Assembly: GCA_038528235.1 (NCBI GenBank)
Contig: JBCBEX010000002.1
Span: forward strand, 44,914-108,913
Direction of reading: 5' to 3'
Source of the DNA: Bacteroidota bacterium
GTDB taxonomy: Bacteria; Bacteroidota; Rhodothermia; Rhodothermales; Rubricoccaceae
DNA: 64,000 bases
Part shown: positions 1-64,000 of the stretch, piece by piece
Layout: each line of letters begins with the position of its first letter
Numbering within the stretch: position 1 is the first letter of the stretch
Made by a program: the position numbers and the translations under genes
The notes under the pieces: generated by a model
The model's input: only the letters and a program-made list of their open reading frames with translations
What the model was told of the DNA's origin: nothing
The model's database searches: none

Positions 1-120
1 TGGAAACGGCAGAACGCTGTTAAGTTCGCGCATCTGCGTGGCGATGGCACCCCCAATCGCGTGCGGCATGTGCTTTGTGCCCGCATAGCCTCTGTCCCGC
101 TCACAGGTTTTCGCGTTACG

Positions 121-639
121 ATGCGTGCTCTCCTCGCTTCTTTCCTGCTCGCGCTGTTCCTCGCGGCCCCGGCTCTCGCTCAGCCAGCACCTGGAAGCGG
201 CGAGGGCGTCACGACCGTAGACGGCGTGGCCATGATGCTTCCAGCGGGCTGGGCCTCAACGCCTGCGGCGTCCACCATTGATGGGGTGCGGCGCATCGTA
301 GCTGAGGAGGGCACCTCCAGCAGCTACCCAGGAGCCAAGCTCGTGGTGGAGGTACTGCCGGGCCTCAACCGGCTTCAGCAGGAGCGCTGGCTGCGCGGCC
401 AGTTGCTGCGCGGCCTTGATGCGTCGTACGAGATCGAGCCAGTACCGACCACCACGGTGGGAGGCGACGTCGGCGCTGCCGTCTCGTTCTCCAAGGGGGG
501 ACGCCGTGGGTATGCCCTCTACACGCGCGGTGGGGCGTCCTACAGCGTTCGGCTCAGTGCCTCCTCCGCGCTGTGGGACGACGCCTCGACCCGGCAGGCA
601 CTTCTCCGGCTAATGCAGAGCATACGCGTCGCAGGCTAA
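121..639 (+). CDS. secreted hypothetical protein
   Basis: Track ORF 61..639. The internal ATG at 121 gives MRALLASFLLALFLAAPALAQP, a classic Sec signal peptide. No domain recognised. Confidence 0.5.
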   Translation: MRALLASFLLALFLAAPALAQPAPGSGEGVTTVDGVAMMLPAGWASTPAASTIDGVRRIVAEEGTSSSYPGAKLVVEVLPGLNRLQQERWLRGQLLRGLDASYEIEPVPTTTVGGDVGAAVSFSKGGRRGYALYTRGGASYSVRLSASSALWDDASTRQALLRLMQSIRVAG

Positions 640-653
640 GGACGTGTCAACGT

Positions 654-1484
654 CTAGGCGTTGCGTTCGGACCGACGCTGCGCGCGCACGAGTTGGACGA
701 GCGAGGTCGTCGCCTGCAGCCCAAACGGTCCGGTCGGCTCGCCGTGCACCTCTAGGCACAGGGGGCCATCGAAGCCACCGGCGCGGAGGGCTGCTAGGTG
801 CGTGCTCCATCCGACGGCGCCCTCGCCCGGGGCGGATTCGCTCCATGCTTCCGCCTCGCCACGTCCGTCGCGTACCGTGACGAAAGCCACGTGACCGGCG
901 AGGGCACCCACATCGGCTGCAAGGGCATCGGCTGCAAGGGCATCAGCTGCGAGGCTGCTGCCGCCGCGGAGGGCTGCAACCGGGTTCCAGGCGGCACGCA
1001 CGTGCGGATGCCCTACGGCGTCTAGGAGTTTGGCCAGGCTGTGTCCCGAGGCACAGGCGGTGCCCGCCGCGTTGCAGACGGCAAGGCAGAGTTGATGACG
1101 CTGGGCGATGTCCCCAGCGCGTCGCAGCAGGTCGGCTCCGGCGGCCGGGTCAGCGTCCGGGTCGTCTGCGAGCGCGCCCACCAGTGCGATTCCGCACCCG
1201 AAACGTTGGCAGAACGCCGCCACCTCGGTCAGCTCGCCGAGGTCGGTGAACCCTTGCGCCCGGTCGGAGGCCGCACCCTCGAACAGCCCCGGCACGACTG
1301 CCACAAGTGGCATCTCGTGCTCATCGAGCCGGCGACGGAGCTTGGCTTCGTTCACGTAGGGTATGCGTTCGCCGTGTCGGCCCATCGTCCGCAGCACAAG
1401 GCCTTCGTGGCCCCACAGCAGCGCGTAGTGTAGCGCGCGGTCTAGATCCGTAGACACGGTGTCGGTCAGGAGAGCAGGCAGCAT
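654..1484 (-). CDS. sugar phosphate isomerase/epimerase family protein (xylose-isomerase-like TIM barrel)
   Basis: 276-aa ORF. Its overall pattern resembles AP-endonuclease-2/xylose-isomerase-like TIM-barrel proteins, ending in ...GPLCLEVHGEP. Family call is from memory, not searched. Confidence 0.5.
   Translation of the reverse strand: MLPALLTDTVSTDLDRALHYALLWGHEGLVLRTMGRHGERIPYVNEAKLRRRLDEHEMPLVAVVPGLFEGAASDRAQGFTDLGELTEVAAFCQRFGCGIALVGALADDPDADPAAGADLLRRAGDIAQRHQLCLAVCNAAGTACASGHSLAKLLDAVGHPHVRAAWNPVAALRGGSSLAADALAADALAADVGALAGHVAFVTVRDGRGEAEAWSESAPGEGAVGWSTHLAALRAGGFDGPLCLEVHGEPTGPFGLQATTSLVQLVRAQRRSERNA
911..955. repeat. 15-nt tandem repeat x3, in frame (LAADA pentapeptide repeat)
   Basis: catcggctgcaaggg / catcggctgcaaggg / catcagctgcgaggc read directly; encodes AADALAADALAAD in the minus-strand CDS. 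Confidence 0.85.
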
Positions 1485-1492
1485 GGGAGCAG

Positions 1493-2311
1493 TTACTCGT
1501 CGTCGTGGGCTGCAGCCGTCAGGATGGCGTCGGTGAGTTCGTCCGCCCAGCGCACAACGGCCGCCGTCTCGCGGGCCCGCTGCATGCGTTCGAGGTCACT
1601 CGTACCCTCGCGCCCTCCCTCAGGCGGTGTCACCATTGTTACGGTCGCGTTCTCGAAGGAAGACAACGCAGCGCGGACGGCGGGCGCGGCAGTTGTGTCT
1701 GCGGTCACATACAGGACGGAGGCGACTTCGGTGGCCACCCAGCCTGGGAACCGCGCCAGATCAGCGAAGCCGCTGACGCTCGTCCGCGGGGCTCCCCACA
1801 GACCGACCAGTACCGTGCGCCCAGGTGCGGACTCGTAGATGGCACGCCGCGCTAGCCGCTGCGCCGTGCTCAAGACGGCGGCTGCGCCTTCCCCGTCGAG
1901 ATCCGCCGCGACCACGACGAGTTCGCTGCGCACGCGCCCGTCGCGCCCGGGAAGGAGAGCCTGTACGTGTGCCCGCGCCGAGTCCTCCGAGACAAAGCTA
2001 GGCGACGCGAAGTGGGGGTGCAGGAAGGACGAACCAGCCACGGGCAACCAGCCGTAGCGCTCCAGCCGCTCCGCCGCATAGATCAGGGCCTCGGCCCGGT
2101 CGGCTTCGGAGAACGATTCGCCGTCGTCGGGGACGAACTGCCGGAGGGCGCTCCGCACTTCGCTGTCGCTGCCCGAGGGCGCTATCGATGTGGAAGGCGC
2201 AGCACACCCGACAAGTCCCCCTACGCCGAGCATCAAGAAAACGGCCGAGCGCAGCCGAGCAGAGCGCAGTCGAGCAGAGCGCAGTCGAGCACGTCGCAAT
2301 CGGGCACGCAT
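1493..2311 (-). CDS. putative lipoprotein, function unknown
   Basis: N-terminus MRARLRR(ARLRS)x3-AVFLMLGVGGLVGC shows a basic n-region, a hydrophobic core and a lipobox Cys. The rest is vaguely M28-peptidase-like but not convincing. Confidence 0.5.
   Translation of the reverse strand: MRARLRRARLRSARLRSARLRSAVFLMLGVGGLVGCAAPSTSIAPSGSDSEVRSALRQFVPDDGESFSEADRAEALIYAAERLERYGWLPVAGSSFLHPHFASPSFVSEDSARAHVQALLPGRDGRVRSELVVVAADLDGEGAAAVLSTAQRLARRAIYESAPGRTVLVGLWGAPRTSVSGFADLARFPGWVATEVASVLYVTADTTAAPAVRAALSSFENATVTMVTPPEGGREGTSDLERMQRARETAAVVRWADELTDAILTAAAHDDE
2247..2291. repeat. 15-nt tandem repeat x3, in frame (RSARL repeat in the signal-peptide n-region)
   Basis: gagcgcagccgagca / gagcgcagtcgagca / gagcgcagtcgagca read directly. 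Confidence 0.85.
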
Positions 2312-2408
2312 CGGGGCTGGGGAAGAGCGTGAAAAGCGAAGGGCCGCCCGGCAACTGCCAGACGGCCCTCGGGGCAGCCAAGGCTGCCGTGTTTCAGACC
2401 AGCGCGGC

Positions 2409-3662
2409 TCAGTCGAAGCCGATGCTCAGCGTGGCCGTGAAGCCGAAGTTGGTCTTGAAGTCGTTGGCGCCCCCGAGCGAGAGGCCGTAGTCGGCGTACT
2501 CGTTCTGGACACCGCCCTTCAGCGAGAGCGCGGCCGGGAAGTTCGGCGGGCGGATGATCAGGTAGGGCAGGATCGAGCCCTGGTGGCCGCCGCTGGCCGG
2601 GGTCGGCGTGGCCGTGGCGAGGGAGGCCGATGCGAAGCCGTCGCTGACGAACGTTTCGTCGAGCTGCGTGCGCAGCTGGAGCGCAGCGCCGATCTCGAAG
2701 AACGAGACGCGGAAGCCGAGGCCGGCCTTGAACACGAGGAGGTCGTTGATGCCGTCGAGCTCTTCGACGCCCTGCGACTGCTGACCGAAGGTGCCGGAGG
2801 TCGGATCGAGGTCTGTCTCGATCACGTCCTCCTCGCCGTCGAGCAGGAGGAAGTAGTCGACGCCGCCGAAGATGCGGAACCAGTCGGCGGGGTAGTCGAA
2901 GTCGGCGCCGAAGAAGATGGCGTCCTGCAGGTCGGTCGAGTTGAAGTTCGAGCGACGCTGGTAGCCCGTGACCGTCGTGGTTGCGCCGGTGGCCGTCACC
3001 ACGTTCTGGATGTCGCCCGTGGTGAACTCACGGTCTTCGCCGAGGTCGAAGATGTAGCCACCGTGGAGGCCGAGGGTCTTGCCCTGGAGCATGCCGTAGA
3101 CCTTGAGCGACTGGAGCCCGAAGGCCGTCTCGATCGACTCGTAGGGCACGTCGCCGAGGGTCGCGCCTACGCCGGTCTGCGTCGGGGCGATGACCGGGAA
3201 GGTCGTGGTGCCGTTCTCGACATCGAAGACGTTCTGGCCGATGACGAGCTGCGCGCCGCCGCCGAACTTGAAGCGCGGGAAGTTGATCAGGTTGATCTGG
3301 CCACCCACGAGGATGCGCTGCGAGGTGATCTCGCCGGGCACGAAGCCGCTCGCAGCGTAGTCAACGTCGTCGCCGTTGGCGTCGTAGGCCTCGCTCACCA
3401 CGCCGTAGGCGTAGCTGACCCACAGCTTGACGGGCGCCTCGTCGGCCGAGCGGCCGAGCGCGAACGTGTCGTTGGTGATGTCCTCCTCATCCGAGGGGGT
3501 CGCTTCGTCGCCGATCACGACGACCGACTGGGAGGCGGCAGACTCGGTGGCGGCCTGCTCGGTGGTGGTGGCGTCCTTCTTGGTGCCATCCGGCTTCTCG
3601 CCATCCGGGCTGCCGAAGAGCAGCGAGCCGGAGAGCAGAGCCACGAGTGCCAAGTTGATCAT
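2409..3662 (-). CDS. outer-membrane beta-barrel (porin-like) protein
   Basis: Signal peptide MINLALVALLSGSLLFG, a low-complexity linker, then a Gly/Tyr/Phe-rich alternating strand pattern ending in ...TATLSIGFD. Confidence 0.6.
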   Translation of the reverse strand: MINLALVALLSGSLLFGSPDGEKPDGTKKDATTTEQAATESAASQSVVVIGDEATPSDEEDITNDTFALGRSADEAPVKLWVSYAYGVVSEAYDANGDDVDYAASGFVPGEITSQRILVGGQINLINFPRFKFGGGAQLVIGQNVFDVENGTTTFPVIAPTQTGVGATLGDVPYESIETAFGLQSLKVYGMLQGKTLGLHGGYIFDLGEDREFTTGDIQNVVTATGATTTVTGYQRRSNFNSTDLQDAIFFGADFDYPADWFRIFGGVDYFLLLDGEEDVIETDLDPTSGTFGQQSQGVEELDGINDLLVFKAGLGFRVSFFEIGAALQLRTQLDETFVSDGFASASLATATPTPASGGHQGSILPYLIIRPPNFPAALSLKGGVQNEYADYGLSLGGANDFKTNFGFTATLSIGFD

Positions 3663-3908
3663 GGGGTAGATCCTCTGGTTGAGAGAAAGGTCGGGGAAGT
3701 GGGGGTGCAGACGGGAATCGCGCGGAGCCTATGAAGGCGGGCCGGCCGGTCCTATGCAGGTCGGGGATGGAAGGGTCCCGCCCTCTTGGGAGCCGAAGCA
3801 CGCGGGACTGGTTCCGATTCGGCAACTTACAATGCCGCCCCAAACACTTCCAAGCCTACTTTAGAACTCCTCATTTCCCGCCTCTAGGTTCTTCAGCGCC
3901 GTTTCCGG

Positions 3909-5690
3909 ATGCCCGCCCTCGTCTCTCCCCAGGCCGAGGCCCTCCTCGACGCCGAGCGCACGCTGCTCGACCGCCTAGCCGCTCTGCTCGCCGCCGCCGA
4001 CGCGAACCCGGCCACCGCGGCCCGCCTCGCCGAAGTAGCCGCGAACCTGTCTGACTTATTTCTGGTGGTCGTCGTGGGCGAGTTCAACGCGGGCAAGTCA
4101 ACGGTGCTCAACGCGCTCTTTGGCGAGGTCGTGATGGAGGAAGGCCCAGTGCCGACGACGGACAAAATCACGGTCCTCCGCCACGGCGACGCGCCCGAGA
4201 CGCACCACCGCTCCCCGTTCGTAACGGAGCGCCGCCTTCCCGCGCCGTTCCTGCAGGGCCTCACGCTCGTCGACACGCCCGGCACCAACTCAATCATCCA
4301 GGAGCACCAGGCGCTCACCGAGGACTTCGTCCCGCGCGCCGACCTCGTGGTGTTCGTGACCAGCTTCGACCGGCCGCTCTCGGACTCGGAGCGCACGTTC
4401 CTCGGCTTCATCCGCGACACGTGGGGCAAGCAACTCGTCTTCGTCCTGAACAAGGCCGACCTCGCCGACGACGCCAACGAAGACCCCGACGCCGCGCTCG
4501 CGCAGGTGCTCGCTCACGTCCGCGAGGGCACGGAGCGACTGATGGGCTTCACGCCGAAGATCTTCCCCGTCGCTGCCCGCCTCGCCCTCAAGGCAAAACG
4601 GGACGAGTCGACCACCTTGGACGCTGATCCGCGTTGGGAGGCGAGCCGGTTCGCGGCGTTCGAGACCTACCTCACGGACACGCTCACGGACGCGCACCGC
4701 TATGCCCTGAAGCTCCACGCGCCCCTCGACGCTGCGCGGCAGCTCTTCGGGCACGCTGAGCAGCGCCTCGCCGAGCGTCGCACCATCGTGGACGACGACG
4801 CAGCCGGGCTCGACCGCCTCCACGAGCGCTTCGCCCAGAAGGAAAGCGCCCTCGCCACGACGACCGAGCAGGCGCTCACGGCCATCGACAACGAGCTGCT
4901 GGAGTTGGAGCAGCGCGGGCGGCAGTTCCTCGACGACTCGATCCGTGTCTCGAAAATCCGCATGCTGCGCGACCGCGACCGCTTCAAGACGGAGTTCCAG
5001 CAGCAGGTCCTCCGCGACGCCGAAGGCCGCATCGAGACGCGCATGGGCGAGGCCGTGGACGCCCTCCTGCGCACCGTCCTCGACCTCTGGAACGACACCT
5101 ACACGCACCTCGCCGACCAGAAGCGCCGCCACGCAGGCACGGCCGCCCGCCAGGACGACGCCTTCCTCTACAACCGCGACGAGGTCTTCACGGCCGTCGC
5201 TCGCGAGGCCCGCCGCACGCTCGACGGCACAGACCTGCAGGAAGAGGCCCGTCGCATCCTTGAAAACGCCCGCTCCGCCGCGACGCTCTTCGCCGGGGGC
5301 CTCGGTACCGCTGCCGGGATCGGCCTGCTCGTCACCGCCATCGCCACGACGGCCGCGTTCGACGTGACGGGCGGCCTCCTCGCCGCGCTGGCGATTGGGG
5401 CGCTGGGTTTCCTGGTGCTGCCGCGCGAGAAGCGCAAGGCGATCCGCGAGTTCAAGGAGCAGGTCGGGCGGCTGCGCGAGAACCTCCGCGACGCGCTCCG
5501 GCAGACCTTCGAGCAGGAGACCGACGACGCGCTCGCCCGCGTGCGGACGCTCGTGCGCCCCGTGGAGACCCTCGTGGCCGAGGAGCGCGCCAAGCTCACC
5601 GCCGCCGAAACGGAGCTAGAGACGCTCCGCGCCGACGCGAAGGACTTGCGTGCCCGCGTGACGAAGGCGTTTGGGGAGGCAAAGGTGTGA
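3909..5690 (+). CDS. dynamin-family GTPase (bacterial dynamin-like protein)
   Basis: P-loop GEFNAGKST, LVDTPGT and NKAD motifs, a long helical stalk, and a C-terminal hydrophobic paddle GLGTAAGIGLLVTAIATTAAF...LAIGALGFLVLP. Confidence 0.85.
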   Translation: MPALVSPQAEALLDAERTLLDRLAALLAAADANPATAARLAEVAANLSDLFLVVVVGEFNAGKSTVLNALFGEVVMEEGPVPTTDKITVLRHGDAPETHHRSPFVTERRLPAPFLQGLTLVDTPGTNSIIQEHQALTEDFVPRADLVVFVTSFDRPLSDSERTFLGFIRDTWGKQLVFVLNKADLADDANEDPDAALAQVLAHVREGTERLMGFTPKIFPVAARLALKAKRDESTTLDADPRWEASRFAAFETYLTDTLTDAHRYALKLHAPLDAARQLFGHAEQRLAERRTIVDDDAAGLDRLHERFAQKESALATTTEQALTAIDNELLELEQRGRQFLDDSIRVSKIRMLRDRDRFKTEFQQQVLRDAEGRIETRMGEAVDALLRTVLDLWNDTYTHLADQKRRHAGTAARQDDAFLYNRDEVFTAVAREARRTLDGTDLQEEARRILENARSAATLFAGGLGTAAGIGLLVTAIATTAAFDVTGGLLAALAIGALGFLVLPREKRKAIREFKEQVGRLRENLRDALRQTFEQETDDALARVRTLVRPVETLVAEERAKLTAAETELETLRADAKDLRARVTKAFGEAKV

Positions 5691-5712
5691 GTGCCCACTC
5701 TTCGACCTTCGC

Positions 5713-6237
5713 CTACCTCAGCCAGCGCAGGTCGAAGTAGAGCGGGCGATGCGAAGGCGCAAACAACCACCCTCCGGGCGGATGGACGACCAGAACTTCT
5801 CCACGGTCGAATTTCCGCGTGATGGAGAACACGCCTGTTGAGTCCACGCCGCCGAGGCGTGTAGCCGTCCCGTCTCGATTCCACACGGACACAATTGCGT
5901 CCTTGACAGGGCTGCCTCTCCGACCATCTCTTCGAGTACTAAATACGCTCCCTCGGACTGTAAATCGGTGCGACGCTGGATCATATACGATGTGATCGGT
6001 CTCGACAAAGAACTCGTCGATCTCGTGTGTGCAATCAGCCCCTCTGTCTACGAATCCGTACTCCGGGTAATCAATCCATTCAGGATCTAGCCCGCCAACC
6101 GGTGGCACCACGTTGACTAGCGCATCCCGATAGAGATCAGCTTCCAACAGGATTGGGGCCGCAGGCTGGTTTAGCAAAACGCACCCTGTAAGACTGGTAC
6201 TTAGACTCAGCAGGAGCGCACGGTAAAGATGGGGCAT
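5713..6237 (-). CDS. putative lipoprotein (beta-sandwich-like), lower GC
   Basis: The internal ATG at 6237 of track ORF 5713..6501 gives MPHLYRALLLSLSTSLTGC, a lipobox. The 5' part of the gene lies in visibly lower-GC DNA. Confidence 0.5.
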   Translation of the reverse strand: MPHLYRALLLSLSTSLTGCVLLNQPAAPILLEADLYRDALVNVVPPVGGLDPEWIDYPEYGFVDRGADCTHEIDEFFVETDHIVYDPASHRFTVRGSVFSTRRDGRRGSPVKDAIVSVWNRDGTATRLGGVDSTGVFSITRKFDRGEVLVVHPPGGWLFAPSHRPLYFDLRWLR

Positions 6238-6322
6238 CAACGAGGTGCGAGCGACGACTCTCAAGACTTGCACGGTGCAGAATTCTGATTCATAGTCTAA
6301 CAGGGGTACGCTCGCGCCCGAA

Positions 6323-7294
6323 GTGCAAATTTCAGCACCACGCAGCCGCACTCGGCCCGATCTTCGCCCTCGACATACACCGGACCACCCACCACGGACA
6401 CCCGTGCGCTTTCTGATCGACCAGCGGCTCGTGCTGAGCGTGATCGTGCTCAACGCGGTCGCGCTCTTCGTGGCGGCGTTCCCCGACCTCGATCCGGGCA
6501 CGCGCGCGGCGCTGCGGTGGGTCGACTTCAGCTGCCTCGTCTACTTCGTCGTGGAGGCCGCGCTCAAGATCTGGGACGCGCGCGGCTTCCGCGGCTACTG
6601 GACCGATCCGTGGAATCGGTTCGACTTCGTGATCGTGCTCACGAGCCTGCCCGCGCTCGCGGAGCCGTTCGTGGAAGTGCCGACGCGCGCCTTCGCGGTG
6701 CTGACGCTGCTGCGCCTCGGGCGGTTGCTCCGACTGTTGCGGCTCTTCCGCTTCGTCCCCGAAATCGACAAGCTGCGGCAGGGCGTCGTGCGGGCCATTA
6801 AGGCCTCGGTGCCGGTCTTCCTGGTGTTGGCGCTGTTCAACGTGATCCTTGGCCTCGGCGCGACGCTCCTCTTTGGACACGTTGCGCCGCAGCACTTCGG
6901 CGACCCGCTGCACGCGCTCTACACGCTGTTCAAGGTGTTCACCGTCGAGGGGTGGTACGAGGTGCCGGACGCGCTCGCGGCGGAGGGCATCGCCACTGGG
7001 TGGATCGCGGCCATTCGTGCTTATTTCGTGATCGCGCTGCTCTTCGGCGGCCTGCTCGGCCTCAGCCTCGCCAACGCCATCTTCGTCGATGAGATGACGC
7101 TCGACAACACCGAGAAGGTCGAGCAGATGGTGCAGGACCTGCACGCCGAGGTCCGCGCCCTCCGCGCTGAACTTCACCTCAGCACGCACGGCAACGACCT
7201 TGCCAACCCAGCGCCCGAGGCCGCGCTCTCAAGCGGGCCGGGCGAGGTAGCTGGCCCCGAACCCGGCGACGACGACGACCGCCAGCAGGCCTAG
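6323..7294 (+). CDS. voltage-gated ion channel, BacNaV-like single-domain
   Basis: Six-TM pattern. S4 is RLGRLLRLLRLFRF. The pore segment TLFKVFTVEGWYE aligns with BacNaV TLFQVxTLESW. C-terminal coiled coil EKVEQMVQDLHAEVRALRAEL. The true start may be the in-frame GTG at 6404 (VRFLIDQ). Confidence 0.8.
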   Translation: MQISAPRSRTRPDLRPRHTPDHPPRTPVRFLIDQRLVLSVIVLNAVALFVAAFPDLDPGTRAALRWVDFSCLVYFVVEAALKIWDARGFRGYWTDPWNRFDFVIVLTSLPALAEPFVEVPTRAFAVLTLLRLGRLLRLLRLFRFVPEIDKLRQGVVRAIKASVPVFLVLALFNVILGLGATLLFGHVAPQHFGDPLHALYTLFKVFTVEGWYEVPDALAAEGIATGWIAAIRAYFVIALLFGGLLGLSLANAIFVDEMTLDNTEKVEQMVQDLHAEVRALRAELHLSTHGNDLANPAPEAALSSGPGEVAGPEPGDDDDRQQA

Positions 7295-7483
7295 CCCAAC
7301 GTAGAGCAGCCGCATCGCCCAGCGGTCGAGCCGCGCCACGCGTTCCGGGGCCGTCTCGTCGCCCTGCTTCGGCCCCACCGTCGCCAAGAACGCCCGCCGC
7401 GTCCACACGACGCCCTTGAGCACCACGCCCACCGCGAGCAGCGCGACGGTCAGCCAGGCGAGGACGGTGAGCAAGGACCACAT
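7229..7483 (-). CDS. small two-TM membrane protein
   Basis: 84-aa ORF with two hydrophobic helices (MWSLLTVLAWLTVALLAVGVVL and LLYVGLGLLAVVVVAGFG). It overlaps the channel gene 3' end convergently by 66 nt. Confidence 0.4.
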   Translation of the reverse strand: MWSLLTVLAWLTVALLAVGVVLKGVVWTRRAFLATVGPKQGDETAPERVARLDRWAMRLLYVGLGLLAVVVVAGFGASYLARPA

Positions 7484-7485
7484 GC

Positions 7486-7520
7486 AGGTCGAAGGTCGAA
7501 GGTCGAAGGTCGAAGGTCGA
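7486..7520. repeat. heptanucleotide tandem repeat (AGGTCGA)x5
   Basis: Read directly. The repeat begins 3 nt from the minus-strand ATG at 7483 and is followed by a degenerate sixth unit. Confidence 0.9.
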
Positions 7521-7614
7521 AAAGGTGCCGTGCTTGCGGAGGAGCGTCAAGGCAATATCGCGAGACGGTATCGGGACGGCTCCCCCCGTTTTGGTTGACG
7601 GTCGCTATGCTCCC

Positions 7615-7654
7615 AATCAACCAAAACTGTCCCCCTCACGTGTGAGGGGGACAG
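7615..7654 (-). terminator. rho-independent terminator downstream of rnd
   Basis: Near-perfect palindrome CTGTCCCCCTCAC/GTGAGGGGGACAG, followed on the minus strand by GTTTTGG. Confidence 0.6.
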
Positions 7655-7715
7655 CTTGACCGCCGTCCAGGCGTGTCAAGCGAGGGGAGCCGCGCCGAGC
7701 ACCGTCTACTATTCG

Positions 7716-8900
7716 CTAGCCCCCCGCCGCGAGACGTCCCTGCGCCACGCACCGGCTCGGCAGCCCGTCCGCGTCGAGTAGCACGGCGGCCTCGCCGCGG
7801 AGCACGCGCAGGAGGTCTGCGCCGACGATCTCGCGGCGCCAGCCTTGGAGCACGGGGTGGTCGGCGGGGTCGGCGTCTGGACCTGCCTCCACGAGCGCGC
7901 CAATGCCGGACTTTGTGCTGAGTAGGATCGGGTCGAGGTCTTCGGCGGTGCCGCGCCCCACGACGAGCGCGTTGAGGAGGTAGGCCTGGCTGCGCTCGGC
8001 GGGGTCGTCGCGGTGGGGCGGCGTGGGCGGCGGGAGCGCGTCGTCCGGCAGGCTGTGCGCGTATTCGACGGCCTCGCGGAGGGCGTCGCCGTAGCGGTCC
8101 CGGTCGCGGTCGTCGAGGGCGCGCACGCCGAGGAGGTTCGAGCGGCGCGGGTTGCGCTGGGCGATCTGCACGAGCGCATCGTCCGAGACAACGCGGCGGC
8201 GCGGGGTGTCTTGATAGCGTGCCTCTGTCTCGCGCCACGCGGCGAGGGCGTCGAGCGTGACGCGCTGGCGGGGCCGCAGCCGCCCCTGGCCCTTGAAGCT
8301 CAGGCGGTCGGCGACCTCCTCCGGCGTCTCCTCAGTGTAGAGCGACGGGTCGTCGTAGGCCGCCCGTTCCTGATCCGCGATGGCCTGTCGCCCCTTCGCC
8401 ACGACGAGTTCTTCCAGCCGGTCTTTCACGTCGAGGAGGTACTCGACGTCGGCGAGGGCATACGTCTGCTGCTTCTGCGAGAGCGGCCGCCGCAGCCAGT
8501 CGGTGCGGGCCTGCGTGGCGGGCATCTCGACACCCACGAGGTCTTCCACGAGGCCCGTCAGCGACGCCGTCGCCGTGAGGCCGACGAGCCCGGCGATGCG
8601 CTGCGTGTCGAAGACGTTGACCGGCAGCCCGCCCGTCGCGCGGTGGAGGATCGTGAGGTCCTGCACGGCGTCGTGGAGCACGACCGTCACGTTCGGGTCG
8701 GCCAGCACGGTGCCGAGTGGCGCGAGGTCGAGTGCGGGCGCGTCGAGGAGGTGCGTGTCGCCGCGTCCGAGGCCGATCTGTACGAGGCCGAGGCGCGGGT
8801 AGTAGGTCCGGTCCCAGACAAACTCCGTGTCGATGGCGACGGCGTCCGCCGCCAGCATGCGGTCTACGAGGGCGGCGAGGGCGTCAGGCGTGTCGATCAT
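7716..8900 (-). CDS. rnd: ribonuclease D
   Basis: N-terminal DEDD 3'-5' exonuclease pattern (AVAIDTEF..., LHDAVQDL), an HRDC-like C-terminal half, and a typical ~390 aa length. Confidence 0.8.
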   Translation of the reverse strand: MIDTPDALAALVDRMLAADAVAIDTEFVWDRTYYPRLGLVQIGLGRGDTHLLDAPALDLAPLGTVLADPNVTVVLHDAVQDLTILHRATGGLPVNVFDTQRIAGLVGLTATASLTGLVEDLVGVEMPATQARTDWLRRPLSQKQQTYALADVEYLLDVKDRLEELVVAKGRQAIADQERAAYDDPSLYTEETPEEVADRLSFKGQGRLRPRQRVTLDALAAWRETEARYQDTPRRRVVSDDALVQIAQRNPRRSNLLGVRALDDRDRDRYGDALREAVEYAHSLPDDALPPPTPPHRDDPAERSQAYLLNALVVGRGTAEDLDPILLSTKSGIGALVEAGPDADPADHPVLQGWRREIVGADLLRVLRGEAAVLLDADGLPSRCVAQGRLAAGG

Positions 8901-8989
8901 CGGGCTGGGCAGTTCGGCTGTCGGCGAAAACGCCGCAATATCCGAACGCCTTCCTGCTCTGCCTGCCTCACGCTCGACTCTTCACGGAC

Positions 8990-9574
8990 CTACAGCCGCA
9001 GCGAGCAGCCGAACGCGGCGGCTGTGGCCTCGGGCGGCGTGCCGCCGGCGCCGAGCGCATCAAGCGCGTCGCGGGCATAGTCGATCTCGACGAACGACGG
9101 GTCCGAGGCGCTGTCGTCGAGCGCGCCCTGATAGGCAAGCGTGCCGTTCCCGTCGAAGACGAAGACCTCGGGCTGGCGCGCCGCGCCGAGCGCACGAGCG
9201 AGGCGACCGCTGGGATCAACGAGGTAGGGCAGGTCGCCGTAGCGACGCGCCTGCTCGGTGCGGGCAGCCGCGTCCACGTCGGCGGCCGGCGTCGGGTCCA
9301 CGAGGGCAAAGCCGAAGCCCTGGCTGCGGTAGTCGCCCACGAGCGCGAGCAGGCGCTCTTCGTAGCGGTCGACCCACGGGCAGTCGGCGCCCCACAGCAC
9401 GACCACGAGGCCCTGCTCGCCTTGGATGTCGGCAAGCTGCACCGTCGCGCCGGTCACCGTCGAGAACGACGTGGTGGCCTCGGGCAGCGCGTCGCCGGGC
9501 TGGAGCTGCGCCTGAGCATAGGGCGCGCCCACGAGCAGAGTGGCGAGCAGAAGAAGCGTCAGGAGCGTGCGCAT
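8990..9574 (-). CDS. thioredoxin-fold (redoxin/AhpC-TSA-like) secreted protein
   Basis: The internal ATG at 9574 gives the signal peptide MRTLLTLLLLATLLVGAPYAQA. The redoxin-like core VVVLWGADCPWV has only one Cys of the usual CXXC. Confidence 0.55.
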   Translation of the reverse strand: MRTLLTLLLLATLLVGAPYAQAQLQPGDALPEATTSFSTVTGATVQLADIQGEQGLVVVLWGADCPWVDRYEERLLALVGDYRSQGFGFALVDPTPAADVDAAARTEQARRYGDLPYLVDPSGRLARALGAARQPEVFVFDGNGTLAYQGALDDSASDPSFVEIDYARDALDALGAGGTPPEATAAAFGCSLRL

Positions 9575-9725
9575 CGCGCTAGGGATCGAATGAGGGGAAG
9601 ATCGACGCCCGTTCAACGCGCCAACGCGGCGGTTTCTTCCTGGGTAGCATCGACTTTGCAGGAACGAATCTTGCTGCTCGCTTCGTTGATTGCTGTAGTG
9701 TCTATCTTAGGTTAAACAACTCGGT

Positions 9726-10139
9726 ATGGCTGTTAAACTTCGTCTTCGTCGCCTTACTACTGCAAAGCGCCCACGCTATGCGGTCGTTGCAACCAAGCGG
9801 TTGGCACCCAACCGTGTTCGTGTTATCGAGAGGCTAGGTCACTACGAGCCCGTCCAGAATCAAGGCAAGGTCACGCTGAAGGCCGAGCGCATCCGTTACT
9901 GGCTACGGCAAGGAGCCCAACCCTCGAACAAAGTTAGATCTATCCTCTCGACACAGGGCATTGCCGTTGGTCCTGGCCTCACAGAGGACGAGGTAGCACT
10001 TGACTTAGAACTGTCACGGATCCTGAGCGAGGTCAGAGAGTCTGCTCGCGTCATCGCCACAGCCTCTCAGAAAATCGATCACCTTCTTCCGATCACGAAC
10101 GAGATCGCAGAGACGTACGCGCACGCATCAAACGACTGA
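9726..10139 (+). CDS. rpsP: 30S ribosomal protein S16-like, divergent, with C-terminal extension
   Basis: MAVKLRLRRLTTAKRPRYAVVATKRLAPNRVRVIERLGHYEP...RIRYWLRQGAQPSNKV follows the S16 pattern, but conserved G/K/D/G positions are substituted. The gene is visibly lower in GC. Confidence 0.65.
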   Translation: MAVKLRLRRLTTAKRPRYAVVATKRLAPNRVRVIERLGHYEPVQNQGKVTLKAERIRYWLRQGAQPSNKVRSILSTQGIAVGPGLTEDEVALDLELSRILSEVRESARVIATASQKIDHLLPITNEIAETYAHASND

Positions 10140-10140
10140 G

Positions 10141-10491
10141 ATGGGGTGGGTTGACACAGCAAAAGATCTCGGTAAGGAGATCGCAGCACTGCTGAGACAA
10201 GTCATTACCCTCGAAGGCAAGGTCCATCACCTTGGCGAAAACACGGAACGCATTCGCAAGGAACAACAGGAGTTCATAGATCACGTCAACGAGGACGTCA
10301 GAGAACTCCGGAGAGACTTTGATGAGGTCCGTCGTCGCCTCGCTCGGATCGAAGGCACACTCGACGCTACCTTCCAAAAATCATACAAGGAAGCGTTATT
10401 ACAACTCGCCCGCGAGTACCTCGACAAGCATGGCTCGCTTGACGGCTTCGACCCAGGCCGTCTCACTGACGCAGGCAGCCGCGACAGCTAG
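10141..10491 (+). CDS. coiled-coil hypothetical protein
   Basis: 116-aa ORF starting 2 nt after the S16-like stop (TGAGATG). Heptad-rich charged sequence in the same lower-GC islet. Confidence 0.45.
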   Translation: MGWVDTAKDLGKEIAALLRQVITLEGKVHHLGENTERIRKEQQEFIDHVNEDVRELRRDFDEVRRRLARIEGTLDATFQKSYKEALLQLAREYLDKHGSLDGFDPGRLTDAGSRDS

Positions 10492-11027
10492 CCGCTAAGT
10501 GCTGCGGTTTCTTCCTGGGCGGTGGTGTCCGCAAGCGCAGCGCGCGCTGCCACGACGCGGCGGTCGAGCGTTTCGTAGTCGACCATGCCCTCCCAAAAGT
10601 CGACCAGGTTGCCGTCGCCGTCGTAGACGAACGAGGCCGGGAGGCCGCCCGACCAGCGCGGGTTCATGTCGCGGAGGAAGGTCGTCGAGCCCGGCTCCTT
10701 GATGTAGGTCACGCCCTCGACCTCCTGCTCCTTGAGGAAGTCGATGGCGAGGCGCACGTCGTCCTCGTAATCCATGCTTAGGAAGCGCACGGCCACCCCG
10801 TCGGCGGCCTTGCGGCGGCCGTACTCCATGAACTCGGGGAACTCGACGCGGCACGGCAGGCACCACGTCGCCCACGCATTGAGCACCACGATCTCGGCGT
10901 CGAGCGCGACGAGCTCGGCCTGCAACTCGCTCGCGTCGACGGAGCGCAGATCCGGCTCACCGGGCGCGACGCTGTTGTCAGCGCAGCCGACGAGGAGAAG
11001 CAGAACGAGGAGGGCTAGGAATCGCAT
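10488..11027 (-). CDS. TlpA-like thiol:disulfide oxidoreductase lipoprotein
   Basis: The internal ATG at 11027 gives MRFLALLVLLLLVGC, a lipobox. Thioredoxin active site WCLPC is present. Confidence 0.75.
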   Translation of the reverse strand: MRFLALLVLLLLVGCADNSVAPGEPDLRSVDASELQAELVALDAEIVVLNAWATWCLPCRVEFPEFMEYGRRKAADGVAVRFLSMDYEDDVRLAIDFLKEQEVEGVTYIKEPGSTTFLRDMNPRWSGGLPASFVYDGDGNLVDFWEGMVDYETLDRRVVAARAALADTTAQEETAALSG

Positions 11028-11037
11028 AAGGCTCTTT

Positions 11038-11099
11038 CGCAACACGCAACACGCAACACGCAACACGCAACACGCAACACGCAACACGCAACACGCAAC
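11038..11099. repeat. heptanucleotide tandem repeat (AACACGC) about 8.5 copies
   Basis: Read directly. It fills most of the 74-nt spacer between the carboxypeptidase stop (11102) and the TlpA-like start (11027). Confidence 0.9.
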
Positions 11100-11101
11100 C
11101 G

Positions 11102-12727
11102 TCAATTCCCGCCTATGCAGCCCGTTCCGCTCATCGTCGAGCGCAGGCCGTCCTCATCGGGAATCCGCAGGACCGGGTAGAGGCCGCCTTCCTGGAGCGC
11201 GTCGCCGAGGACGTTCCAGGCGACGGCGCCGTCGTCGGAGCGGGGCTCCAAGATGGTGAAGGCGAGGCGCGCGAGCGGCTGCGTCATCGGCACGACGACG
11301 CCTGCGACGGGGCCGTCGACGCGCTCCCAGGATCCCGTCACCTCGGTGATCTGCCGCTGCTGGAACTCGCTGAGCACCTTCACGGAGTCGATGCGGAAGC
11401 CCTCGGCGGGACCGCAGAAGCCTTCGCGGGGGATACCCCACGTGATGCCGTGCACGTCGAGGAGGTCGCGGAGCCCCTGCAGGTCGCGTGGGAAGACGTA
11501 GGCGGCGGTCAGCGTGTTCGTCTCCGTCGCCTCGAAGCGCGTGAAGGCGGGCATCACCTCCGGCGTGACCACTTTGCGGCGGTGGCGCACCGGCTCGCCC
11601 GTGGTGGGATGCGGGATCTCCACGGTGTCGCCCATCAGGATCGTCGTGTCGCCCTCGCTCACGTGCTGGGCGCGCAGCGCGAACGGTTGCCCCCGGAGCG
11701 CGCCCTGTGCAGCCTCGGCGTCGAGGCGGTCGGTGAGCGCCTGGATCCGATCGGCGTGGGCCGCGACCACGTCGGCGATGCTGATCACGAACATCCTCGT
11801 GGCGTTGATGCGCTCCTCGAACGTCGCGTAGCTGTAGGCCTCGCTCAGAATCCCGATGCGGTTGCGCAGGCCGACGTAGTTCGTCGAGAAGCGCGGACGG
11901 GCGTCGAAGGTGTACCAGCCGCGGGGGCGCGTCACGGGCTCGCCGAACGCGCCGGGGACGTTGCCGTAGTCGAAGATCTCGTAGCCGATGCGCTCGCGCA
12001 CGGAGTCGCGGACGGCGGGCAGGATCCGCTGCCGGACCTCCGCGTCGAGCGCAGGCGCGGTGTTGGGCGAGAGCGGCGGGCTGTAGGTGAGGTGGTAGGC
12101 GTGCTGCGTGCCGTTGGTCGTGTGCAGGTCGACGACCACGTGCGGGTCGTAGTCCTCGAAGAGCTGCAGCATGGCGCGCGTCTCAGGCGCGGCGACCTTC
12201 ACGAAGTCGCGGTTGAGGTCGAGGCCCTGCGCGTTGGCCCGCTGCCCCATGCCTTCGATGGGTCCGTGTTGGTAGGGGCGGTTGTCGAGGGCGATGCGCT
12301 CGTTGCCGTCGGCGTTGTAGATCGGCGCGATCAGCAGCACCAGGTTCTCCCAGAGGAAGTGGTCGTCCCGGATGTCGCGCACGAGTTCGAGCAGCGCCTC
12401 CTTACCCGCCACCTCTCCTGCGTGGATGTTGGCGAACACGAAGAGGCGCAGTTTGCCCGTCGCCAGGACGGCCTCGGCCGACGACGAATCCGCCCCGACG
12501 ACGACGAGCGGCAGCGGCCGTCCCTCGACCGACTCGCCGAAGCTCGTCAGGTGCAACTCGTTGTAGAGCGAGGTCAGCTCCAACTGCGCTTCGATGTACG
12601 TCATTGCTGCGTCGTAGGTCGTCGTAGCCTCGTAGTTGGAGAACTCGGCGGCGGTGTAGTTCAGCTCAGGCGGGGGCGGGCAGCCGAGGAGTGCCACAGC
12701 GAGAACGAAGGACAGCAGGCGGGACAT
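11102..12727 (-). CDS. M14-family zinc carboxypeptidase lipoprotein
   Basis: The internal ATG at 12727 gives MSRLLSFVLAVALLGC. HxxE zinc motif FANIHAGEVAG and a later DLHTTNG ligand region are present. Confidence 0.8.
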   Translation of the reverse strand: MSRLLSFVLAVALLGCPPPPELNYTAAEFSNYEATTTYDAAMTYIEAQLELTSLYNELHLTSFGESVEGRPLPLVVVGADSSSAEAVLATGKLRLFVFANIHAGEVAGKEALLELVRDIRDDHFLWENLVLLIAPIYNADGNERIALDNRPYQHGPIEGMGQRANAQGLDLNRDFVKVAAPETRAMLQLFEDYDPHVVVDLHTTNGTQHAYHLTYSPPLSPNTAPALDAEVRQRILPAVRDSVRERIGYEIFDYGNVPGAFGEPVTRPRGWYTFDARPRFSTNYVGLRNRIGILSEAYSYATFEERINATRMFVISIADVVAAHADRIQALTDRLDAEAAQGALRGQPFALRAQHVSEGDTTILMGDTVEIPHPTTGEPVRHRRKVVTPEVMPAFTRFEATETNTLTAAYVFPRDLQGLRDLLDVHGITWGIPREGFCGPAEGFRIDSVKVLSEFQQRQITEVTGSWERVDGPVAGVVVPMTQPLARLAFTILEPRSDDGAVAWNVLGDALQEGGLYPVLRIPDEDGLRSTMSGTGCIGGN

Positions 12728-12943
12728 AGGCAGCAAACGGTCGAGCAGAAACAGCGATCGGGCAGAGTATAGGCCCGGCCGCGCTGCGGCGGCGGGCACC
12801 CTCCCCCCAACGCCGCAGCCCGGCGCGGCATTGCACGGAGCCGCATCGCACGGCGCGGCCAGCGATGCACACTCTGGGGCCCACGTAAGCGGAACGACGC
12901 TTGCAGGCGTCTGGTAGGCCCCACAGCCAACCTCTACGTCGCC

Positions 12944-13225
12944 ATGTCCGACTACATGCCTATCGCCTGCGGCTTCCACGATCGGCTCGAACACTGGGCC
13001 GTCCGCCGCGACCCGATCACGCTCGTCTGGCGCGACACCCTCGCTGCCAACGCACCGGAGCGCACCGCGCGCGTCCGCATCGCCGACCTCTTCGCCAACG
13101 ACGGCGCCGACTGGGTTCGCCTCACGCTGACCGATACTGAGGGCGACGGAGCTCCCGCCGAGGTCGTCATCCGTGCCGACCAGGTCGTCTCTGCCGAGGG
13201 CCACCGCCTCGCCCAGGCGTGCTGA
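12944..13225 (+). CDS. Rof-like (Rho-binding antiterminator family) protein
   Basis: MSDYMPIACGFHDRLEHWAV matches the N-terminal YxPIxCxxxDxLE pattern of Rof; about 90 aa. Confidence 0.55.
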   Translation: MSDYMPIACGFHDRLEHWAVRRDPITLVWRDTLAANAPERTARVRIADLFANDGADWVRLTLTDTEGDGAPAEVVIRADQVVSAEGHRLAQAC

Positions 13226-13288
13226 GCTATCTCGGTGCCCCCATCTTCATCTTGTCATCCGGAACTACCCGATTCCTGTCTCTCCCCC

Positions 13289-14626
13289 ATGCAGTTCGAC
13301 CCCGCCAAGCTCGCCCGCCTTGCTGAGAAGGCCGACCTCAAGCGCCTCCTCGACCGCCTCGACGGGATGAGCGCCGACGAGATCGCCTCGTTTGTGGGGA
13401 CCGGCGGCGACGGGGCGCAGGGACAGCCCGCCCTCCCCAAACCGCGCACCGTCAAGGAGCCGGACGTCGACTTCTACCGCTTCTTCGAGCGGCACCTTAC
13501 GGCCGAGCAGCAGCGCACCCGCGAGGTCGTCCACGCGTGGATGCTCGACGAGGTGCGTCCGATCATCAACGACTACTGGGAGCGCGGCGAGATGCCGTTC
13601 GAGCTCGTCCCGAAGATGGCGGCGATGCTGCGTGAGGCCTATGGCGATCATCCCGGCCGCCGCTACTGCTCCGACCCGCTCCTGACCGGCCTCGTCGGGA
13701 TGGAGGTTGCTCGCGTGGACCCGTCCGTGGGCACCTTCCTCGGCGTGCACTGGGGGCTGTGCCTCATCTCGCTGCACTTCTTCGGCAGCGACGCGCAGAA
13801 GGCAAAGTGGTACGACCGGCTCGAACGCTTCGAGGCCATCGGCTCCTGGGCCCTCACCGAACCCGAGCACGGCTCCGACGCCGCGCTCGGCCTGGAGACG
13901 ACCGCCGAGCGGCGCGGCGACACCTGGGTGCTCAACGGTGCCAAGAAATGGTCTGGCAACGCCACCTTCGCCGATGTGACGGTGATATGGGCCAAAGACA
14001 CGGCCGATGGCAACGTGAAGGGCTTCCTCGTCGAGAAGGGCACCCCTGGCTTCACCGTCGAGAAGCTGCCGGGCAAAATCGCCAAGCGCTCCGTCGAGAA
14101 CGTGCTGATCGGGCTGGAGAACGTGGAGGTGAGCGAGGCCGACCGGCTGCCGGGCGTGAACAGCTTCCGCGACGTGGCCGCGCAGCTCGCCACAGCCCGC
14201 GCGGGCGTCGCGTGGGAGGCCTGCGGCATGGCCATGGGGCTCTACGAGCAGACGCAGCGCTACTGCACCGAGCGCGTCCAGTTCGGCAAGCCCATCGCGG
14301 GCTACCAGCTCGTGCAGAACGGCCTCGTGGAGATGCTCGGCAACGTGATCGCCATTCAGGGCATGGTCCTCCAACTCGCCACGCTCTACGACGACCTCCG
14401 GGCGCTGCACGCGCGTGCGTCGCTCGCGAAGGTGTTCTGCGTGAGCAAGATGCGCGAGACGGCCAGCATCGGGCGCGGCCTGCTCGGCGGCAACGGCATC
14501 CTGCTGGAGCACGACGTGGCGCGGCTGTTTGCCGACGCCGAGGCGGTCTACTCCTACGAGGGCACCCACGAGATGAACACGCTCATCGTCGGCCGCGCCA
14601 TCACCGGGTTGAGCGCGTTCGTGTAG
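13289..14626 (+). CDS. acyl-CoA dehydrogenase (glutaryl-CoA dehydrogenase-like)
   Basis: ACAD-type sequence throughout (WALTEPEHGSDA, ...[23 protein letters not shown] end). Start chosen at ATG 13289 (MQFDPAKL) inside track ORF 13235..14626. Confidence 0.85.
   Translation: MQFDPAKLARLAEKADLKRLLDRLDGMSADEIASFVGTGGDGAQGQPALPKPRTVKEPDVDFYRFFERHLTAEQQRTREVVHAWMLDEVRPIINDYWERGEMPFELVPKMAAMLREAYGDHPGRRYCSDPLLTGLVGMEVARVDPSVGTFLGVHWGLCLISLHFFGSDAQKAKWYDRLERFEAIGSWALTEPEHGSDAALGLETTAERRGDTWVLNGAKKWSGNATFADVTVIWAKDTADGNVKGFLVEKGTPGFTVEKLPGKIAKRSVENVLIGLENVEVSEADRLPGVNSFRDVAAQLATARAGVAWEACGMAMGLYEQTQRYCTERVQFGKPIAGYQLVQNGLVEMLGNVIAIQGMVLQLATLYDDLRALHARASLAKVFCVSKMRETASIGRGLLGGNGILLEHDVARLFADAEAVYSYEGTHEMNTLIVGRAITGLSAFV
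14480..14626 (+). repeat. direct repeat copy 0: in-gene 3' terminal 147 nt of the acyl-CoA dehydrogenase
   Basis: 49 codons including TAG. Reference copy for the downstream repeats. Confidence 0.9.
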
Positions 14627-14661
14627 GAGATTGTCCCTGGTCTTTTGTCCTTGTTCGTTCG

Positions 14662-15078
14662 ATGGGACACGTCACTTCGTTGCTTGGCAAAATCAGGGTG
14701 CCCGCAGATCACGGGTGGGAGAACGCAGCCATGCTCAACGAGGCTGCGATCAGGGCACTCCCAGAACGTGACGAGTATCCTTGGCTCGAACGTTCCATGT
14801 TTGCCCTTAGGCAGACACCTTCATTCTACCGTGAGCGAACGCTCCATTTCGCTACGACAATGAAGGCCATGTCAGACGCTGAATTCGAGACGTGGCTCAT
14901 CAAGTTCGAGCAACTCCTGCGCGACATGTCGTGGCTCTCGGTCGATGTGTTCATCGAAACTGAGGGCCAAAGCTCACTCTCCCGATATTGGTGGGTGACA
15001 CAACGCTATGACGGTGGTGCTTCCTCCGTGTGGGAACGAGGCGTAGACCGCTTCCGCTCTATCAGCACGCCTTCCTGA
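14662..15078 (+). CDS. hypothetical protein (cassette 1 cargo, low GC)
   Basis: ATG at 14662 (MGHVTSLL...) in the tail of track ORF 13759..15078. An alternative start is MLNEAAI at 14731. Visibly lower GC. No domain recognised. Confidence 0.4.
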   Translation: MGHVTSLLGKIRVPADHGWENAAMLNEAAIRALPERDEYPWLERSMFALRQTPSFYRERTLHFATTMKAMSDAEFETWLIKFEQLLRDMSWLSVDVFIETEGQSSLSRYWWVTQRYDGGASSVWERGVDRFRSISTPS

Positions 15079-15081
15079 ACG

Positions 15082-15306
15082 TCACAACAGCTCTCGGAAC
15101 TCGTCCACGGTCAACCCAGCCTCGCGGATGATCGCGCGGAGCGTGCCCTTGGCGACCTCTTTGTGGTCCGGTACCACCACGCGTCGATGCGGCGCGACCG
15201 CCTGACGTAGGATCATATGGCTTCCCTTCTGCCGGTCGAGATCGTAGCCGAGCTTCGCCAACGCTTTGACCACATCGCGCCCGGAGACTACCGGAAGACG
15301 GCCCAC
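15082..15306 (-). CDS. hicA: HicA-family mRNA interferase toxin
   Basis: MGRLPVVSGRDVVKALAKLGYDLDRQKGSHMILRQ matches the HicA/YcfA signature; 74 aa. Confidence 0.8.
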   Translation of the reverse strand: MGRLPVVSGRDVVKALAKLGYDLDRQKGSHMILRQAVAPHRRVVVPDHKEVAKGTLRAIIREAGLTVDEFRELL

Positions 15307-15308
15307 TT

Positions 15309-15515
15309 CTACACCTCGACGAGTTCTTCCGTGATCGGCGGCGGGATGGGATCCCCATGCGCCTCTAGGCTCTCGATGTAGAGCGCAATCGCCTCCTTCA
15401 CGCTGACGAGGGCCTCCCCCCGCGTCGCACCATCCGCGATGCAGCCAGGGAGGCTAGGGACGGAGGCGATGAACACGCCGTCCTCGTCGGTTTCGATTAG
15501 AACTCGATACTTCAT
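15309..15515 (-). CDS. hicB: HicB-family antitoxin (UPF0150-like)
   Basis: MKYRVLIETDEDGVFIASVPSLPGCIADGATRGEA matches the HicB N-terminal fold pattern. The stop lies 2 nt before the hicA start. An upstream ATG at 15527 is also possible. Confidence 0.75.
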   Translation of the reverse strand: MKYRVLIETDEDGVFIASVPSLPGCIADGATRGEALVSVKEAIALYIESLEAHGDPIPPPITEELVEV

Positions 15516-15580
15516 AGCAGCACACATCGGGTGGAAGACACCGGATGTACCCTGGCGATCCTCTGAGGTTCAGCGGCGGT

Positions 15581-15727
15581 CTGTTCGGCGGCAACGGCAT
15601 CCTGCTGGAGCACGACGTGGCGCGGCTGTTTGCCGACGCCGAGGCGGTCTACTCCTACGAGGGCACCCACGAGATGAGCACGCTCATCGTCGGCCGCGCC
15701 ATCACCGGGCAGAGCGCGTTTGTCTAA
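15581..15727 (+). repeat. direct repeat copy 1: displaced copy of the acyl-CoA dehydrogenase 3' end
   Basis: 147 nt with 7 nt differences from copy 0 (L>F, N>S, L>Q, two synonymous, TAG>TAA). Confidence 0.9.
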
Positions 15728-15736
15728 CCCCGCTCT

Positions 15737-15946
15737 TTACTCGGCTCCACGCTGCGCGTCTTTCTCACGTGCCTCTGCGATGAGGTCGTCAAGCGAGACC
15801 TCTCCAATCCACGTGTGGCGCTCGGCGGTGTAGTCGCCGCGTCCGGTGTCGAATTGGCGGAGGAAGCGAAACGCGTCCACCACGCCGAGTGCGCGCACAA
15901 GCGCCGCGTGGCCGTCCCGGTTGATATCCGCAAGGGGGCGAGTCAT
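15737..15946 (-). CDS. small protein downstream of the PIN gene (putative TA partner)
   Basis: 69-aa ORF starting 11 nt after the PIN ORF stop. Family not recognised with confidence. Confidence 0.45.
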   Translation of the reverse strand: MTRPLADINRDGHAALVRALGVVDAFRFLRQFDTGRGDYTAERHTWIGEVSLDDLIAEAREKDAQRGAE

Positions 15947-15956
15947 GGCTGAGGCT

Positions 15957-16394
15957 TTAGCGTAGCCGAAGGATCAGTTCGAGGGGAGATACGACCGCCG
16001 TGCTCTCGGTGTTCGCCGCGTGCCCCCGGTTGAGCAAGGCATCGTCTGTCGTGCAGAAAATGTCCGCCCGCGCTTCGACGGCTGCTGCCAGGTGCAGCGC
16101 ATCGAGCGCCTTGATCCCGTCCGCCTCGTAGCTGCGCGCTCGCCGCACAACGCCCTCTTCCATCGGCATGTAGATCTCGGCTAGCGCAAGCGCGTCCTCC
16201 GCATGGGCACGGCGATCCGGAAAAGGACACCGAGCATTTTCGATGGCATGTACGCTCGACGCGACGAGACGCAGGGTGCCGACCTCGCACAAAGACAGCA
16301 CGTTCAACACCGCGTCTGCTTCTGTACGGACGCGCAGTTGTGCCTAGTCGTCGAACGGACGCTGAAGGGCACACGAGTCGAGATAGACGAGCAT
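15957..16394 (-). pseudogene. PIN-domain (VapC-like) gene interrupted by an in-frame TAG
   Basis: Hand translation from ATG 16394 gives MLVYLDSCALQRPFDD-TAG-AQLRVRTEADAVLNVLSLCE..., continuing into track ORF 15957..16310. The TAG at 16344..16346 sits where related proteins, from memory, have FDDQ (CAG). Confidence 0.65.
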
Positions 16395-16421
16395 GCTGGC
16401 AAGCTACGACGCCCGGCCCAC

Positions 16422-16568
16422 CTGCTCGGCGGCAACGGCATCCTGCTGGAGCACGACGTAGCGCGGCTGTTTGCGGATGCTGAGGCGGTCTACTCGTATG
16501 AGGGCACCCACGAAATGAACACGCTCATCGTCGGCCGCGCCATCACCGGGCTGAGCGCGTTCGTGTAG
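16422..16568 (+). repeat. direct repeat copy 2: displaced copy of the acyl-CoA dehydrogenase 3' end
   Basis: 147 nt with 8 nt differences from copy 0, all synonymous in the dehydrogenase frame. TAG is retained. Confidence 0.9.
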
Positions 16569-16595
16569 CGAGCCCAGACCGAACCAGCCATACGC

Positions 16596-17453
16596 TCAAA
16601 ACAGGGTGCGGTACTCGCTGGGCGACATCCCCACGTGCTTCTTGAAGGCTGTGCTGAAGGCGGCCATGTTCGTGTAGCCAACCGCGAACGCCGTCTCCGT
16701 CACCGGCGTGTCGTTCGCGAGGCACTCCATGGCCCGGAGCATTCGCGCGGTGCGCAGGAAGTCGCCCCAGGGCATCCGGATCTCGGCCTTGAGCTTCCGC
16801 ATCAGCGTGCGCGGCGTCATCGCGACCTCTGCGGCGACCTCTTCGAGCCGCACTGGCTCGGCGAGCCGAGCCTCGGTGTAGCTGAGCGCGGCGACTACCT
16901 GTTCGGACCGGGCCTTCGGCAGGACGAGTTGACGCCCCAGCGCCATCTGCTCGATGCACAGTTCGAGCAAGGTGAGCAGGAACCGCTCCATGTGGGCCTC
17001 CTTCTCGGTAGACGACGCAGACCACCCCTGCGCATGCTTGATCATCTCACGCATGACCGGAGAGACGGAAAAGACCTGGAGGGTGTCGGACACCGCCGGG
17101 GCAAAGTCCTTCGCGAAGAAGATCGAGGCGCACTTGACGCGCTTGATGTTGGTCGTCTGGACGTGGGTCCCGGCCGGCAACCAGGCGGCGCGCGACGGTG
17201 GAAGCCGCCACGAGCCGCGGTCGGTTTCCATGAGGAACAGGCCTTCCAGGCCGTAGAGCAAGACGTGGCGATCGAGCGCCATCGAGAGGTCGACGGCCTC
17301 CATCACGATCGTGTGGAAGAAGACGCGGGCCCGGCTCTCGTGAATGGCGCGCAGCACCTCCTCAGGCGTCCGTTCCGCACCCGACGACGCCCCTTGGTCG
17401 CCCCCCTCAGAGACGGGGTGCTGGTGCTCGGAGGCATCGATAGTCGTTTCCAC
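16596..17453 (-). CDS. AraC-family transcriptional regulator
   Basis: C-terminal AraC HTH pattern (...VAAEVAMTPRTLMRKLK...TAFAVGYTNMAAFSTAFKKHVGMSPSEYR). Confidence 0.8.
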   Translation of the reverse strand: METTIDASEHQHPVSEGGDQGASSGAERTPEEVLRAIHESRARVFFHTIVMEAVDLSMALDRHVLLYGLEGLFLMETDRGSWRLPPSRAAWLPAGTHVQTTNIKRVKCASIFFAKDFAPAVSDTLQVFSVSPVMREMIKHAQGWSASSTEKEAHMERFLLTLLELCIEQMALGRQLVLPKARSEQVVAALSYTEARLAEPVRLEEVAAEVAMTPRTLMRKLKAEIRMPWGDFLRTARMLRAMECLANDTPVTETAFAVGYTNMAAFSTAFKKHVGMSPSEYRTLF

Positions 17454-17564
17454 GAAAGGGTTCGTCGTCTCGGCAAAGGCACGCTCGGACCGACATCCCT
17501 ACGTTTTTCCAGCGGGGCTTTCCACCGCACTCACTCGACCACGCACCGCAGGAAAAAGCGACCT

Positions 17565-18362
17565 ATGCGCCGATCCAACACGATCATACTGATACACGGC
17601 AACTTCGTCAACCACCACGCTTGGGCCCACTGGAAAGCCCACTATGAGGCGCGCGGCTACACCGTCTACACGCCTGCCAACCCCGGCCACGAAGGCACGC
17701 CCGCAGACCTCCGGCAGAACGTGCACCCCGACCTCGGCGCCACAGGGTTTGTCGACATCGTCGAGCGCCTGGAGCAGTTCATCGACACGCTTCCCGAGGA
17801 GCCCTTCGTCGTGGGTCATTCGATGGCGGGGCTAGCCGTGATGAAGCTCGTCGAGCGCGGCAAGGCCGTGGCAGGTGTGAGCCTCCACGGAGCCCCGCCG
17901 AAGAACGTGGCGCCCGTGCCCTTCCAGACGCTCAGGACAGCGCTACCCTCGATCGGGCTCCTCTCGCGCAAGAAGACCTGGCTGGGGCCGCGCTCGTGGT
18001 ATGACTATGCCTTCTTCAACACGCTGCCCGAAGCGCAGCGGCAAGCCGCGTACGACCGCTCGATTGTACCGGAGAGTTTCAAGGTCGGCCGCCAGCTCCT
18101 CTTCCACCGCCTCGCGCGCGTTGATTTCTCCAAACCCCACGTGCCGCTCCTGTTCGTCGGCGGCGGCAGCGACCACATCTTCCCAACCAGCCTCACGAAG
18201 CGGATCGCGAGGCAATACAAGGACCCGCAGAGCAGCGTCGATGTCAAGATCTTCGAGGGGCGGAGCCACTTCACCTGTGGCGAGCCCGGATGGGAGCACG
18301 TGGCCGACTACATCCTCGACTGGTACGAAGGACTCCCCTCTGCGCAAGACCCAACCATGTAA
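17565..18362 (+). CDS. alpha/beta hydrolase
   Basis: The ATG at 17565 gives MRRSNTIILIHGNF. Nucleophile elbow GHSMAG is present. Divergent from the AraC gene. Confidence 0.75.
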   Translation: MRRSNTIILIHGNFVNHHAWAHWKAHYEARGYTVYTPANPGHEGTPADLRQNVHPDLGATGFVDIVERLEQFIDTLPEEPFVVGHSMAGLAVMKLVERGKAVAGVSLHGAPPKNVAPVPFQTLRTALPSIGLLSRKKTWLGPRSWYDYAFFNTLPEAQRQAAYDRSIVPESFKVGRQLLFHRLARVDFSKPHVPLLFVGGGSDHIFPTSLTKRIARQYKDPQSSVDVKIFEGRSHFTCGEPGWEHVADYILDWYEGLPSAQDPTM

Positions 18363-18440
18363 CGTCTTTCACCTTCTCGTGCCTGACGTTCCGATCGGCG
18401 CGACATGGTGCGGCTCTTCCACCATGCTGGGCCACATCAG

Positions 18441-18477
18441 CGGCCGCGCTATCACCGGGCTGAGCGCGTTCGTGTAA
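18441..18477 (+). repeat. direct repeat copy 3: last 37 nt of the acyl-CoA dehydrogenase 3' end
   Basis: cggccgcgctatcaccgggctgagcgcgttcgtgtaa has 2 synonymous differences plus TAG>TAA relative to copy 0. Confidence 0.85.
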
Positions 18478-18512
18478 GACCGTGTGCGGGTAGCGCGGTC
18501 AGGCCCCGGCGG

Positions 18513-20579
18513 CTACGACCACCAGCCTCCCATCCATTCCCACAGGTCGCTCCACCACTGGTAGGCGTCGTTGCCCTCCGATGGCTCCGCGCACGGCCCC
18601 TGTGTGGCGCCCTGGCTGAGATAGTACTCCAGCGCTGTTCCGGACTTGCTCATGGTGAGCCCGTTGTAGCAGATCACGGTCTCACTCGGTTCCTGCGGCC
18701 CCCCCGTGGGAAGCTCCTGCTCCGAGGCCTCCGCCATGGCCTGCTCGCTGGCGGTGGAGCTCTGGGCCGCTGAAGCCAGGTGCCGGATGTTGTCCGAGGA
18801 ATAGCCGAGGCGACGCAAGGCCGGCTCCAGGCGCGCCTGGTCGAACTCGAGCGTGACGTTGGGGCCGAAGTTGACCGCAGAGCCATAGCCCATGCCGTTC
18901 TCGATGTCGGTGCGCCACTGCTGGTCGGCGGCGATCTCAGCGTCGCGCTCGGCGGTGTCCCAGGCCCCGCGCCGGTGCCAGTAGAAGACGGCCTCGTAGA
19001 TCAGGTCCTCGGCGAGGAGCGTCTCGTGGAAGAGCTTGACGCGGAGCGCGCCGCCGCGGTCGTAGAGCCACTTGGTGTTGAAAGGCCAGTTGAGCGGGAC
19101 GCATCCGGTATTCCACGGGTAGGTGTTCCACGTGCAGTCGGCCTCGGGGTCAGTCGTAGGCTCGTCGTCGAAGTGGTGCTTGAGGAGGCGGAGGCTCCGG
19201 ATGTCGATCTCGAACGCGTCGATGTCCTGCGCCTCGAAGGTGCGGGTGCGGTGCTGCGCGATGTCGCTCGCGGAGAAGCCGCCGAAGCCGCCGTTGATGG
19301 AGCCGACGCGGGTTGTGTCCTCGGCGGCCAGGCGGAAGTTGGCGAGGCCGTCGTAGCTCAGGTTGTCGAACTCGAAGAAGACCTGGTCGGTCGGGCTGAG
19401 GTTGCCCAGCGTCTCCGAGAGGCGGCTGTACGATTCGTGGGGGTTGCCGCCCGGCCGGTCGAGCAGGGTCACCTGCCGGTCTGGCATGAACCGCTCGCTG
19501 CGGTGGGTGTGCTGCGTCCACGAGTTGGAGTACATGTCGATCTCGCCGCTCGGCTGCGCCCACTGGCCGGTCATGTCGCGGTAGATCGTGAGGTCCATGT
19601 GCCCTCCCGGCGGCGGCGCCTCCTGCTCCACGATGAGCGCCCCGCGGATCTCGGCCGTCCCCGTGCTCACGTCCATCCGCACCTCCTGCTCGAAGGAGCG
19701 AATGTAGATGAGGCCGTCCCACCGGAGTGTGCCCTCCACGACGAGGTTGCCCTCCACCAGGAGCACGCCGTTGCCTTCGAGCGTTCGCCCGGACGGGATA
19801 CGCAGGTCCCCCTCGACCCGCACGAAGCGGGCATCACGCACGCTGCGGCTCCCGCGCTGCCCGTAGGCCTGGTTGCTCGACAGCGTGGTCGACGCCGTCA
19901 GCTGGACATCTTGCGCAGTGAAGCCCGAGAGGATGTCCCCGTAGAGTTCGACGAGGCTCGGCGTGCTATACGCGCTCAGCACCGACCCCAGATCCTGCCG
20001 GGCATCGAGGCCTTGGCGCGTTCCAGCCGCCGCACTGAGCGCCGACTGGATGTTGTTCACCATCGTCGATGCGCTGAGGATGTTGTCGAGGCGGTAGTCA
20101 TAGAGCTTGCTGTAGTCGAGATAGCTCGCGCGCAGCAGCCCGTCATCGTCCACCGCGTTGATCGTCGTCATGGGGTCGATGGTGGCTGTGGCGTAGGGCG
20201 CGTCGATCCAGAGCGGCCCGGGGAAGTCCACGTCGGTGACGAGGTAGTTGCTCGCGATGCTGTGCTGGCTTCCGCCGCTCATGCCCGTCACGGAGAAGTA
20301 GACGGTGTCGCCGCGCGGCTCGAATCGGTCGATGCGCACGCTGCGCCCGTCGATCTCGAACGTCTCCGCGAGCGGGAGGTCGTTGTTGAGCTGACCGCCG
20401 CGCAGCATCGCCGTGAGGACTGCCGTGTGGGCGGCGTCGGCGGCCTCGCGGGCGAGCGCGAGGTCGTGCGTGGCCGACTGCTTGCGCTGCGCGTCGAGCC
20501 GCGTCGAGGAGTCTCGGAGCAGGGTCGTCGCCGTCGTGACAGCGGCAACCATGACGATGAGTACGAGGAAGCGTCCCAT
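18513..20579 (-). CDS. large N-terminally anchored protein, PilX/PilY-like (pseudopilus-associated?)
   Basis: The internal ATG at 20579 gives MGRFLVLIVMVAAVTTATTLL. The segment GNGVLLVEGNLVVEGTLRWDGLIYI recalls PilX-like minor-pilin proteins, from memory. Trp-rich C-terminus. Confidence 0.5.
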   Translation of the reverse strand: MGRFLVLIVMVAAVTTATTLLRDSSTRLDAQRKQSATHDLALAREAADAAHTAVLTAMLRGGQLNNDLPLAETFEIDGRSVRIDRFEPRGDTVYFSVTGMSGGSQHSIASNYLVTDVDFPGPLWIDAPYATATIDPMTTINAVDDDGLLRASYLDYSKLYDYRLDNILSASTMVNNIQSALSAAAGTRQGLDARQDLGSVLSAYSTPSLVELYGDILSGFTAQDVQLTASTTLSSNQAYGQRGSRSVRDARFVRVEGDLRIPSGRTLEGNGVLLVEGNLVVEGTLRWDGLIYIRSFEQEVRMDVSTGTAEIRGALIVEQEAPPPGGHMDLTIYRDMTGQWAQPSGEIDMYSNSWTQHTHRSERFMPDRQVTLLDRPGGNPHESYSRLSETLGNLSPTDQVFFEFDNLSYDGLANFRLAAEDTTRVGSINGGFGGFSASDIAQHRTRTFEAQDIDAFEIDIRSLRLLKHHFDDEPTTDPEADCTWNTYPWNTGCVPLNWPFNTKWLYDRGGALRVKLFHETLLAEDLIYEAVFYWHRRGAWDTAERDAEIAADQQWRTDIENGMGYGSAVNFGPNVTLEFDQARLEPALRRLGYSSDNIRHLASAAQSSTASEQAMAEASEQELPTGGPQEPSETVICYNGLTMSKSGTALEYYLSQGATQGPCAEPSEGNDAYQWWSDLWEWMGGWWS

Positions 20580-20646
20580 GACAGGGTACGAGGTCGGTCG
20601 GGGAAAAGTGGAGGACGGAGCGCAGGCAAAGAGCCAGCGTGGTGCG

Positions 20647-21399
20647 TCAGTCGTCGTCGCCACCGCTGCTGCCTCCCGACTCCCACGTTGTGGTCGGAGA
20701 GGACGCCCCCGGGGTGCTGCCGGTGACGAAGCCTCCGCTCGCAGAGCGCTCGAGGTAGGTGAGGTTGGGTGGGCGCACCGTGTGCCCAAAGCGTGCCACG
20801 TTGATCTGGCGCTCGGAAGCCTGGTCGCTGGTGAGCGCCGCGGTGCCCTGGCTCGCCAGTTCGACGTTGAGCTGCAGCGCGTAGAGATCGGCCGGGGCCG
20901 CCCCGTCGGTAACTGGTGCCCCGCTGGCACCGAACAGGGTCACGTCGAAGCCAATCACGGCGTCCGCGACCGGCTGCGTGTCGGCGCCCATAAAGGTGTC
21001 GATGTCCCGGTGGAGGACGTAGGCCGTTCGGACCGAGTCGCCCACGGTGTAGGAGCGCCCAGCCGGCTGCGTCCAGTAGCGCACGGTGCCAGGTTCTTTA
21101 TTACCGGGCTCGGTTTCAATCAACCCGGGGCACTGAATGGACTTCACGACCCCATCGCTGTGCCGTTCGAGGACGCAGCCGGACGGGGCGAGGCCCATAT
21201 CCCCCGCATCGCCCTCGGTGACGAGGTTGTTGAGATCCTGGCCGAGGCTGGTCATCACGGCCTCGCCCCGCGTCTGGAGCTCGTAGCGCATGGCTTCGTC
21301 GACGCTGTTGAGGCGCTCGCGCATCTGGAACACGAGCAGCGCCACCAGCAGCACCGTGCCAACGATGATGGCTGAGAGATGGTCGAGGAGGACGTGCAT
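20647..21399 (-). CDS. N-terminally anchored protein, PilW-like architecture
   Basis: MHVLLDHLSAIIVGTVLLVALLVFQMRERLNSVDEAMRYELQTRGEAVMTSLGQDLNNL resembles a minor-pilin N-terminal helix but lacks G-F-T-L-I-E. Confidence 0.45.
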   Translation of the reverse strand: MHVLLDHLSAIIVGTVLLVALLVFQMRERLNSVDEAMRYELQTRGEAVMTSLGQDLNNLVTEGDAGDMGLAPSGCVLERHSDGVVKSIQCPGLIETEPGNKEPGTVRYWTQPAGRSYTVGDSVRTAYVLHRDIDTFMGADTQPVADAVIGFDVTLFGASGAPVTDGAAPADLYALQLNVELASQGTAALTSDQASERQINVARFGHTVRPPNLTYLERSASGGFVTGSTPGASSPTTTWESGGSSGGDDD

Positions 21400-21456
21400 G
21401 GACGGGTACGTTGGGGCGGCGGGTCAGGCGGACGGGGCGGCGGAGAAGCGGGTGGC

Positions 21457-21993
21457 CTACTGGTGGAGGAAGAGCTTGGCAGGCGTGAGGGGGACGTCCA
21501 ACGTGATCTCCATCGGCGGGCGGTCCGAGGCCACCTCGACGGCGCGTGTCACCACCGTGACGCTCTTGGCCGTGGTCTCGCTTGCGCTATCGATCTCGAA
21601 GTCGAGCGGACTGACGTAGCGCACCGAGAAGGACACGGTGTAGTCCTGCGTGCCCTCTCCGATGGGCTGGCTCACCGTGATGCTGTATCCGTTGAAGTCG
21701 TCGATGTCGTCGAAGGTGTCGGGGCTGGTTTCCCCGGCTTCAGGGCCGAGGCCCGCTGGCGGGGCCAGGCCGGCCACGTCGCTTTCGGAGCGCATCCCGA
21801 GCACGCCCACGTCGGCCTCGTCGAAGGCGTAGTTCTTGACCTGGTTGGCCCAGTGGAGCGCCACGTTGAGGCCCACACTTTCGATCTCGCGGGCAATGGC
21901 GTTGCGTTCGGTGTTGTTGACGTGGCGGTGCATGGTGAGCCCCACCATGGTGAACATGAACACGGCAATCAGGGAGTAGAAGGTCTGAGTCAT
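21457..21993 (-). CDS. N-terminally anchored protein, PilV-like architecture
   Basis: MTQTFYSLIAVFMFTMVGLTM is a degenerate prepilin-like helix with no Gly-1 or Glu+5. First gene of a same-strand trio. Confidence 0.45.
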   Translation of the reverse strand: MTQTFYSLIAVFMFTMVGLTMHRHVNNTERNAIAREIESVGLNVALHWANQVKNYAFDEADVGVLGMRSESDVAGLAPPAGLGPEAGETSPDTFDDIDDFNGYSITVSQPIGEGTQDYTVSFSVRYVSPLDFEIDSASETTAKSVTVVTRAVEVASDRPPMEITLDVPLTPAKLFLHQ

Positions 21994-22406
21994 GGGGCCG
22001 TCGGCGGAGAGACGCAGGGCGTGGAACTTGACGAGGACCCTATGCCTCCGAGAACAGCGTTCCTCTGGCGCCGTATCTCACTATGGGACCCGGTTGTGGA
22101 ATCGGAGTGCGGTAATTCCCGGCTCTATTGCCCTCTAGCAACTACCGTCCCATTTTAGGACTGGGCCCCTTTCGAAACGGGTAGACAGACCTGCCAGAGG
22201 ACCCACCGCATGCCCCTTCGTACCGCTCCCGTCCGTCCCTCCCCAGCGCGGTCTCCCAGTCGAGTCGGCGATCTGCGCAGCTTCCAGCGACCGCCATAGC
22301 ACGGGGCCCCCGCGATTTTTCTGTGGGGACGCCTCGGCCTTCGAAACCTGCCCCCCGGGCTCGCCATTTGCGCCCGCTCCCGTTCTCCCGCCAACACCCC
22401 GCTCCC

Positions 22407-22826
22407 GTGTCCGACTTCACGCCCCTAAAACTCGCCGACCCACAGCCCGTCCTCGACGCCGCAACGTATAACGCCGACGGCCTTGTGACCGCCATCGCGC
22501 AGGACTATGCCACAGGCGACGTGCTCATGCTCGCCTACATGAACGCCGACACGCTGCGCGAGACGCTGGAGACCGGCACGATGGTCTACTGGAGCCGCTC
22601 GCGCCAGAAGGTGTGGCGCAAGGGCGAGTCGTCGGGCAACACGCAGCGCGTCGTGAGCGTGCACGTCGACTGCGACGGGGACGCCATTCTCTTCAAGATC
22701 GAGCAGATTGGCGGGGCTGCGTGCCACACGGGGCGCCGCACTTGCTTCTACCTGGAAGCCACCAACGACGGTCTCGTCGAGCGCGGCGAGCTGCTCTTCG
22801 ACCCGGCCAAGGTATACGGCTCCTGA
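22407..22826 (+). CDS. hisI: phosphoribosyl-AMP cyclohydrolase
   Basis: DGLVTAIAQDYATGDVLMLAYMN...WSRSRQKVWRKGESSGNTQ...DCDGDAILFKIEQIGGAACHTGRRTCFY. Start placed at GTG 22407 within track ORF 22323..22826. Confidence 0.85.
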   Translation: MSDFTPLKLADPQPVLDAATYNADGLVTAIAQDYATGDVLMLAYMNADTLRETLETGTMVYWSRSRQKVWRKGESSGNTQRVVSVHVDCDGDAILFKIEQIGGAACHTGRRTCFYLEATNDGLVERGELLFDPAKVYGS

Positions 22827-22863
22827 ACGGCGCCCGGCGCGGCGTTCATCGACCGCACTGCCT

Positions 22864-23109
22864 CTATCGACCGCGCACCTTGTTGACGATGAAGAGCAGC
22901 AGGATCGCGCCGACCGTGGCAACGACGATGCTGAAGATCAATCCGCCGTCGTCGCCGATGCCGATCAGGTCGAACACGAAACCACCGAGGATCGCGCCGA
23001 GGAGGCCGACGCCGAGGTTGCCGAGCAGGCCCATCGAGCGCTTCATCACTTTCTCCGCGATGAAGCCTGCAACGAGGCCGACGATGATCCAGAAGAGCAG
23101 GCCGCCCAT
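22864..23109 (-). CDS. GlsB/YeaQ/YmgE-family stress-response membrane protein
   Basis: The internal ATG at 23109 gives MGGLLFWIIVGLVAGFIAEKVM...GAILGGFVF, the transglycosylase-associated family pattern. Confidence 0.8.
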   Translation of the reverse strand: MGGLLFWIIVGLVAGFIAEKVMKRSMGLLGNLGVGLLGAILGGFVFDLIGIGDDGGLIFSIVVATVGAILLLFIVNKVRGR

Positions 23110-23228
23110 GACTGCGTAGGGTTGGTGGTGTGAGGCCGGTGGTGCCTCTAAAGTAGGCGTCCGTCCGGACTCTACCAACCAAACCGGACCAACGAAGTCT
23201 GGACGATGATGTCGCGCGGCGGTACGAA

Positions 23229-23747
23229 CTAGCGCTGCGTCGTGTGCGCGAACTGGGCACCGAGGCGGGCGCAGAGCGTCTCCAGCGCGGCCTGGTCCTC
23301 GGCCGCGGTGAACGCATCCGGGTCGTCCGAGTCAACATCGAGCACGGCGAGGAGCGTGCCCTCAGGGGTGAGCACCGGCACAACGACCTCCGAACGCGTC
23401 GACGACGAGCAGGCGATGTGGCCGGGGAACGCCTCCACATCGGGGACGAGTTGCGTGGTCTGGGTGCGCGCCGCTGCGCCGCAGACGCCCCGGTCGAATG
23501 GGATACGCAGACAGCCGTGGCCGCCCTGGTACGGCCCGACGACGAGCAGGTCGTCGGACACGGCGCGGTAGAAGCCGGTCCAGTGGTAGTGGTCGAACGC
23601 GTGGTGCAGTTCGCAGGCGACCGTCGCCATGGCCGCCGTCCAGTCCGTCTCGCCGTCCAGCAGCGCGTCGATGCGGGCGGCGACCTCGGCGTAGCGCTCC
23701 GTGCGGGTTGCGGTGTGGGCGGCGGCGGGGGGTGCGTGCGTGCTCAT
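23229..23747 (-). CDS. msrC: GAF-domain protein (free methionine-R-sulfoxide reductase-like)
   Basis: WTGFYR...LVVGPYQGGHGCLRIPFDRGVCGAAA...PGHIACSSSTRSEVVVP matches the YebR/MsrC-type GAF pattern. Confidence 0.75.
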   Translation of the reverse strand: MSTHAPPAAAHTATRTERYAEVAARIDALLDGETDWTAAMATVACELHHAFDHYHWTGFYRAVSDDLLVVGPYQGGHGCLRIPFDRGVCGAAARTQTTQLVPDVEAFPGHIACSSSTRSEVVVPVLTPEGTLLAVLDVDSDDPDAFTAAEDQAALETLCARLGAQFAHTTQR

Positions 23748-24328
23748 TAGGCGTATTCGGGGTTTTTGCCATTGATCGTGGCGAAGTGGTCGCGCATGAG
23801 TTCGATCTGCCGCTCCATGTCGCCGTTGGTGCGGACGAGCGGGCCCAGCCGCACTTCGCGCGTCGGATAGTCAAGCGCGATCATGAAGAGCGGCACCTGC
23901 GCCCGGTGGGCGATGTGATAGAAGCCCGTACGCCAGCGGTTGACGCGCTTGCGGGTCCCCTCAGGCGTCACGGCGAGCACAAACTCCTCGCGCGCGAAGA
24001 GGTCTACGACGTCTTCGACGAGGTGGCCGCTTCGGCCTCGCCGGACGGGAATGCCTTCGAGCAGCCGCAGGAGCCACCCGAGCGGGCCGCGAAACAGCGT
24101 GTGCTTCGCCAAGAACCGCACGCGCACCCCGATGGCGACGGCCGCGGCTAGGCCGATCAGCCCGTCCCAGTTGGAGGTGTGGGGCGCCACCACCAGCACG
24201 AAGCGCGGCTCGTTGGGCAGCTCGCCTACGATGCGCCACCGGCCGCAGACCGCAAGTACGAACCGCCCGAAGGCCCGCGAGAACGCGTTGCCGCGCCGGG
24301 GGGCCGCATCGCCAAGGGTAGGAATCAT
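23747..24328 (-). CDS. 1-acyl-sn-glycerol-3-phosphate acyltransferase family protein
   Basis: Internal ATG at 24328 (MIPTLGD). HxxxxD-type motif APHTSNWDG and the later VTPEGTR block are present. The stop overlaps the msrC start (TAATG). Confidence 0.75.
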   Translation of the reverse strand: MIPTLGDAAPRRGNAFSRAFGRFVLAVCGRWRIVGELPNEPRFVLVVAPHTSNWDGLIGLAAAVAIGVRVRFLAKHTLFRGPLGWLLRLLEGIPVRRGRSGHLVEDVVDLFAREEFVLAVTPEGTRKRVNRWRTGFYHIAHRAQVPLFMIALDYPTREVRLGPLVRTNGDMERQIELMRDHFATINGKNPEYA

Positions 24329-24644
24329 CGGAGAGGTGGATGGGATCGGTTGGGAAACGGAGCACTTCCTGGGTTGGGTTCCTCGCCACGCCAGCCTCCC
24401 CCGATCCGATTCCGTGAGACGATGTGCCTCTGGCGGAAACCCTGACCTAGTCATCCGGTGAACTCCAAGGGTACAACGATCCGATGGGCGCATCCAGCCC
24501 CATCCTGCCCTGCGTGTCTCGATCTTGCCCTGGCCCGTGTCTACCTCTGTCTCCGCTCTTGCCGTTGCGCCAATGCCGCCCCCAGGGACGGTGGCGCGCG
24601 GGTATGCCGGGCCGCTCCCCCACTTCGACCCAGCGCGTCTCCCC

Positions 24645-25328
24645 ATGTCTTCTCGCCGTCGCGGTTCGTCCTCGTCAGGCTCTCGCTCATCTTCGTCCCC
24701 CGACTCAGCCGAAGCGTCGCGTTCGGACTCTGCGACGCACGAAGCGTCCGGGCCGGACCTGCAGCTTGCCACCTGGTGCGTGGCCATCCGCAAGGCTGAC
24801 CCGCGTGCCTTCGAGGCGTTCTTTCGCGCGACTCACGGCGGCCTCACCCGCTTCGCCGACTCCCTTGTGCGCGACTCCGCTGTGGCCGCCGACCTCGTGC
24901 AGGAGGCCTACGCCCGACTCTGGGAGCGCCGCGCCGACCTCGACCCGACTCGCTCGATCAAGGCCCTTGTCTACCGCACCGTGCGCAACCTCGCGTACAA
25001 CCGAGCCCGTGACCGCCGCACCCGCGCGGACCTCCTCGCCGAGCATACCGCCGGGACCCCGCTTGCCACAGGCGTGAGCGCAGCCCCGCTCCCCGACGCC
25101 GAGGCCGAGGCCAAAGCCTTGGACGCCCGCCTCCAGGCATGGATTGCCGATCTCCCCGACCGCCAGCGCGAGGCCCTCACCCTCAGCCGCTTCGACGGCC
25201 TCTCGCACGCCGAAATCGCCGACGTGATGGGCGTCTCGCCCCGCACCGTCAACAACCATCTCGTACAGGCGCTCCGCACGCTGCGCGACCGCCTCCACCA
25301 CTTCGCACCCAATCTCCTGAACCGATGA
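24645..25328 (+). CDS. ECF-family RNA polymerase sigma factor
   Basis: Region 2 (DLVQEAYARLWERR) and region 4 (LPDRQREALTLSRFDGLSHAEIADVMGVSPRTVNNHL) are present. The start at ATG 24645 is uncertain. Confidence 0.8.
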   Translation: MSSRRRGSSSSGSRSSSSPDSAEASRSDSATHEASGPDLQLATWCVAIRKADPRAFEAFFRATHGGLTRFADSLVRDSAVAADLVQEAYARLWERRADLDPTRSIKALVYRTVRNLAYNRARDRRTRADLLAEHTAGTPLATGVSAAPLPDAEAEAKALDARLQAWIADLPDRQREALTLSRFDGLSHAEIADVMGVSPRTVNNHLVQALRTLRDRLHHFAPNLLNR

Positions 25329-26356
25329 CGCGCCCCACCCCGCCGGTGCGCCGCCTCGACCCAACCGCCGCGCACCGCCCCGACCTGACCGACGTGTCGC
25401 CTGACGAACAGGCTGCGCTGGACCGTACCTGGGATCTCCTCGATAGGGCCCCCAGCGGTACGTCCTCCGCGGACACAGACGCGGCATGGAACGCGCTGGC
25501 CGGGCGCCTCGCGCTGCCCTGCGACACCGCCGTCCAGCCCGCTCCGGCTCGACGGTCCATCCCGTCCACACGCCGCCGCCGTGCGCGTTGGCCTGTGGCG
25601 CTTGGCGTTCCAGCCGTGGCCCTGCTCGCGGTGCTCGCGCTCGTATGGCCCCGCCCCGTCACGCATGTGGCGCCTTTCGGCGCTCAGCACACCGTCACGC
25701 TGCCTGACGGCTCGACGGTGCATCTCAACAGCGGCGCTCAGGTGACGCACACCCGCGGCTTCGACCGCCTGCCCTTCCTGGCGGCTCCGACCCGCACCGT
25801 CCAACTCCGGGGCGAGGCCTTCTTCGACGTGGTGGACGCCGCGACTGCCGACGGGCGTCCCTTCGTCGTGGAGACGTTCAACGCTCGGGTCGAGGTCGTA
25901 GGTACGCAGTTCAACGTGCGCGCCTGGCCCACCGAGGCGAACGCACAGACCACGGTAACGGTCGAGGAGGGCGTTGTGAACGTGGCTCCGACCTCGCCGG
26001 ACCCTGAAGCTGCCCCCTCCGACGGCATCCGGTTGACCGTGGGCGACGAAGCGATGGTAGGTCGCGGCAGTGCCGTCGTGCAGACCGAGGCGGCTTCGGT
26101 GGAACAGGCGACGGCCTGGCGCCGCGCTGGCCTGGCTTTCCGAGGCGTCCCCCTCACCGCCGTCGCGTCCGAGCTAGAACGGCGCTACGCGACCGTGCTC
26201 CGCCTCGACACGAATGTGGCCACGGAGACGCCGCTGTTCTACTACCAGCCCGCGCCCGGCTCGCTTACGGCCGTGCTCGACGACCTGGGTCGCGCACGCG
26301 GCTTCCAGTACCGCGCCACGAGCGACGGCTACCACCTCTTCGCCGCCACCGACTGA
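25325..26356 (+). CDS. FecR-family anti-sigma factor
   Basis: ATGA overlap with the sigma factor stop. Central TM segment (WPVALGVPAVALLAVLALVW) followed by a FecR-like periplasmic domain. Confidence 0.8.
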   Translation: MTRPTPPVRRLDPTAAHRPDLTDVSPDEQAALDRTWDLLDRAPSGTSSADTDAAWNALAGRLALPCDTAVQPAPARRSIPSTRRRRARWPVALGVPAVALLAVLALVWPRPVTHVAPFGAQHTVTLPDGSTVHLNSGAQVTHTRGFDRLPFLAAPTRTVQLRGEAFFDVVDAATADGRPFVVETFNARVEVVGTQFNVRAWPTEANAQTTVTVEEGVVNVAPTSPDPEAAPSDGIRLTVGDEAMVGRGSAVVQTEAASVEQATAWRRAGLAFRGVPLTAVASELERRYATVLRLDTNVATETPLFYYQPAPGSLTAVLDDLGRARGFQYRATSDGYHLFAATD

Positions 26357-26470
26357 TGGGCGACGGGCCGTTCTTCTCAGGGGCGGAGGCCGCCCTCTGG
26401 GGGAACGCCTGATTGAAGGCAGCCGTCTCCCCTGCCTATCCTGGGAGTCCACCTCTCTAACGCCGTTCCC

Positions 26471-29299
26471 ATGCGCTATCGCACCCCCACACACTCCCCG
26501 GTGGTTGGCTCCGCCTGGTCCCTGTGGTGCTGTGCGGTGTCGGTGTTCCTGATGGCGCTCTCCAGTCCTGCGTATGCCCAGGACGCTGACGCAGAGCCCC
26601 GTTACACCCTGATGCTCCGCGGCGTCCCCGCCAACGAGGCGCTTGAGGTGCTGGTCGAGGAAACGGGGCTCAGCCTGCTCTACGAAAGCGGCCTGGTCCC
26701 CTCTGATCCAGTCTTCTGCGCGATGCGCAGCCAGCCCGCCGAGACGATGCTGCGCTGCATCGTGGACGCGATGGACATCGACTTCTACCGCCTCAGTTCG
26801 GGCACCTACGTGCTCACGCAGCGCGTGGAAGCGGCGACCCGCTACGGAGCCTTCGCCGGTGAAGTCGTCGATGCCGAGACGGGCGCGCCGCTTCCCTATG
26901 CCACAGTGCTTCTCGCCGATGCCACAGGCACCGCGACCGATGCGGATGGACGCTTTGCGCTCGCCTCGCTGGTGGCCGGTCCCTACCGCGTCGCCGCCTC
27001 CTATGTTGGTTACGAGGCCATCGAAGACAGCGTGCTGGTGGAGCCAGGCACCCAGGTCCGCCGTCGCCTCGCGCTTCGCCGGACGACGGCGCAGGCTGCC
27101 CCGGTGGTGGTAAACGGCCTCCAACAGCGTCTCCCGTCATCGCTGCTCGGCAGCGGCGAGGTTGCCCTGAGCGACGCGCCGGACGCGCCTCCAGCCGAGG
27201 ACCCGCTCACCCAGGCCGCCTCCGTGCTCGGCGTGACGCAATCGCCTGCCTTCGCCGATCTGCACATCCAGGGCGGCGAAGCGGGCGAGCATCAGATTCT
27301 CCTTGACGGCATCCCTGTCTTCCGCCCGATCGCGCTCGGGCGCATGCTAGGCGCCTTCAGCCCGCTTGCCCTCGGGCGTCTGAGCGTGCAGAAGGCGGGG
27401 TTCGGCGCTTCGCATGGCAGCTACACGGCCGGCGTCATCCAGGCCGAGCATGCCCTGGGCATGAACGCAGGCCCCGGTCTGGACGCGGCGCTTCTCACCG
27501 ACCAACTCAGCACGAGCGCCCGGCTCGATGCCCCGGTGCGGATCGGCAAGGCGACCGGTCGCGCGATGGTGGCGGCCCGGACGAGCCTCTGGGACGTCTT
27601 CCGCGACCCGATGCTCGACCAGACGCTACGCGACTGGAACGTCATCGACCCCGTCTTCACGCGCGACCTCCTCGGCGGCGTCGCGCCGGTCAGCGGTTAC
27701 GAGGCCCACCGCCACGGCTCCGACCTCCGCTTCAGCGACCTCCACGCGGCGGGCCGCCTACGCGTCTCGCCGTTTACGACGCTCCATGCCACGGGCTACA
27801 TCGGCCAGAGCGAGATCGGCACCGAACTGTTCGCGGGCAACTTCGCCGGAGAGGCTGGCGGCGACGACCCGCTGCTCATGCTCACGCGCGACCGCTACCG
27901 CTGGACTAACGCGGGCGGGCGACTGCGGGCGACGGCGCTGCTCGGTGCTCGCACCGCTCTCGACGTGGGCGTGCGCGTCAGTGTGCACGACCTCCACCAC
28001 GCCTACGCAATGGGCGCGGCCACCCTTCCCGAGGTCGAGGACACGCCGACGGCCGAGTCCCGGCTCCGCGACCAGCTCAACGCAACCGAGACAGCCGACG
28101 ACGACAACCTCGTGAACGAGTGGGCAGGCGAGGCACGAGCCACGTACAGCCTTACCCCGGCCCACCTCCTCGAAGGCGGCCTGGAGGTGGCTCGGATCGC
28201 CCACCGCTTCCGGCTAGGGGGCGGCAACGGCCTGGGCCTGAACCCGCTAAGCCTGGATGACGCGCAGTGGCGTATCGCCGGGTTCGCCACGCACCACTGG
28301 ACCCTTGGCGTGCGGACGGTGATCGAGCCCGGCCTCCGCGTGACCTACGTCCCAGATCGCCAGACGGCGTATGCCGAACCGCGTCTGAGCATCCGCCACG
28401 ACTTCGCAGAGGGACCGATCACTGCGGTTCGCCTCGCGGGCGGCCTCTACCGGCAGTTCGTGGGGCAGTACGACCTGAGCAACCTCGGTCCGAGCGCGCT
28501 GGCCCCCTCTGTACGTTTCTGGATCCCCGTAGGCCGCGGCATCGCCCCCCCGCGCACCTACCAGGCCGCCCTCGATGTGCTCGCCACGCCGCATCCAGCG
28601 TGGACCCTACAGGCCGAGGGCTATGCTAAGTGGCAACCCCTCCTCCACGCCCTCGACTACGATGCGCTCGTGCAGCACGCCGCTGAAGACACCGCGATGG
28701 AGACAATGACGCAGGCCGACCTGCTCGAAGAGGGCGAGGGCTATGCCTACGGTGTTGCTGTGCGCCTGACGCATGCGCACGACCGCGGCACGACCTCGGT
28801 GAGCTACGGCTATGATGTCGCTCAGCGCCGCCTGCCCAGCCGCTTCGACGGGCGCTATGTGCAGGCCCCCTGGAACGAGCCGCACCGCCTGACCGCCCGC
28901 GCAGACCTCCGCGTGGCAGGCCCCTGGCAGGCGCACGGGCGCTGGCGGACCGTGCTCGGCCGCGCATGGGGCTACCGCCAAGCCTACTACGACTTCTTCG
29001 AGGACGCCCCGCTCGGGACCTTTGCCTTCGACACCCCGTCAGACGACACGGTCCCCGCGCACCACGAACTCGACCTCGGCGTTAGCTTCACGCACGCCTT
29101 CGGCGCCGTCCGGCTCGGCACCCCGACGATCGCCGCCCGCGTGGACGTACTCAACGTGCTCGACCGCGACAACGTCCTCGACTGGAGCCTCCAAGGCTCC
29201 GAGGCGGCAGCGGGAACCTCCAACGGTACTTCCTACGTGCCATTGACCCGGTACCTCCCCGGCCGCAGCGTACGCCTGAGCCTCCAGCTCCGCCTCTAG
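26471..29299 (+). CDS. TonB-dependent receptor with N-terminal STN signalling and CarboxypepD_reg-like domains
   Basis: Signal peptide, an STN-like segment (LRGVPANEALEVLVEETGLSLLYES), GEVVDAETGAPLPYATVLL...DADGRF, then a plug and a long beta-barrel. Confidence 0.8.
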   Translation: MRYRTPTHSPVVGSAWSLWCCAVSVFLMALSSPAYAQDADAEPRYTLMLRGVPANEALEVLVEETGLSLLYESGLVPSDPVFCAMRSQPAETMLRCIVDAMDIDFYRLSSGTYVLTQRVEAATRYGAFAGEVVDAETGAPLPYATVLLADATGTATDADGRFALASLVAGPYRVAASYVGYEAIEDSVLVEPGTQVRRRLALRRTTAQAAPVVVNGLQQRLPSSLLGSGEVALSDAPDAPPAEDPLTQAASVLGVTQSPAFADLHIQGGEAGEHQILLDGIPVFRPIALGRMLGAFSPLALGRLSVQKAGFGASHGSYTAGVIQAEHALGMNAGPGLDAALLTDQLSTSARLDAPVRIGKATGRAMVAARTSLWDVFRDPMLDQTLRDWNVIDPVFTRDLLGGVAPVSGYEAHRHGSDLRFSDLHAAGRLRVSPFTTLHATGYIGQSEIGTELFAGNFAGEAGGDDPLLMLTRDRYRWTNAGGRLRATALLGARTALDVGVRVSVHDLHHAYAMGAATLPEVEDTPTAESRLRDQLNATETADDDNLVNEWAGEARATYSLTPAHLLEGGLEVARIAHRFRLGGGNGLGLNPLSLDDAQWRIAGFATHHWTLGVRTVIEPGLRVTYVPDRQTAYAEPRLSIRHDFAEGPITAVRLAGGLYRQFVGQYDLSNLGPSALAPSVRFWIPVGRGIAPPRTYQAALDVLATPHPAWTLQAEGYAKWQPLLHALDYDALVQHAAEDTAMETMTQADLLEEGEGYAYGVAVRLTHAHDRGTTSVSYGYDVAQRRLPSRFDGRYVQAPWNEPHRLTARADLRVAGPWQAHGRWRTVLGRAWGYRQAYYDFFEDAPLGTFAFDTPSDDTVPAHHELDLGVSFTHAFGAVRLGTPTIAARVDVLNVLDRDNVLDWSLQGSEAAAGTSNGTSYVPLTRYLPGRSVRLSLQLRL

Positions 29300-29475
29300 C
29301 ACCTCTCCCCCGTTCCCTGCTCCTCACGGGAATCTAGCCGTCTATCGGTTTCGAATCTGGCGCGCAGGGCGTATCCTCTGCGCTTCTCCCACGCCTCGGC
29401 GTACCTTTGGTGTTGCGACCTCCCCTCTTGCTCCTCTGCACACCAGTCTCTTTCTGACCACCCACACTTCCTGCC

Positions 29476-31242
29476 ATGCTGACTCGCCTCACCTCCCTGT
29501 TTCTCCTCCTCGCTCTAGCTGTTGCTTGGGTCGGGTGCGACGGTACCGATGAAGAAGTCGAGCCTGCCGACATCCAGCCCCTCGGCCAGTTCATTGCCGA
29601 GAGCGTCCGTCTGAACACGCTGGAAGCCGCGCTGCGCACGGCTGGCCTGCTCAACGACGACAACTCGACGCCGCTGAACAACGTCACGATCTTCGCGCCT
29701 GAGGACGCGGCGTTCGCCTCGCTGAATGCCCTCACGGCTGCCGGCGACGGAGGCTTCGTGGATGCCCTCCTCGCTGACGAGGCCGCCCTCACGTCCATCC
29801 TGCAGTACCACGTCGTCGAGGGTCGCATCCTCAGCAGCGACCTCCAAGACGGCCAGACCGTGACAACGCTGGCCGGTGAGCAGCTCACCATTCGCGAGGT
29901 CAACGGCTCCTTCTTCGTGGACGGCGCGCCCATCACGCTCCCCGATGCAGAGCTTCCCGACGCCGTCGTGCACCGCATTGGCAAGGTGCTCACCGGCTCG
30001 CTCAACGTCGTCGAGTTCGCGCTGCTCAGCCCGAACTTCTCCACGCTTGTCACCGCCCTCGCCAACACCGGCGAGTCGGACGACGCGGGCGATGACGACC
30101 TTGTGACGACGCTATCTGGCGCTGGCCCCTTCACGGTCTTCGCGCCGTCGAATGCGGCCTTTGGCACGCTGCCCTTCGCCACGGACTCGCTCCTCGTGGA
30201 CGCTCGTCGCCCAACGCTGTCGAACGTTCTCACGTACCATGTTGTCCCGGGCGTTGTCTTCTCGGACGAGCTTCCTGAGACGGCCAACACCGTGCGTGGG
30301 GTCGAGGTCACCTTCGACGGAGCTACCGTGGACGAGATCGCCATCTCTGCGACTGACTTCCGGCTCTCCAACGGTATCCTCCACGTTATTGACGGCGTTC
30401 TCCTGGGTGGCACGACCATCGCCCAGCAGGCAGAGATCAACCCGACGCTTGCGCCACTAGGCAACGCTCTTATTGAGGCTGGCCTGTTCGAGACGTTCAA
30501 CGGCACTGACCAGTTCACAGTGTTTGCCCCCGCGAACACAGCGTTCGTGGACACCGAGAACGGCGATGCCGAGCGCGTGCAGATCGCCGATGCTTCTGAG
30601 GCGGGTTTGCTCGGCCCGATTCTCCAGTACCACGTGGTGGAGGGTCGCGTTTTCTCGCGCGATCTCTCCAATGGTCAGATGGTAACTACGCTGACAGGTG
30701 AGACAGCTGAGATTACGATCGAGGCGGGCACTGTTAACATCAACGGAGCCTCGGTGACCGCACCCAACCTCCGTGCGTCCAACGGCGTAGTCCACGTCAT
30801 TGACGAGGTACTGCTCAGCCAGCTGAACGTCGTGGAGCGGGCTATTGTGACTCCGGGCCTGGATGCCCTCGTCAGTGCCGTTGTGGATGCCGGGCTTGCT
30901 GACGCGCTGGCCAACACGCCGGGCATCACGGTCTTCGCTCCCGACGACGCAGCCTTTGATGGCGGCGGAGCTACCAGCGACGTCCTGCTCTACCACGTCG
31001 CCCCTGCGCAGGGAGACGGCAGCCCGATCTTCTCTTCGGAGATTACAGACGGCCTTACATCACCCACCCTCCTTGATGGGCAGTCGCTCACCTTCACGTT
31101 CGGAGAGGTAGCGGGCAATATGGTCATCTTGATCAACGCCGACGGCGACGACGAAGACGACGATGACCCACGGGTTCTCATCGCAGATGTGGAAACGTCC
31201 AACGGTGTGGTCCACGTCATCAATCAGGTACTGATGCCGTGA
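29476..31242 (+). CDS. fasciclin (FAS1) repeat lipoprotein, four domains
   Basis: Lipobox LALAVAWVGC. Four repeats of the FAS1 signature (TIFAPxDAAF ... YHVV ... NGVVHVID). Confidence 0.85.
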   Translation: MLTRLTSLFLLLALAVAWVGCDGTDEEVEPADIQPLGQFIAESVRLNTLEAALRTAGLLNDDNSTPLNNVTIFAPEDAAFASLNALTAAGDGGFVDALLADEAALTSILQYHVVEGRILSSDLQDGQTVTTLAGEQLTIREVNGSFFVDGAPITLPDAELPDAVVHRIGKVLTGSLNVVEFALLSPNFSTLVTALANTGESDDAGDDDLVTTLSGAGPFTVFAPSNAAFGTLPFATDSLLVDARRPTLSNVLTYHVVPGVVFSDELPETANTVRGVEVTFDGATVDEIAISATDFRLSNGILHVIDGVLLGGTTIAQQAEINPTLAPLGNALIEAGLFETFNGTDQFTVFAPANTAFVDTENGDAERVQIADASEAGLLGPILQYHVVEGRVFSRDLSNGQMVTTLTGETAEITIEAGTVNINGASVTAPNLRASNGVVHVIDEVLLSQLNVVERAIVTPGLDALVSAVVDAGLADALANTPGITVFAPDDAAFDGGGATSDVLLYHVAPAQGDGSPIFSSEITDGLTSPTLLDGQSLTFTFGEVAGNMVILINADGDDEDDDDPRVLIADVETSNGVVHVINQVLMP

Positions 31243-31267
31243 CGTGAGTCCAGCTCTCAGCTCGGTC

Positions 31268-31302
31268 AAGCGGGGTGTCCACACGGGCACCCCGCTTTTT
31301 TT
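31268..31302 (+). terminator. rho-independent terminator
   Basis: AAGCGGGGTG-loop-CACCCCGCTT followed by a T-run, 26 nt after the fasciclin stop. Confidence 0.8.
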
Positions 31303-31418
31303 ACGGCGATGTGGTACCGTTTCCACCTGCACTTTTTCCGGCGCGGAGTGTGGGAGTTCGAGCCGCCGCTGTACCTTGCACCGATTGCTCGTCTCGCCTC
31401 TCTAGCCCCTCGGTATTC

Positions 31419-32360
31419 ATGTCGCGGCTGTTGCTCCTCGCTCTTGCTCTCTCCCTCATCGGCTTCGTCGGCTGTGATACCGAGGACGAGGACCCGGCCC
31501 CGCAGGCGCAGACGAACCTCGCCGATATGCTGACGGTGAACTCCGCATTTTCTACGCTTGAAGCGGCACTCGGCGCGGCTGGCCTGACCGACGCGCTCCA
31601 GGCCGACGGCGAGTTCACTCTCTTCGCACCCGACAACGACGCCTTTTCAGCGCTGAACCGGGCTACCTCGGCCCCGCCTTCCGAGACGGTACCGCTCAAC
31701 GGCTTGGTGAGCACGCTTCTGCTTCCAGCCAACGTGGATACCCTCGCGTCGGTCCTCACCTACCACGTGGTGCCCAGCCGGGTTGAGGCCGCCGACCTGA
31801 GCGACGGCCAGACTCTGAACACGCTCGAAGGGAAGACGCTCACCGTGCGCCGCGTAGGCAGCGACTTCTTCGTCGAGGGCGCACGTATCACAGACACGGA
31901 CGCGCCTGCGACGAATGGTATCCTACACCGGATCGAGAGCGTCCTCCCCGGGGCTGTTGACCTCGTAGGCTTTGCGAGCCTCTCGCCCGAGCTCAGCACG
32001 CTCGCCACGGCTCTTGACGATGCGGGCCTTGTCGATGACCTCCAGGCAGCCGGGCCGTTCACGGTCTTCGCGCCCACCAACGCCGCCTTCGACGCGCTGG
32101 ACGCGGTCCCCGAAGGTGACGCCCTCGCGTCGGTGCTGACCTACCACGTGGTCCCCAGCGCAGTGTATGCCTCCGCGCTGCAGGACGGCGGCACAGTCAT
32201 GACGCTCCAGGGGCAGTCTCTCACCTTCACCTTCGAAACGGACGAGGAGACCGGCGACGTGAGCGTGTTTGTCAACGATGTCCCCATCCTCGCCACCGAC
32301 TTTGCTGCCGACAACGGCATCGTCCACGTGATCGGCGGCGTGCTCCTTCCTGCTGAATAA
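31419..32360 (+). CDS. fasciclin (FAS1) repeat lipoprotein, two domains
   Basis: The internal ATG at 31419 gives MSRLLLLALALSLIGFVGC. Two FAS1 signatures are present. Confidence 0.85.
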   Translation: MSRLLLLALALSLIGFVGCDTEDEDPAPQAQTNLADMLTVNSAFSTLEAALGAAGLTDALQADGEFTLFAPDNDAFSALNRATSAPPSETVPLNGLVSTLLLPANVDTLASVLTYHVVPSRVEAADLSDGQTLNTLEGKTLTVRRVGSDFFVEGARITDTDAPATNGILHRIESVLPGAVDLVGFASLSPELSTLATALDDAGLVDDLQAAGPFTVFAPTNAAFDALDAVPEGDALASVLTYHVVPSAVYASALQDGGTVMTLQGQSLTFTFETDEETGDVSVFVNDVPILATDFAADNGIVHVIGGVLLPAE

Positions 32361-32398
32361 GCACGCGCCGCACGCACCGATTGCCCGAGGGGCCGCGC

Positions 32399-33409
32399 AT
32401 GCTGAACTACATCTGGGTCGGGCTGATCGTCACGAGCTTCGCGTTCGCGCTCACGTCGGACGTGACGGACTTCACGCGCGACACCTACCGCAACGGCACC
32501 CCGCTGCCCGTCGCGCTGGAGTTCGACGCGGCCTACGACTCGGAGGCCCGCCGACAACCCGCTAGGGTACGCATTGATGGGGAGACCTACGGCGCGTTCT
32601 TCAACACCGATGCGCGCCCTGCCGACGCCTACGACGCCACGCTCATCCGCACCGCCGAGGGCGTCCAGCTTCGCCTCGACGCCGACGCCGACCTCCCGCA
32701 CCCGCTCGGCACGATCCGCGACGTCACCAACCCACGCACGGGGCAGCTGCAAGGCGTCCTGAGCGCCCTCGCTGCCGACTCGGCGGGCATCGCCGCCACG
32801 ACCACGGTACGCTTTGAGCCGGTGCGCTTCGTCAAGATGAACGCGATCAGCCAGGCCGCCCTCGACTTTGCGGAGACGGCGGCGAGCATCGCGCTCGGTC
32901 TGATCGGCGTGCTGGCGCTGTTTCTCGGACTCCTGCGCATCGCCGAGGCCGCGGGTGTGATCCAGGCCATCGGGCGCGTCGTGGAGCCGGTGCTGCGCCC
33001 GCTCTTCCCCGAGATCCCAAAGGGCCACCCTGCCTTCTCGATGATCGTGCTCAACCTCTCAGCGAACGTCTTCGGCCTCGGCAACGCGGCCACGCCGTTC
33101 GGCATCAAGGCGATGGAAGAGTTGCAGACGCTCAACCCGACGGAGGACACCGCCACCAACCCGATGGTGATGCTCCTGGCGATGAACACGGCGAGCGTGC
33201 AACTCGTCCCGCCGGTGCTGCTGCTCGCGCTGATGGGCCTGCAGATCAACCAGCTCATTTTCGCCATCATCCTCGCGACGGGCATCTCGCTCGTGGTGGC
33301 GATCACGGCGGCGAAGCTGTTTTCGCGGCTTCCTGTGTTCCGCGCCTCCGACCCAAACCGGCTGGATGCAACCAGGCCGGACACGCCCACTTCGCCGTCG
33401 GAGGGCTAG
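32399..33409 (+). CDS. nucleoside-recognition-domain membrane protein (SpmA-like)
   Basis: MLNYIWVGLIVTSFAFAL start, multi-TM, adjacent to an SpmB-like gene. Confidence 0.7.
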   Translation: MLNYIWVGLIVTSFAFALTSDVTDFTRDTYRNGTPLPVALEFDAAYDSEARRQPARVRIDGETYGAFFNTDARPADAYDATLIRTAEGVQLRLDADADLPHPLGTIRDVTNPRTGQLQGVLSALAADSAGIAATTTVRFEPVRFVKMNAISQAALDFAETAASIALGLIGVLALFLGLLRIAEAAGVIQAIGRVVEPVLRPLFPEIPKGHPAFSMIVLNLSANVFGLGNAATPFGIKAMEELQTLNPTEDTATNPMVMLLAMNTASVQLVPPVLLLALMGLQINQLIFAIILATGISLVVAITAAKLFSRLPVFRASDPNRLDATRPDTPTSPSEG

Positions 33410-33952
33410 ATGGAGACGTTCCGCGAGATCATCAGCTTCGCCTCGGCCTTCGTGCTGCCGGCCATCCTCGTGGGCTTCCCGCTCTACGGGCTCTACAAGC
33501 GCGTGCCTGTCTACGAGACATTCGTGGACGGTGCCAAGGAGGGCTTTAACGTGGCCGTGCGAATCATCCCCTACCTCGTCGCGATTCTGTTTGCCATCGC
33601 CATGTTCCGGGCGTCGGGCGCGATGGACTTCCTGATCGCGGGGCTGCGCCCACTGCTCGGTGCCATCAGCATCCCTGCGGAGGTGCTCCCGATGGCGATC
33701 CTCCGGCCGCTCACAGGCTCCGGCTCGGCCGCCATCGTGGTGGACATGATCAATGTCTACGGCGAGGACTCCATCCTTGTGAAGATGGCCGCCACGATGT
33801 TCGGCTCGACGGAGACGACGTTCTACGTGATCGCGGTCTACTTCGGCGCCGTCGGCGTCAAGAAGACACGCCATGCGGTCGCCGCGGGTCTCTTGGCTGA
33901 CCTCGTGGGGCTCATCTCTGCGGTCTATATCGTGCGCTGGCTCTTTGGATAA
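33410..33952 (+). CDS. spore-maturation-protein-B-like membrane protein (SpmB family)
   Basis: METFREIISFASAFVLPAIL...RPLTGSGSAAIV pattern. It starts immediately after the SpmA-like stop. Confidence 0.7.
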   Translation: METFREIISFASAFVLPAILVGFPLYGLYKRVPVYETFVDGAKEGFNVAVRIIPYLVAILFAIAMFRASGAMDFLIAGLRPLLGAISIPAEVLPMAILRPLTGSGSAAIVVDMINVYGEDSILVKMAATMFGSTETTFYVIAVYFGAVGVKKTRHAVAAGLLADLVGLISAVYIVRWLFG

Positions 33953-34046
33953 CGACACGCGGGTCAGCCACGACCGAGGTTAGATTCGCGTGAGGTTAGC
34001 CGGGGCGTGCGTCGCGTATTTTGGCAGTAGACCCACTGCCCCACCG

Positions 34047-34694
34047 ATGCTGACCCGCCGTTCCCGTTCTGCCCGCGCTCTCCCGTCGAGCAACGAGGAG
34101 TGGCTCGCGGCCCTGGACGACGACCGCCGTCGTGATGCCGCGCTCGCGGCGCTGCGCCCCGTTCTCGTCCGGGGCCTCCGTGCGGCGCTCGCCCGCCGCG
34201 TCCCGGCGCAGGCACACGCGCTCGCCGAGGACTTCGCGCAGGAAGCGCTGCTGCAGATCCTCGACAAGCGCGACACGTTTCGCGGCGACGCCCGCTTCAC
34301 AACCTGGGCGCAGAAGATCGCCGTCCGACTCGCGCTCTCCGAACTGCGGCGCAAGCGATGGGAGAACGTCTCGTTCGAGGACCTGCTCCCCGACGGCAGC
34401 CGCGCCGACGACCGCCTCGGCGCCTTCGCCGACGACGCGCCCGACCCCGAACGCTCGACTGAGCAGCAGCAGCTCGTGGACGCCGTCGTCGCGGCCATCG
34501 ACGAGACGCTGACGGAGCGGCAACGGACGGCGATGCAGTTGCTCGTCTTCCACGGCGTCCCGATGGATGTGGCTGCCGAACGACTCGGCACCAACCGGAA
34601 CGCGCTCTACAAGCTGGTGCACGACGCCCGCAAGAAGCTGCGCATCGAGTTGGCGGCTCGGGGGATTCCGCTCGAAGAGCTCGGCGACCTGTAG
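34047..34694 (+). CDS. ECF/sigma-70 family sigma factor
   Basis: Region 2 (DFAQEALLQILDKRDTFRGDARFTTWAQKIA) and region 4 (LTERQRTAMQLLVFHGVPMDVAAERLGTNRNALYKLVHDARKKL) are present. Confidence 0.75.
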   Translation: MLTRRSRSARALPSSNEEWLAALDDDRRRDAALAALRPVLVRGLRAALARRVPAQAHALAEDFAQEALLQILDKRDTFRGDARFTTWAQKIAVRLALSELRRKRWENVSFEDLLPDGSRADDRLGAFADDAPDPERSTEQQQLVDAVVAAIDETLTERQRTAMQLLVFHGVPMDVAAERLGTNRNALYKLVHDARKKLRIELAARGIPLEELGDL

Positions 34695-34769
34695 CGCGGG
34701 GCGTACCTTGGAATCGCCCAATTCGTTCGGGGCGCCCATTTTTTCTGGGGCGTAAGACCCGGCGGCCTC

Positions 34770-35045
34770 GTGCCGTCTGACGGTCCTTCCATCCCAGCCG
34801 TCGCGCCTATCGTGATGACCGATACTGCCCTCCAACACCTCGCTTCGTTCCTCGCACCCGAGATCGACCCTGAGCTCACCTGCGGGGAGTGCAATGCCCA
34901 GGCCGGGCGCTATGCCGAGCTTGTGCAGCGCGGGCAGGACCCCGCATCCGTCCTCCCCCTCGTCCAGGAACACCTGGACCATTGCCCCGAGTGCATGGAG
35001 GAGTTCCAGGCCCTCATCGACTCGATCATGGCCAACGCTTCGTGA
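34770..35045 (+). CDS. putative zinc-finger anti-sigma factor
   Basis: Cys/His motifs CGEC...HLDHCPEC, immediately downstream of the sigma factor. GTG start at 34770 or ATG at 34815. Confidence 0.5.
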   Translation: MPSDGPSIPAVAPIVMTDTALQHLASFLAPEIDPELTCGECNAQAGRYAELVQRGQDPASVLPLVQEHLDHCPECMEEFQALIDSIMANAS

Positions 35046-35069
35046 GCGCTCTCAGCGATCGCCTCTGTT

Positions 35070-36335
35070 CTAGACCAGCCGGTCGCCGATGAGCGTGTCC
35101 AGGCGGTGGAGGGCGATGCGGAGGCGCTGCGTGACCTCGGAGGTCGGCGCGCCCTGGCGCTTGGGGTCGAGGCCGATGTTGGCCCAGAGGTCGCGGTGCA
35201 GGTCGTTGATCACCTCGTCGCGGAGCCGGAGGCCGTGCGGGGCAAGCGCGGCGCTGATCTCCTCGCGGCGCTCGCGGATGTTGGCTAGCGTCGAGCGGTA
35301 GGCGTGCTCACACACCGTGCGGCGCTGGCTGAACGAGAAGATGTTGGTGAAGAACATCTGCGTGTCGTCGCGGCGCGGCTCGAAGAGCAGCACGTCCCGT
35401 CCGGCATATCGGTCCTCGTAGGCCGCCAGCCCGACGTTGAGTCGCGAGTGGACGAGCGTGCGCAGCGTCTGCGACATCACCGCCGGCATCCCGAGGTCCA
35501 CGAGGCGACCCGGGCGGATGAAGCCCTCGTGCCGCGCAGCAGCTAGGTCCACTGGCACGATCGGGTTGACGCAGAGCACGAGGTCGGCACCCTTCTCCAG
35601 CGCCACCGAGGCATGCATCGTCTTGAGGAGGACCCCATCGACGTAGTAGTTGCCCTCGATCTCGACGGGCGGATAGAGTCCAGGCAACGCTGTCGAAGCC
35701 TGCACCGCGCGGGCGATCGGGACGTGGTCCAGCCCTGGCTCCCCGAAACGCACCGCCTCGCCCGAATCGAGGTCGGCCGCGACGATGTAGAGCTGTTGCC
35801 GGAGCCGCCGAAAGTCATTGGTGCGGCCGTCTTTCTTGAAGACACGCTCCAAGAACGCCCGGAGCGGGTCGTTGGCAAACAACCCGACCGGGACCGCGCG
35901 CGTGAGCCGGTCGATAAACGTGCCGACGACGCGCAGGTCGGTGGGATTGCGCGCCACATCCTTGAACGCATCGAAGAGCAAGCCGGGGACGCTGAGGCCG
36001 CGCTTGAGGAACTCGCCGAACGCGGGCATGAGGAAGCGCTCGGGCTGAAACGGGTGCTCGCCCGGGTCCGTCGTGACGATGCTGCGGCAGAGCTGCGAGG
36101 TCGTCAGCCCATTGGCGAGGCACGACGCCACGAACGCGCCCGCCGAGACGCCGACGTAGATCGGCACGCGGGTGAAGTCGAGCCCCTCGATGGCTTCGTC
36201 GAGGGCGCGGAGGGTGCCGATCTCGTAGATGGCTCCCTCGCCGCCGCCCCCCGCGAGCGCGAGCGCGATGGTGCTGCCAGGGCGCGAGGTCGTAGCATGG
36301 CCGTTCGGAGCGGCCCCGTTGGAGGTCGTGGGCAT
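35070..36335 (-). CDS. patatin-like phospholipase
   Basis: Oxyanion motif LAGGGGEGA, nucleophile GVSAGA, and a later DG-containing block. Confidence 0.8.
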   Translation of the reverse strand: MPTTSNGAAPNGHATTSRPGSTIALALAGGGGEGAIYEIGTLRALDEAIEGLDFTRVPIYVGVSAGAFVASCLANGLTTSQLCRSIVTTDPGEHPFQPERFLMPAFGEFLKRGLSVPGLLFDAFKDVARNPTDLRVVGTFIDRLTRAVPVGLFANDPLRAFLERVFKKDGRTNDFRRLRQQLYIVAADLDSGEAVRFGEPGLDHVPIARAVQASTALPGLYPPVEIEGNYYVDGVLLKTMHASVALEKGADLVLCVNPIVPVDLAAARHEGFIRPGRLVDLGMPAVMSQTLRTLVHSRLNVGLAAYEDRYAGRDVLLFEPRRDDTQMFFTNIFSFSQRRTVCEHAYRSTLANIRERREEISAALAPHGLRLRDEVINDLHRDLWANIGLDPKRQGAPTSEVTQRLRIALHRLDTLIGDRLV

Positions 36336-36403
36336 GGGCGCGAGAGGTGGGGGAGCAGAGCGCGCAGTGTCTCAAGCCGAGACGCTGGAGAGAGGCGCGT
36401 CAG

Positions 36404-36446
36404 AATAACAAAAAGCGCGCCGACGGGGTGGGGACGTCGACGCGCT
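36404..36446 (-). terminator. rho-independent terminator downstream of the phasin gene
   Basis: On the minus strand, AGCGCGTCGACG-loop-CGTCGGCGCGCT (12 bp including one G-U) followed by TTTTTGTTATT. Confidence 0.75.
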
Positions 36447-36472
36447 GGGGATACGCTGTGTGGCCAGGGCGC

Positions 36473-37069
36473 TTAGCGCTTGCGGAGCTCGGCGACAGCC
36501 TTGGCAGCTTCGTCCTTGCCCTGCACCTTCTTCAGCACGGCACCGCCCACGCGGACTTCGTACCAGCCCCCGCCGAGGTGCTTGGCCGAGATGCCGCTGT
36601 CGGCGTCGGCGCGGTCAGAGCGGAGCTTCTCGATGTTGGCGGCGAGGCGCTCGACGCTCTCGGTGAGTTCGGTGATCTCGCGGCGCGTCGGGACGCCGAG
36701 GCGGCGCATGGCCGTGGTGACGGCGTCCTGCACGTTGTGCTCGACCTTCTTGCTGGCCTCCCCCGCCACGAAGACGGCCTCGTCGCGACGCTCCAGGAGC
36801 GCGGTGGCTAGGTTCGACGCCTGCGTCTGAAGGGTGGTCACGGCGCTCTGCGCAACCTCGCGGCCGGGGACGGTGAGGTCAAACGACGCCCCCTTGTCGG
36901 TCATCTGCTTGAAGAGCTTCGTGCCTTCCTCCTCAGCGAGGGAGAGGACGCCGAGGCCCGCGAGGACGATCTTGTGCGCGAGCTCGCGCGCGTCGGCAGC
37001 GGTTGTCTGTACGGCTTCGACCTGACGCTTGGCAAGCGCGGTCAGGGGCGCTTCGTTCTGGGTAGCCAT
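36473..37069 (-). CDS. PHA granule-associated protein (phasin, PhaF-type) with extra C-terminal domain
   Basis: LGVPTRREITELTESVERLAANIEKL matches the phasin family motif. The C-terminal tail is HLGGGWYEVRVGGAVLKKVQGKDEAAKAV. Confidence 0.65.
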   Translation of the reverse strand: MATQNEAPLTALAKRQVEAVQTTAADARELAHKIVLAGLGVLSLAEEEGTKLFKQMTDKGASFDLTVPGREVAQSAVTTLQTQASNLATALLERRDEAVFVAGEASKKVEHNVQDAVTTAMRRLGVPTRREITELTESVERLAANIEKLRSDRADADSGISAKHLGGGWYEVRVGGAVLKKVQGKDEAAKAVAELRKR

Positions 37070-37185
37070 GGGAGTTCGGTGTTGGGAGAGTCGGGAACGG
37101 GGTGGCAGCGGACGAGGACCGGAGCGAGGATCTCAGAGCCCCGGCCCTCGTCGTTTGCCATCCTCCTGAATGGAGGTCAGACGAC

Positions 37186-37734
37186 TTACGCCTTGCGGAG
37201 GTCGTCGACCTGCTTGTTGAGCTTGGCGACGGTCGCCTGGAGGGTCTGCACGTCCTGACGCGTCGGCATGCCGATGCGGTGGAGCGCTTCGGCGACGGCC
37301 TTCTCGACCTGCGTCTGGAGGTCCTTGGCGGTCTTCTCGAAGAGCTTCTTACCCTCCTCAGCCTGCGCCTCAACAGCGCCGGTGAGCTCTTCGGTCTGCG
37401 CCTTCACAGCCTCGACGGCCTCCTCGGACTGCTTCTCGAAGCGGGTGAACTGCTCCTGCACGAACGCACGGGGGCGCTCCACGAGTTGCTGCGGCCACTC
37501 GACCTCTTCGCCGCGAGCGACGAGGTTCGTGTACGTCTTGGTGGTCTCCTCGGCCACGGCCAGGTAGGCGCCGACGCCAGCCCGGAGCACGTCGAGGGTA
37601 GTCTTGCGGACGGCCTCCGAGGCGTCGAGGGCCGTCTGCGAAGCGGTCTTGGCGGTCCGGCGAAGGTCGATGATCGCGCGTTCGACGAGCTCTTCGACCT
37701 GCTGGACGTAGGGGTTGTTGGTCTGGGTAGCCAT
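37186..37734 (-). CDS. PHA granule-associated protein (phasin)
   Basis: RIGMPTRQDVQTLQATVAKLNKQVDDL motif in a helical, charged sequence. Confidence 0.65.
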   Translation of the reverse strand: MATQTNNPYVQQVEELVERAIIDLRRTAKTASQTALDASEAVRKTTLDVLRAGVGAYLAVAEETTKTYTNLVARGEEVEWPQQLVERPRAFVQEQFTRFEKQSEEAVEAVKAQTEELTGAVEAQAEEGKKLFEKTAKDLQTQVEKAVAEALHRIGMPTRQDVQTLQATVAKLNKQVDDLRKA

Positions 37735-37781
37735 GGATGGTACCTCGGGGTTGGATGGATGAAACAGGTGGGGGACGTCGG

Positions 37782-38363
37782 TTAGCGGTCGCCCTGCTCG
37801 CTGGGGTTCGACCCGAGCGTGTCGAGGTGCGACTCGAGTGCTTCGAGGCGGGCGCGGAGGCGCGCCATCTCGTCGCGGATGTCGGGGCCGGGCGCGTCCG
37901 ACGTGTCGTCGGCCTTCGCGCGGCTGGCGGGGGTGAAACGGTCCATGGAGGTCTTGACGAAGTCCTCGACCTGCTGCTGGACCTGGCGGACGCCTTCGCT
38001 GCTGGCGCGGACAGCCTGCTCGCCCGCACGCACGGCGGTTTCGCTGACACGCTCACTGACGCGGGCAGCGTTGAGGCTCAGCCGCTCGCCCATGCGGATC
38101 ACGTCGTGCAGAAAGCCCTTCGGGAGCGTGTTGCCATCCCGGCGGCTCTCCTCGGCGATGAGTTGGGTGAGCACGGCCGCCGTGACATCTTCGCCCGTCT
38201 TGTTGTCTTCAACGCGGATCTGCGCACCATCGCGGATGTGCCGGGCGATCTCGTCGAGCGAGATGTAGCGGCTCTGCGTGGTGTCGTAGAGCTTGCGGCT
38301 GCCATAGCGCTTGATGAGGCGCGGGGCGTCGGCGGCAGCGTCGGACTGGGGGGCGTCAGACAT
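37782..38363 (-). CDS. phaR: polyhydroxyalkanoate synthesis repressor PhaR
   Basis: Internal ATG at 38363. LIKRYGSRKLYDTTQSRYISLDEIARHIRDG...VEDNKTGEDVTAAVLTQLI is the PhaR N-terminal signature. Confidence 0.8.
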   Translation of the reverse strand: MSDAPQSDAAADAPRLIKRYGSRKLYDTTQSRYISLDEIARHIRDGAQIRVEDNKTGEDVTAAVLTQLIAEESRRDGNTLPKGFLHDVIRMGERLSLNAARVSERVSETAVRAGEQAVRASSEGVRQVQQQVEDFVKTSMDRFTPASRAKADDTSDAPGPDIRDEMARLRARLEALESHLDTLGSNPSEQGDR

Positions 38364-38597
38364 CGGAGCAAAGGGATGAAGGCGATAGCGTTGACGGCGG
38401 CTTTGACGCATTGCGGCATCACCTGTTCCCAATATTGACACATCGCGGCACAAACGATAGCCACAGCGCGGCATTTCACGATGGGTTCACGGCCTGCGCG
38501 CCGCCCGTTCACGATTGCGCCCGTCTCGCCCCACCAATACCGTCGGGAGCCCGATCTTACCAGCGTCGTCTTTGCCTCTCCTCCAACCCGCCCCCCG

Positions 38598-38873
38598 ATG
38601 CCGCACATCGACGTACGCCGCCGTCACGACCTTGGCCGCGAGGCAGCCCGAACCCTCGCCACGGAGCTAGCCGCCGACCTCGAACGGGACTACGGCGTCG
38701 ATGCTCGCTGGGACGGCGACGTGCTGCGTATCGCCGGCCGCGGTGTCAAGGGTGACGTGGTCGCCACCGACACGGAGTTGCGCGTCCAGGCATCGCTGAG
38801 CATGATGATGCGTCCGCTGCGCGGCGCGCTCACCCGCGAGATCGAACGCACGCTCGACGAGGCGCTGAGATAG
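38598..38873 (+). CDS. polyhydroxyalkanoic acid system protein (PHA_gran_rgn family)
   Basis: The internal ATG at 38598 gives MPHIDVRRRHDLGREAARTLATELAADLERDYGV..., the family pattern as I remember it. Confidence 0.6.
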   Translation: MPHIDVRRRHDLGREAARTLATELAADLERDYGVDARWDGDVLRIAGRGVKGDVVATDTELRVQASLSMMMRPLRGALTREIERTLDEALR

Positions 38874-38918
38874 CGGTCCCAACGCCCGCCATCTCTCCCC
38901 GATTGGCCTACCGTTTCC

Positions 38919-39503
38919 CTAGACCGGGGCATTGTTCATGATCGCCCAGACGAAGCCGACGATCAGCAAGAAGGAGAAGAGCAAAAAGCTCATCGTGAGC
39001 AGTAGCGCCGTGTGCGTGACGCTCTCAGGCCGCTCGTAGGGAGGAATGAGGTCCTTTTCGAAGGCGTAGGCGGCGCGGGCCTTCGCGATGTCCTTCGCCA
39101 GCGCAGCCTTTTTGGCTTCTTGCTCGGCCAGGTACGCATCCACGGCGTCGTCACCGGCGGCCACGAACCGGCCGTAGCCGCTCTGAACGGTCATCCCACC
39201 GGGCGTGGTGGCTTCCACGCGCCAAAACAGGTCCGACGCACGCACAGGCAACGTGCTGAAGAGCGTCAGCTCAGTCGCGGTGCCTGCATCGAGTTCGAGC
39301 ACGTCGCCTGCAAACGACTCATCGTCGGAGATCTGAACGACGTAGCCGGTCGCGTTGGGCACGCCGTGCCACTGGAACGATGCGGCACCGGCATCCACGA
39401 GCGCGCCGCCGAGTGGGCTGATCGGGCGCGGTACGTTCTCGGCTTGGGCCGCGCCCTTGCTCTTGGCTTGCGTGGTCGTTGGAGTTAGCAGGGCAGTAGA
39501 CAT
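38919..39503 (-). CDS. C-terminally anchored hypothetical protein (FN3-like segment)
   Basis: Start chosen at MSTALLT (39503) to avoid ccoS. Contains FQWHGVPNATGYVVQISDDESF and a C-terminal TM helix. Confidence 0.45.
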   Translation of the reverse strand: MSTALLTPTTTQAKSKGAAQAENVPRPISPLGGALVDAGAASFQWHGVPNATGYVVQISDDESFAGDVLELDAGTATELTLFSTLPVRASDLFWRVEATTPGGMTVQSGYGRFVAAGDDAVDAYLAEQEAKKAALAKDIAKARAAYAFEKDLIPPYERPESVTHTALLLTMSFLLFSFLLIVGFVWAIMNNAPV

Positions 39504-39543
39504 GATGGGTTGAGTCAGGTGAACGCGGTCAGGAATGGACCTC

Positions 39544-39699
39544 TCAGGACGAAGGGACATGATCATCCTCAATCAGGATGCGGAGCGCCGGCGTCTCGAC
39601 ATCGTCGAACTGCCCAGAGCGGACAGCCCAGCGGAACGCGAGCACGCCAGCCCCAGCGAGGAGGAGGGCGAGCGGGATCAGGACGTAGAGGACAGCCAT
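39544..39699 (-). CDS. ccoS: cbb3-type cytochrome oxidase assembly protein CcoS (51 aa)
   Basis: Hand translation gives MAVLYVLIPLALLLAGAGVLAFRWAVRSGQFDDVETPALRILIEDDHVPSS, which matches the CcoS/FixS pattern (WAxxSGQxDD...RIL). Below the ORF-track size cut-off. Confidence 0.75.
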   Translation of the reverse strand: MAVLYVLIPLALLLAGAGVLAFRWAVRSGQFDDVETPALRILIEDDHVPSS

Positions 39700-42311
39700 G
39701 GCGAGGTGGTCGTGGGTCCGGGGTCGGTTGCGACATGGTGACCGGAGCTTCCCGTCGAGTGACCAGGGGTCAGGGACGACGGGACCGCGCCGTCGGCACG
39801 GAAGGAGCGCTGCAGGATGGACGACGCCACCACGAGCAGCGACGAGATCGGCATGGCCACAGCGGCGACGAGCGGGGTCACGAGCCCGAGCATCGCCGCA
39901 GCAGCGCCACCGACGTTGTAGACGAGCGAGATGCCGAGATTCCGGCGCACCACGCCGAGCGTGTGGTGGGTCCCGGCGAAGGCTTCGGCGAGCGGCGCGA
40001 GGCCGAGGCGCGTCAGGAACACGTCCGCCGCGACGAGGCTGGCCGTGCTGCCCCCGCCGACGGCCACGCCCACGTCAGCCGCTCGTAGCGCCGCAGCGTC
40101 GTTGACGCCGTCGCCGACCATCACGACCACGCGGCCCTCGGCTTGCAGCGCTTCGACGGCATCCCGCTTTTCTTCGGGCGCGACGCCGCCGTGGGCGCGC
40201 TCCGCAGGGATACCGAGCGTCTCTGCAACCGCCGCGACCGCCGACGGGTGGTCGCCCGAGCAGAGGTGGATCGTCAGCCCAGCCGCTTCGAGGGCGCGGA
40301 GGACGGCAGGCGCATCGTCGCGGAGGCGGTCGCCGATGGCGCACACGGCAGCGGGCTGCCCGTCGAGGGCGATGGCGACGGGCGTGTGCCCCGCACGGGC
40401 GAAACGGTTGACGGCCCCCGTCAGTGTGTCGGAGACCCCATCGGTCTGCGCCCACACCCACGTCGGCTTGCCGACGATCACAGCCTGCCCGTCCACAACG
40501 CCCCGCACGCCCTGCCCCGCCTCGGCCTCGAACGCCTCGGCCTTGAGCACCGGGCACCCGCGCGCGGCGACGAGCGCCGTCGCGACCGGATGGACCACAT
40601 CTGCTTCGAGCACCGCCGCGAGGTCGAGCGTGGCGTCGAGGTCCACCCCCTCAGCCACGGCCGTCTCTACGAGCTCCATGCGGCCCTCCGTGAGCGTACC
40701 CGTCTTGTCGAGCACGACGGTGTTCGCTTCGGTGAGCCGCTGCGTGGCGGCGTCCGACTTCAGGAAAATCCCCCGCCGCGCTGCGCGACCGGCCGCGACG
40801 GCCATGGCAAGCGGCGTCGCCATGCCGATGGCGCAGGGGCAGGTAATCACCAACAGCGCCACGACGTGATGCGCGGCGAGAGAGAACGTCCCGAAGAACG
40901 TCCAGGCCACCGCCGTGAGCGCTGCTAGACTCAATACGCTGAGCGAGAAGTACCCGCTCAGCCGGTCCGCGAGGAGCACGACGCGTGCCTTACGTCCCTC
41001 CTCGTCGCGGACCCATTTCAACAGGCGGCCGACGCGCGTCGCCTCTCCGGTAGCCACTACCCGGACGCGAAGCGGGCTAACTAGGTTGGTCGCACCGGCT
41101 TCCACGGCATCGCCCTCGGCGACGGCCACCGGGCGGCTCTCGCCGGTGAGGACCGCGTTGTTGAGCTGGCTAGTACCCTGCGTGACGATGCCATCGACGG
41201 GGATGACCTCGCCTGCAGGAACCTCGACGGTCTCGCCGCGCGCCAGTTCGTCGAGGCGCGCCACCACCGTTTCGCCGGAGGCTGACACGCGGCGGACCAT
41301 CGAGGGAAGAAGCGAGAGCAGCCGCTCGGAGGCATCGCCTGCGAGGCGACGGCTGCGGAGTTGGAGCCACCGCGCCGTCAAGAGCGCCGCGACGAGGACC
41401 GTGATCGAGTCGAACCACACCTCGCCCTGACCAGTGACCGTCGCCCATGCGCTGTGGAGCGTGCCCACGCCGATGCCGAGCGCGATGGGCGTGTCGATGT
41501 GGAGGCGGCGCGGGTCGCGGGCGCGCCAGGCGAGGCGCACCGATGCCCAGGCGCGCTGAAAGAACGGCGCGCCTCCATAGCCGACCGCCGGGACGGCGAG
41601 CGCAAGGCTGACCCAGCGCGCGAAGGCCGCCATCGTCGCGTCCGCCTCCGCGTCGAGGCCGGAGTAGAACGCGAAGGCGAGCAGCATCACGTTGCCCGCG
41701 AGCGCCCACGCTACCCCCATCCGCAGGAGCAGCTTACGCTCGGCCTCGGTGCGGCGGCCTGTCGCCTGCGTCCGCATAGGCCGCGCCGCATAGCCAAACC
41801 GCGCGAGCCACCGTCCGACCTCGGAGAGCTTGACGGCCTCGGGGTCGAATGTGAGTGTAAGTCGTGCCCGCGGGAGGTCGAGTACGGCTTCTGCAACGCC
41901 GTTGATCTCGAACGGTAGGCGCTCGACGAGCCACACGCACGCGGCGCAGTGAACGCCATCGAGGAAGAGGTGCGTCCGGCGCAAGCCCTCGCCCGCGTCC
42001 GTTGTGTGCTGTGCGAGAAAGGCATCGGTGTCGAGTTCCGCCAGTTGCAACGCGTCGCTTTCGGCAGGCCGTGCATCTCGCTGCGATGCCGCGACACCGC
42101 GCAGGCGGTAGTAGGTCTCGCCGAAGCCCGCCGTACTGAGCGCGTCGTGGACAACCTGGCAGCCTGTGCAGCAGAAGGCCAGCGGCAGGCTATCGCCGCC
42201 GGCGGTACCGAGCACCGGGCGCGGCCCCACGGGCAGTCCGCAGTGCACGCACGGCGTCTCCGGCGCGAGCGGAGCGCTGATGGGTACGCTATGGGTCCGC
42301 GCGTCGCTCAT
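39678..42311 (-). CDS. ccoI: heavy-metal (copper) translocating P1B-type ATPase, CcoI/FixI-like
   Basis: Motifs CPC (ITCPCAIG), DKTGTLT and GDGVNDA, plus N-terminal Cys pairs. Internal ATG at 42311 (MSDARTH) overlaps the upstream stop as ATGA. Confidence 0.85.
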   Translation of the reverse strand: MSDARTHSVPISAPLAPETPCVHCGLPVGPRPVLGTAGGDSLPLAFCCTGCQVVHDALSTAGFGETYYRLRGVAASQRDARPAESDALQLAELDTDAFLAQHTTDAGEGLRRTHLFLDGVHCAACVWLVERLPFEINGVAEAVLDLPRARLTLTFDPEAVKLSEVGRWLARFGYAARPMRTQATGRRTEAERKLLLRMGVAWALAGNVMLLAFAFYSGLDAEADATMAAFARWVSLALAVPAVGYGGAPFFQRAWASVRLAWRARDPRRLHIDTPIALGIGVGTLHSAWATVTGQGEVWFDSITVLVAALLTARWLQLRSRRLAGDASERLLSLLPSMVRRVSASGETVVARLDELARGETVEVPAGEVIPVDGIVTQGTSQLNNAVLTGESRPVAVAEGDAVEAGATNLVSPLRVRVVATGEATRVGRLLKWVRDEEGRKARVVLLADRLSGYFSLSVLSLAALTAVAWTFFGTFSLAAHHVVALLVITCPCAIGMATPLAMAVAAGRAARRGIFLKSDAATQRLTEANTVVLDKTGTLTEGRMELVETAVAEGVDLDATLDLAAVLEADVVHPVATALVAARGCPVLKAEAFEAEAGQGVRGVVDGQAVIVGKPTWVWAQTDGVSDTLTGAVNRFARAGHTPVAIALDGQPAAVCAIGDRLRDDAPAVLRALEAAGLTIHLCSGDHPSAVAAVAETLGIPAERAHGGVAPEEKRDAVEALQAEGRVVVMVGDGVNDAAALRAADVGVAVGGGSTASLVAADVFLTRLGLAPLAEAFAGTHHTLGVVRRNLGISLVYNVGGAAAAMLGLVTPLVAAVAMPISSLLVVASSILQRSFRADGAVPSSLTPGHSTGSSGHHVATDPGPTTTSPWLSSTS

Positions 42312-42514
42312 CGCTCGGGCGCGTACTCGGAGGACTCGACCACCGTCACGCCGCCGTCGACGTTTGCCATGTAGGCGGTGTAGAGCGCCGCCGTGACGCT
42401 CATCGCGAGCAACAGCACGATGAAGAGCGGCCACGCGATGTGCGGCGGAATCAGATCGCGGCGGGGCGCCTCGTGGGGAGTGTGACCGTTGGATTGCACG
42501 ATGGTCTCTGTCAT
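42308..42514 (-). CDS. small single-TM protein in the FixH/CcoH position
   Basis: 68 aa with TM segment WPLFIVLLLAMSVTAALYTAY, translationally coupled to ccoI. Much shorter than typical FixH. Confidence 0.45.
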   Translation of the reverse strand: MTETIVQSNGHTPHEAPRRDLIPPHIAWPLFIVLLLAMSVTAALYTAYMANVDGGVTVVESSEYAPER

Positions 42515-42607
42515 GGAAAGATTGCGAGGGTGGGTGAGGCGACTCGGTGTGGTAGTGGAGCCTATGGAGCGTCACCGCAACACGGCCTCACTGCGACACC
42601 GCCGCAC

Positions 42608-44062
42608 TCATTCAGAAGGGCCGAGCAGGACGTACTCGACCTCCTCGACGGTGCCGTCGTCGAAGTCGAGGGCGAAGCGGGCGGTGCGCTCGTCGTCGGT
42701 GGCGAAGGTGGCGGCGGAGACGACGACCCATACCTCGACGCGCTTCATCTCCTGCGGCGCGAGCAGGACGGGCTGCACGCCCACGATGCGGAGCGTGGCG
42801 TTGGCGGGGTCGAGCGCGCGGATCTCGAAGGCCGCGTCGCGCGGGGTCTGGTTGCGGACGCGGAAGCGGAGGCGGTTGGCGACAGTGCCATCGGGGAGTT
42901 CGGTGTACGGCAAGCCGACGGTCCGCCCGACGTTTACGTCATAGCTGCCGCGCGTGGCGACGCCCACCGAGAGTGCGGTCACGAGCGCGGCGAAGAAGAG
43001 CGTGTAGAGCACCGTCCGGGGACGCACGATGCGCGTCTTCTCGCCGTCGAGCGCGTGCTCCGAGGTGTAGCGGATGAGCCCGCGCGGCAGGTCCATCTTG
43101 TCCATGATGCTGTCGCAGGCGTCGATGCACTGGGTGCAGGCGATGCACTCCATCTGGAGCCCGTCGCGGATGTCGATGCCTGTCGGGCAGGTGCGGACGC
43201 AAGCGTAGCAATCGACGCAGTCGCCGAGCGCCTCGCCCGTCTTCTTGTTGTAGCGCACGCCGTCATCCTGCTTCTTGCCCTTGCCGCGCGCCTCGCCGCG
43301 GGTGAAGTCATAGGACACGATGAGCGAGTCCTCGTCCATCAGCACCGACTGGAAGCGCGCGTACGGGCACGCGATGGTGCACATCTGCTCGCGGAAGTAG
43401 CCGAAGTCGTAGAGGATGAGCGCCGACGTGCCCGCCATCATCACGAAGTAGCCCCAGTGCTCGCGTGGGTCGCCTTGCATGTAGGTGAGCAGCCGGTCCC
43501 AACCCACGAAGTAGGACACGAAGACGTGGGCAAGCGCAACTGAGATGACCCCGTAGATGCCGAGCTTGAGGGTGCGCCGCCACGCCCAGTCCATCGAGCG
43601 TGGTGCTTCGTTGCGGCGCTTGCGGACATGCTCCGGGCCCTCGATCCACCGCTCGATGGGACGATAGAGGAACTCCAGATAGACGGTCTGCGGGCAGCCC
43701 CAGCCGCACCACACGCGACCGAGGAGCGCCGTAAGCAGAAATACCGAGACGAGCGCGCTCAGGCCGAAGAGCAGCAGGTAGAACGTGTCGGTCGGGTAGA
43801 ACGTCGCGCCGAAGAGCGTGAACTCGCGTGCCATCACGTCGAGCAGCACGGCGGGCTTGCCGTTGATTTTGACGATCGGCAGCGCCACGAAGAAGGCGAT
43901 CAGCCCCCAGCCGAGCACCAGGCGGCGCTTCCAGAAGCGGCCCTTGCTAGGCGTCGGGTAGAGCCACTTTCGCTTACCGTCACGGTCGAGCGTGGTCAGG
44001 ACAGCCTCGGGAGATTCGAGGATACCGACCTCACCTACATCGACAAACTGGGGTGCAGGCAT
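42608..44062 (-). CDS. ccoG: cytochrome c oxidase accessory protein CcoG (4Fe-4S ferredoxin)
   Basis: Internal ATG at 44062 (MPAPQF). Cys clusters CVDCYACVRTCP and CIACTQCIDACD, with TM segments. Confidence 0.85.
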   Translation of the reverse strand: MPAPQFVDVGEVGILESPEAVLTTLDRDGKRKWLYPTPSKGRFWKRRLVLGWGLIAFFVALPIVKINGKPAVLLDVMAREFTLFGATFYPTDTFYLLLFGLSALVSVFLLTALLGRVWCGWGCPQTVYLEFLYRPIERWIEGPEHVRKRRNEAPRSMDWAWRRTLKLGIYGVISVALAHVFVSYFVGWDRLLTYMQGDPREHWGYFVMMAGTSALILYDFGYFREQMCTIACPYARFQSVLMDEDSLIVSYDFTRGEARGKGKKQDDGVRYNKKTGEALGDCVDCYACVRTCPTGIDIRDGLQMECIACTQCIDACDSIMDKMDLPRGLIRYTSEHALDGEKTRIVRPRTVLYTLFFAALVTALSVGVATRGSYDVNVGRTVGLPYTELPDGTVANRLRFRVRNQTPRDAAFEIRALDPANATLRIVGVQPVLLAPQEMKRVEVWVVVSAATFATDDERTARFALDFDDGTVEEVEYVLLGPSE

Positions 44063-44157
44063 GAGACCAAACCCCGTAGAGGGGCGCTGGACGACGAAAC
44101 GAAGGAGAGCCGGGCCTGTGGCGCAGGGCGTCGGCTCGCGAAACGGTGGCACACGCA

Positions 44158-44194
44158 ATAACCAACACGGGCCGCCGCATCTGCGACGGCCCGT
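44158..44194 (-). terminator. possible rho-independent terminator after the Na/Pi transporter gene
   Basis: ACGGGCCG-loop-CGGCCCGT followed on the minus strand by GTTGGTTATT. The T-tract is weak. Confidence 0.35.
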
Positions 44195-44253
44195 TGCCGT
44201 GTGCCCCGTGAGGGACCTCTGTTCGTCTGCGTAGGGGAATTCCCCACGCTGCT

Positions 44254-45402
44254 CTACAAGATCAGAAACTCCAGCAGGAGCGGCAGCGCGTAGAACAACC
44301 CCACGATGTAGGCGATGGCGTAGAGCCGATTCTTGAATGCCAGCTCGCCCACGAACTCGGCCATCCGGATCGGGACCTCGCGGAAGAACGGGATGGGGTA
44401 GATGAGCACGATCCCGAAAATGTTGAACAGCAGGTGCGCGAGCGCGATGGTCAACCCGGCCGCCGCTGCTGGCTCTCCGCTCGACACCGCCACGAGGGCG
44501 GCTAGCATCGCCGTTCCCGTCGTGCCGATGTTCGCGCCGAGCGTGTAGGGGAAGATCTGCCGGACTGTCAGGATGCCCGCGCCCACGAGAGGGATCACGA
44601 TGGACGTGGACACCGATGAGCTCTGCACCATGAACGTGATCACCACGCCGCAGAGCATCGCCACGATGGGGGCGCCGAAGATGTACTTGTGCAGCAGGCC
44701 TTCGGAGCGGCCCAGCACGAGCGCCTTCAGGATCTTGACGAGGAAGCGCAGCGAGAGGAAGAGCCCCGCCAGGCCGACGATCGCCATCAGCCAGGGGATC
44801 TCACCAAGACCCGACGCGATCAGCTCCGCCACGAGTTCGAACGGCGTGTCGCCCGGCTCGCCCGAATCGACACCCGGGAGCGCGTCGGCGAGAGCTTTGG
44901 CAGGCGTCGAGATGACGTCGAAGAGGACCTCCAGCGGGAGCAGGATGAGCACCGCCATCCAGTTGAAGAAGTCATGGACAGTCGCGCCTGCCATGGCGCG
45001 CTTGAACTCGTCGGGCCGCGTGATGTGGCCCATCGAGACGATCGTGTTCGTGACCGTCGTGCCGATGTTGGCACCCATGATGACCGGCACCGCGTTCTCG
45101 ATCGAGAGCGTGCCCGCGGCCACGAGCGTCACCACGAGCGAAGTCGTCGTCGACGAACTCTGCACGAGCGAGGTGACGAGGATGCCCGTGATGAGCGCTA
45201 GGATGGGCGTGTTAGTTGCCTTCTCGAGCATCCCCCGCAGATCGAAGGTCCCGCCGAGCGACTTGATGCCGTCGCCCATGACCTCCAGACTGACGACGAA
45301 CAGAAACAGCACCCCGGCGAGGGCGAGCAGGTTGAGCCACGTCGACGCGCCGCCGCTGCTGGGGGCGGGCGCCTGCGAGACCGGCGGGGTCGTGGGTTCC
45401 AT
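44254..45402 (-). CDS. Na/Pi cotransporter family protein
   Basis: Two repeats of the family signature (LVQSSSTTTSLVV and MVQSSSVSTSIVI), multi-TM. Confidence 0.85.
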   Translation of the reverse strand: MEPTTPPVSQAPAPSSGGASTWLNLLALAGVLFLFVVSLEVMGDGIKSLGGTFDLRGMLEKATNTPILALITGILVTSLVQSSSTTTSLVVTLVAAGTLSIENAVPVIMGANIGTTVTNTIVSMGHITRPDEFKRAMAGATVHDFFNWMAVLILLPLEVLFDVISTPAKALADALPGVDSGEPGDTPFELVAELIASGLGEIPWLMAIVGLAGLFLSLRFLVKILKALVLGRSEGLLHKYIFGAPIVAMLCGVVITFMVQSSSVSTSIVIPLVGAGILTVRQIFPYTLGANIGTTGTAMLAALVAVSSGEPAAAAGLTIALAHLLFNIFGIVLIYPIPFFREVPIRMAEFVGELAFKNRLYAIAYIVGLFYALPLLLEFLIL

Positions 45403-45522
45403 CGAGGTTGGTCCTTAGTGGCTTAGTCCTTTGATAGTGCTGGCTGGATGCACGTCTGCGAGGCCGGAGTCGGTCACGGCCCCGACCAACGACCGGGGAC
45501 GCGCGACTAGCAAACCGAGTCG

Positions 45523-46182
45523 CTACTCGTCGTCGCCGTCGGGGCCTTCGCGAAGGCGATCGAAGGGGCGCACGACCGCCGAGGCGATGGCCGCCAGGTG
45601 CGCGGCCGTGCGGAAGTGCAGGCGGGCCGCGATGCCCAGCGCGAGCGCGTCGGCCACCTGCACGTCGTCGGCTTTGGCGAGGGCAGTCACGAACGCCTCC
45701 ACGCGCTGCCGGATCTCGGCGGCGGCCTGCATCGCAGCCTCGGCAGCGTCCTGGTCGCTGTCGGCGAAGGCGGTGCGGACGGGGCCAAAGAGCGCCTGCA
45801 CGTCGGCGCTGATGCCGCGCAGCGTCTCGGCGTGCGGACCCGCGAGCGGCACGTCGGTGAGGTCGGCGACCTTCGCCAGCGACTTCGCGAGGTCGCCGGT
45901 ACGCTCAGCATCCTGCACCACGGACGCAATGGTGAGGCTCAGCGGTACCTCTGCCTCGCTGCTCAGGGCGAGGTGGCTCAGCACCGCCCGCTGCACCTGG
46001 CGTTCGCGCTCGTTGACAGCCTGATCGGCCGCGTCGAGATCGGTGAGCGGGGTGCCGTCGAGGACGTGCCCGGCGGCGGCCTCGAACATCTGGGCGGTCG
46101 CGGCCAGCATGGCGTCCATGTGACGCAGGCTCTCGGTGACGAGCGCAGGCTGCTGCTGGGTAAAGAGGTCAAAAAAGCCCAT
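45523..46182 (-). CDS. PhoU-domain protein
   Basis: Internal ATG at 46182 (MGFFDLF). PhoU-like helical repeats with AERTGDLAKSLAK, upstream of the Na/Pi transporter on the same strand. Confidence 0.6.
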   Translation of the reverse strand: MGFFDLFTQQQPALVTESLRHMDAMLAATAQMFEAAAGHVLDGTPLTDLDAADQAVNERERQVQRAVLSHLALSSEAEVPLSLTIASVVQDAERTGDLAKSLAKVADLTDVPLAGPHAETLRGISADVQALFGPVRTAFADSDQDAAEAAMQAAAEIRQRVEAFVTALAKADDVQVADALALGIAARLHFRTAAHLAAIASAVVRPFDRLREGPDGDDE

Positions 46183-46379
46183 CGGGCGCAGAGGTGGGGG
46201 AGCGGAACGGAGCCGTACAAGTAAACGGCCCGCGACAACCGCAGACGTTACGCGAGTGTTACCGGCCTTGCTGCGGGAGCGAATTACCGCACGATTTACA
46301 CTGGATCGCAGTTCATCGCGTCGGCCTAGCTCCACCTGCCTCTTCTTTCCCCCGTTTTTTGGTGTCCCCTCGCCCGGCT

Positions 46380-46859
46380 GTGTCTTCGTTCCGCCATGCC
46401 ACCGCTGCCGACCTGCCCGCACTCGCCGCGCTCTACCGTGACGCCGTGCTCGCTGCTGGACCGATTGCCTATACCCCAGCGCAGGTCGCCGCCTGGGCCG
46501 CGTTTGCCGACGAGCCAGCGTTTGAGGCGTTCATTCTCGGCCCGGAGACGCTCGTCGCTGAGGACGAGACGGGGCCGACGGGTTTTGCCGGATGGCGGCC
46601 CGACGGACACGTCGCCTCGCTCTACGTGCGGCCCGACTGGACGCGCCGAGGCCTAGGCCTGCGCCTCCTCGCCGCCGTGATCGAGCGGGCACGGGCTGCG
46701 GGCGTCGCTCGCCTGTACTCCGAGGCGAGCGTCTTCAGCCGCCCGGTCTTCGAACGCGCAGGCTTCCGGCGCACCGGCACCGAGGTGGTCGAGCGGCGCG
46801 GCGCCACCTTCACGCGCTACCTTGTCGCGCTCGACCTCACGCCCCCACGCTCGCCGTGA
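46380..46859 (+). CDS. GNAT-family N-acetyltransferase
   Basis: LYVRPDWTRRGLGLRLLAAVIERA is acetyl-CoA binding motif A. GTG start at 46380 chosen by eye. Confidence 0.65.
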   Translation: MSSFRHATAADLPALAALYRDAVLAAGPIAYTPAQVAAWAAFADEPAFEAFILGPETLVAEDETGPTGFAGWRPDGHVASLYVRPDWTRRGLGLRLLAAVIERARAAGVARLYSEASVFSRPVFERAGFRRTGTEVVERRGATFTRYLVALDLTPPRSP

Positions 46860-47419
46860 CCACCCAACTACTGTTCACGCTTCTCGTGCTCGCCATCGCG
46901 GCCCAGCGCATCGCGGAGGTGCGGCTGAGCAAGCGCCACGAGGCGACGCTGCGCGCCGAGGGCGGCTACGAGGTCGGCCACGCGCACTTCCGCTGGATGC
47001 AAGCACTGCACACGTCGTGGTTTGTGGTGATGCTCGCCGAGGTCTGGCTCCTCGACCGCCCGTTCATTCCGTGGCTTTTCGGCGTCGCACTCGCAGTCAC
47101 GCTGCTCGGGCAGACGCTCCGCTATGCCGCGATCCGCACGCTCGGCGATCGGTGGACGGTGACGATCTGGGTCCTCCCGGACGCGCCCCCAGTGACGGGC
47201 GGCATCTACCGCTACGTGCGCCACCCCAACTACCTCGGCGTCATCCTCGAACTCGTGGCCGTGCCGCTGCTACACACGGCCTGGCTGACTGCGCTCGTGT
47301 GGTCCCTGCTCAACGCCTGGATGCTGCGCGTCCGCATCCGCGCCGAAGAAGCCGCGCTGGAGGACGCCAACCAGTACACCGAGTCGTTCGGCGGGACGAG
47401 CCGCTTTCTTCCTAGCTGA
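46856..47419 (+). CDS. isoprenylcysteine carboxyl methyltransferase (ICMT) family membrane protein
   Basis: GTGA overlap with the GNAT stop. GGIYRYVRHPNYLGVILE signature, multi-TM. Confidence 0.7.
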   Translation: MTTQLLFTLLVLAIAAQRIAEVRLSKRHEATLRAEGGYEVGHAHFRWMQALHTSWFVVMLAEVWLLDRPFIPWLFGVALAVTLLGQTLRYAAIRTLGDRWTVTIWVLPDAPPVTGGIYRYVRHPNYLGVILELVAVPLLHTAWLTALVWSLLNAWMLRVRIRAEEAALEDANQYTESFGGTSRFLPS

Positions 47420-47509
47420 CCGCGCTGACCCATCGTAGTGTGGCGAGCGCATGAAATGCGAGTCCCCCACGGAACGAAGGCAGCGAGCCTGTCATATTTT
47501 CTAGCCCTT

Positions 47510-47582
47510 GCCGCGTTCGTCTAGGGGTCCAGGACGCCGGCCTCTCACGCCGGTAACACGGGTTCAAATCCCGTACGCGGTA
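47510..47582 (+). tRNA. tRNA-Glu (anticodon CUC)
   Basis: Hand-folded cloverleaf. Acceptor GCCGCGT/ACGCGGT (G1-U72), anticodon arm CCGGC-CUCUCAC-GCCGG, T-arm ACGGG-TTCAAAT-CCCGT. Close to the canonical tRNA-Glu body TCGTCTAGGGGTCCAGGAC. CCA is not encoded. Confidence 0.85.
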
Positions 47583-47589
47583 CTCCTGA

Positions 47590-47626
47590 AACGCCGTCGC
47601 ACCTTTCGTGCGGCGGCGTTTTTCGT
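47590..47626 (+). terminator. rho-independent terminator after tRNA-Glu
   Basis: 13-bp stem AACGCCGTCGCAC / GTGCGGCGGCGTT (one G-U), loop CTTTC, then TTTTCG. Confidence 0.8.
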
Positions 47627-47686
47627 GTGGTGAGCGGCACACCGGGGTAAGTTTGCCCCGCCGACTCACCTGCTCGGACCGCCCTC

Positions 47687-50254
47687 ATGCCCGACAACCG
47701 CTGGCAGCTTCTGGAGCGACTCCTCGACGAGGCCGCCTCGCTCGCCCCGTCGGAGCGGGCGGCGTATCTGGACGCGGCCTGCCCGGATGCAGGGCTACGC
47801 GCCGAGGTCGAGTCGCTGCTCGCCGCCGAGGAAGACGCAGGCGGCTTTTTCTCCGACCTCGGTGGCGCCATCGCCGAGGGTGGTGCGATGCAGGCAGCGC
47901 TCACCGAAACGCTCGTAGGCACCCAGATCGGGCGCTGGCACGTCGACGCCTCGCTCGGCCAGGGCGGCATGGGTACGGTCTATCGCGTCACGCGTGCCGA
48001 CGGCGTCGTGGAGCAGACCGCCGCGCTGAAGCTGCTCGACTCGATCCGCCCGGACGTGGTGGCTCGCTTTGCGCAGGAGCGGCAGATCCTCGCCCGGCTG
48101 GACCACCCCGGCCTCGCTCGTCTCCTCGACGGCGGGGCGACGGCGGAGGGGCGACCCTACCTCGTCATGGAGTACGTGGACGGGGTGCCGATCACCGACT
48201 ACGCGGCCGCGCACCGGCTCAGCGTCGAGGCGCGCGTGGCGCTGATGGCCGAGGTCTGCGAGGCCGTGCAGGCCGCGCACCAGCGGCTCGTGGTCCACCG
48301 CGACCTCAAGCCGTCGAACATCTTTGTCCAGGCGACGGACACCGACCATTCCAGCGGCCATGACACGCCGACGCGTACCCCTGTCGCCCGCGTGAAGCTG
48401 CTCGACTTCGGCATCGCCAAGCTCCTCGCCGACGACGACGCGGCGCTGCGCACGCAGACCGAGCAGCGCCTCCTCACGCCCGCCTACGCCGCCCCCGAGC
48501 AACTCGACGGCGGCACGATCTCGACGGCTACCGACGTCTACGCGCTCGGCGTGGTGCTCTACGAACTGCTCACTGGCCAGCGTCCGTTCGAGGCCGCGAC
48601 GCCGAGCGCTCTGGCTGTAGCCCAGTTGCAGAGCGACGCCCGCCGCCCCAGCACCGTCACCGCAACCGGCTCCGACGCACGCCTTGCCGAGGTTGGCCTT
48701 CCCGGCGTGCAGCCGCTCCGCCGTGCGCTCCGCGGCGACCTCGACGCGATCTGCCTGAAGGCGCTCCGCCGCGATCCCAACGCCCGCTATCCGTCGGTCG
48801 AGGCCTTTCACGACGACCTACTGCGCACCCTCGACGGGCGCCCGGTAGCAGCGCGCGACGGCGCGACAGCGTACCGAGTCGGGCGCTTCGTGCGACGGCA
48901 CGCGCTCGCGGTGTCGTTCGCCGCGGTGGCGGTGCTCGCGCTCGTGGGCGGGCTGGGCGTCGCCCTGTGGCAGGCGCAGGTCGCCGCGTCGGAAGCGGAG
49001 ACTGCGCGGGAGCAGGCCCGCCGTGCCGAGGCTACCGTCGCGTTCATGACGGGACTCTTCGAGAGCGTCGGGCCTGAGGAGGCACGGGGGCGCGCGCTGG
49101 CGCCCGCCGACCTCGTCGCCCGCGGCCGCGCCCAGATCGATGCGCTCGACACGCAGCCCAGCGTCCAGGGCGAACTGCTCGCCGTGATGGGCCGCCTCTA
49201 CCAGAGCCTCGGCCTCTACGCCGCCGCCGACTCGCTCCACACCGAGGCGCTCGCCCTCCGCCGCAGGCTCCTCGGCCCCGAGCACCCGGACGTGGCCGAG
49301 AGCCTCTTCGACCGCGCCGCCGCGCTGTTCATCCTCCGCGACTTCAGCGCCGCCGACTCGCTCCACCGCCGCGCCTACGCGCTTCGTGCCGCGCAGCTTG
49401 CGCCGGAGGACCCACGCCTGCTGGAGAGCATCGTCGCCCTCGCCACGAGTGCGTCCAACTTCTACGACCACGCTCGCGCCGACTCACTCTACACGGCGGC
49501 GCTGGAACGGTGGGACGGCCCAACCTGGGAGCGGCACCCCGTCCGCCTGAGCGCGCTCGTGGGCCGCGCAACGCTCCTGCTCGACGAGCAGCGCCCCGCC
49601 GATGCGGAGCAACTTTTCCGCTCCGCGCTCCCGCTGCTCACCGAGACACGCGGGGCCGACCATCCCGACGTGGCCGACGTGCACTACAACCTCGGCGAGG
49701 CGCTTGCGGCCCAGGACCGCAACCTGGAGGCACTGGAGGCCCACCGCCGCGCGCTCGACCTCTACCGCCACCTCCACGGCGACGCGCACGACCTCGTTGC
49801 GACGAGCCTCTATCGCCTTGCTGGGATCGAGGAACGCACCGGCGGCCTGGCAGCCGCGGAGACCCACTACCAGGAGGCCGCAGCCGTCTACGCGGAGACC
49901 CTTGGCCGGGACCACCCCTGGTCTGCGTACCCGCTCATCGCCCTCGCCCGGCTCCTCCAGCGCGAGGAGCGACTCGCCGATGCCCTTGCCGCTCTCAACG
50001 AAGCCCGCACGATCTACCGCGCCGCCGACCTGGACCACCCCGACAGCCGCATGGCGACGCTCGATCTGCAAGCCGGGCGCGTGCTCCACGAACTCGGGCA
50101 GCACCGAGAGGCCCGAGTTCGCCTCGCCGCCAGCCAACGCAGCTACCGCGCGCAGCTCGCGGACGCCCAATCGGACGCCGACACCGCCGCCATCGCTCAA
50201 GTCCAAGCCCGGCTCGACGCCATCGAGACGCGACTCGCCGCGCTCCCGGAGTAG
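47687..50254 (+). CDS. serine/threonine protein kinase with TM segment and TPR repeats
   Basis: Motifs HRDLKPSNIF and DFGIAKL. TM segment ALAVSFAAVAVLALVGGLGVALW, then a long TPR-like C-terminus. Confidence 0.85.
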   Translation: MPDNRWQLLERLLDEAASLAPSERAAYLDAACPDAGLRAEVESLLAAEEDAGGFFSDLGGAIAEGGAMQAALTETLVGTQIGRWHVDASLGQGGMGTVYRVTRADGVVEQTAALKLLDSIRPDVVARFAQERQILARLDHPGLARLLDGGATAEGRPYLVMEYVDGVPITDYAAAHRLSVEARVALMAEVCEAVQAAHQRLVVHRDLKPSNIFVQATDTDHSSGHDTPTRTPVARVKLLDFGIAKLLADDDAALRTQTEQRLLTPAYAAPEQLDGGTISTATDVYALGVVLYELLTGQRPFEAATPSALAVAQLQSDARRPSTVTATGSDARLAEVGLPGVQPLRRALRGDLDAICLKALRRDPNARYPSVEAFHDDLLRTLDGRPVAARDGATAYRVGRFVRRHALAVSFAAVAVLALVGGLGVALWQAQVAASEAETAREQARRAEATVAFMTGLFESVGPEEARGRALAPADLVARGRAQIDALDTQPSVQGELLAVMGRLYQSLGLYAAADSLHTEALALRRRLLGPEHPDVAESLFDRAAALFILRDFSAADSLHRRAYALRAAQLAPEDPRLLESIVALATSASNFYDHARADSLYTAALERWDGPTWERHPVRLSALVGRATLLLDEQRPADAEQLFRSALPLLTETRGADHPDVADVHYNLGEALAAQDRNLEALEAHRRALDLYRHLHGDAHDLVATSLYRLAGIEERTGGLAAAETHYQEAAAVYAETLGRDHPWSAYPLIALARLLQREERLADALAALNEARTIYRAADLDHPDSRMATLDLQAGRVLHELGQHREARVRLAASQRSYRAQLADAQSDADTAAIAQVQARLDAIETRLAALPE

Positions 50255-50292
50255 GAACGCGGCGAGCCCGCGGCGGTCGTCGTTCGGTACGC

Positions 50293-51036
50293 TCAGTCGT
50301 TATCGCGGGGCGGCTCGCACTTGCAGCCAGTGCGCGGGCACCTCGGCTTTGCGAGGGTACCGAACGTGCGCAGCGTGACGTCGAGGCGCGCGGCGGGTCC
50401 CCGGCACGACTCGCAGGTCACGAACTGCAGGGCCAGCACCGACTGCCTGCGGTTTGTCACGGAAGACTCGACGGCGAAGTAGGCGTTGGGATAGTAGGTC
50501 GGGACAGCTACCTGCGCCGCGCCAGGCTCCGGTGGCGGCGGGCAACGGCGGGCAAAGTCAAAGCCGTCGGATGCCTTCGCGTAGAGGTCGGCCTCCGCCG
50601 CTGCCACACCGAGCGCGACGAGGTCGAGGCCGTGCTCACTGGCGAGCGCGTCGGCCTGCTCGCTCAGGATCAGGCATGCCTCCGCCCCCTTGCCGAGGTC
50701 AGCGCAGAAGGCTTCACGGGCCGCTTGGAGGTCGATCTCTTGGGCGTAGGCTCCCGGCACGAAGTGCGCAAGCAGTACCGGTCCGCGCACCTCTGCCGCT
50801 GCGTACTGTAGGTCGTAGTAGAACGCTTCCGCTTCGGCGCTCCCGTTCAGGTCGTCGGCCGTTGCCGCGAGCGGGTCGCCGCCTGCGCTGGCCACCGTCG
50901 TCACAGCATCAGGGCCCACAGGCACTGCGTCCGCGTCGAGTTGTGCTAGCTCGCAGCCGACGAGGCTCAGGGCTATGAGCGCCACAGCCCAGACATACGA
51001 GGCGGGGGAGAAACGAATCGAGGGCATGGCTTTCAC
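50293..51036 (-). CDS. putative lipoprotein, function unknown
   Basis: Signal/lipobox SYVWAVALIALSLVGC. Several Cys residues near the C-terminus. Confidence 0.5.
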   Translation of the reverse strand: MKAMPSIRFSPASYVWAVALIALSLVGCELAQLDADAVPVGPDAVTTVASAGGDPLAATADDLNGSAEAEAFYYDLQYAAAEVRGPVLLAHFVPGAYAQEIDLQAAREAFCADLGKGAEACLILSEQADALASEHGLDLVALGVAAAEADLYAKASDGFDFARRCPPPPEPGAAQVAVPTYYPNAYFAVESSVTNRRQSVLALQFVTCESCRGPAARLDVTLRTFGTLAKPRCPRTGCKCEPPRDND

Positions 51037-51150
51037 CAGAGGGGGCTACGAAAACGAAAAGGACAGGGACACAGCCGCTCTCCACCTCCATCACGCAACG
51101 CGTCCTCGTCTGGGATCAGCCGGGTCCGACTTTTCTCGCGGTCGCCCTCG

Positions 51151-52695
<1,545 letters not shown>

Positions 52696-53036
52696 GAGGG
52701 GACGTGGCTAGAACGCACCGCCAGGATGAGACGAGCGGGAGCGCAGGGTGGTAGTTCGGCTCGGGGCAGGTCACCGTCGAGGTAGACCGTCCCGACTCGT
52801 TTAGACACCTCGGCACCACGGATCTAACTCCTCGGGGGACCATGCTGTCTTAGAAGGCGCAACCGGCGGCACGTGCGTGTGCGGGGTGGACGCCGCGAAG
52901 GACGTAGCTCACCGAGCCAGCCTGCGCGTGACGTCCCTGGGTGGGGCCTCCAATCTACGACTGAGCCCTCTGCTTTCAGCCAGAGCCCTGCGCGCGCAAT
53001 TCCGATCTATCGAACAGATCTAGCGAGAACGATCAC

Positions 53037-54215
53037 CTATGCGGGTCTGTCCAGCCGCACTTGGAACCGCGCGCCGCCGCCCGGAGCGTCGAGCACCGCC
53101 ACATCGCCGCCCCACGCCTTCACCGCGATGCGGCAGAAATAGAGGCCAAGTCCTGCTTTGCCAGGGCGACCGCCGACCTGGCTGAACGCCTGGAAGAGGA
53201 ACGGGCGGACGCTCTCTGGCACGCCCGGGCCCGCATCGTCGACGGTGAGCCACACGGTCTCGGCGTCGCGGCGTAGGGTCACGGTGGCTCCTTCATCGGC
53301 CGGCGTGTAGCGTAGGGCGTTGTCCAGCAGGTTGTAGACGACCCGTTCGAGGCGGTTCTCCTCGGCCACGACGAGACAGGGTTCGTCTACCCCCACCATG
53401 GCGAGCGCCTGCTGCCGCGTCCGCGCTCGCGGCCCCAGTGCCTCGACGACGCGGCGTACGACGAGCGCCGCGTCGCACGCCAGGCCCGTGCGGTCAGCGG
53501 CAGGGTTAAACGCATCCACCTCCGCGCGGAACACGTCCAGAATAGAGCGGATCATCTCGCGCATACGGTCGGCCTGCCGCAGCGCGATGGTGAGGAGTTG
53601 CTGCGTCGCCTCCGGTTCAGTTGCGCCGGCCTTGAGGTCGTCGTCGAGGAGTTGGAGCGCGCCGCGCACGCTCCCGAGCGGGTTGCCGAGGTCGTGAACG
53701 ATGCAGTGCAGCAGCACCTCGCGGCGCTCGATCTCCCGCTGGATCCGCTGGCGGTCAAGCGCTTCCTGACGGGCCGACTGGAAGACCTGCTGCATGCCCG
53801 CGAAGTCGAGCGCCGGCGGTCCGATCAGCAGCAGTGCCCGGCCGTCGAGCGTGAGCGCCATCGCTTCGAGCGGCCGCTCGCGCCCGTCCGGGGCCGTCTC
53901 CGTCCACGGACCCGACCGGAGCGGTTGGGCCAAGCCCGCCGCCCAGTGCGCCTCGGCGTCCAGCAGGAAGTTCTCCAGAAACAGCGAACGCGCCGCCAAG
54001 TCGAGGCCGCTGCCTGGACGTCCAGGATCGCCGAAGAAGGCATCGAACCACTCCGGCGGCAACCCCAGTCGAATGAACAGGCCGTCGAATCGCTCCAGAA
54101 GCGCCAGGTCCAGGCTCGCAGGTAGGGCGCGGGGAAGCGGTCGGGGCAGTGGCGATTCCTGAAGCATAGCGGGGCGGCTGTAGACGCGCCGAGGCTGAAT
54201 GAGGACAGGGCGCAT
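53037..54215 (-). CDS. sensor histidine kinase (cytoplasmic, novel N-terminal domain)
   Basis: H-box HCIVHDLGNPL and HATPase_c blocks (DNALRYTP, DDAGPGV, GLGLYF). Start at ATG 54215 or 54167. No TM segment seen. Confidence 0.7.
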   Translation of the reverse strand: MRPVLIQPRRVYSRPAMLQESPLPRPLPRALPASLDLALLERFDGLFIRLGLPPEWFDAFFGDPGRPGSGLDLAARSLFLENFLLDAEAHWAAGLAQPLRSGPWTETAPDGRERPLEAMALTLDGRALLLIGPPALDFAGMQQVFQSARQEALDRQRIQREIERREVLLHCIVHDLGNPLGSVRGALQLLDDDLKAGATEPEATQQLLTIALRQADRMREMIRSILDVFRAEVDAFNPAADRTGLACDAALVVRRVVEALGPRARTRQQALAMVGVDEPCLVVAEENRLERVVYNLLDNALRYTPADEGATVTLRRDAETVWLTVDDAGPGVPESVRPFLFQAFSQVGGRPGKAGLGLYFCRIAVKAWGGDVAVLDAPGGGARFQVRLDRPA

Positions 54216-54265
54216 CGTCGCAGCGAGCACGGCGTCGCAGCGCGCATGGGCCCGCGTGGTGGTGG

Positions 54266-54760
54266 CTAGCCGAGCATGCGCGCGGCGAGGTCGTGGAACG
54301 CCGCCTCCACGCCCTCGGCGCTCTTCGCGCTGGTGCGACGCACCTCGTGTCCGGCCGCCTCCAGGGAGGCCATGCGCGCGTCGTCGAGTGACCACTCGGT
54401 GACGAGGTCGGCCTTGTTGAGCAGCATCAAGTAGGGCACGGCCCCGGTGACCCTCTGCGCCCGCTCGTGCAGATCGAGGGCGTAGTCGAGCGTGGTGGGG
54501 CGCGTGCCGTCTGCCACCAGGAGGTAGCCCGCCGACCCACGCAGGTAGGACATTTGCAGCTTCTGGAAGGAGTCTTCCCCGTTGAGATCCCACACCATGA
54601 GTTCGACCCGCGCCTCGCCGAGCAGCACGGCCTTCTTGTCGATCTTGACGCCCAGCGTGGTGAGGTACTCGTCTGAGAAGATGCCCCGGACGAAACGGCG
54701 CGCGAGGCTGGTCTTGCCAACCGCCGACGTTCCGAGCAGGCAGAGTTTCTTGCGGATCAT
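54266..54760 (-). CDS. Ras/Rab-like small GTPase
   Basis: Motifs G1 GTSAVGKT, G3 WDLNGED, G4 NKAD and G5 TSAK. 164 aa, collinear with eukaryotic Rab by eye. Confidence 0.75.
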   Translation of the reverse strand: MIRKKLCLLGTSAVGKTSLARRFVRGIFSDEYLTTLGVKIDKKAVLLGEARVELMVWDLNGEDSFQKLQMSYLRGSAGYLLVADGTRPTTLDYALDLHERAQRVTGAVPYLMLLNKADLVTEWSLDDARMASLEAAGHEVRRTSAKSAEGVEAAFHDLAARMLG

Positions 54761-54808
54761 GCTGCAAGCTACGCCGCACCGTCGCTCTGCGCGTGGCGCC
54801 GGGCGTTC

Positions 54809-55657
54809 TTACCGGCGCTGCTGCGGTGGCGCCGCGTTGAAGGGGACCGGCCACACGTAGAGCACCTCGACGGTGTCGTTGGCCACTTTCCCTGGCTCGA
54901 AGCGTAGCGCGCCGATCGCCGTCAGCACATTTTCGTTGAGACCGCCGGGCAGCCCGATCAGGATCTCGCCGCACGTGGGGACGCCCTCCTCGCTGAGGAT
55001 GAACCGGGAGAAGACCGTGCCCTGCACCTTGGCGCCGCGCAGCGCGGGCGGATAGTCGAGCAGCTCGGTGTAGAACTGCTGGATCGCCATCTCGCGCGTG
55101 GGGAGCAGCGAGGGCGACGTCTCGGGGACGGCGATGACGCTGTTGCCGTTGTCGGCCAGGCTGCCGCCTTCGTCGCGGACGCCCTCGGGGCAGGCGAGCC
55201 CTGTCGCCTGCGGCACGATGCGCGCGGGTCCGGACGCCGTGAACGGCGTGTCCTCGCGGTACTCCCCGCCTAGCTCGACGAGCAGGTCCGCGTAGGCCTT
55301 CCCCAGCCGAGCGGCGATGCCGGCCGCGTCGAAATACGACGGGCGGTCGACGAATTCGCCGAAGCGCACGAGCGAGCCGTCGGTGTGGGGCACGATCTGG
55401 ACGAGCAGCCGGTCGCTCGGCGTCTCAGTCGCGAGCGTGTCTGCCACGACGATGGCTTTGTTGAACAGGACGGCGTCCGCCATCTCCGCGAGGTCGTCCG
55501 GCGCGGCCTCGTAGACCGCTTCGAGATAGACGGGGTAGCCCTGGAAGCGCCCGCCTTGGTCTTCGGTGTCCGCGCCACCGTTTGTAGACGCGCACCCGAC
55601 CATCACGAGAGGGAGCGCGAGCGCGCAGGCAAGACGAACCAATGACGGGAGTCGCAT
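54809..55657 (-). CDS. lipoprotein with TonB-C-terminal-like domain
   Basis: The internal ATG at 55657 gives MRLPSLVRLACALALPLVMVGC. The C-terminal segment YPPALRGAKVQGTVFSRFILSEEGVP...RFEPGK resembles the TonB_C fold pattern. Confidence 0.5.
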   Translation of the reverse strand: MRLPSLVRLACALALPLVMVGCASTNGGADTEDQGGRFQGYPVYLEAVYEAAPDDLAEMADAVLFNKAIVVADTLATETPSDRLLVQIVPHTDGSLVRFGEFVDRPSYFDAAGIAARLGKAYADLLVELGGEYREDTPFTASGPARIVPQATGLACPEGVRDEGGSLADNGNSVIAVPETSPSLLPTREMAIQQFYTELLDYPPALRGAKVQGTVFSRFILSEEGVPTCGEILIGLPGGLNENVLTAIGALRFEPGKVANDTVEVLYVWPVPFNAAPPQQRR

Positions 55658-56092
55658 AGACACGGGACGATCAGATTGAGCGGTGGAGGAGACGAGATAC
55701 CACGGTGCCGCCGAGAGAACGGACAACGGCACGGCGGTCGTGGGGCAAAAAGGTAGCACCCTCGATGTTTGTGGGAGGTTCGAGAACCCCACGGCACTTA
55801 ACACTGTTATCTGGCTTACGGTCTCTACCCTTCCTACGATGCTTCCTCGGTTCGCCACGGCGCTTCGCCACCTCCGTCCGCTCCATCATCCGCTCCAGGC
55901 ATTGCGGCAGGTCGCCACGTGGCCGGGCCGCCGCCTCGTCGCCCTGCTAGCCGTACCCCTGCCGCCGCTCGACCTCCGCCCGCGCGACATCGACCGCGAG
56001 TTGCAGCGCCGCAACGTGCGCTACTACATCGGGCCGGACGTGCACGCGCTCACGCAATCGCCCTCGCCCAACTGAGAGGCCCGAAGACGACC

Positions 56093-56324
56093 CTAGAGCT
56101 TGTCATGGACTCTATAGTCTGGCTCGACCTCTCCATAATTGGTCGTCATTCCCGCGAAGGCGGGAATCCATGCGCTGGCGGGGCAAGGTGAGAACCCGCA
56201 TGGATTGGCTGCGCCGGCCTTCGGCTCCCGATCTGGGTCGGGAATGACTCTGGAGGGCGGTACTGAGCGTTGGAGACGTCGATTTTGAGCGCTGGGCACC
56301 GTTCTAGTTCATGACAGGCTCTAG
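56093..56324. mobile_element. MITE-like element with 15-bp terminal inverted repeats and nested internal palindromes
   Basis: IR-L is CTAGAGCTTGTCATG (56093..56107). IR-R is CATGACAGGCTCTAG (56310..56324), a 14/15 match. Internal hairpin ATTCCCGC-GAAG-GCGGGAAT. Partners GTCATTCCCG/CGGGAATGAC and AATCCATGCG/CGCATGGATT. Confidence 0.5.
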
Positions 56325-57703
56325 AGAAAGAGCACCGAGGCGATGGCGAAGTAGACGGCCAGCCCGAGGATGTCGTTCGAGACGGTGATGAACGGTCCCA
56401 TGGCCAGCGCGGGGTCGATGCCCGCCTTCGCCAACAGGAGCGGCACCGTCGCGCCGATGCCCGTGGCAATGATGACCACGAGGAAGAGCGAAAGCGCCAC
56501 CGTGGCTGCGAGCGCTCCCCCTGCCCCCTCGGCGAAGCCTGGCAGCACCAGTACGGCAACCCCGAGCACGATAGCCAGCACGACTCCGTTGAGCGTCGCC
56601 ACGACGAGTTCTTTCCCGAGGCGTCGGAGCAGGTCCGAGCCCCACAGATCGCCCGAGGCGAGCCCCTGCACGGCGATCGCGGCCGACTGGATGCCGGCGT
56701 TGCCCGCCATCGCCATCACGACCGGGATGAACACCGCGAGCACGGTCGCGCGCTCCAGGCTCCCCTCGAACCCCTTGATGACGAGTCCCGAGAGGAACGC
56801 GCCCACGAGGCCCAGCAGCAGCCAGCCAAGCCGCCCACGGGTGATCTGCAGCACCGACGCCGAGAGTTCCTCGTCGCCCGCGATGCCGCTGGCGCGCTGG
56901 AGGTCTTCCTCCGCCTCGTCGCGGATCACGTCCACGATATCGTCGATGGTGATGCGCCCCAGCAGCACGCCGTCCGCGGAGACGACCGGCAGCGCGATCA
57001 GGTCGTAGCGCTCCATGAGCCGCGCGACCTCTTCCTGGTCTTCGTCGGGCTCGGTGGTGACGATGTCCGTGATCATGAGGTCGCGCACCGGCCGCCCCTC
57101 GCGGGCGAGCAGGAGCCGCTTGAGCGGGACGATCCCCTGGAGCCGCCGCTGCGCATCTACGACATAGACGGCATAGACCTGGTCGACCTCCTCTGCACAC
57201 GCGCGCACCGCCTCCGTGGCCTCGGCGACCGTGGCGTCCTCGTTGACGACCACATAGTCGACCTCCATGAGGCCACCGGCTGTCTCCTCGTCGTAGCCGA
57301 GGAGGTGCTCCACCTCGGCCCGGTCTTCGAGCTGCGGCAGCACCCGCGCGAAGACGTCGGCGGGCAGGTCCGCGATCACGTCCGCCGCGTCGTCCGTATC
57401 GATCTCGTCGATGAGCGCCACCAGTTCGGCGGGCGAGACCTCGTCGAGAAGGTCAGCGCGGTAGGCCGACTCCAGTTCGGGGAGCACGAGGCCACCGCGC
57501 TCGGTGGGCAGCCATCCGAGGAGCGTCTGGCTCTGCTCAGGTGGCAGGTGGCTCATCAGCTGAGCGAGGTCAGCCGGGTGCAAGTCCACGGCCAATGTGC
57601 GCACCATGGCCGCCTGCCCATCCTCGATGAGCGCGCGCACGTTCTCGACGAGTTCCTCGTCGACATCGAGAGGCGCGTAGGTGAGATCGGCCGTATCGGG
57701 CAT
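56321..57703 (-). CDS. mgtE: magnesium transporter MgtE
   Basis: MgtE N-domain, tandem CBS region and C-terminal 5-TM domain, with the characteristic order and length (460 aa). Confidence 0.9.
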   Translation of the reverse strand: MPDTADLTYAPLDVDEELVENVRALIEDGQAAMVRTLAVDLHPADLAQLMSHLPPEQSQTLLGWLPTERGGLVLPELESAYRADLLDEVSPAELVALIDEIDTDDAADVIADLPADVFARVLPQLEDRAEVEHLLGYDEETAGGLMEVDYVVVNEDATVAEATEAVRACAEEVDQVYAVYVVDAQRRLQGIVPLKRLLLAREGRPVRDLMITDIVTTEPDEDQEEVARLMERYDLIALPVVSADGVLLGRITIDDIVDVIRDEAEEDLQRASGIAGDEELSASVLQITRGRLGWLLLGLVGAFLSGLVIKGFEGSLERATVLAVFIPVVMAMAGNAGIQSAAIAVQGLASGDLWGSDLLRRLGKELVVATLNGVVLAIVLGVAVLVLPGFAEGAGGALAATVALSLFLVVIIATGIGATVPLLLAKAGIDPALAMGPFITVSNDILGLAVYFAIASVLFL

Positions 57704-57975
57704 GGGCAGGCGAAGAGCGGTCAGCGGACGAGGCGGGAAGGGAGCCAGATTGAATGCGAGGCACGAGGATGGGTTCGTGACGAGCAGCCCCGCTCCGTGA
57801 ATGCCGTCTTGTGAATGTAGACTCGTTCCAAATTTCCCGTCCGGGGGCCAACCGCGAGGAAAAGCGTGGCTACAGTCCGGCCGCGGCTGTATCCTGCCGG
57901 GGTTGCGTCACCGATGCCATTCCCAGCGTCTTGCCAGTCGCCCTCTGATCGCATCCCCTAGCCCCACCCCAAAGC

Positions 57976-58002
57976 GGAGGCCCATTCGGGTCTCCGTTTT
58001 TT
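57976..58002 (+). terminator. orphan rho-independent terminator-like hairpin
   Basis: GGAGGCCC-ATTC-GGGTCTCC (8 bp, one G-U) followed by GTTTTTTGT. No plus-strand CDS lies upstream; it sits 65 nt before the LOG-family start. Confidence 0.45.
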
Positions 58003-58066
58003 GTGCCTGGTATTTTCCTGGGGCGCTCGCGCGCGCCGACCTCCCCCCAACCTATCCCACCTTTCC

Positions 58067-58792
58067 ATGGAATCACCCCAGCCCACGCCCTTCCGCGCCC
58101 AACGCCCCATGACCCCTCGTGACCAGGAGAACTGGACGCGCTCGCAGAACCGAGACTCGTGGCTCGTCTTCCGCATCATGAGCGAGTTTGTGGAGGGCTT
58201 CTCGACCCTTGCCGAGACCGGCCCGAGCGTGACCGTCTTCGGTTCGGCGCGGACCAAGGAAGGCCAGCCGTACTACGAGATGGCACGGGCGCTCGGGCGC
58301 GAACTGGCCAGCGAGGGCTACGCGACCGTCACAGGAGGCGGGCCGGGCATCATGGAGGCGGCCAACCGTGGCGCCCACGAAGCCGGGGGCGTGTCAGTGG
58401 GCCTCAACATCATCCTCCCGTTCGAGCAGGGGTCCAATCCTTACATCGACCACGACAAGACGCTCTCCTTCGACTTCTTCTTCGTACGCAAGACGCTCCT
58501 CGTGAAGTACGCCCAGGGCATCGTGGTGATGCCGGGAGGCTTCGGCACCATGGACGAGTTGTTCGAGGCACTCACGCTCATCCAGACGCACAAGGAGGCC
58601 CGCTTCCCGGTTATCCTGATGGGCGTGGACTATTGGTCGGGCCTCCTCGACTGGCTGCGCACCCACATGCTCGGTGCGGGCAACATCTCGCCGAAGGACC
58701 TCGACCTGTTCACCCTGACGGACGATCCCGCCGAAGCTGTCGCCCGGATTGTTCAGTTTTGCCAGGCCGAGGGCGTCGCCCCCAATTTTTAA
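58067..58792 (+). CDS. LOG-family (TIGR00730) Rossmann-fold nucleotide-binding protein
   Basis: Motifs VTVFGSAR, TGGGPGIMEAANRGA and PGGFGTMDELFE. Internal ATG at 58067. Confidence 0.85.
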   Translation: MESPQPTPFRAQRPMTPRDQENWTRSQNRDSWLVFRIMSEFVEGFSTLAETGPSVTVFGSARTKEGQPYYEMARALGRELASEGYATVTGGGPGIMEAANRGAHEAGGVSVGLNIILPFEQGSNPYIDHDKTLSFDFFFVRKTLLVKYAQGIVVMPGGFGTMDELFEALTLIQTHKEARFPVILMGVDYWSGLLDWLRTHMLGAGNISPKDLDLFTLTDDPAEAVARIVQFCQAEGVAPNF

Positions 58793-58953
58793 GGGCCGCA
58801 TCGGTTCTTTGTGCAACCTTCATCCGACCTCGGTGTCTTTTTGGTTGGTTGCACGAATACGTCCCGTTGGCCCGTTCAGAACCCGGAGTGCGTGTTACCT
58901 CGCTGCCCCGCATCGCGTCTTAGGGCACCGGGGTACCCCCTTTCCCCCTGACG

Positions 58954-58968
58954 TGGCACATCGTTGGC
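58954..58968 (+). promoter_or_regulatory. weak sigma-54-type promoter candidate (TGGCAC-N5-TGGC)
   Basis: TGGCACATCGTTGGC lies 72-86 nt upstream of the TPR-like gene. The -12 element has one mismatch to TTGC. Confidence 0.25.
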
Positions 58969-59039
58969 CGGATCCCTGCCCGGTGCGCTCCGTTTGACCA
59001 CCGCTTCTCACTCCAGATCGCTAACAAATAGCTCCTTAC

Positions 59040-60059
59040 ATGTCCCGACTAGCTCTCCTGCTCCTGTTCGCTCTCGTCGCTGTGCCTGCCGTTGCGCAGT
59101 CCACGGAGGAGACCCCCATGGCCGACGCGGCCGAGATGACGGAGTCCGCTGAGATGGCCGATGAGGCCGCCCCTGCCGAGGGTGCCGCCGACGCACGCAC
59201 GGCCTACACCCAGAAGCTCGAAGAGGCGCAAGCCGCCGCTGAAGCGGACACGGCCGAAGGCTACCTCCAAGCCGCCAGCCTCTACCTGGAAGCGCGTGAC
59301 ATCGCGGCGGAGTCGGGCGACGACGAACTCGTTCCCTTCGCAGCTTCCGCCACGGAGAGCGCGGTGGCCTCCTACAAGAGCGCCGGTGATGCCTACAAGG
59401 CCGCCGCCGAGGCCGCTGGCGAGGACGAGGCCGCCGCAGCCACGGCCTACATGAGCGCTGCCGAGCAGTTCGTCCTAGCCGCCGACCTCACGTCAGGGCT
59501 GGACAACGCCGGCAACGAGGCAACCCTCCGCTACTTCGCCGGCGACGCCTACGCCGACGGGGGCGACTTCGAGAACGGCATGGCCCAGCTCAACACGGCC
59601 ATCGAGCTCGCGCCGGAGGAGTACAACTTCCAGCTCGTCCGTGCCCAGGTGATGATGAAGTCGGGCGACATGGAAGGCGCGCAGACCTCGCTCACCGAAC
59701 TCATCGCCACGACCGAGGCGGCTGGCGAGTCGAGCGTGAACAGCATGGCGGGCCAGATGCTCGGCATGACCTACCTCCGCGCGGCCAATGCGCAGATCAA
59801 AGACAAGGACTACAGCGCAGGCATCGCCACCCTCGACGAGGCGGCTCCGCTGCTCGGCGAGGACAACGAGACGCTCAACAAGCTCTACGCTGGCGCCTAC
59901 TACCGGCTCGGCGCGGCCCAGGTGCAGAGCGAGAGCTTCGGCCCCGCCCAGTCGAACCTGGAGCAGGCCCTCGCCTACGCCCGCCGCGCGGGGATGGACC
60001 GCATCGTCGGTGCAGCCCAGCAGCAGCTCGACTACATCGCCGAGGTCTCGGGCAACTAA
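59040..60059 (+). CDS. secreted TPR-like helical repeat protein
   Basis: Signal peptide MSRLALLLLFALVAVPAVAQ, an acidic Ala-rich region, then TPR-like repeats. Confidence 0.55.
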   Translation: MSRLALLLLFALVAVPAVAQSTEETPMADAAEMTESAEMADEAAPAEGAADARTAYTQKLEEAQAAAEADTAEGYLQAASLYLEARDIAAESGDDELVPFAASATESAVASYKSAGDAYKAAAEAAGEDEAAAATAYMSAAEQFVLAADLTSGLDNAGNEATLRYFAGDAYADGGDFENGMAQLNTAIELAPEEYNFQLVRAQVMMKSGDMEGAQTSLTELIATTEAAGESSVNSMAGQMLGMTYLRAANAQIKDKDYSAGIATLDEAAPLLGEDNETLNKLYAGAYYRLGAAQVQSESFGPAQSNLEQALAYARRAGMDRIVGAAQQQLDYIAEVSGN

Positions 60060-60104
60060 GCCCCGACGCTTAAGCCCCGACGCTGACGCGACCCGCTGAA
60101 ACGC

Positions 60105-60146
60105 GAAACCGCCGCCTCGGTATGTCCGAGGCGGCGGTTTCTTTAT
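60105..60146 (+). terminator. rho-independent terminator
   Basis: GAAACCGCCGCCTCGG-TATGT-CCGAGGCGGCGGTTTC followed by TTTAT. Confidence 0.8.
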
Positions 60147-60508
60147 GCCCGTGCCCACGGCAGTGGGCGGCCGGCGGAAGGCCGTGAGGCGATTGCTCCT
60201 ACACCGTGTGGCGGCTCCCCATCCAGATCACGGCAACGAGGAAGAGCACCGCAAGCAGCACGCTCGCGATGGGCAGCCATTCAAGACCGGTGCCCGTCGG
60301 GTAGGGCGGGTCTTTGAGGAGAAGGAGCACAGAAAGCAGCATCATGGAATGGTCAGGCTGAGGTGAGGCGAGGGCGGACAGCGCGAACATAGCCCATGCC
60401 TAGGAATCGGTTCCGATCCGGTCCGCGCATCGCCTCCTCCACGGCGAAGGTAGAAAGACGGATGCGCCTCCGCCGGCCCAAGCCCCTTAGCTGTAGCCGT
60501 TGCAAAAA

Positions 60509-61264
60509 CTACCGGGTCGTGACATTATCAATGTCGATAGCAGCATCGGAAATCAGCACGAGGCGTTGAAACTTCAAGAGCTGAGAAGCGCGGTAGCCGA
60601 ACCCTTGATCGGTCGCGTTGAATGGCGCAATCCCCGGAGTCGGATCGGTGAAGTTAGACCCTCCGAGAATGGGCTGGCCCAGACCGTCCTGGTTGTAGTC
60701 GTACCGCTTACTGTAGACGACATCACCGTTTTTCGTGAACCGCGAGTAGTGGACGGACGAAGGTCTCTGCACGGAAATGGCGCGCGCCTCGTACCTGCCT
60801 CGTCCCATTTCCTCCACGTCGTTGAAGTGCGTCTTTGCGCCGTCTAGGAGATACTGGGTCTCAACGTTCCAGATGTGCGCATAGGGGTGCTTCTTGGGAA
60901 TAAACCGGAACGTGACCGGCCTTTGCGGCCTGTACGTCACGACCATGGCGAAGTTATCCGCTGTCTCGAAGCAAGCATGGACCTTTCCTTGAGACCCCAA
61001 TTCCCCCAGTGTGAAGTAGACATTCAACTCCTCTAGTTCGCCGAGATTGAACTCGAGGCTGGGATCAGTGGGATCTGGACAACCGTCCAGTTGAGGGTTA
61101 GTAACAACCCCTCCCTCGCTGGCATCAGCAAACGGAGACGAGCTGACATCTGGCGAGGGCGTCTGGGCTGTATCACAGGCAGCGAGTACGAAGACGGCGG
61201 CTAGAAGTAGGGCTCCAGTGGTACCCAAACTGAGAGCGCGAGAGAAGATGGTGGACTGCATCAT
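60509..61264 (-). CDS. putative lipoprotein, lower GC, function unknown
   Basis: Lipobox LLLAAVFVLAAC. Visibly lower GC than the flanks. No domain recognised. Confidence 0.55.
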   Translation of the reverse strand: MMQSTIFSRALSLGTTGALLLAAVFVLAACDTAQTPSPDVSSSPFADASEGGVVTNPQLDGCPDPTDPSLEFNLGELEELNVYFTLGELGSQGKVHACFETADNFAMVVTYRPQRPVTFRFIPKKHPYAHIWNVETQYLLDGAKTHFNDVEEMGRGRYEARAISVQRPSSVHYSRFTKNGDVVYSKRYDYNQDGLGQPILGGSNFTDPTPGIAPFNATDQGFGYRASQLLKFQRLVLISDAAIDIDNVTTR

Positions 61265-61318
61265 GGGTGGGGTTAGGTGAGATGAGGGCGCACGCGAGAG
61301 CCGGCTCGAAGACCATAC

Positions 61319-61975
61319 TCATGTGACGCCGTGTTGCCAGGCCCAGGCGACCGCCTCGCGGCTGGTGCTGACCCCGAGCTTGGCGTAGATGTTGGACACG
61401 TGGTTTCGGACCGTGTTGACCGCGATGAAGAGGGCTTCGGCGATGCCTTCGTTGGAGTGGCCGTGGGCCATCATGCGGAGCACCGACTCCTCGCGGGCGC
61501 TGAGGCCGCTGTCCTCCTCAGCTGGAATTGGCGTGACGAACCACCGACTCTCGCCGCGTGCGACCGCCTTGATCGCTTCGACGACGAGAGACGGGGCCTT
61601 GTCCTTCGTGAGATAGCCAGAGGCCCCTGTCTGCAGCAGCCGTGTCACGTAGGCGGCACTGTCATACGCCGAATAGGCCAGGACGCGGGTGACCAGATTC
61701 TGCTCTGCGATCCGTTCGGCGACCTCGTAGCCCGGCACCGACGGGAGTTCCATGTCAAGCAGCAACACGTCCGGCTCCAGCCGCTCGACCAAGCGCAGGG
61801 CGATGGCGCCGTCCCCAGCTTCGCCGACCACGTTGAGGCCAGGATCCGCGTCAATCACGCGGCGAAGCCCCTGGCGCAAAATCGGGTGATCGTCCACGAC
61901 AATCACGGAGATGGGAGCAAAGACACTTGCGAGGCCTCCCGTCGGAGACTGCATGCCAGAGGAAGAAGCGGTCAT
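61319..61975 (-). CDS. LuxR/NarL-family response regulator
   Basis: REC domain (VIVVDDHP...LLDMELP) plus a C-terminal LuxR HTH (LSAREESVLRMMAHGHSNEGIAEALFIAVNTVRNHVSNIYAKLGV). Confidence 0.85.
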   Translation of the reverse strand: MTASSSGMQSPTGGLASVFAPISVIVVDDHPILRQGLRRVIDADPGLNVVGEAGDGAIALRLVERLEPDVLLLDMELPSVPGYEVAERIAEQNLVTRVLAYSAYDSAAYVTRLLQTGASGYLTKDKAPSLVVEAIKAVARGESRWFVTPIPAEEDSGLSAREESVLRMMAHGHSNEGIAEALFIAVNTVRNHVSNIYAKLGVSTSREAVAWAWQHGVT

Positions 61976-62014
61976 GGTCCTCGAGGTAAAACAGGTTCAG
62001 CAGGACGGGGGTGG

Positions 62015-63211
62015 TTAGCGGGAGGAAGCAGCCGGTGCCGTGGCCCGTGGCGGAGCAGCCGTAGAGCCACGCGGGGCAACAACGACGCGCTCGGGGATGC
62101 TGAACGTGACGCGCATGCCAGGATGTAGCCGCTCCCAGTCCACCATGCCGCCCAGCAGCGTTGCACGCTCGTGGATGCCCAGCAGGCCGAATCCTCCATC
62201 CTCTGAGCTTGCCATCAAACGGCCCGCCTGGGCCTCGAAGTCCAGCGCACTAGGGTCGAACCCGTCGCCGTCGTCTTCGATGACCAGACGGAGCATACCC
62301 CGTTCTTGCTGCATCCGGACCCGCACAGCGGTTGGCCGGCCGTGCTGCAGCGCGTTGGACACGGCTTCCTGCGTGATGCGGAAGAGCGAGAGCCGCGCAT
62401 CTTGCTGCAGTGCAGGCCATTCCTGCTCCACCTCCAACTCGATGTCGAGACCACCCTCCCGCTCGCGGAGGCGCTCGAACAGCCCCTCCAGGGCTGGCGC
62501 AATGCCAAACGGGGCGAGCGCAGGCGGCAACAGTCCCTCGCTGATGGCACGGAGTTCACGAATCGTCTCGTTGACCTGAGCACCCATCGCGTGCTCAGGG
62601 CCTTCCGCTTGCAGCGATAGTTCCAAGGCGAGCGCATGCAAGTCTTGGACGGGGCCATCGTGTACCTCGCGTGCAATCCGTCGACGCTCGGCCTCCTGGC
62701 TCCGCTCCTGCAACAAGCGCGACTGGAGAAGCTGCAGCCGCCGCTTGCGCTCCCTGCGAAGGAGCAGACTGAGCGCTAGCACTCCCATGCCTAGCAGCCC
62801 CACAACGACGAGCAGAAGAAGCCCGGCCAGGGAAAACGACTGATCCAGCACGAGCCGAAGCCCTTCGCTGTCGACGCCCACCTCTAGCTCAGACCTCGAA
62901 ATCGAGTCTGCTCGGACCAGGTCATCGTAGTGGCTCACCAGCGCGCGCAAGATGACCGGCTTGAACGAGATGGCCCCCGCCCCGCCCTCAACCAACTCAA
63001 TCGAGACAAGGCTGTCGGGTACGAGTGTGTATGTGTAGATCAACAGCTCGCCGCTGTCCGCCTCGATGATCAACTCGCCCTCGACCCACCGATCTGACTC
63101 CTCGGCACTCTGGGCGTCTCCGGCGGGCGTCGGCGCAGGCTGCGCAAGGGAATCCGGAGAGGCCATCAGCAAAACGGCTCCCAGGGCAAGCACACGCCCC
63201 ACGGCGCACAT
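62015..63211 (-). CDS. sensor histidine kinase (HisKA_3/NarX-type)
   Basis: H-box IAREVHDGPVQDL and a HATPase_c tail, with signal/TM segments. Start at ATG 63211 (MCAVGRVLALGAVLL) or 63262. Confidence 0.75.
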   Translation of the reverse strand: MCAVGRVLALGAVLLMASPDSLAQPAPTPAGDAQSAEESDRWVEGELIIEADSGELLIYTYTLVPDSLVSIELVEGGAGAISFKPVILRALVSHYDDLVRADSISRSELEVGVDSEGLRLVLDQSFSLAGLLLLVVVGLLGMGVLALSLLLRRERKRRLQLLQSRLLQERSQEAERRRIAREVHDGPVQDLHALALELSLQAEGPEHAMGAQVNETIRELRAISEGLLPPALAPFGIAPALEGLFERLREREGGLDIELEVEQEWPALQQDARLSLFRITQEAVSNALQHGRPTAVRVRMQQERGMLRLVIEDDGDGFDPSALDFEAQAGRLMASSEDGGFGLLGIHERATLLGGMVDWERLHPGMRVTFSIPERVVVAPRGSTAAPPRATAPAASSR

Positions 63212-63533
63212 CCGGACCTTCAAGGTTCCAGGCAGGCAGCATCGAGGGGCAAGAGCACGCATGCACGTAGTGCGGTGGATTGGGTGAGGTCGCGCAAGGT
63301 ATTCGATCGAAGAAGGCAAGAGATAGTCCTCCTGCACTAATCCGCGTCCACAAAGAGGTGCCCGCTCGTGTGACGAAGGCAGCATGCTCGTAGCCGCCGT
63401 TCCCCAGCGCTGACCTCGCAAGCGCGCTAGTCGAAATGGCGCGCCTGATCCACAGCAGAGGTCGGCCCGCTGTCCAATTTGGTCCCATCAGCGACAGCAC
63501 GGTGCCGTCGCACTCGTCAACCCACACACTCCC

Positions 63534-64000
63534 ATGCACTACGCATCCTACTTACACCCTACCCGCTGGGCGTCCTTGCTGGCTCTCACGTGTGTCCTAC
63601 TGCTCTCGGCGTGCGACACCCTCGACGACACCGAAGGCGTCGCGGCAGCCCCGCAGGCGTTCTCCTCGGCGAGCGGCTCCGCCACCGACCACCGCATCAC
63701 GTTCCAGACCCAAAAGGAATTTGAGGAGGTCTACGCCCTGCTTGCCGCGGGCGACGAGTCGGACCTCAACGCCTACGAGAAAGAGCGCGGCTTCACGTCG
63801 ATGCGCTCAGCCGAGGCGTCCGACGCCAACGCGACGAAAAAAGGCAACATGGCGCCCGAAGACGCCTACGTCGGCGTCATCGAAGACCCAGTCCTTGCGA
63901 CGCTCGTGAGCCCGCAGGGCCTCATCCAGATCGGCGAGGCGCTCTACAAGGTCGGGGAGGAATACGTCTTCGAGGGCACCAAGTACGACGCGGAGTACTT
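63534..64000 (+). CDS. putative lipoprotein, 5' partial (runs off the window)
   Basis: Hand translation from ATG 63534 gives MHYASYLHPTRWASLLALTCVLLLSAC... and stays open to the window end. It is absent from the track because it has no stop. Confidence 0.5.
   Translation, partial: MHYASYLHPTRWASLLALTCVLLLSACDTLDDTEGVAAAPQAFSSASGSATDHRITFQTQKEFEEVYALLAAGDESDLNAYEKERGFTSMRSAEASDANATKKGNMAPEDAYVGVIEDPVLATLVSPQGLIQIGEALYKVGEEYVFEGTKYDAEY

Follow-up and report, generated by a model that had tools for sequence, protein, structure and literature searches.

Direct repeats of a dehydrogenase gene end delimit a stack of small cassettes at a putative insertion hot spot in a Bacteroidota genome

In a 64,000-nucleotide stretch of DNA from an uncultured, Rhodothermales-like Bacteroidota bacterium (hereafter, the window), the 3′ end of an acyl-CoA dehydrogenase gene recurs downstream of the gene itself, and the copies are separated by small groups of unrelated genes. 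The question raised by this locus is how these cassettes came to be stacked behind an intact gene, and by which kind of recombination.

The gene end, its copies and the cassettes between them

The product of the target gene is identical to NCBI MEL6769608.1, and its orthologues in nine related MAG loci show 91-95% nucleotide identity. Its assignment to the acyl-CoA dehydrogenases was supported by Pfam and could be refined to glutaryl-CoA-dehydrogenase-like from source names. The 3′ end of this gene is present four times in direct orientation, with lengths of 147, 147, 147 and 43 nt (Table 1). The repeat search returned a 151-nt unit three times, at 14475-14625, 15576-15726 (95%) and 16417-16567 (93%), and the terminal 45 nt four times, the fourth at 18435-18479. 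A 35-mer from the gene end had four sites with at most three mismatches, compared to none expected from 100 shuffles, and the outcome was the same with a 21-mer. Homology between copies ends at the stop codon, beyond which the cassettes are mutually unrelated. The preliminary description had reported the direct copies with stop codons TAG, TAA, TAG and TAA, 7 and 8 nt differences from copy 1 in copies 2 and 3, and unrelated sequence outside the repeats, all of which were reproduced by repeat search and alignment.

All eight differences between copy 3 and copy 1 are synonymous (8/8, P about 2e-5); therefore, both diverged while serving as gene ends. Copy 3 shares its alleles at -96, -75 and -72 with strain L172, and on these comparisons it appears to be a displaced former gene end. 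Copy 2 has four nonsynonymous nucleotide changes (L>F, N>S, L>Q) and is probably a displaced gene end that is now decaying; its tail, TTTGTCTAA, recurs in L001, at a functional gene end that likewise abuts cassette E2. Copy 4 is identical to the gene end over its last 37 contiguous nt, as described before, but extends to 43 nt when set against an empty site, and it is the gene's original end, running on into the ancestral downstream DNA. The convergent ORF that follows, of up to 805 aa and called as 688 aa in L172, had no Pfam or NCBIfam match.

Table 1. Features of the dehydrogenase locus, in window coordinates.
Feature	Position	Strand	Evidence
Acyl-CoA dehydrogenase target gene, 445 aa, intact	13289..14626	+	Pfam Acyl-CoA_dh_N/M/1
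Copy 1, functional last 147 nt of the gene, stop TAG	14480..14626	+	repeat search, alignment
Minimal repeated unit, last 43 nt of the gene, putative attachment zone	14584..14626	+	
Cassette E1, 954 nt, GC 0.59	14627..15580		Pfam, GC, alignment
E1 orphan ORF	14731-15078	+	
E1 hicA	15082-15306	-	Pfam HicA 1.2e-19
E1 hicB	15309-15527	-	Pfam HicB 4.9e-10
Copy 2, 147 nt, stop TAA	15581..15727	+	alignment
Cassette E2, 694 nt	15728..16421	-	
E2 69-aa partner ORF	15737-15946	-	
E2 PIN toxin gene	15957-16394	-	Pfam PIN 6.4e-5
Copy 3, 147 nt, stop TAG	16422..16568	+	alignment
Cassette E3, 1866 nt	16569..18434		Pfam
E3 AraC-family regulator	16596-17453	-	Pfam HTH_18 6e-22
E3 alpha/beta hydrolase	17565-18362	+	Pfam 7e-19
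Copy 4, 43 nt, stop TAA	18435..18477	+	comparison with empty site
Convergent downstream gene, right flank of the hot spot	18513..20930	-	

The three cassettes hold an orphan ORF with HicAB, a PIN gene with a small partner ORF, and an AraC-family regulator arranged divergently from a hydrolase. Pfam bore out the earlier cargo list for HicAB, the PIN domain, the regulator and the hydrolase, but the PIN gene is a pseudogene in the window because of an in-frame TAG at codon 17 (16344-16346); the 115-aa and 69-aa cassette ORFs matched no Pfam family. Cassettes are mostly of toxin-antitoxin or defence type, with one to three genes each, most of which point away from the host gene, and their GC content (0.56-0.65) is lower than that of the flanks (0.67-0.69).

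E2 with an unbroken PIN gene is found at the same locus in three relatives (L001, L161 and L176), and, apart from the window, a fourth MAG is represented in the cluster of its antitoxin. Identity among E2 alleles is 77-94%, compared to 91-95% for the host gene; therefore, E2 does not simply track its host. The HicAB pair of E1 is 80% identical in L015, where its neighbour is a TIR gene and the orphan ORF is replaced, whereas the E3 hydrolase is the sole member of its 90% cluster and thus known from this MAG only. Two other loci have a conserved counterpart of the first ~40 nt of E1 (14627-14667) behind the stop codon; this arm is common to three cassettes only, and no sequence beyond the gene-end copy was common to all cassettes in the alignment.

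Empty and differently occupied sites in related genomes

Ten related MAG loci were compared, all on short-read contigs. In two of them, L172 and L174, the site is empty, with the gene lying directly next to the downstream ORF. The flanks of the window overlap by 43 nt on these loci: positions 18435-28487 align unbroken to 8955-18997 of L172 and to L174 (94%), and this right-flank alignment begins 43 nt ahead of the L172 and L174 stop codons. Positions 14627-18434 were therefore inserted, and the gene end was duplicated over 43 nt; it is this length, and not the 147 nt first proposed, that defines the insertion.

The other loci differ in what they carry. L173 and L175 contain an M78-peptidase cassette that runs into the contig ends, with flanks 99.6-99.9% identical to the empty L172 and L174. 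Other stacks, often with the PIN cassette, are present in four further lineages. L001 and L015, with 95% identical flanks, carry E2 and TIR plus HicAB, respectively, and both of these single-cassette loci also show the flanking duplication. Two-cassette stacks with E2 were found in independent assemblies from other samples (L161 and L176), and in three of the four stacks of this lineage E2 is separated from the gene by newer cassettes. A decayed E2 plus copy remnants is present in L002, and degenerate copies of the gene end in L015 and L176. The arrangement is thus not invariant among relatives, a point on which the preliminary description had made its reading depend and which speaks in its favour. 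Because near-identical sister strains have an empty site, the locus appears to be a live insertion hot spot and not an oddity of one genome, and these alignments indicate that turnover at the dehydrogenase site is recent.

Replaced gene ends and recurrent breakpoints

Occupied genes differ from empty alleles in their last ~30-36 nt, and only synonymously. Between L173 and L174, none of 447 upstream positions differ, followed by four differences in the last 30 (Fisher 1e-5), three of them coding and all synonymous, and the fourth in the stop codon, which is lost in L174 (TAG to CAG). The L176 gene and its own 147-nt copy match throughout 110 nt, after which 8 of the last 37 positions differ (9e-6), and 8 of the 15 differences between L001 and L015 fall in the last 36 nt. 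Together with the synonymous differences of copy 3, these replaced ends uphold the earlier proposal that incoming cassettes bring a gene-restoring end.

The breakpoints recur 35-43 nt ahead of the stop codon at no fewer than five independent junctions with different cargo, and short copies of about 40-43 nt occur independently in the window (copy 4), in L015 and in L176. The 43-nt unit was defined by the overlap of the two window alignments to L172, and its role as an attachment zone is further suggested by SNP-cluster breakpoints (L173/L174, L176 and L001/L015) and by the short copies of L015 and L176. The crossover would thus be located about 35-43 nt ahead of the stop (CATCGTCGGCCGC...). 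E1 and E2 have a common left edge at -147. Copy lengths are otherwise uneven, with 147, 147 and 43 nt in the window, 52 and 110 nt in L161 and about 119 nt in L005. This spread is not expected from one invariant attP and calls for second sites or later deletions. A SNP patch from -273 to -21 between L172 and L174 attests to plain homologous exchange across the gene end.

Possible origin of the stack

The absence of a recombinase from the 64 kb had been noted before, and Pfam scanning of about 50 ORFs in the window detected no recombinase domain and no IntI, although about nine of these ORFs match no Pfam family and are not strictly excluded as recombinases. Recombinase genes were likewise absent from the fully sequenced cassettes (E1-E3 of the window, L161, L176, L001 and L015), as judged by Pfam on ORFs or precomputed Pfam hits of called genes. 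Phage, plasmid and viral-contig collections contained nothing with the repeat beside cargo, and neither a recombinase nor an attP-bearing donor, an excised circle or a circle junction was found in the window or in these collections.

Site-specific insertion with end restoration is favoured by the synonymous replacement of gene ends and by breakpoints that recur. We consider it somewhat more probable than otherwise that the cassettes, each restoring the gene end, are inserted by a recombinase acting in trans; the earlier proposal of site-specific mobilisation in trans is an inference from the recurrent breakpoints. The dehydrogenase 3′ end would be a chromosomal attachment site where small recombinase-less cassettes pile up. 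A circular cassette bearing the last ~36-43 nt of the gene, up to 147 nt in some, would recombine with the gene within a short stretch roughly 35-43 nt ahead of the stop codon. The cassette's copy would become the new, synonymous gene end, leaving the enzyme intact, and the former end would be displaced beyond the cassette, forming a direct repeat; the last ~36-43 nt of copy 1 would then have been supplied by the most recent cassette. Repeated insertion, mostly at the gene-proximal copy, would build a stack with the oldest cassette furthest from the gene, giving the order E3, then E2, then E1 in the window. The enzyme would most likely be a site-specific recombinase of the tyrosine type, with its gene elsewhere in the host genome or on another mobile element. 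Later homologous recombination between copies may homogenise them, deletions may erode cassettes and copies, and the toxin-antitoxin cargo probably helps the stack to resist loss.

It is unlikely, though the strongest of the alternatives, that the cassettes are deletion stumps of classical integrase-bearing islands that entered at the gene end, the stack then consisting of dead cis-mobilisable elements, mobile only if a full element lands adjacent. Tandem arrays at gene 3′ ends are documented to arise in this way (PMC5704250; PMC3146451), and erosion is visible in the PIN pseudogene, the L002 remnants and the degenerate copies of L015 and L176; the M78 cassette, the one that is demonstrably recent, is cut short by the contig ends of L173 and L175 and might belong to a larger element with its own integrase. 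However, Pfam detected no integrase or transfer-gene fragment in the seven fully sequenced cassettes, which are compact (0.46-2.1 kb) and coding almost up to the repeats, unlike the usual leftovers of random deletion, and no full element was present at the site in the ten loci.

Slightly less credible again is an origin without any site-specific enzyme, by RecA-dependent Campbell-type single crossover or homology-facilitated illegitimate recombination. Circles or fragments with a piece of the gene end plus cargo, the circles arising for example by looping-out between two copies in a donor stack, would integrate through the homology given by the conserved gene end, whose last 147 nt are unusually conserved in DNA even across phyla. 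In its favour, RecA can act on repeats as long as 147 nt, the copies range in length from 43 to 147 nt, the 110-nt identity in L176 is a clear trace of gene conversion between copies, and homologous exchange tracts cross the gene end in the population. Nevertheless, the same breakpoint at five or more independent junctions and the shared -147 edge of E1 and E2 argue against it, 36-43 nt of homology is a poor RecA substrate, and the origin of the first duplication is left unexplained.

An assembly artefact, in which co-existing one-cassette strains were joined at the shared repeat into a spurious tandem stack, is very improbable: all sequences are metagenome contigs from mixed populations and strains differing at the site do co-exist, but SNPs specific to each copy occur every ~20 nt, which long k-mers resolve, two-cassette E2 stacks recur in L161 and L176, and even L001 and L015 are flanked by the duplication.

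Comparison with known systems

The preliminary description could not assign the locus to a named class, but analogues exist, and the closest appear to be cis-mobilisable elements (CIMEs), recombinase-less (pseudo-) SCC elements at rlmH and tycheposon remnant arrays. CIMEs have no integration or transfer genes and are bounded by attL and attR (PMC5704250). Those at the fda 3′ end in Streptococcus thermophilus (ICESt1/ICESt3 family) share with this locus a protein-gene-end target and tandem accretion, as successive site-specific integrations stack and restore the gene. CIMEs, however, are recognisable ICE/IME deletion derivatives, located beside or sharing att with an integrase-bearing relative, and no such parent was found here; they are usually several kb or longer, whereas the present cassettes span 0.46-2.1 kb and hold one to three genes. 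Several of the repeats here (147 nt) also far exceed a typical core in length.

In staphylococci, SCC and pseudo-SCC elements target the extreme 3′ end of the housekeeping gene rlmH (orfX), and their composite stacks include recombinase-less units that rely on CcrAB in trans. As here, direct repeats of the gene 3′ end bound each unit. The SCC recombinases are well-known large serine recombinases, often present in the stack, the repeats are about 15-20 nt, and the units measure 3-60 kb with resistance or metabolic cargo in a Firmicute host.

In the tycheposon islands of Prochlorococcus, incoming elements push earlier ones deeper, partial target-gene copies separate the units and degraded integrase-less elements persist (bioRxiv 10.1101/2020.12.28.424599). 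Tycheposons differ in their tRNA targets and in carrying their own tyrosine recombinase and replication genes, and their remnants are fragments, in contrast to the compact recurring cassettes described here. The ssrA islands of Dehalococcoides, reported in a paper that also touches on SCC elements, lie in tandem downstream of a single-copy gene with 3′-end direct repeats, and some units without an integration module were proposed to be cis-mobilisable (PMC3146451). These islands target an RNA gene, have 20-bp repeats and measure 10-30 kb, and most units have a conserved serine-recombinase module.

Integron arrays and CALINs also stack very small, mostly single-operon, recombinase-less and toxin-antitoxin-rich cassettes, and new integron cassettes enter at the proximal end. 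The likeness to integrons seen earlier holds only for the stacking: integron cassettes are promoterless, co-oriented and bounded by folded attC sites, whereas the boundaries here are gene fragments with no significant fold and most genes point away from the dehydrogenase gene. Finally, the pdif-flanked modules of Acinetobacter plasmids are of 0.5-3 kb, often encode toxin-antitoxin systems, and have no recombinase of their own, being thought to be shuffled by the host XerCD tyrosine recombinase (PMC6449649, PMC13141974). These plasmid-borne modules are bounded by 28-bp dif-like sites that alternate in orientation, whereas the boundaries at the dehydrogenase locus are chromosomal direct repeats of a coding-gene end.

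Results

Direct copies of a dehydrogenase gene end bound three cassettes

The intact acyl-CoA dehydrogenase encoded in the window has an identical NCBI entry, MEL6769608.1, which comes from a MAG labelled 'Bacteroidota bacterium'. Its close fragments are named glutaryl-CoA dehydrogenase in the source records, and its nearest named relatives, at 70-74% protein identity, belong to Rubrivirga and other Rubricoccaceae (Rhodothermales). The 3' end of this gene (copy 1) recurs downstream in three further copies, all of them directly oriented, in-frame gene fragments, and the intervals between copies form the cassettes E1, E2 and E3 listed in the table.

Features of the window and of related loci (each L-locus has its own numbering)
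Feature	Position	Content
Acyl-CoA dehydrogenase gene, intact	13289-14626	Pfam N, M and C domains
43-nt unit		CATCGTCGGCCGCGCCATCACNGGNCTNAGCGCGTTYGTNTAR, last 43 nt of dehydrogenase gene
Copies 2 and 3	15581-15727, 16422-16568	Last 147 nt of gene, direct orientation
Copy 4	18435-18477	Last 43 nt of gene, direct orientation
E1	14627-15580	115-aa orphan ORF and HicA/HicB
E2	15728-16421	69-aa ORF and PIN gene
PIN gene of E2	15957-16394 (-)	In-frame TAG at codon 17 (16344-16346)
E3	16569-18434	AraC regulator and alpha/beta hydrolase, divergent
Large convergent ORF, right flank	18513-20930 (-)	No Pfam or NCBIfam match
Conserved ~40 nt right after stop, window	14627-14667	E1 orphan ORF downstream
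Same, L161	1137-1180	131-aa ORF downstream
Same, L176	1835-1875	Spacer before downstream gene
Nested palindromic element, ~128 nt	7571-7698	Arms 7571-7591/7678-7698 and 7624-7639/7642-7657
Same element, L001	13353-13435	
Same element, L176	6966-7079	
21-nt unit, three in tandem	~11030-11105	VACCVLR x3 and NTQHATR x3 in opposite-strand ORFs
Sole tRNA of window	47510-47583	
L001, related MAG		Gene, E2, 147-nt copy
L015, related MAG (flanks 95% identical to L001)		Gene, TIR gene and HicAB, degenerate ~40-nt copy
L161, related MAG		Gene, 131-aa ORF, 52-nt copy, E2, 110-nt copy, downstream junction as in window
L176, related MAG		Gene, 146-aa ORF, degenerate ~40-nt copy, E2, 147-nt copy
L002, related MAG		E2 and one copy, both only as eroded remnants
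L005, contig JAIOJS010000208	1522-2711	DUF4279 gene between dehydrogenase and ~119-nt copy of its own gene end

Each of the four copies is closed by a stop codon at the identical position, beyond which the aligned sequences are unrelated. A 35-mer from the repeat unit matched these four sites at ≤3 mismatches and no other in the 64 kb, where shuffled sequences predict 0, and a 21-mer gave the same outcome. The direct gene-end copies, same-position stops and unrelated outer sequence reported in the preliminary description were all borne out by these checks. Copies 2 and 3, behind E1 and E2, share a common left edge. Counting back from the gene end, the sequence at -147 resembles that at -43 (13/19 nt by eye), hinting, as a lead only, at a second site for one enzyme.

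The last ~140 nt of the window gene (within 14480-14626) were also 90-91% identical in DNA to Chloroflexota loci such as L037, L055 and L056, although the whole proteins share only ~54%; the same-lineage MAG locus L001, at 90%, is no closer. A high GC content together with a conserved peptide may be the cause; exchange of gene ends between taxa is a possible alternative.

Empty and occupied sites in related genomes

The orthologous gene, at 91-95% nucleotide identity, was compared in nine other contigs of related MAGs. Two of them, L172 and L174, have an empty site: the convergent downstream ORF comes immediately after the dehydrogenase gene. Window positions 11102-14627 and 18435-28487 each align continuously to these empty loci, and the final 43 nt of the gene belong to both alignments. 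It follows that window 14627-18434 (3.8 kb) has been inserted and is flanked by a duplicated 43-nt stretch of the gene end, of which copy 4 is the original. The loci L173 and L175 (contigs JBCBNX010000013 and JBCBMK010000161), whose identity to the empty strains is 99.6-99.9%, have an M78-peptidase gene and a 161-aa ORF behind the dehydrogenase gene, followed by an IS fragment at which the contigs stop; other lineages have differing cassettes. Relatives with empty sites or different content, proposed as a check of the preliminary description, were thus both found, and the stack of cassettes at this gene end is genuine and polymorphic.

Among 160-170 orthologous loci in genome and metagenome collections, extra gene-end copies were present only in this lineage and in L005, an unrelated contig labelled Thermoanaerobaculia. 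The L005 copy has 1 difference from its gene in the last 40 nt and several nonsynonymous changes upstream. This contig may be mis-binned, since its dehydrogenase is 71% identical to that of the window; it is an independent single instance of the same arrangement on a contig binned to another phylum. No close relatives came from the metagenome scan.

More than 120 short ORFs matched the 48-aa C-terminus, and wide use of the dehydrogenase end as an attachment site was considered and rejected: most short C-terminal 'glutaryl-CoA dehydrogenase' ORFs are frameshifted genes of long-read assemblies, and those inspected on long contigs were frameshift-split genes or isolated remnants with no adjoining cassette structure. 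A lone 84-aa ORF in Kribbella soli (CP107956.1, locus L170, 10001-10255) has a dehydrogenase-like part that begins at the start residue of the 147-nt copies; two alpha/beta hydrolase genes adjoin it, and no full-length dehydrogenase lies within 10 kb. It may be a coincidence or an old remnant.

The two empty strains are 99.6% identical overall and differ in a few dense SNP patches, at -273 to -21, ~-4950 to -4050 and +4650 to +4800 as counted from the gene end. These patches look like population tracts of homologous recombination, one of which spans the dehydrogenase 3' end. In L174 (GCA_038525005.1) the dehydrogenase stop has changed from TAG to CAG (11336-11338), and the 548-aa read-through product enters the convergent downstream gene, itself uncalled in that assembly.

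The right flank is variable as well. The large convergent ORF has homologues in L172 and L176. Its C-terminal end is lineage-dependent (~75 aa in L172 as in the window, but ~16 aa in L176), and so the end of the neighbouring gene, too, is remodelled by the hot spot. The flank consists of a glyoxalase gene, a 195/273-aa ORF and an S9 peptidase gene in L001 and L015, of an 805-aa ORF in the window, L002, L161 and L172-L175, and of the glyoxalase and 805-aa-ORF blocks in series in L176; L002 keeps a 50-nt glyoxalase remnant directly after the dehydrogenase gene. Breakpoints of larger rearrangements therefore lie at the stack. Elsewhere in the window, the ~128-nt palindromic element, found at other positions in relatives, resembles a small intergenic repeat of the MITE or REP kind, and the 21-nt tandem repeat sits where two thioredoxin-like/peptidase genes meet.

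Cassette cargo and search for a recombinase

The GC content of E1, E2 and E3 is 0.59, 0.64 and 0.65, respectively, against 0.67-0.69 in the flanks, and falls to 0.555 in the orphan-ORF portion of E1. The HicAB, PIN/antitoxin and AraC genes are encoded on the opposite strand from the host dehydrogenase gene. At codon 17 of the PIN gene, L001, L161 and L176 have CAG (Gln), and the window gene, with its in-frame stop, is a pseudogene; its 69-aa partner ORF is intact. Loss of the toxin first, while the presumed antitoxin persists, is the usual order of decay of such pairs. E2 alleles are 77-94% identical across related loci compared with 91-95% for the host gene, so at least some E2 copies did not arise by plain descent with the host. 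E1 is also present on a separate 1035-nt contig of an independent assembly, which looks like a break at the repeats and not a circle junction. The E2 pair was also considered as a repeat-flanked unit elsewhere and rejected, as a 65% homologue in Rubrivirga lies at an unrelated locus with repeats at chance level only.

Promoter and terminator scans of the stack, covering promoters other than those of the Bacteroidota type, gave nothing above background, and a scan of the site found no tRNA or known RNA family. The ~40 nt conserved right after the stop in three loci may have been the arm of a single cassette family, or else the ancestral 3' flank in an alternative form.

Pfam searches of ~50 window ORFs, ~9 of which had no match at all, found no integrase, resolvase or transposase and no Resolvase/Recombinase (serine recombinase) domain, the genes being otherwise ordinary chromosomal ones; over this set, the statement of the preliminary description that the 64 kb lack a recombinase ORF held. 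Neither an integrase gene nor any integration or transfer gene, or fragment of one, was recognised in the seven fully sequenced cassettes by Pfam or precomputed Pfam hits of called genes. Across ten related loci, no integrase or conjugation remnant and no full element was found at the site, contig ends truncating the M78 element. In phage, plasmid and viral-contig collections, neither the repeat nor the cassette genes had a carrier.

These results bear on whether the cassettes are stumps of decayed classical islands that once had their own integrases. Such decay is the textbook route to tandem arrays (PMC5704250, PMC3146451), erosion is seen at this locus, and an integrase might yet lie in the missing part of the truncated M78 element; however, all seven complete cassettes are free of recognised integrase or transfer-gene fragments and the cassettes are compact, which makes this origin unlikely, if still a serious alternative.

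Gene ends are replaced at recurrent breakpoints

When the occupied L173 was compared with the empty L174, 0/447 differences were found upstream, followed by 4 in the last 30 nt (Fisher 1e-5), three of them coding and synonymous and the fourth in the stop codon, which is lost in L174. The L176 gene and the 147-nt copy behind its E2 are identical over 110 nt and then differ at 8 of the last 37, all silent (9e-6). Between L001 and L015, 8 of the 15 differences fall within the last 36 nt. At least five independent junctions with differing cargo, counting the SNP clusters, the 43-nt copy 4 and the ~40-nt copies of L015 and L176, thus have a breakpoint 35-43 nt before the stop. A gene-restoring 3' end is evident both in the synonymous-only SNP clusters of the last 30-36 nt (L173, L176, L001) and in copy 4. 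The occupied genes have a replaced end, and these patterns are the signature of 3'-end integrators that supply a substitute for the part they displace.

The copies within the stack have histories of their own. All eight differences between window copy 3 and the gene end are synonymous (P about 2e-5), and at three of these eight sites copy 3 has the allele still in use in L172; therefore, copy 3 was formerly a working gene end. Copy 2, with four nonsynonymous changes, looks like a drifting gene end that has been discarded. In L001 the tail of copy 2, TTTGTCTAA, serves as the working gene end, beside E2, so this end moves together with E2.

RecA-dependent Campbell integration, or homology-facilitated illegitimate recombination, could also have built the stack. 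It would fit the varying copy lengths, gene conversion, and the L172/L174 SNP patch at -273 to -21 as plain homologous exchange at the locus, but breakpoints recur and a homology of 36-43 nt is short, so that we consider this route improbable. An assembly chimera is very hard to credit, given SNPs specific to each copy and two-cassette stacks in independent assemblies.

Discussion

With moderate confidence, we favour serial site-specific integration as the origin of the stack: a recombinase supplied in trans would insert circular cassettes, one after another, at a short site within the last ~40 nt of the gene. Entry of new cassettes would be mostly at the gene-proximal copy, because three of four stacks have E2 displaced from the gene. 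This would be followed by homologous recombination between copies (as suggested by the 110-nt identity in L176), and deletion would later erode the stack, as in L002 and the PIN pseudogene; the 52-nt and 110-nt copies of L161 would likewise need later deletions. The common left edge of the 147-nt copies suggests either that crossover also occurs at a second site, at -147, or that a cassette arm carries passenger homology. By analogy with chromosomal integrons, the toxin-antitoxin genes might guard this stack against repeat-mediated deletion.

A bolder proposal, which we regard as doubtful, is that Rhodothermales-like Bacteroidota have an undescribed cassette capture system, in which an off-site host or helper recombinase would routinely move 0.5-2-kb cassettes whose sole cis requirement would be a ~40-nt copy of a housekeeping gene's end. 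If so, toxin-antitoxin or defence cassettes would be inserted and excised by a second, structurally unrelated answer to the function of integrons, whose attachment site is hidden in coding sequence and preserved by selection on the enzyme.

Cassettes that are present in one strain and absent from another show that turnover continues in this Bacteroidota lineage, an uncultured and little-studied one of marine or saline habitats, and matched empty and occupied strains are already among public assemblies. If a trans-acting recombinase exists, the site would provide a compact, programmable attachment site of ~40 nt inside a coding gene, and a new route for the circulation of defence and toxin-antitoxin genes. 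If there is none, the locus would be a clean natural case of homologous recombination on a conserved gene end mimicking site-specific integration, which matters to island-calling software that relies on direct repeats.

Integron cassettes are promoterless, co-oriented and bounded by attC sites, imperfect palindromes that fold as single strands, and a complete integron has an IntI integrase, attI and a Pc promoter adjoining the array. The stack resembles such cassettes in small size, toxin-antitoxin content and the lack of a recombinase of their own. It differs from integrons and CALINs in that its repeats are in-frame gene fragments with no attC-like or other fold (for an 81-nt DNA stretch spanning the gene end, -12.6 kcal/mol, with z = 0.28 relative to shuffled sequences), in the absence of a Phage_integrase-type domain (IntI) from the ~50 window ORFs, and in cassette genes that face away from the host gene. 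The preliminary reading, serial integration of integrase-less cassettes mobilised in trans into an integron-like stack, was largely right in outline, hypothetical as to the enzyme and overstated in its integron analogy.

SCC elements integrate at the 3' end of rlmH through CcrAB/CcrC serine recombinases, with repeats of ~15-20 nt; the stack differs in its target gene, in repeats of 43-147 nt and in having no serine recombinase, and resembles in architecture the recombinase-less (pseudo-) SCC units at rlmH. Islands of tyrosine recombinases usually have the integrase gene beside one att site and excise to a circle with a precise attP junction. The gene-restoring end is shared with them, the in-element integrase being absent from cassettes and window. 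Acinetobacter dif modules have 28-bp XerC/XerD sites in alternating orientation; the copies here are direct repeats of coding sequence, and no dif-like palindrome was recognised by eye at the repeat. Small size, toxin-antitoxin content and the recombinase-less state are common to both (PMC6449649, PMC13141974). The architecture is also like that of the tandem ssrA islands of Dehalococcoides (PMC3146451) and of tycheposon remnant arrays (bioRxiv 10.1101/2020.12.28.424599), although tycheposons target a tRNA gene and encode a tycheposon-clade tyrosine recombinase of their own, and the stack has a protein-coding target and no recombinase that was found.

A cis-mobilisable element (CIME) is defined as an attL/attR-bounded element at a gene 3' end without integration or transfer genes (PMC5704250). 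Direct gene-end copies flank each cassette, the duplication being defined by the empty sites of L172 and L174, and no integration or transfer genes were seen in cassette ORFs by Pfam or precomputed hits. The stack thus has at least two of the three properties of CIMEs, the third being descent by decay from an ICE or IME together with mobilisation in cis by one that has the same att site. Its architecture works like that of the CIMEs accreted at the fda 3' end of Streptococcus thermophilus (PMC5704250). What is unusual is its single-operon scale, with no parent element seen and long in-frame repeats. Islands that measure tens of kb, with integrases in plain sight, are known to accrete in tandem at gene ends; here, with no recombinase found in or near the stack, the same logic of accretion appears at the scale of a single operon.
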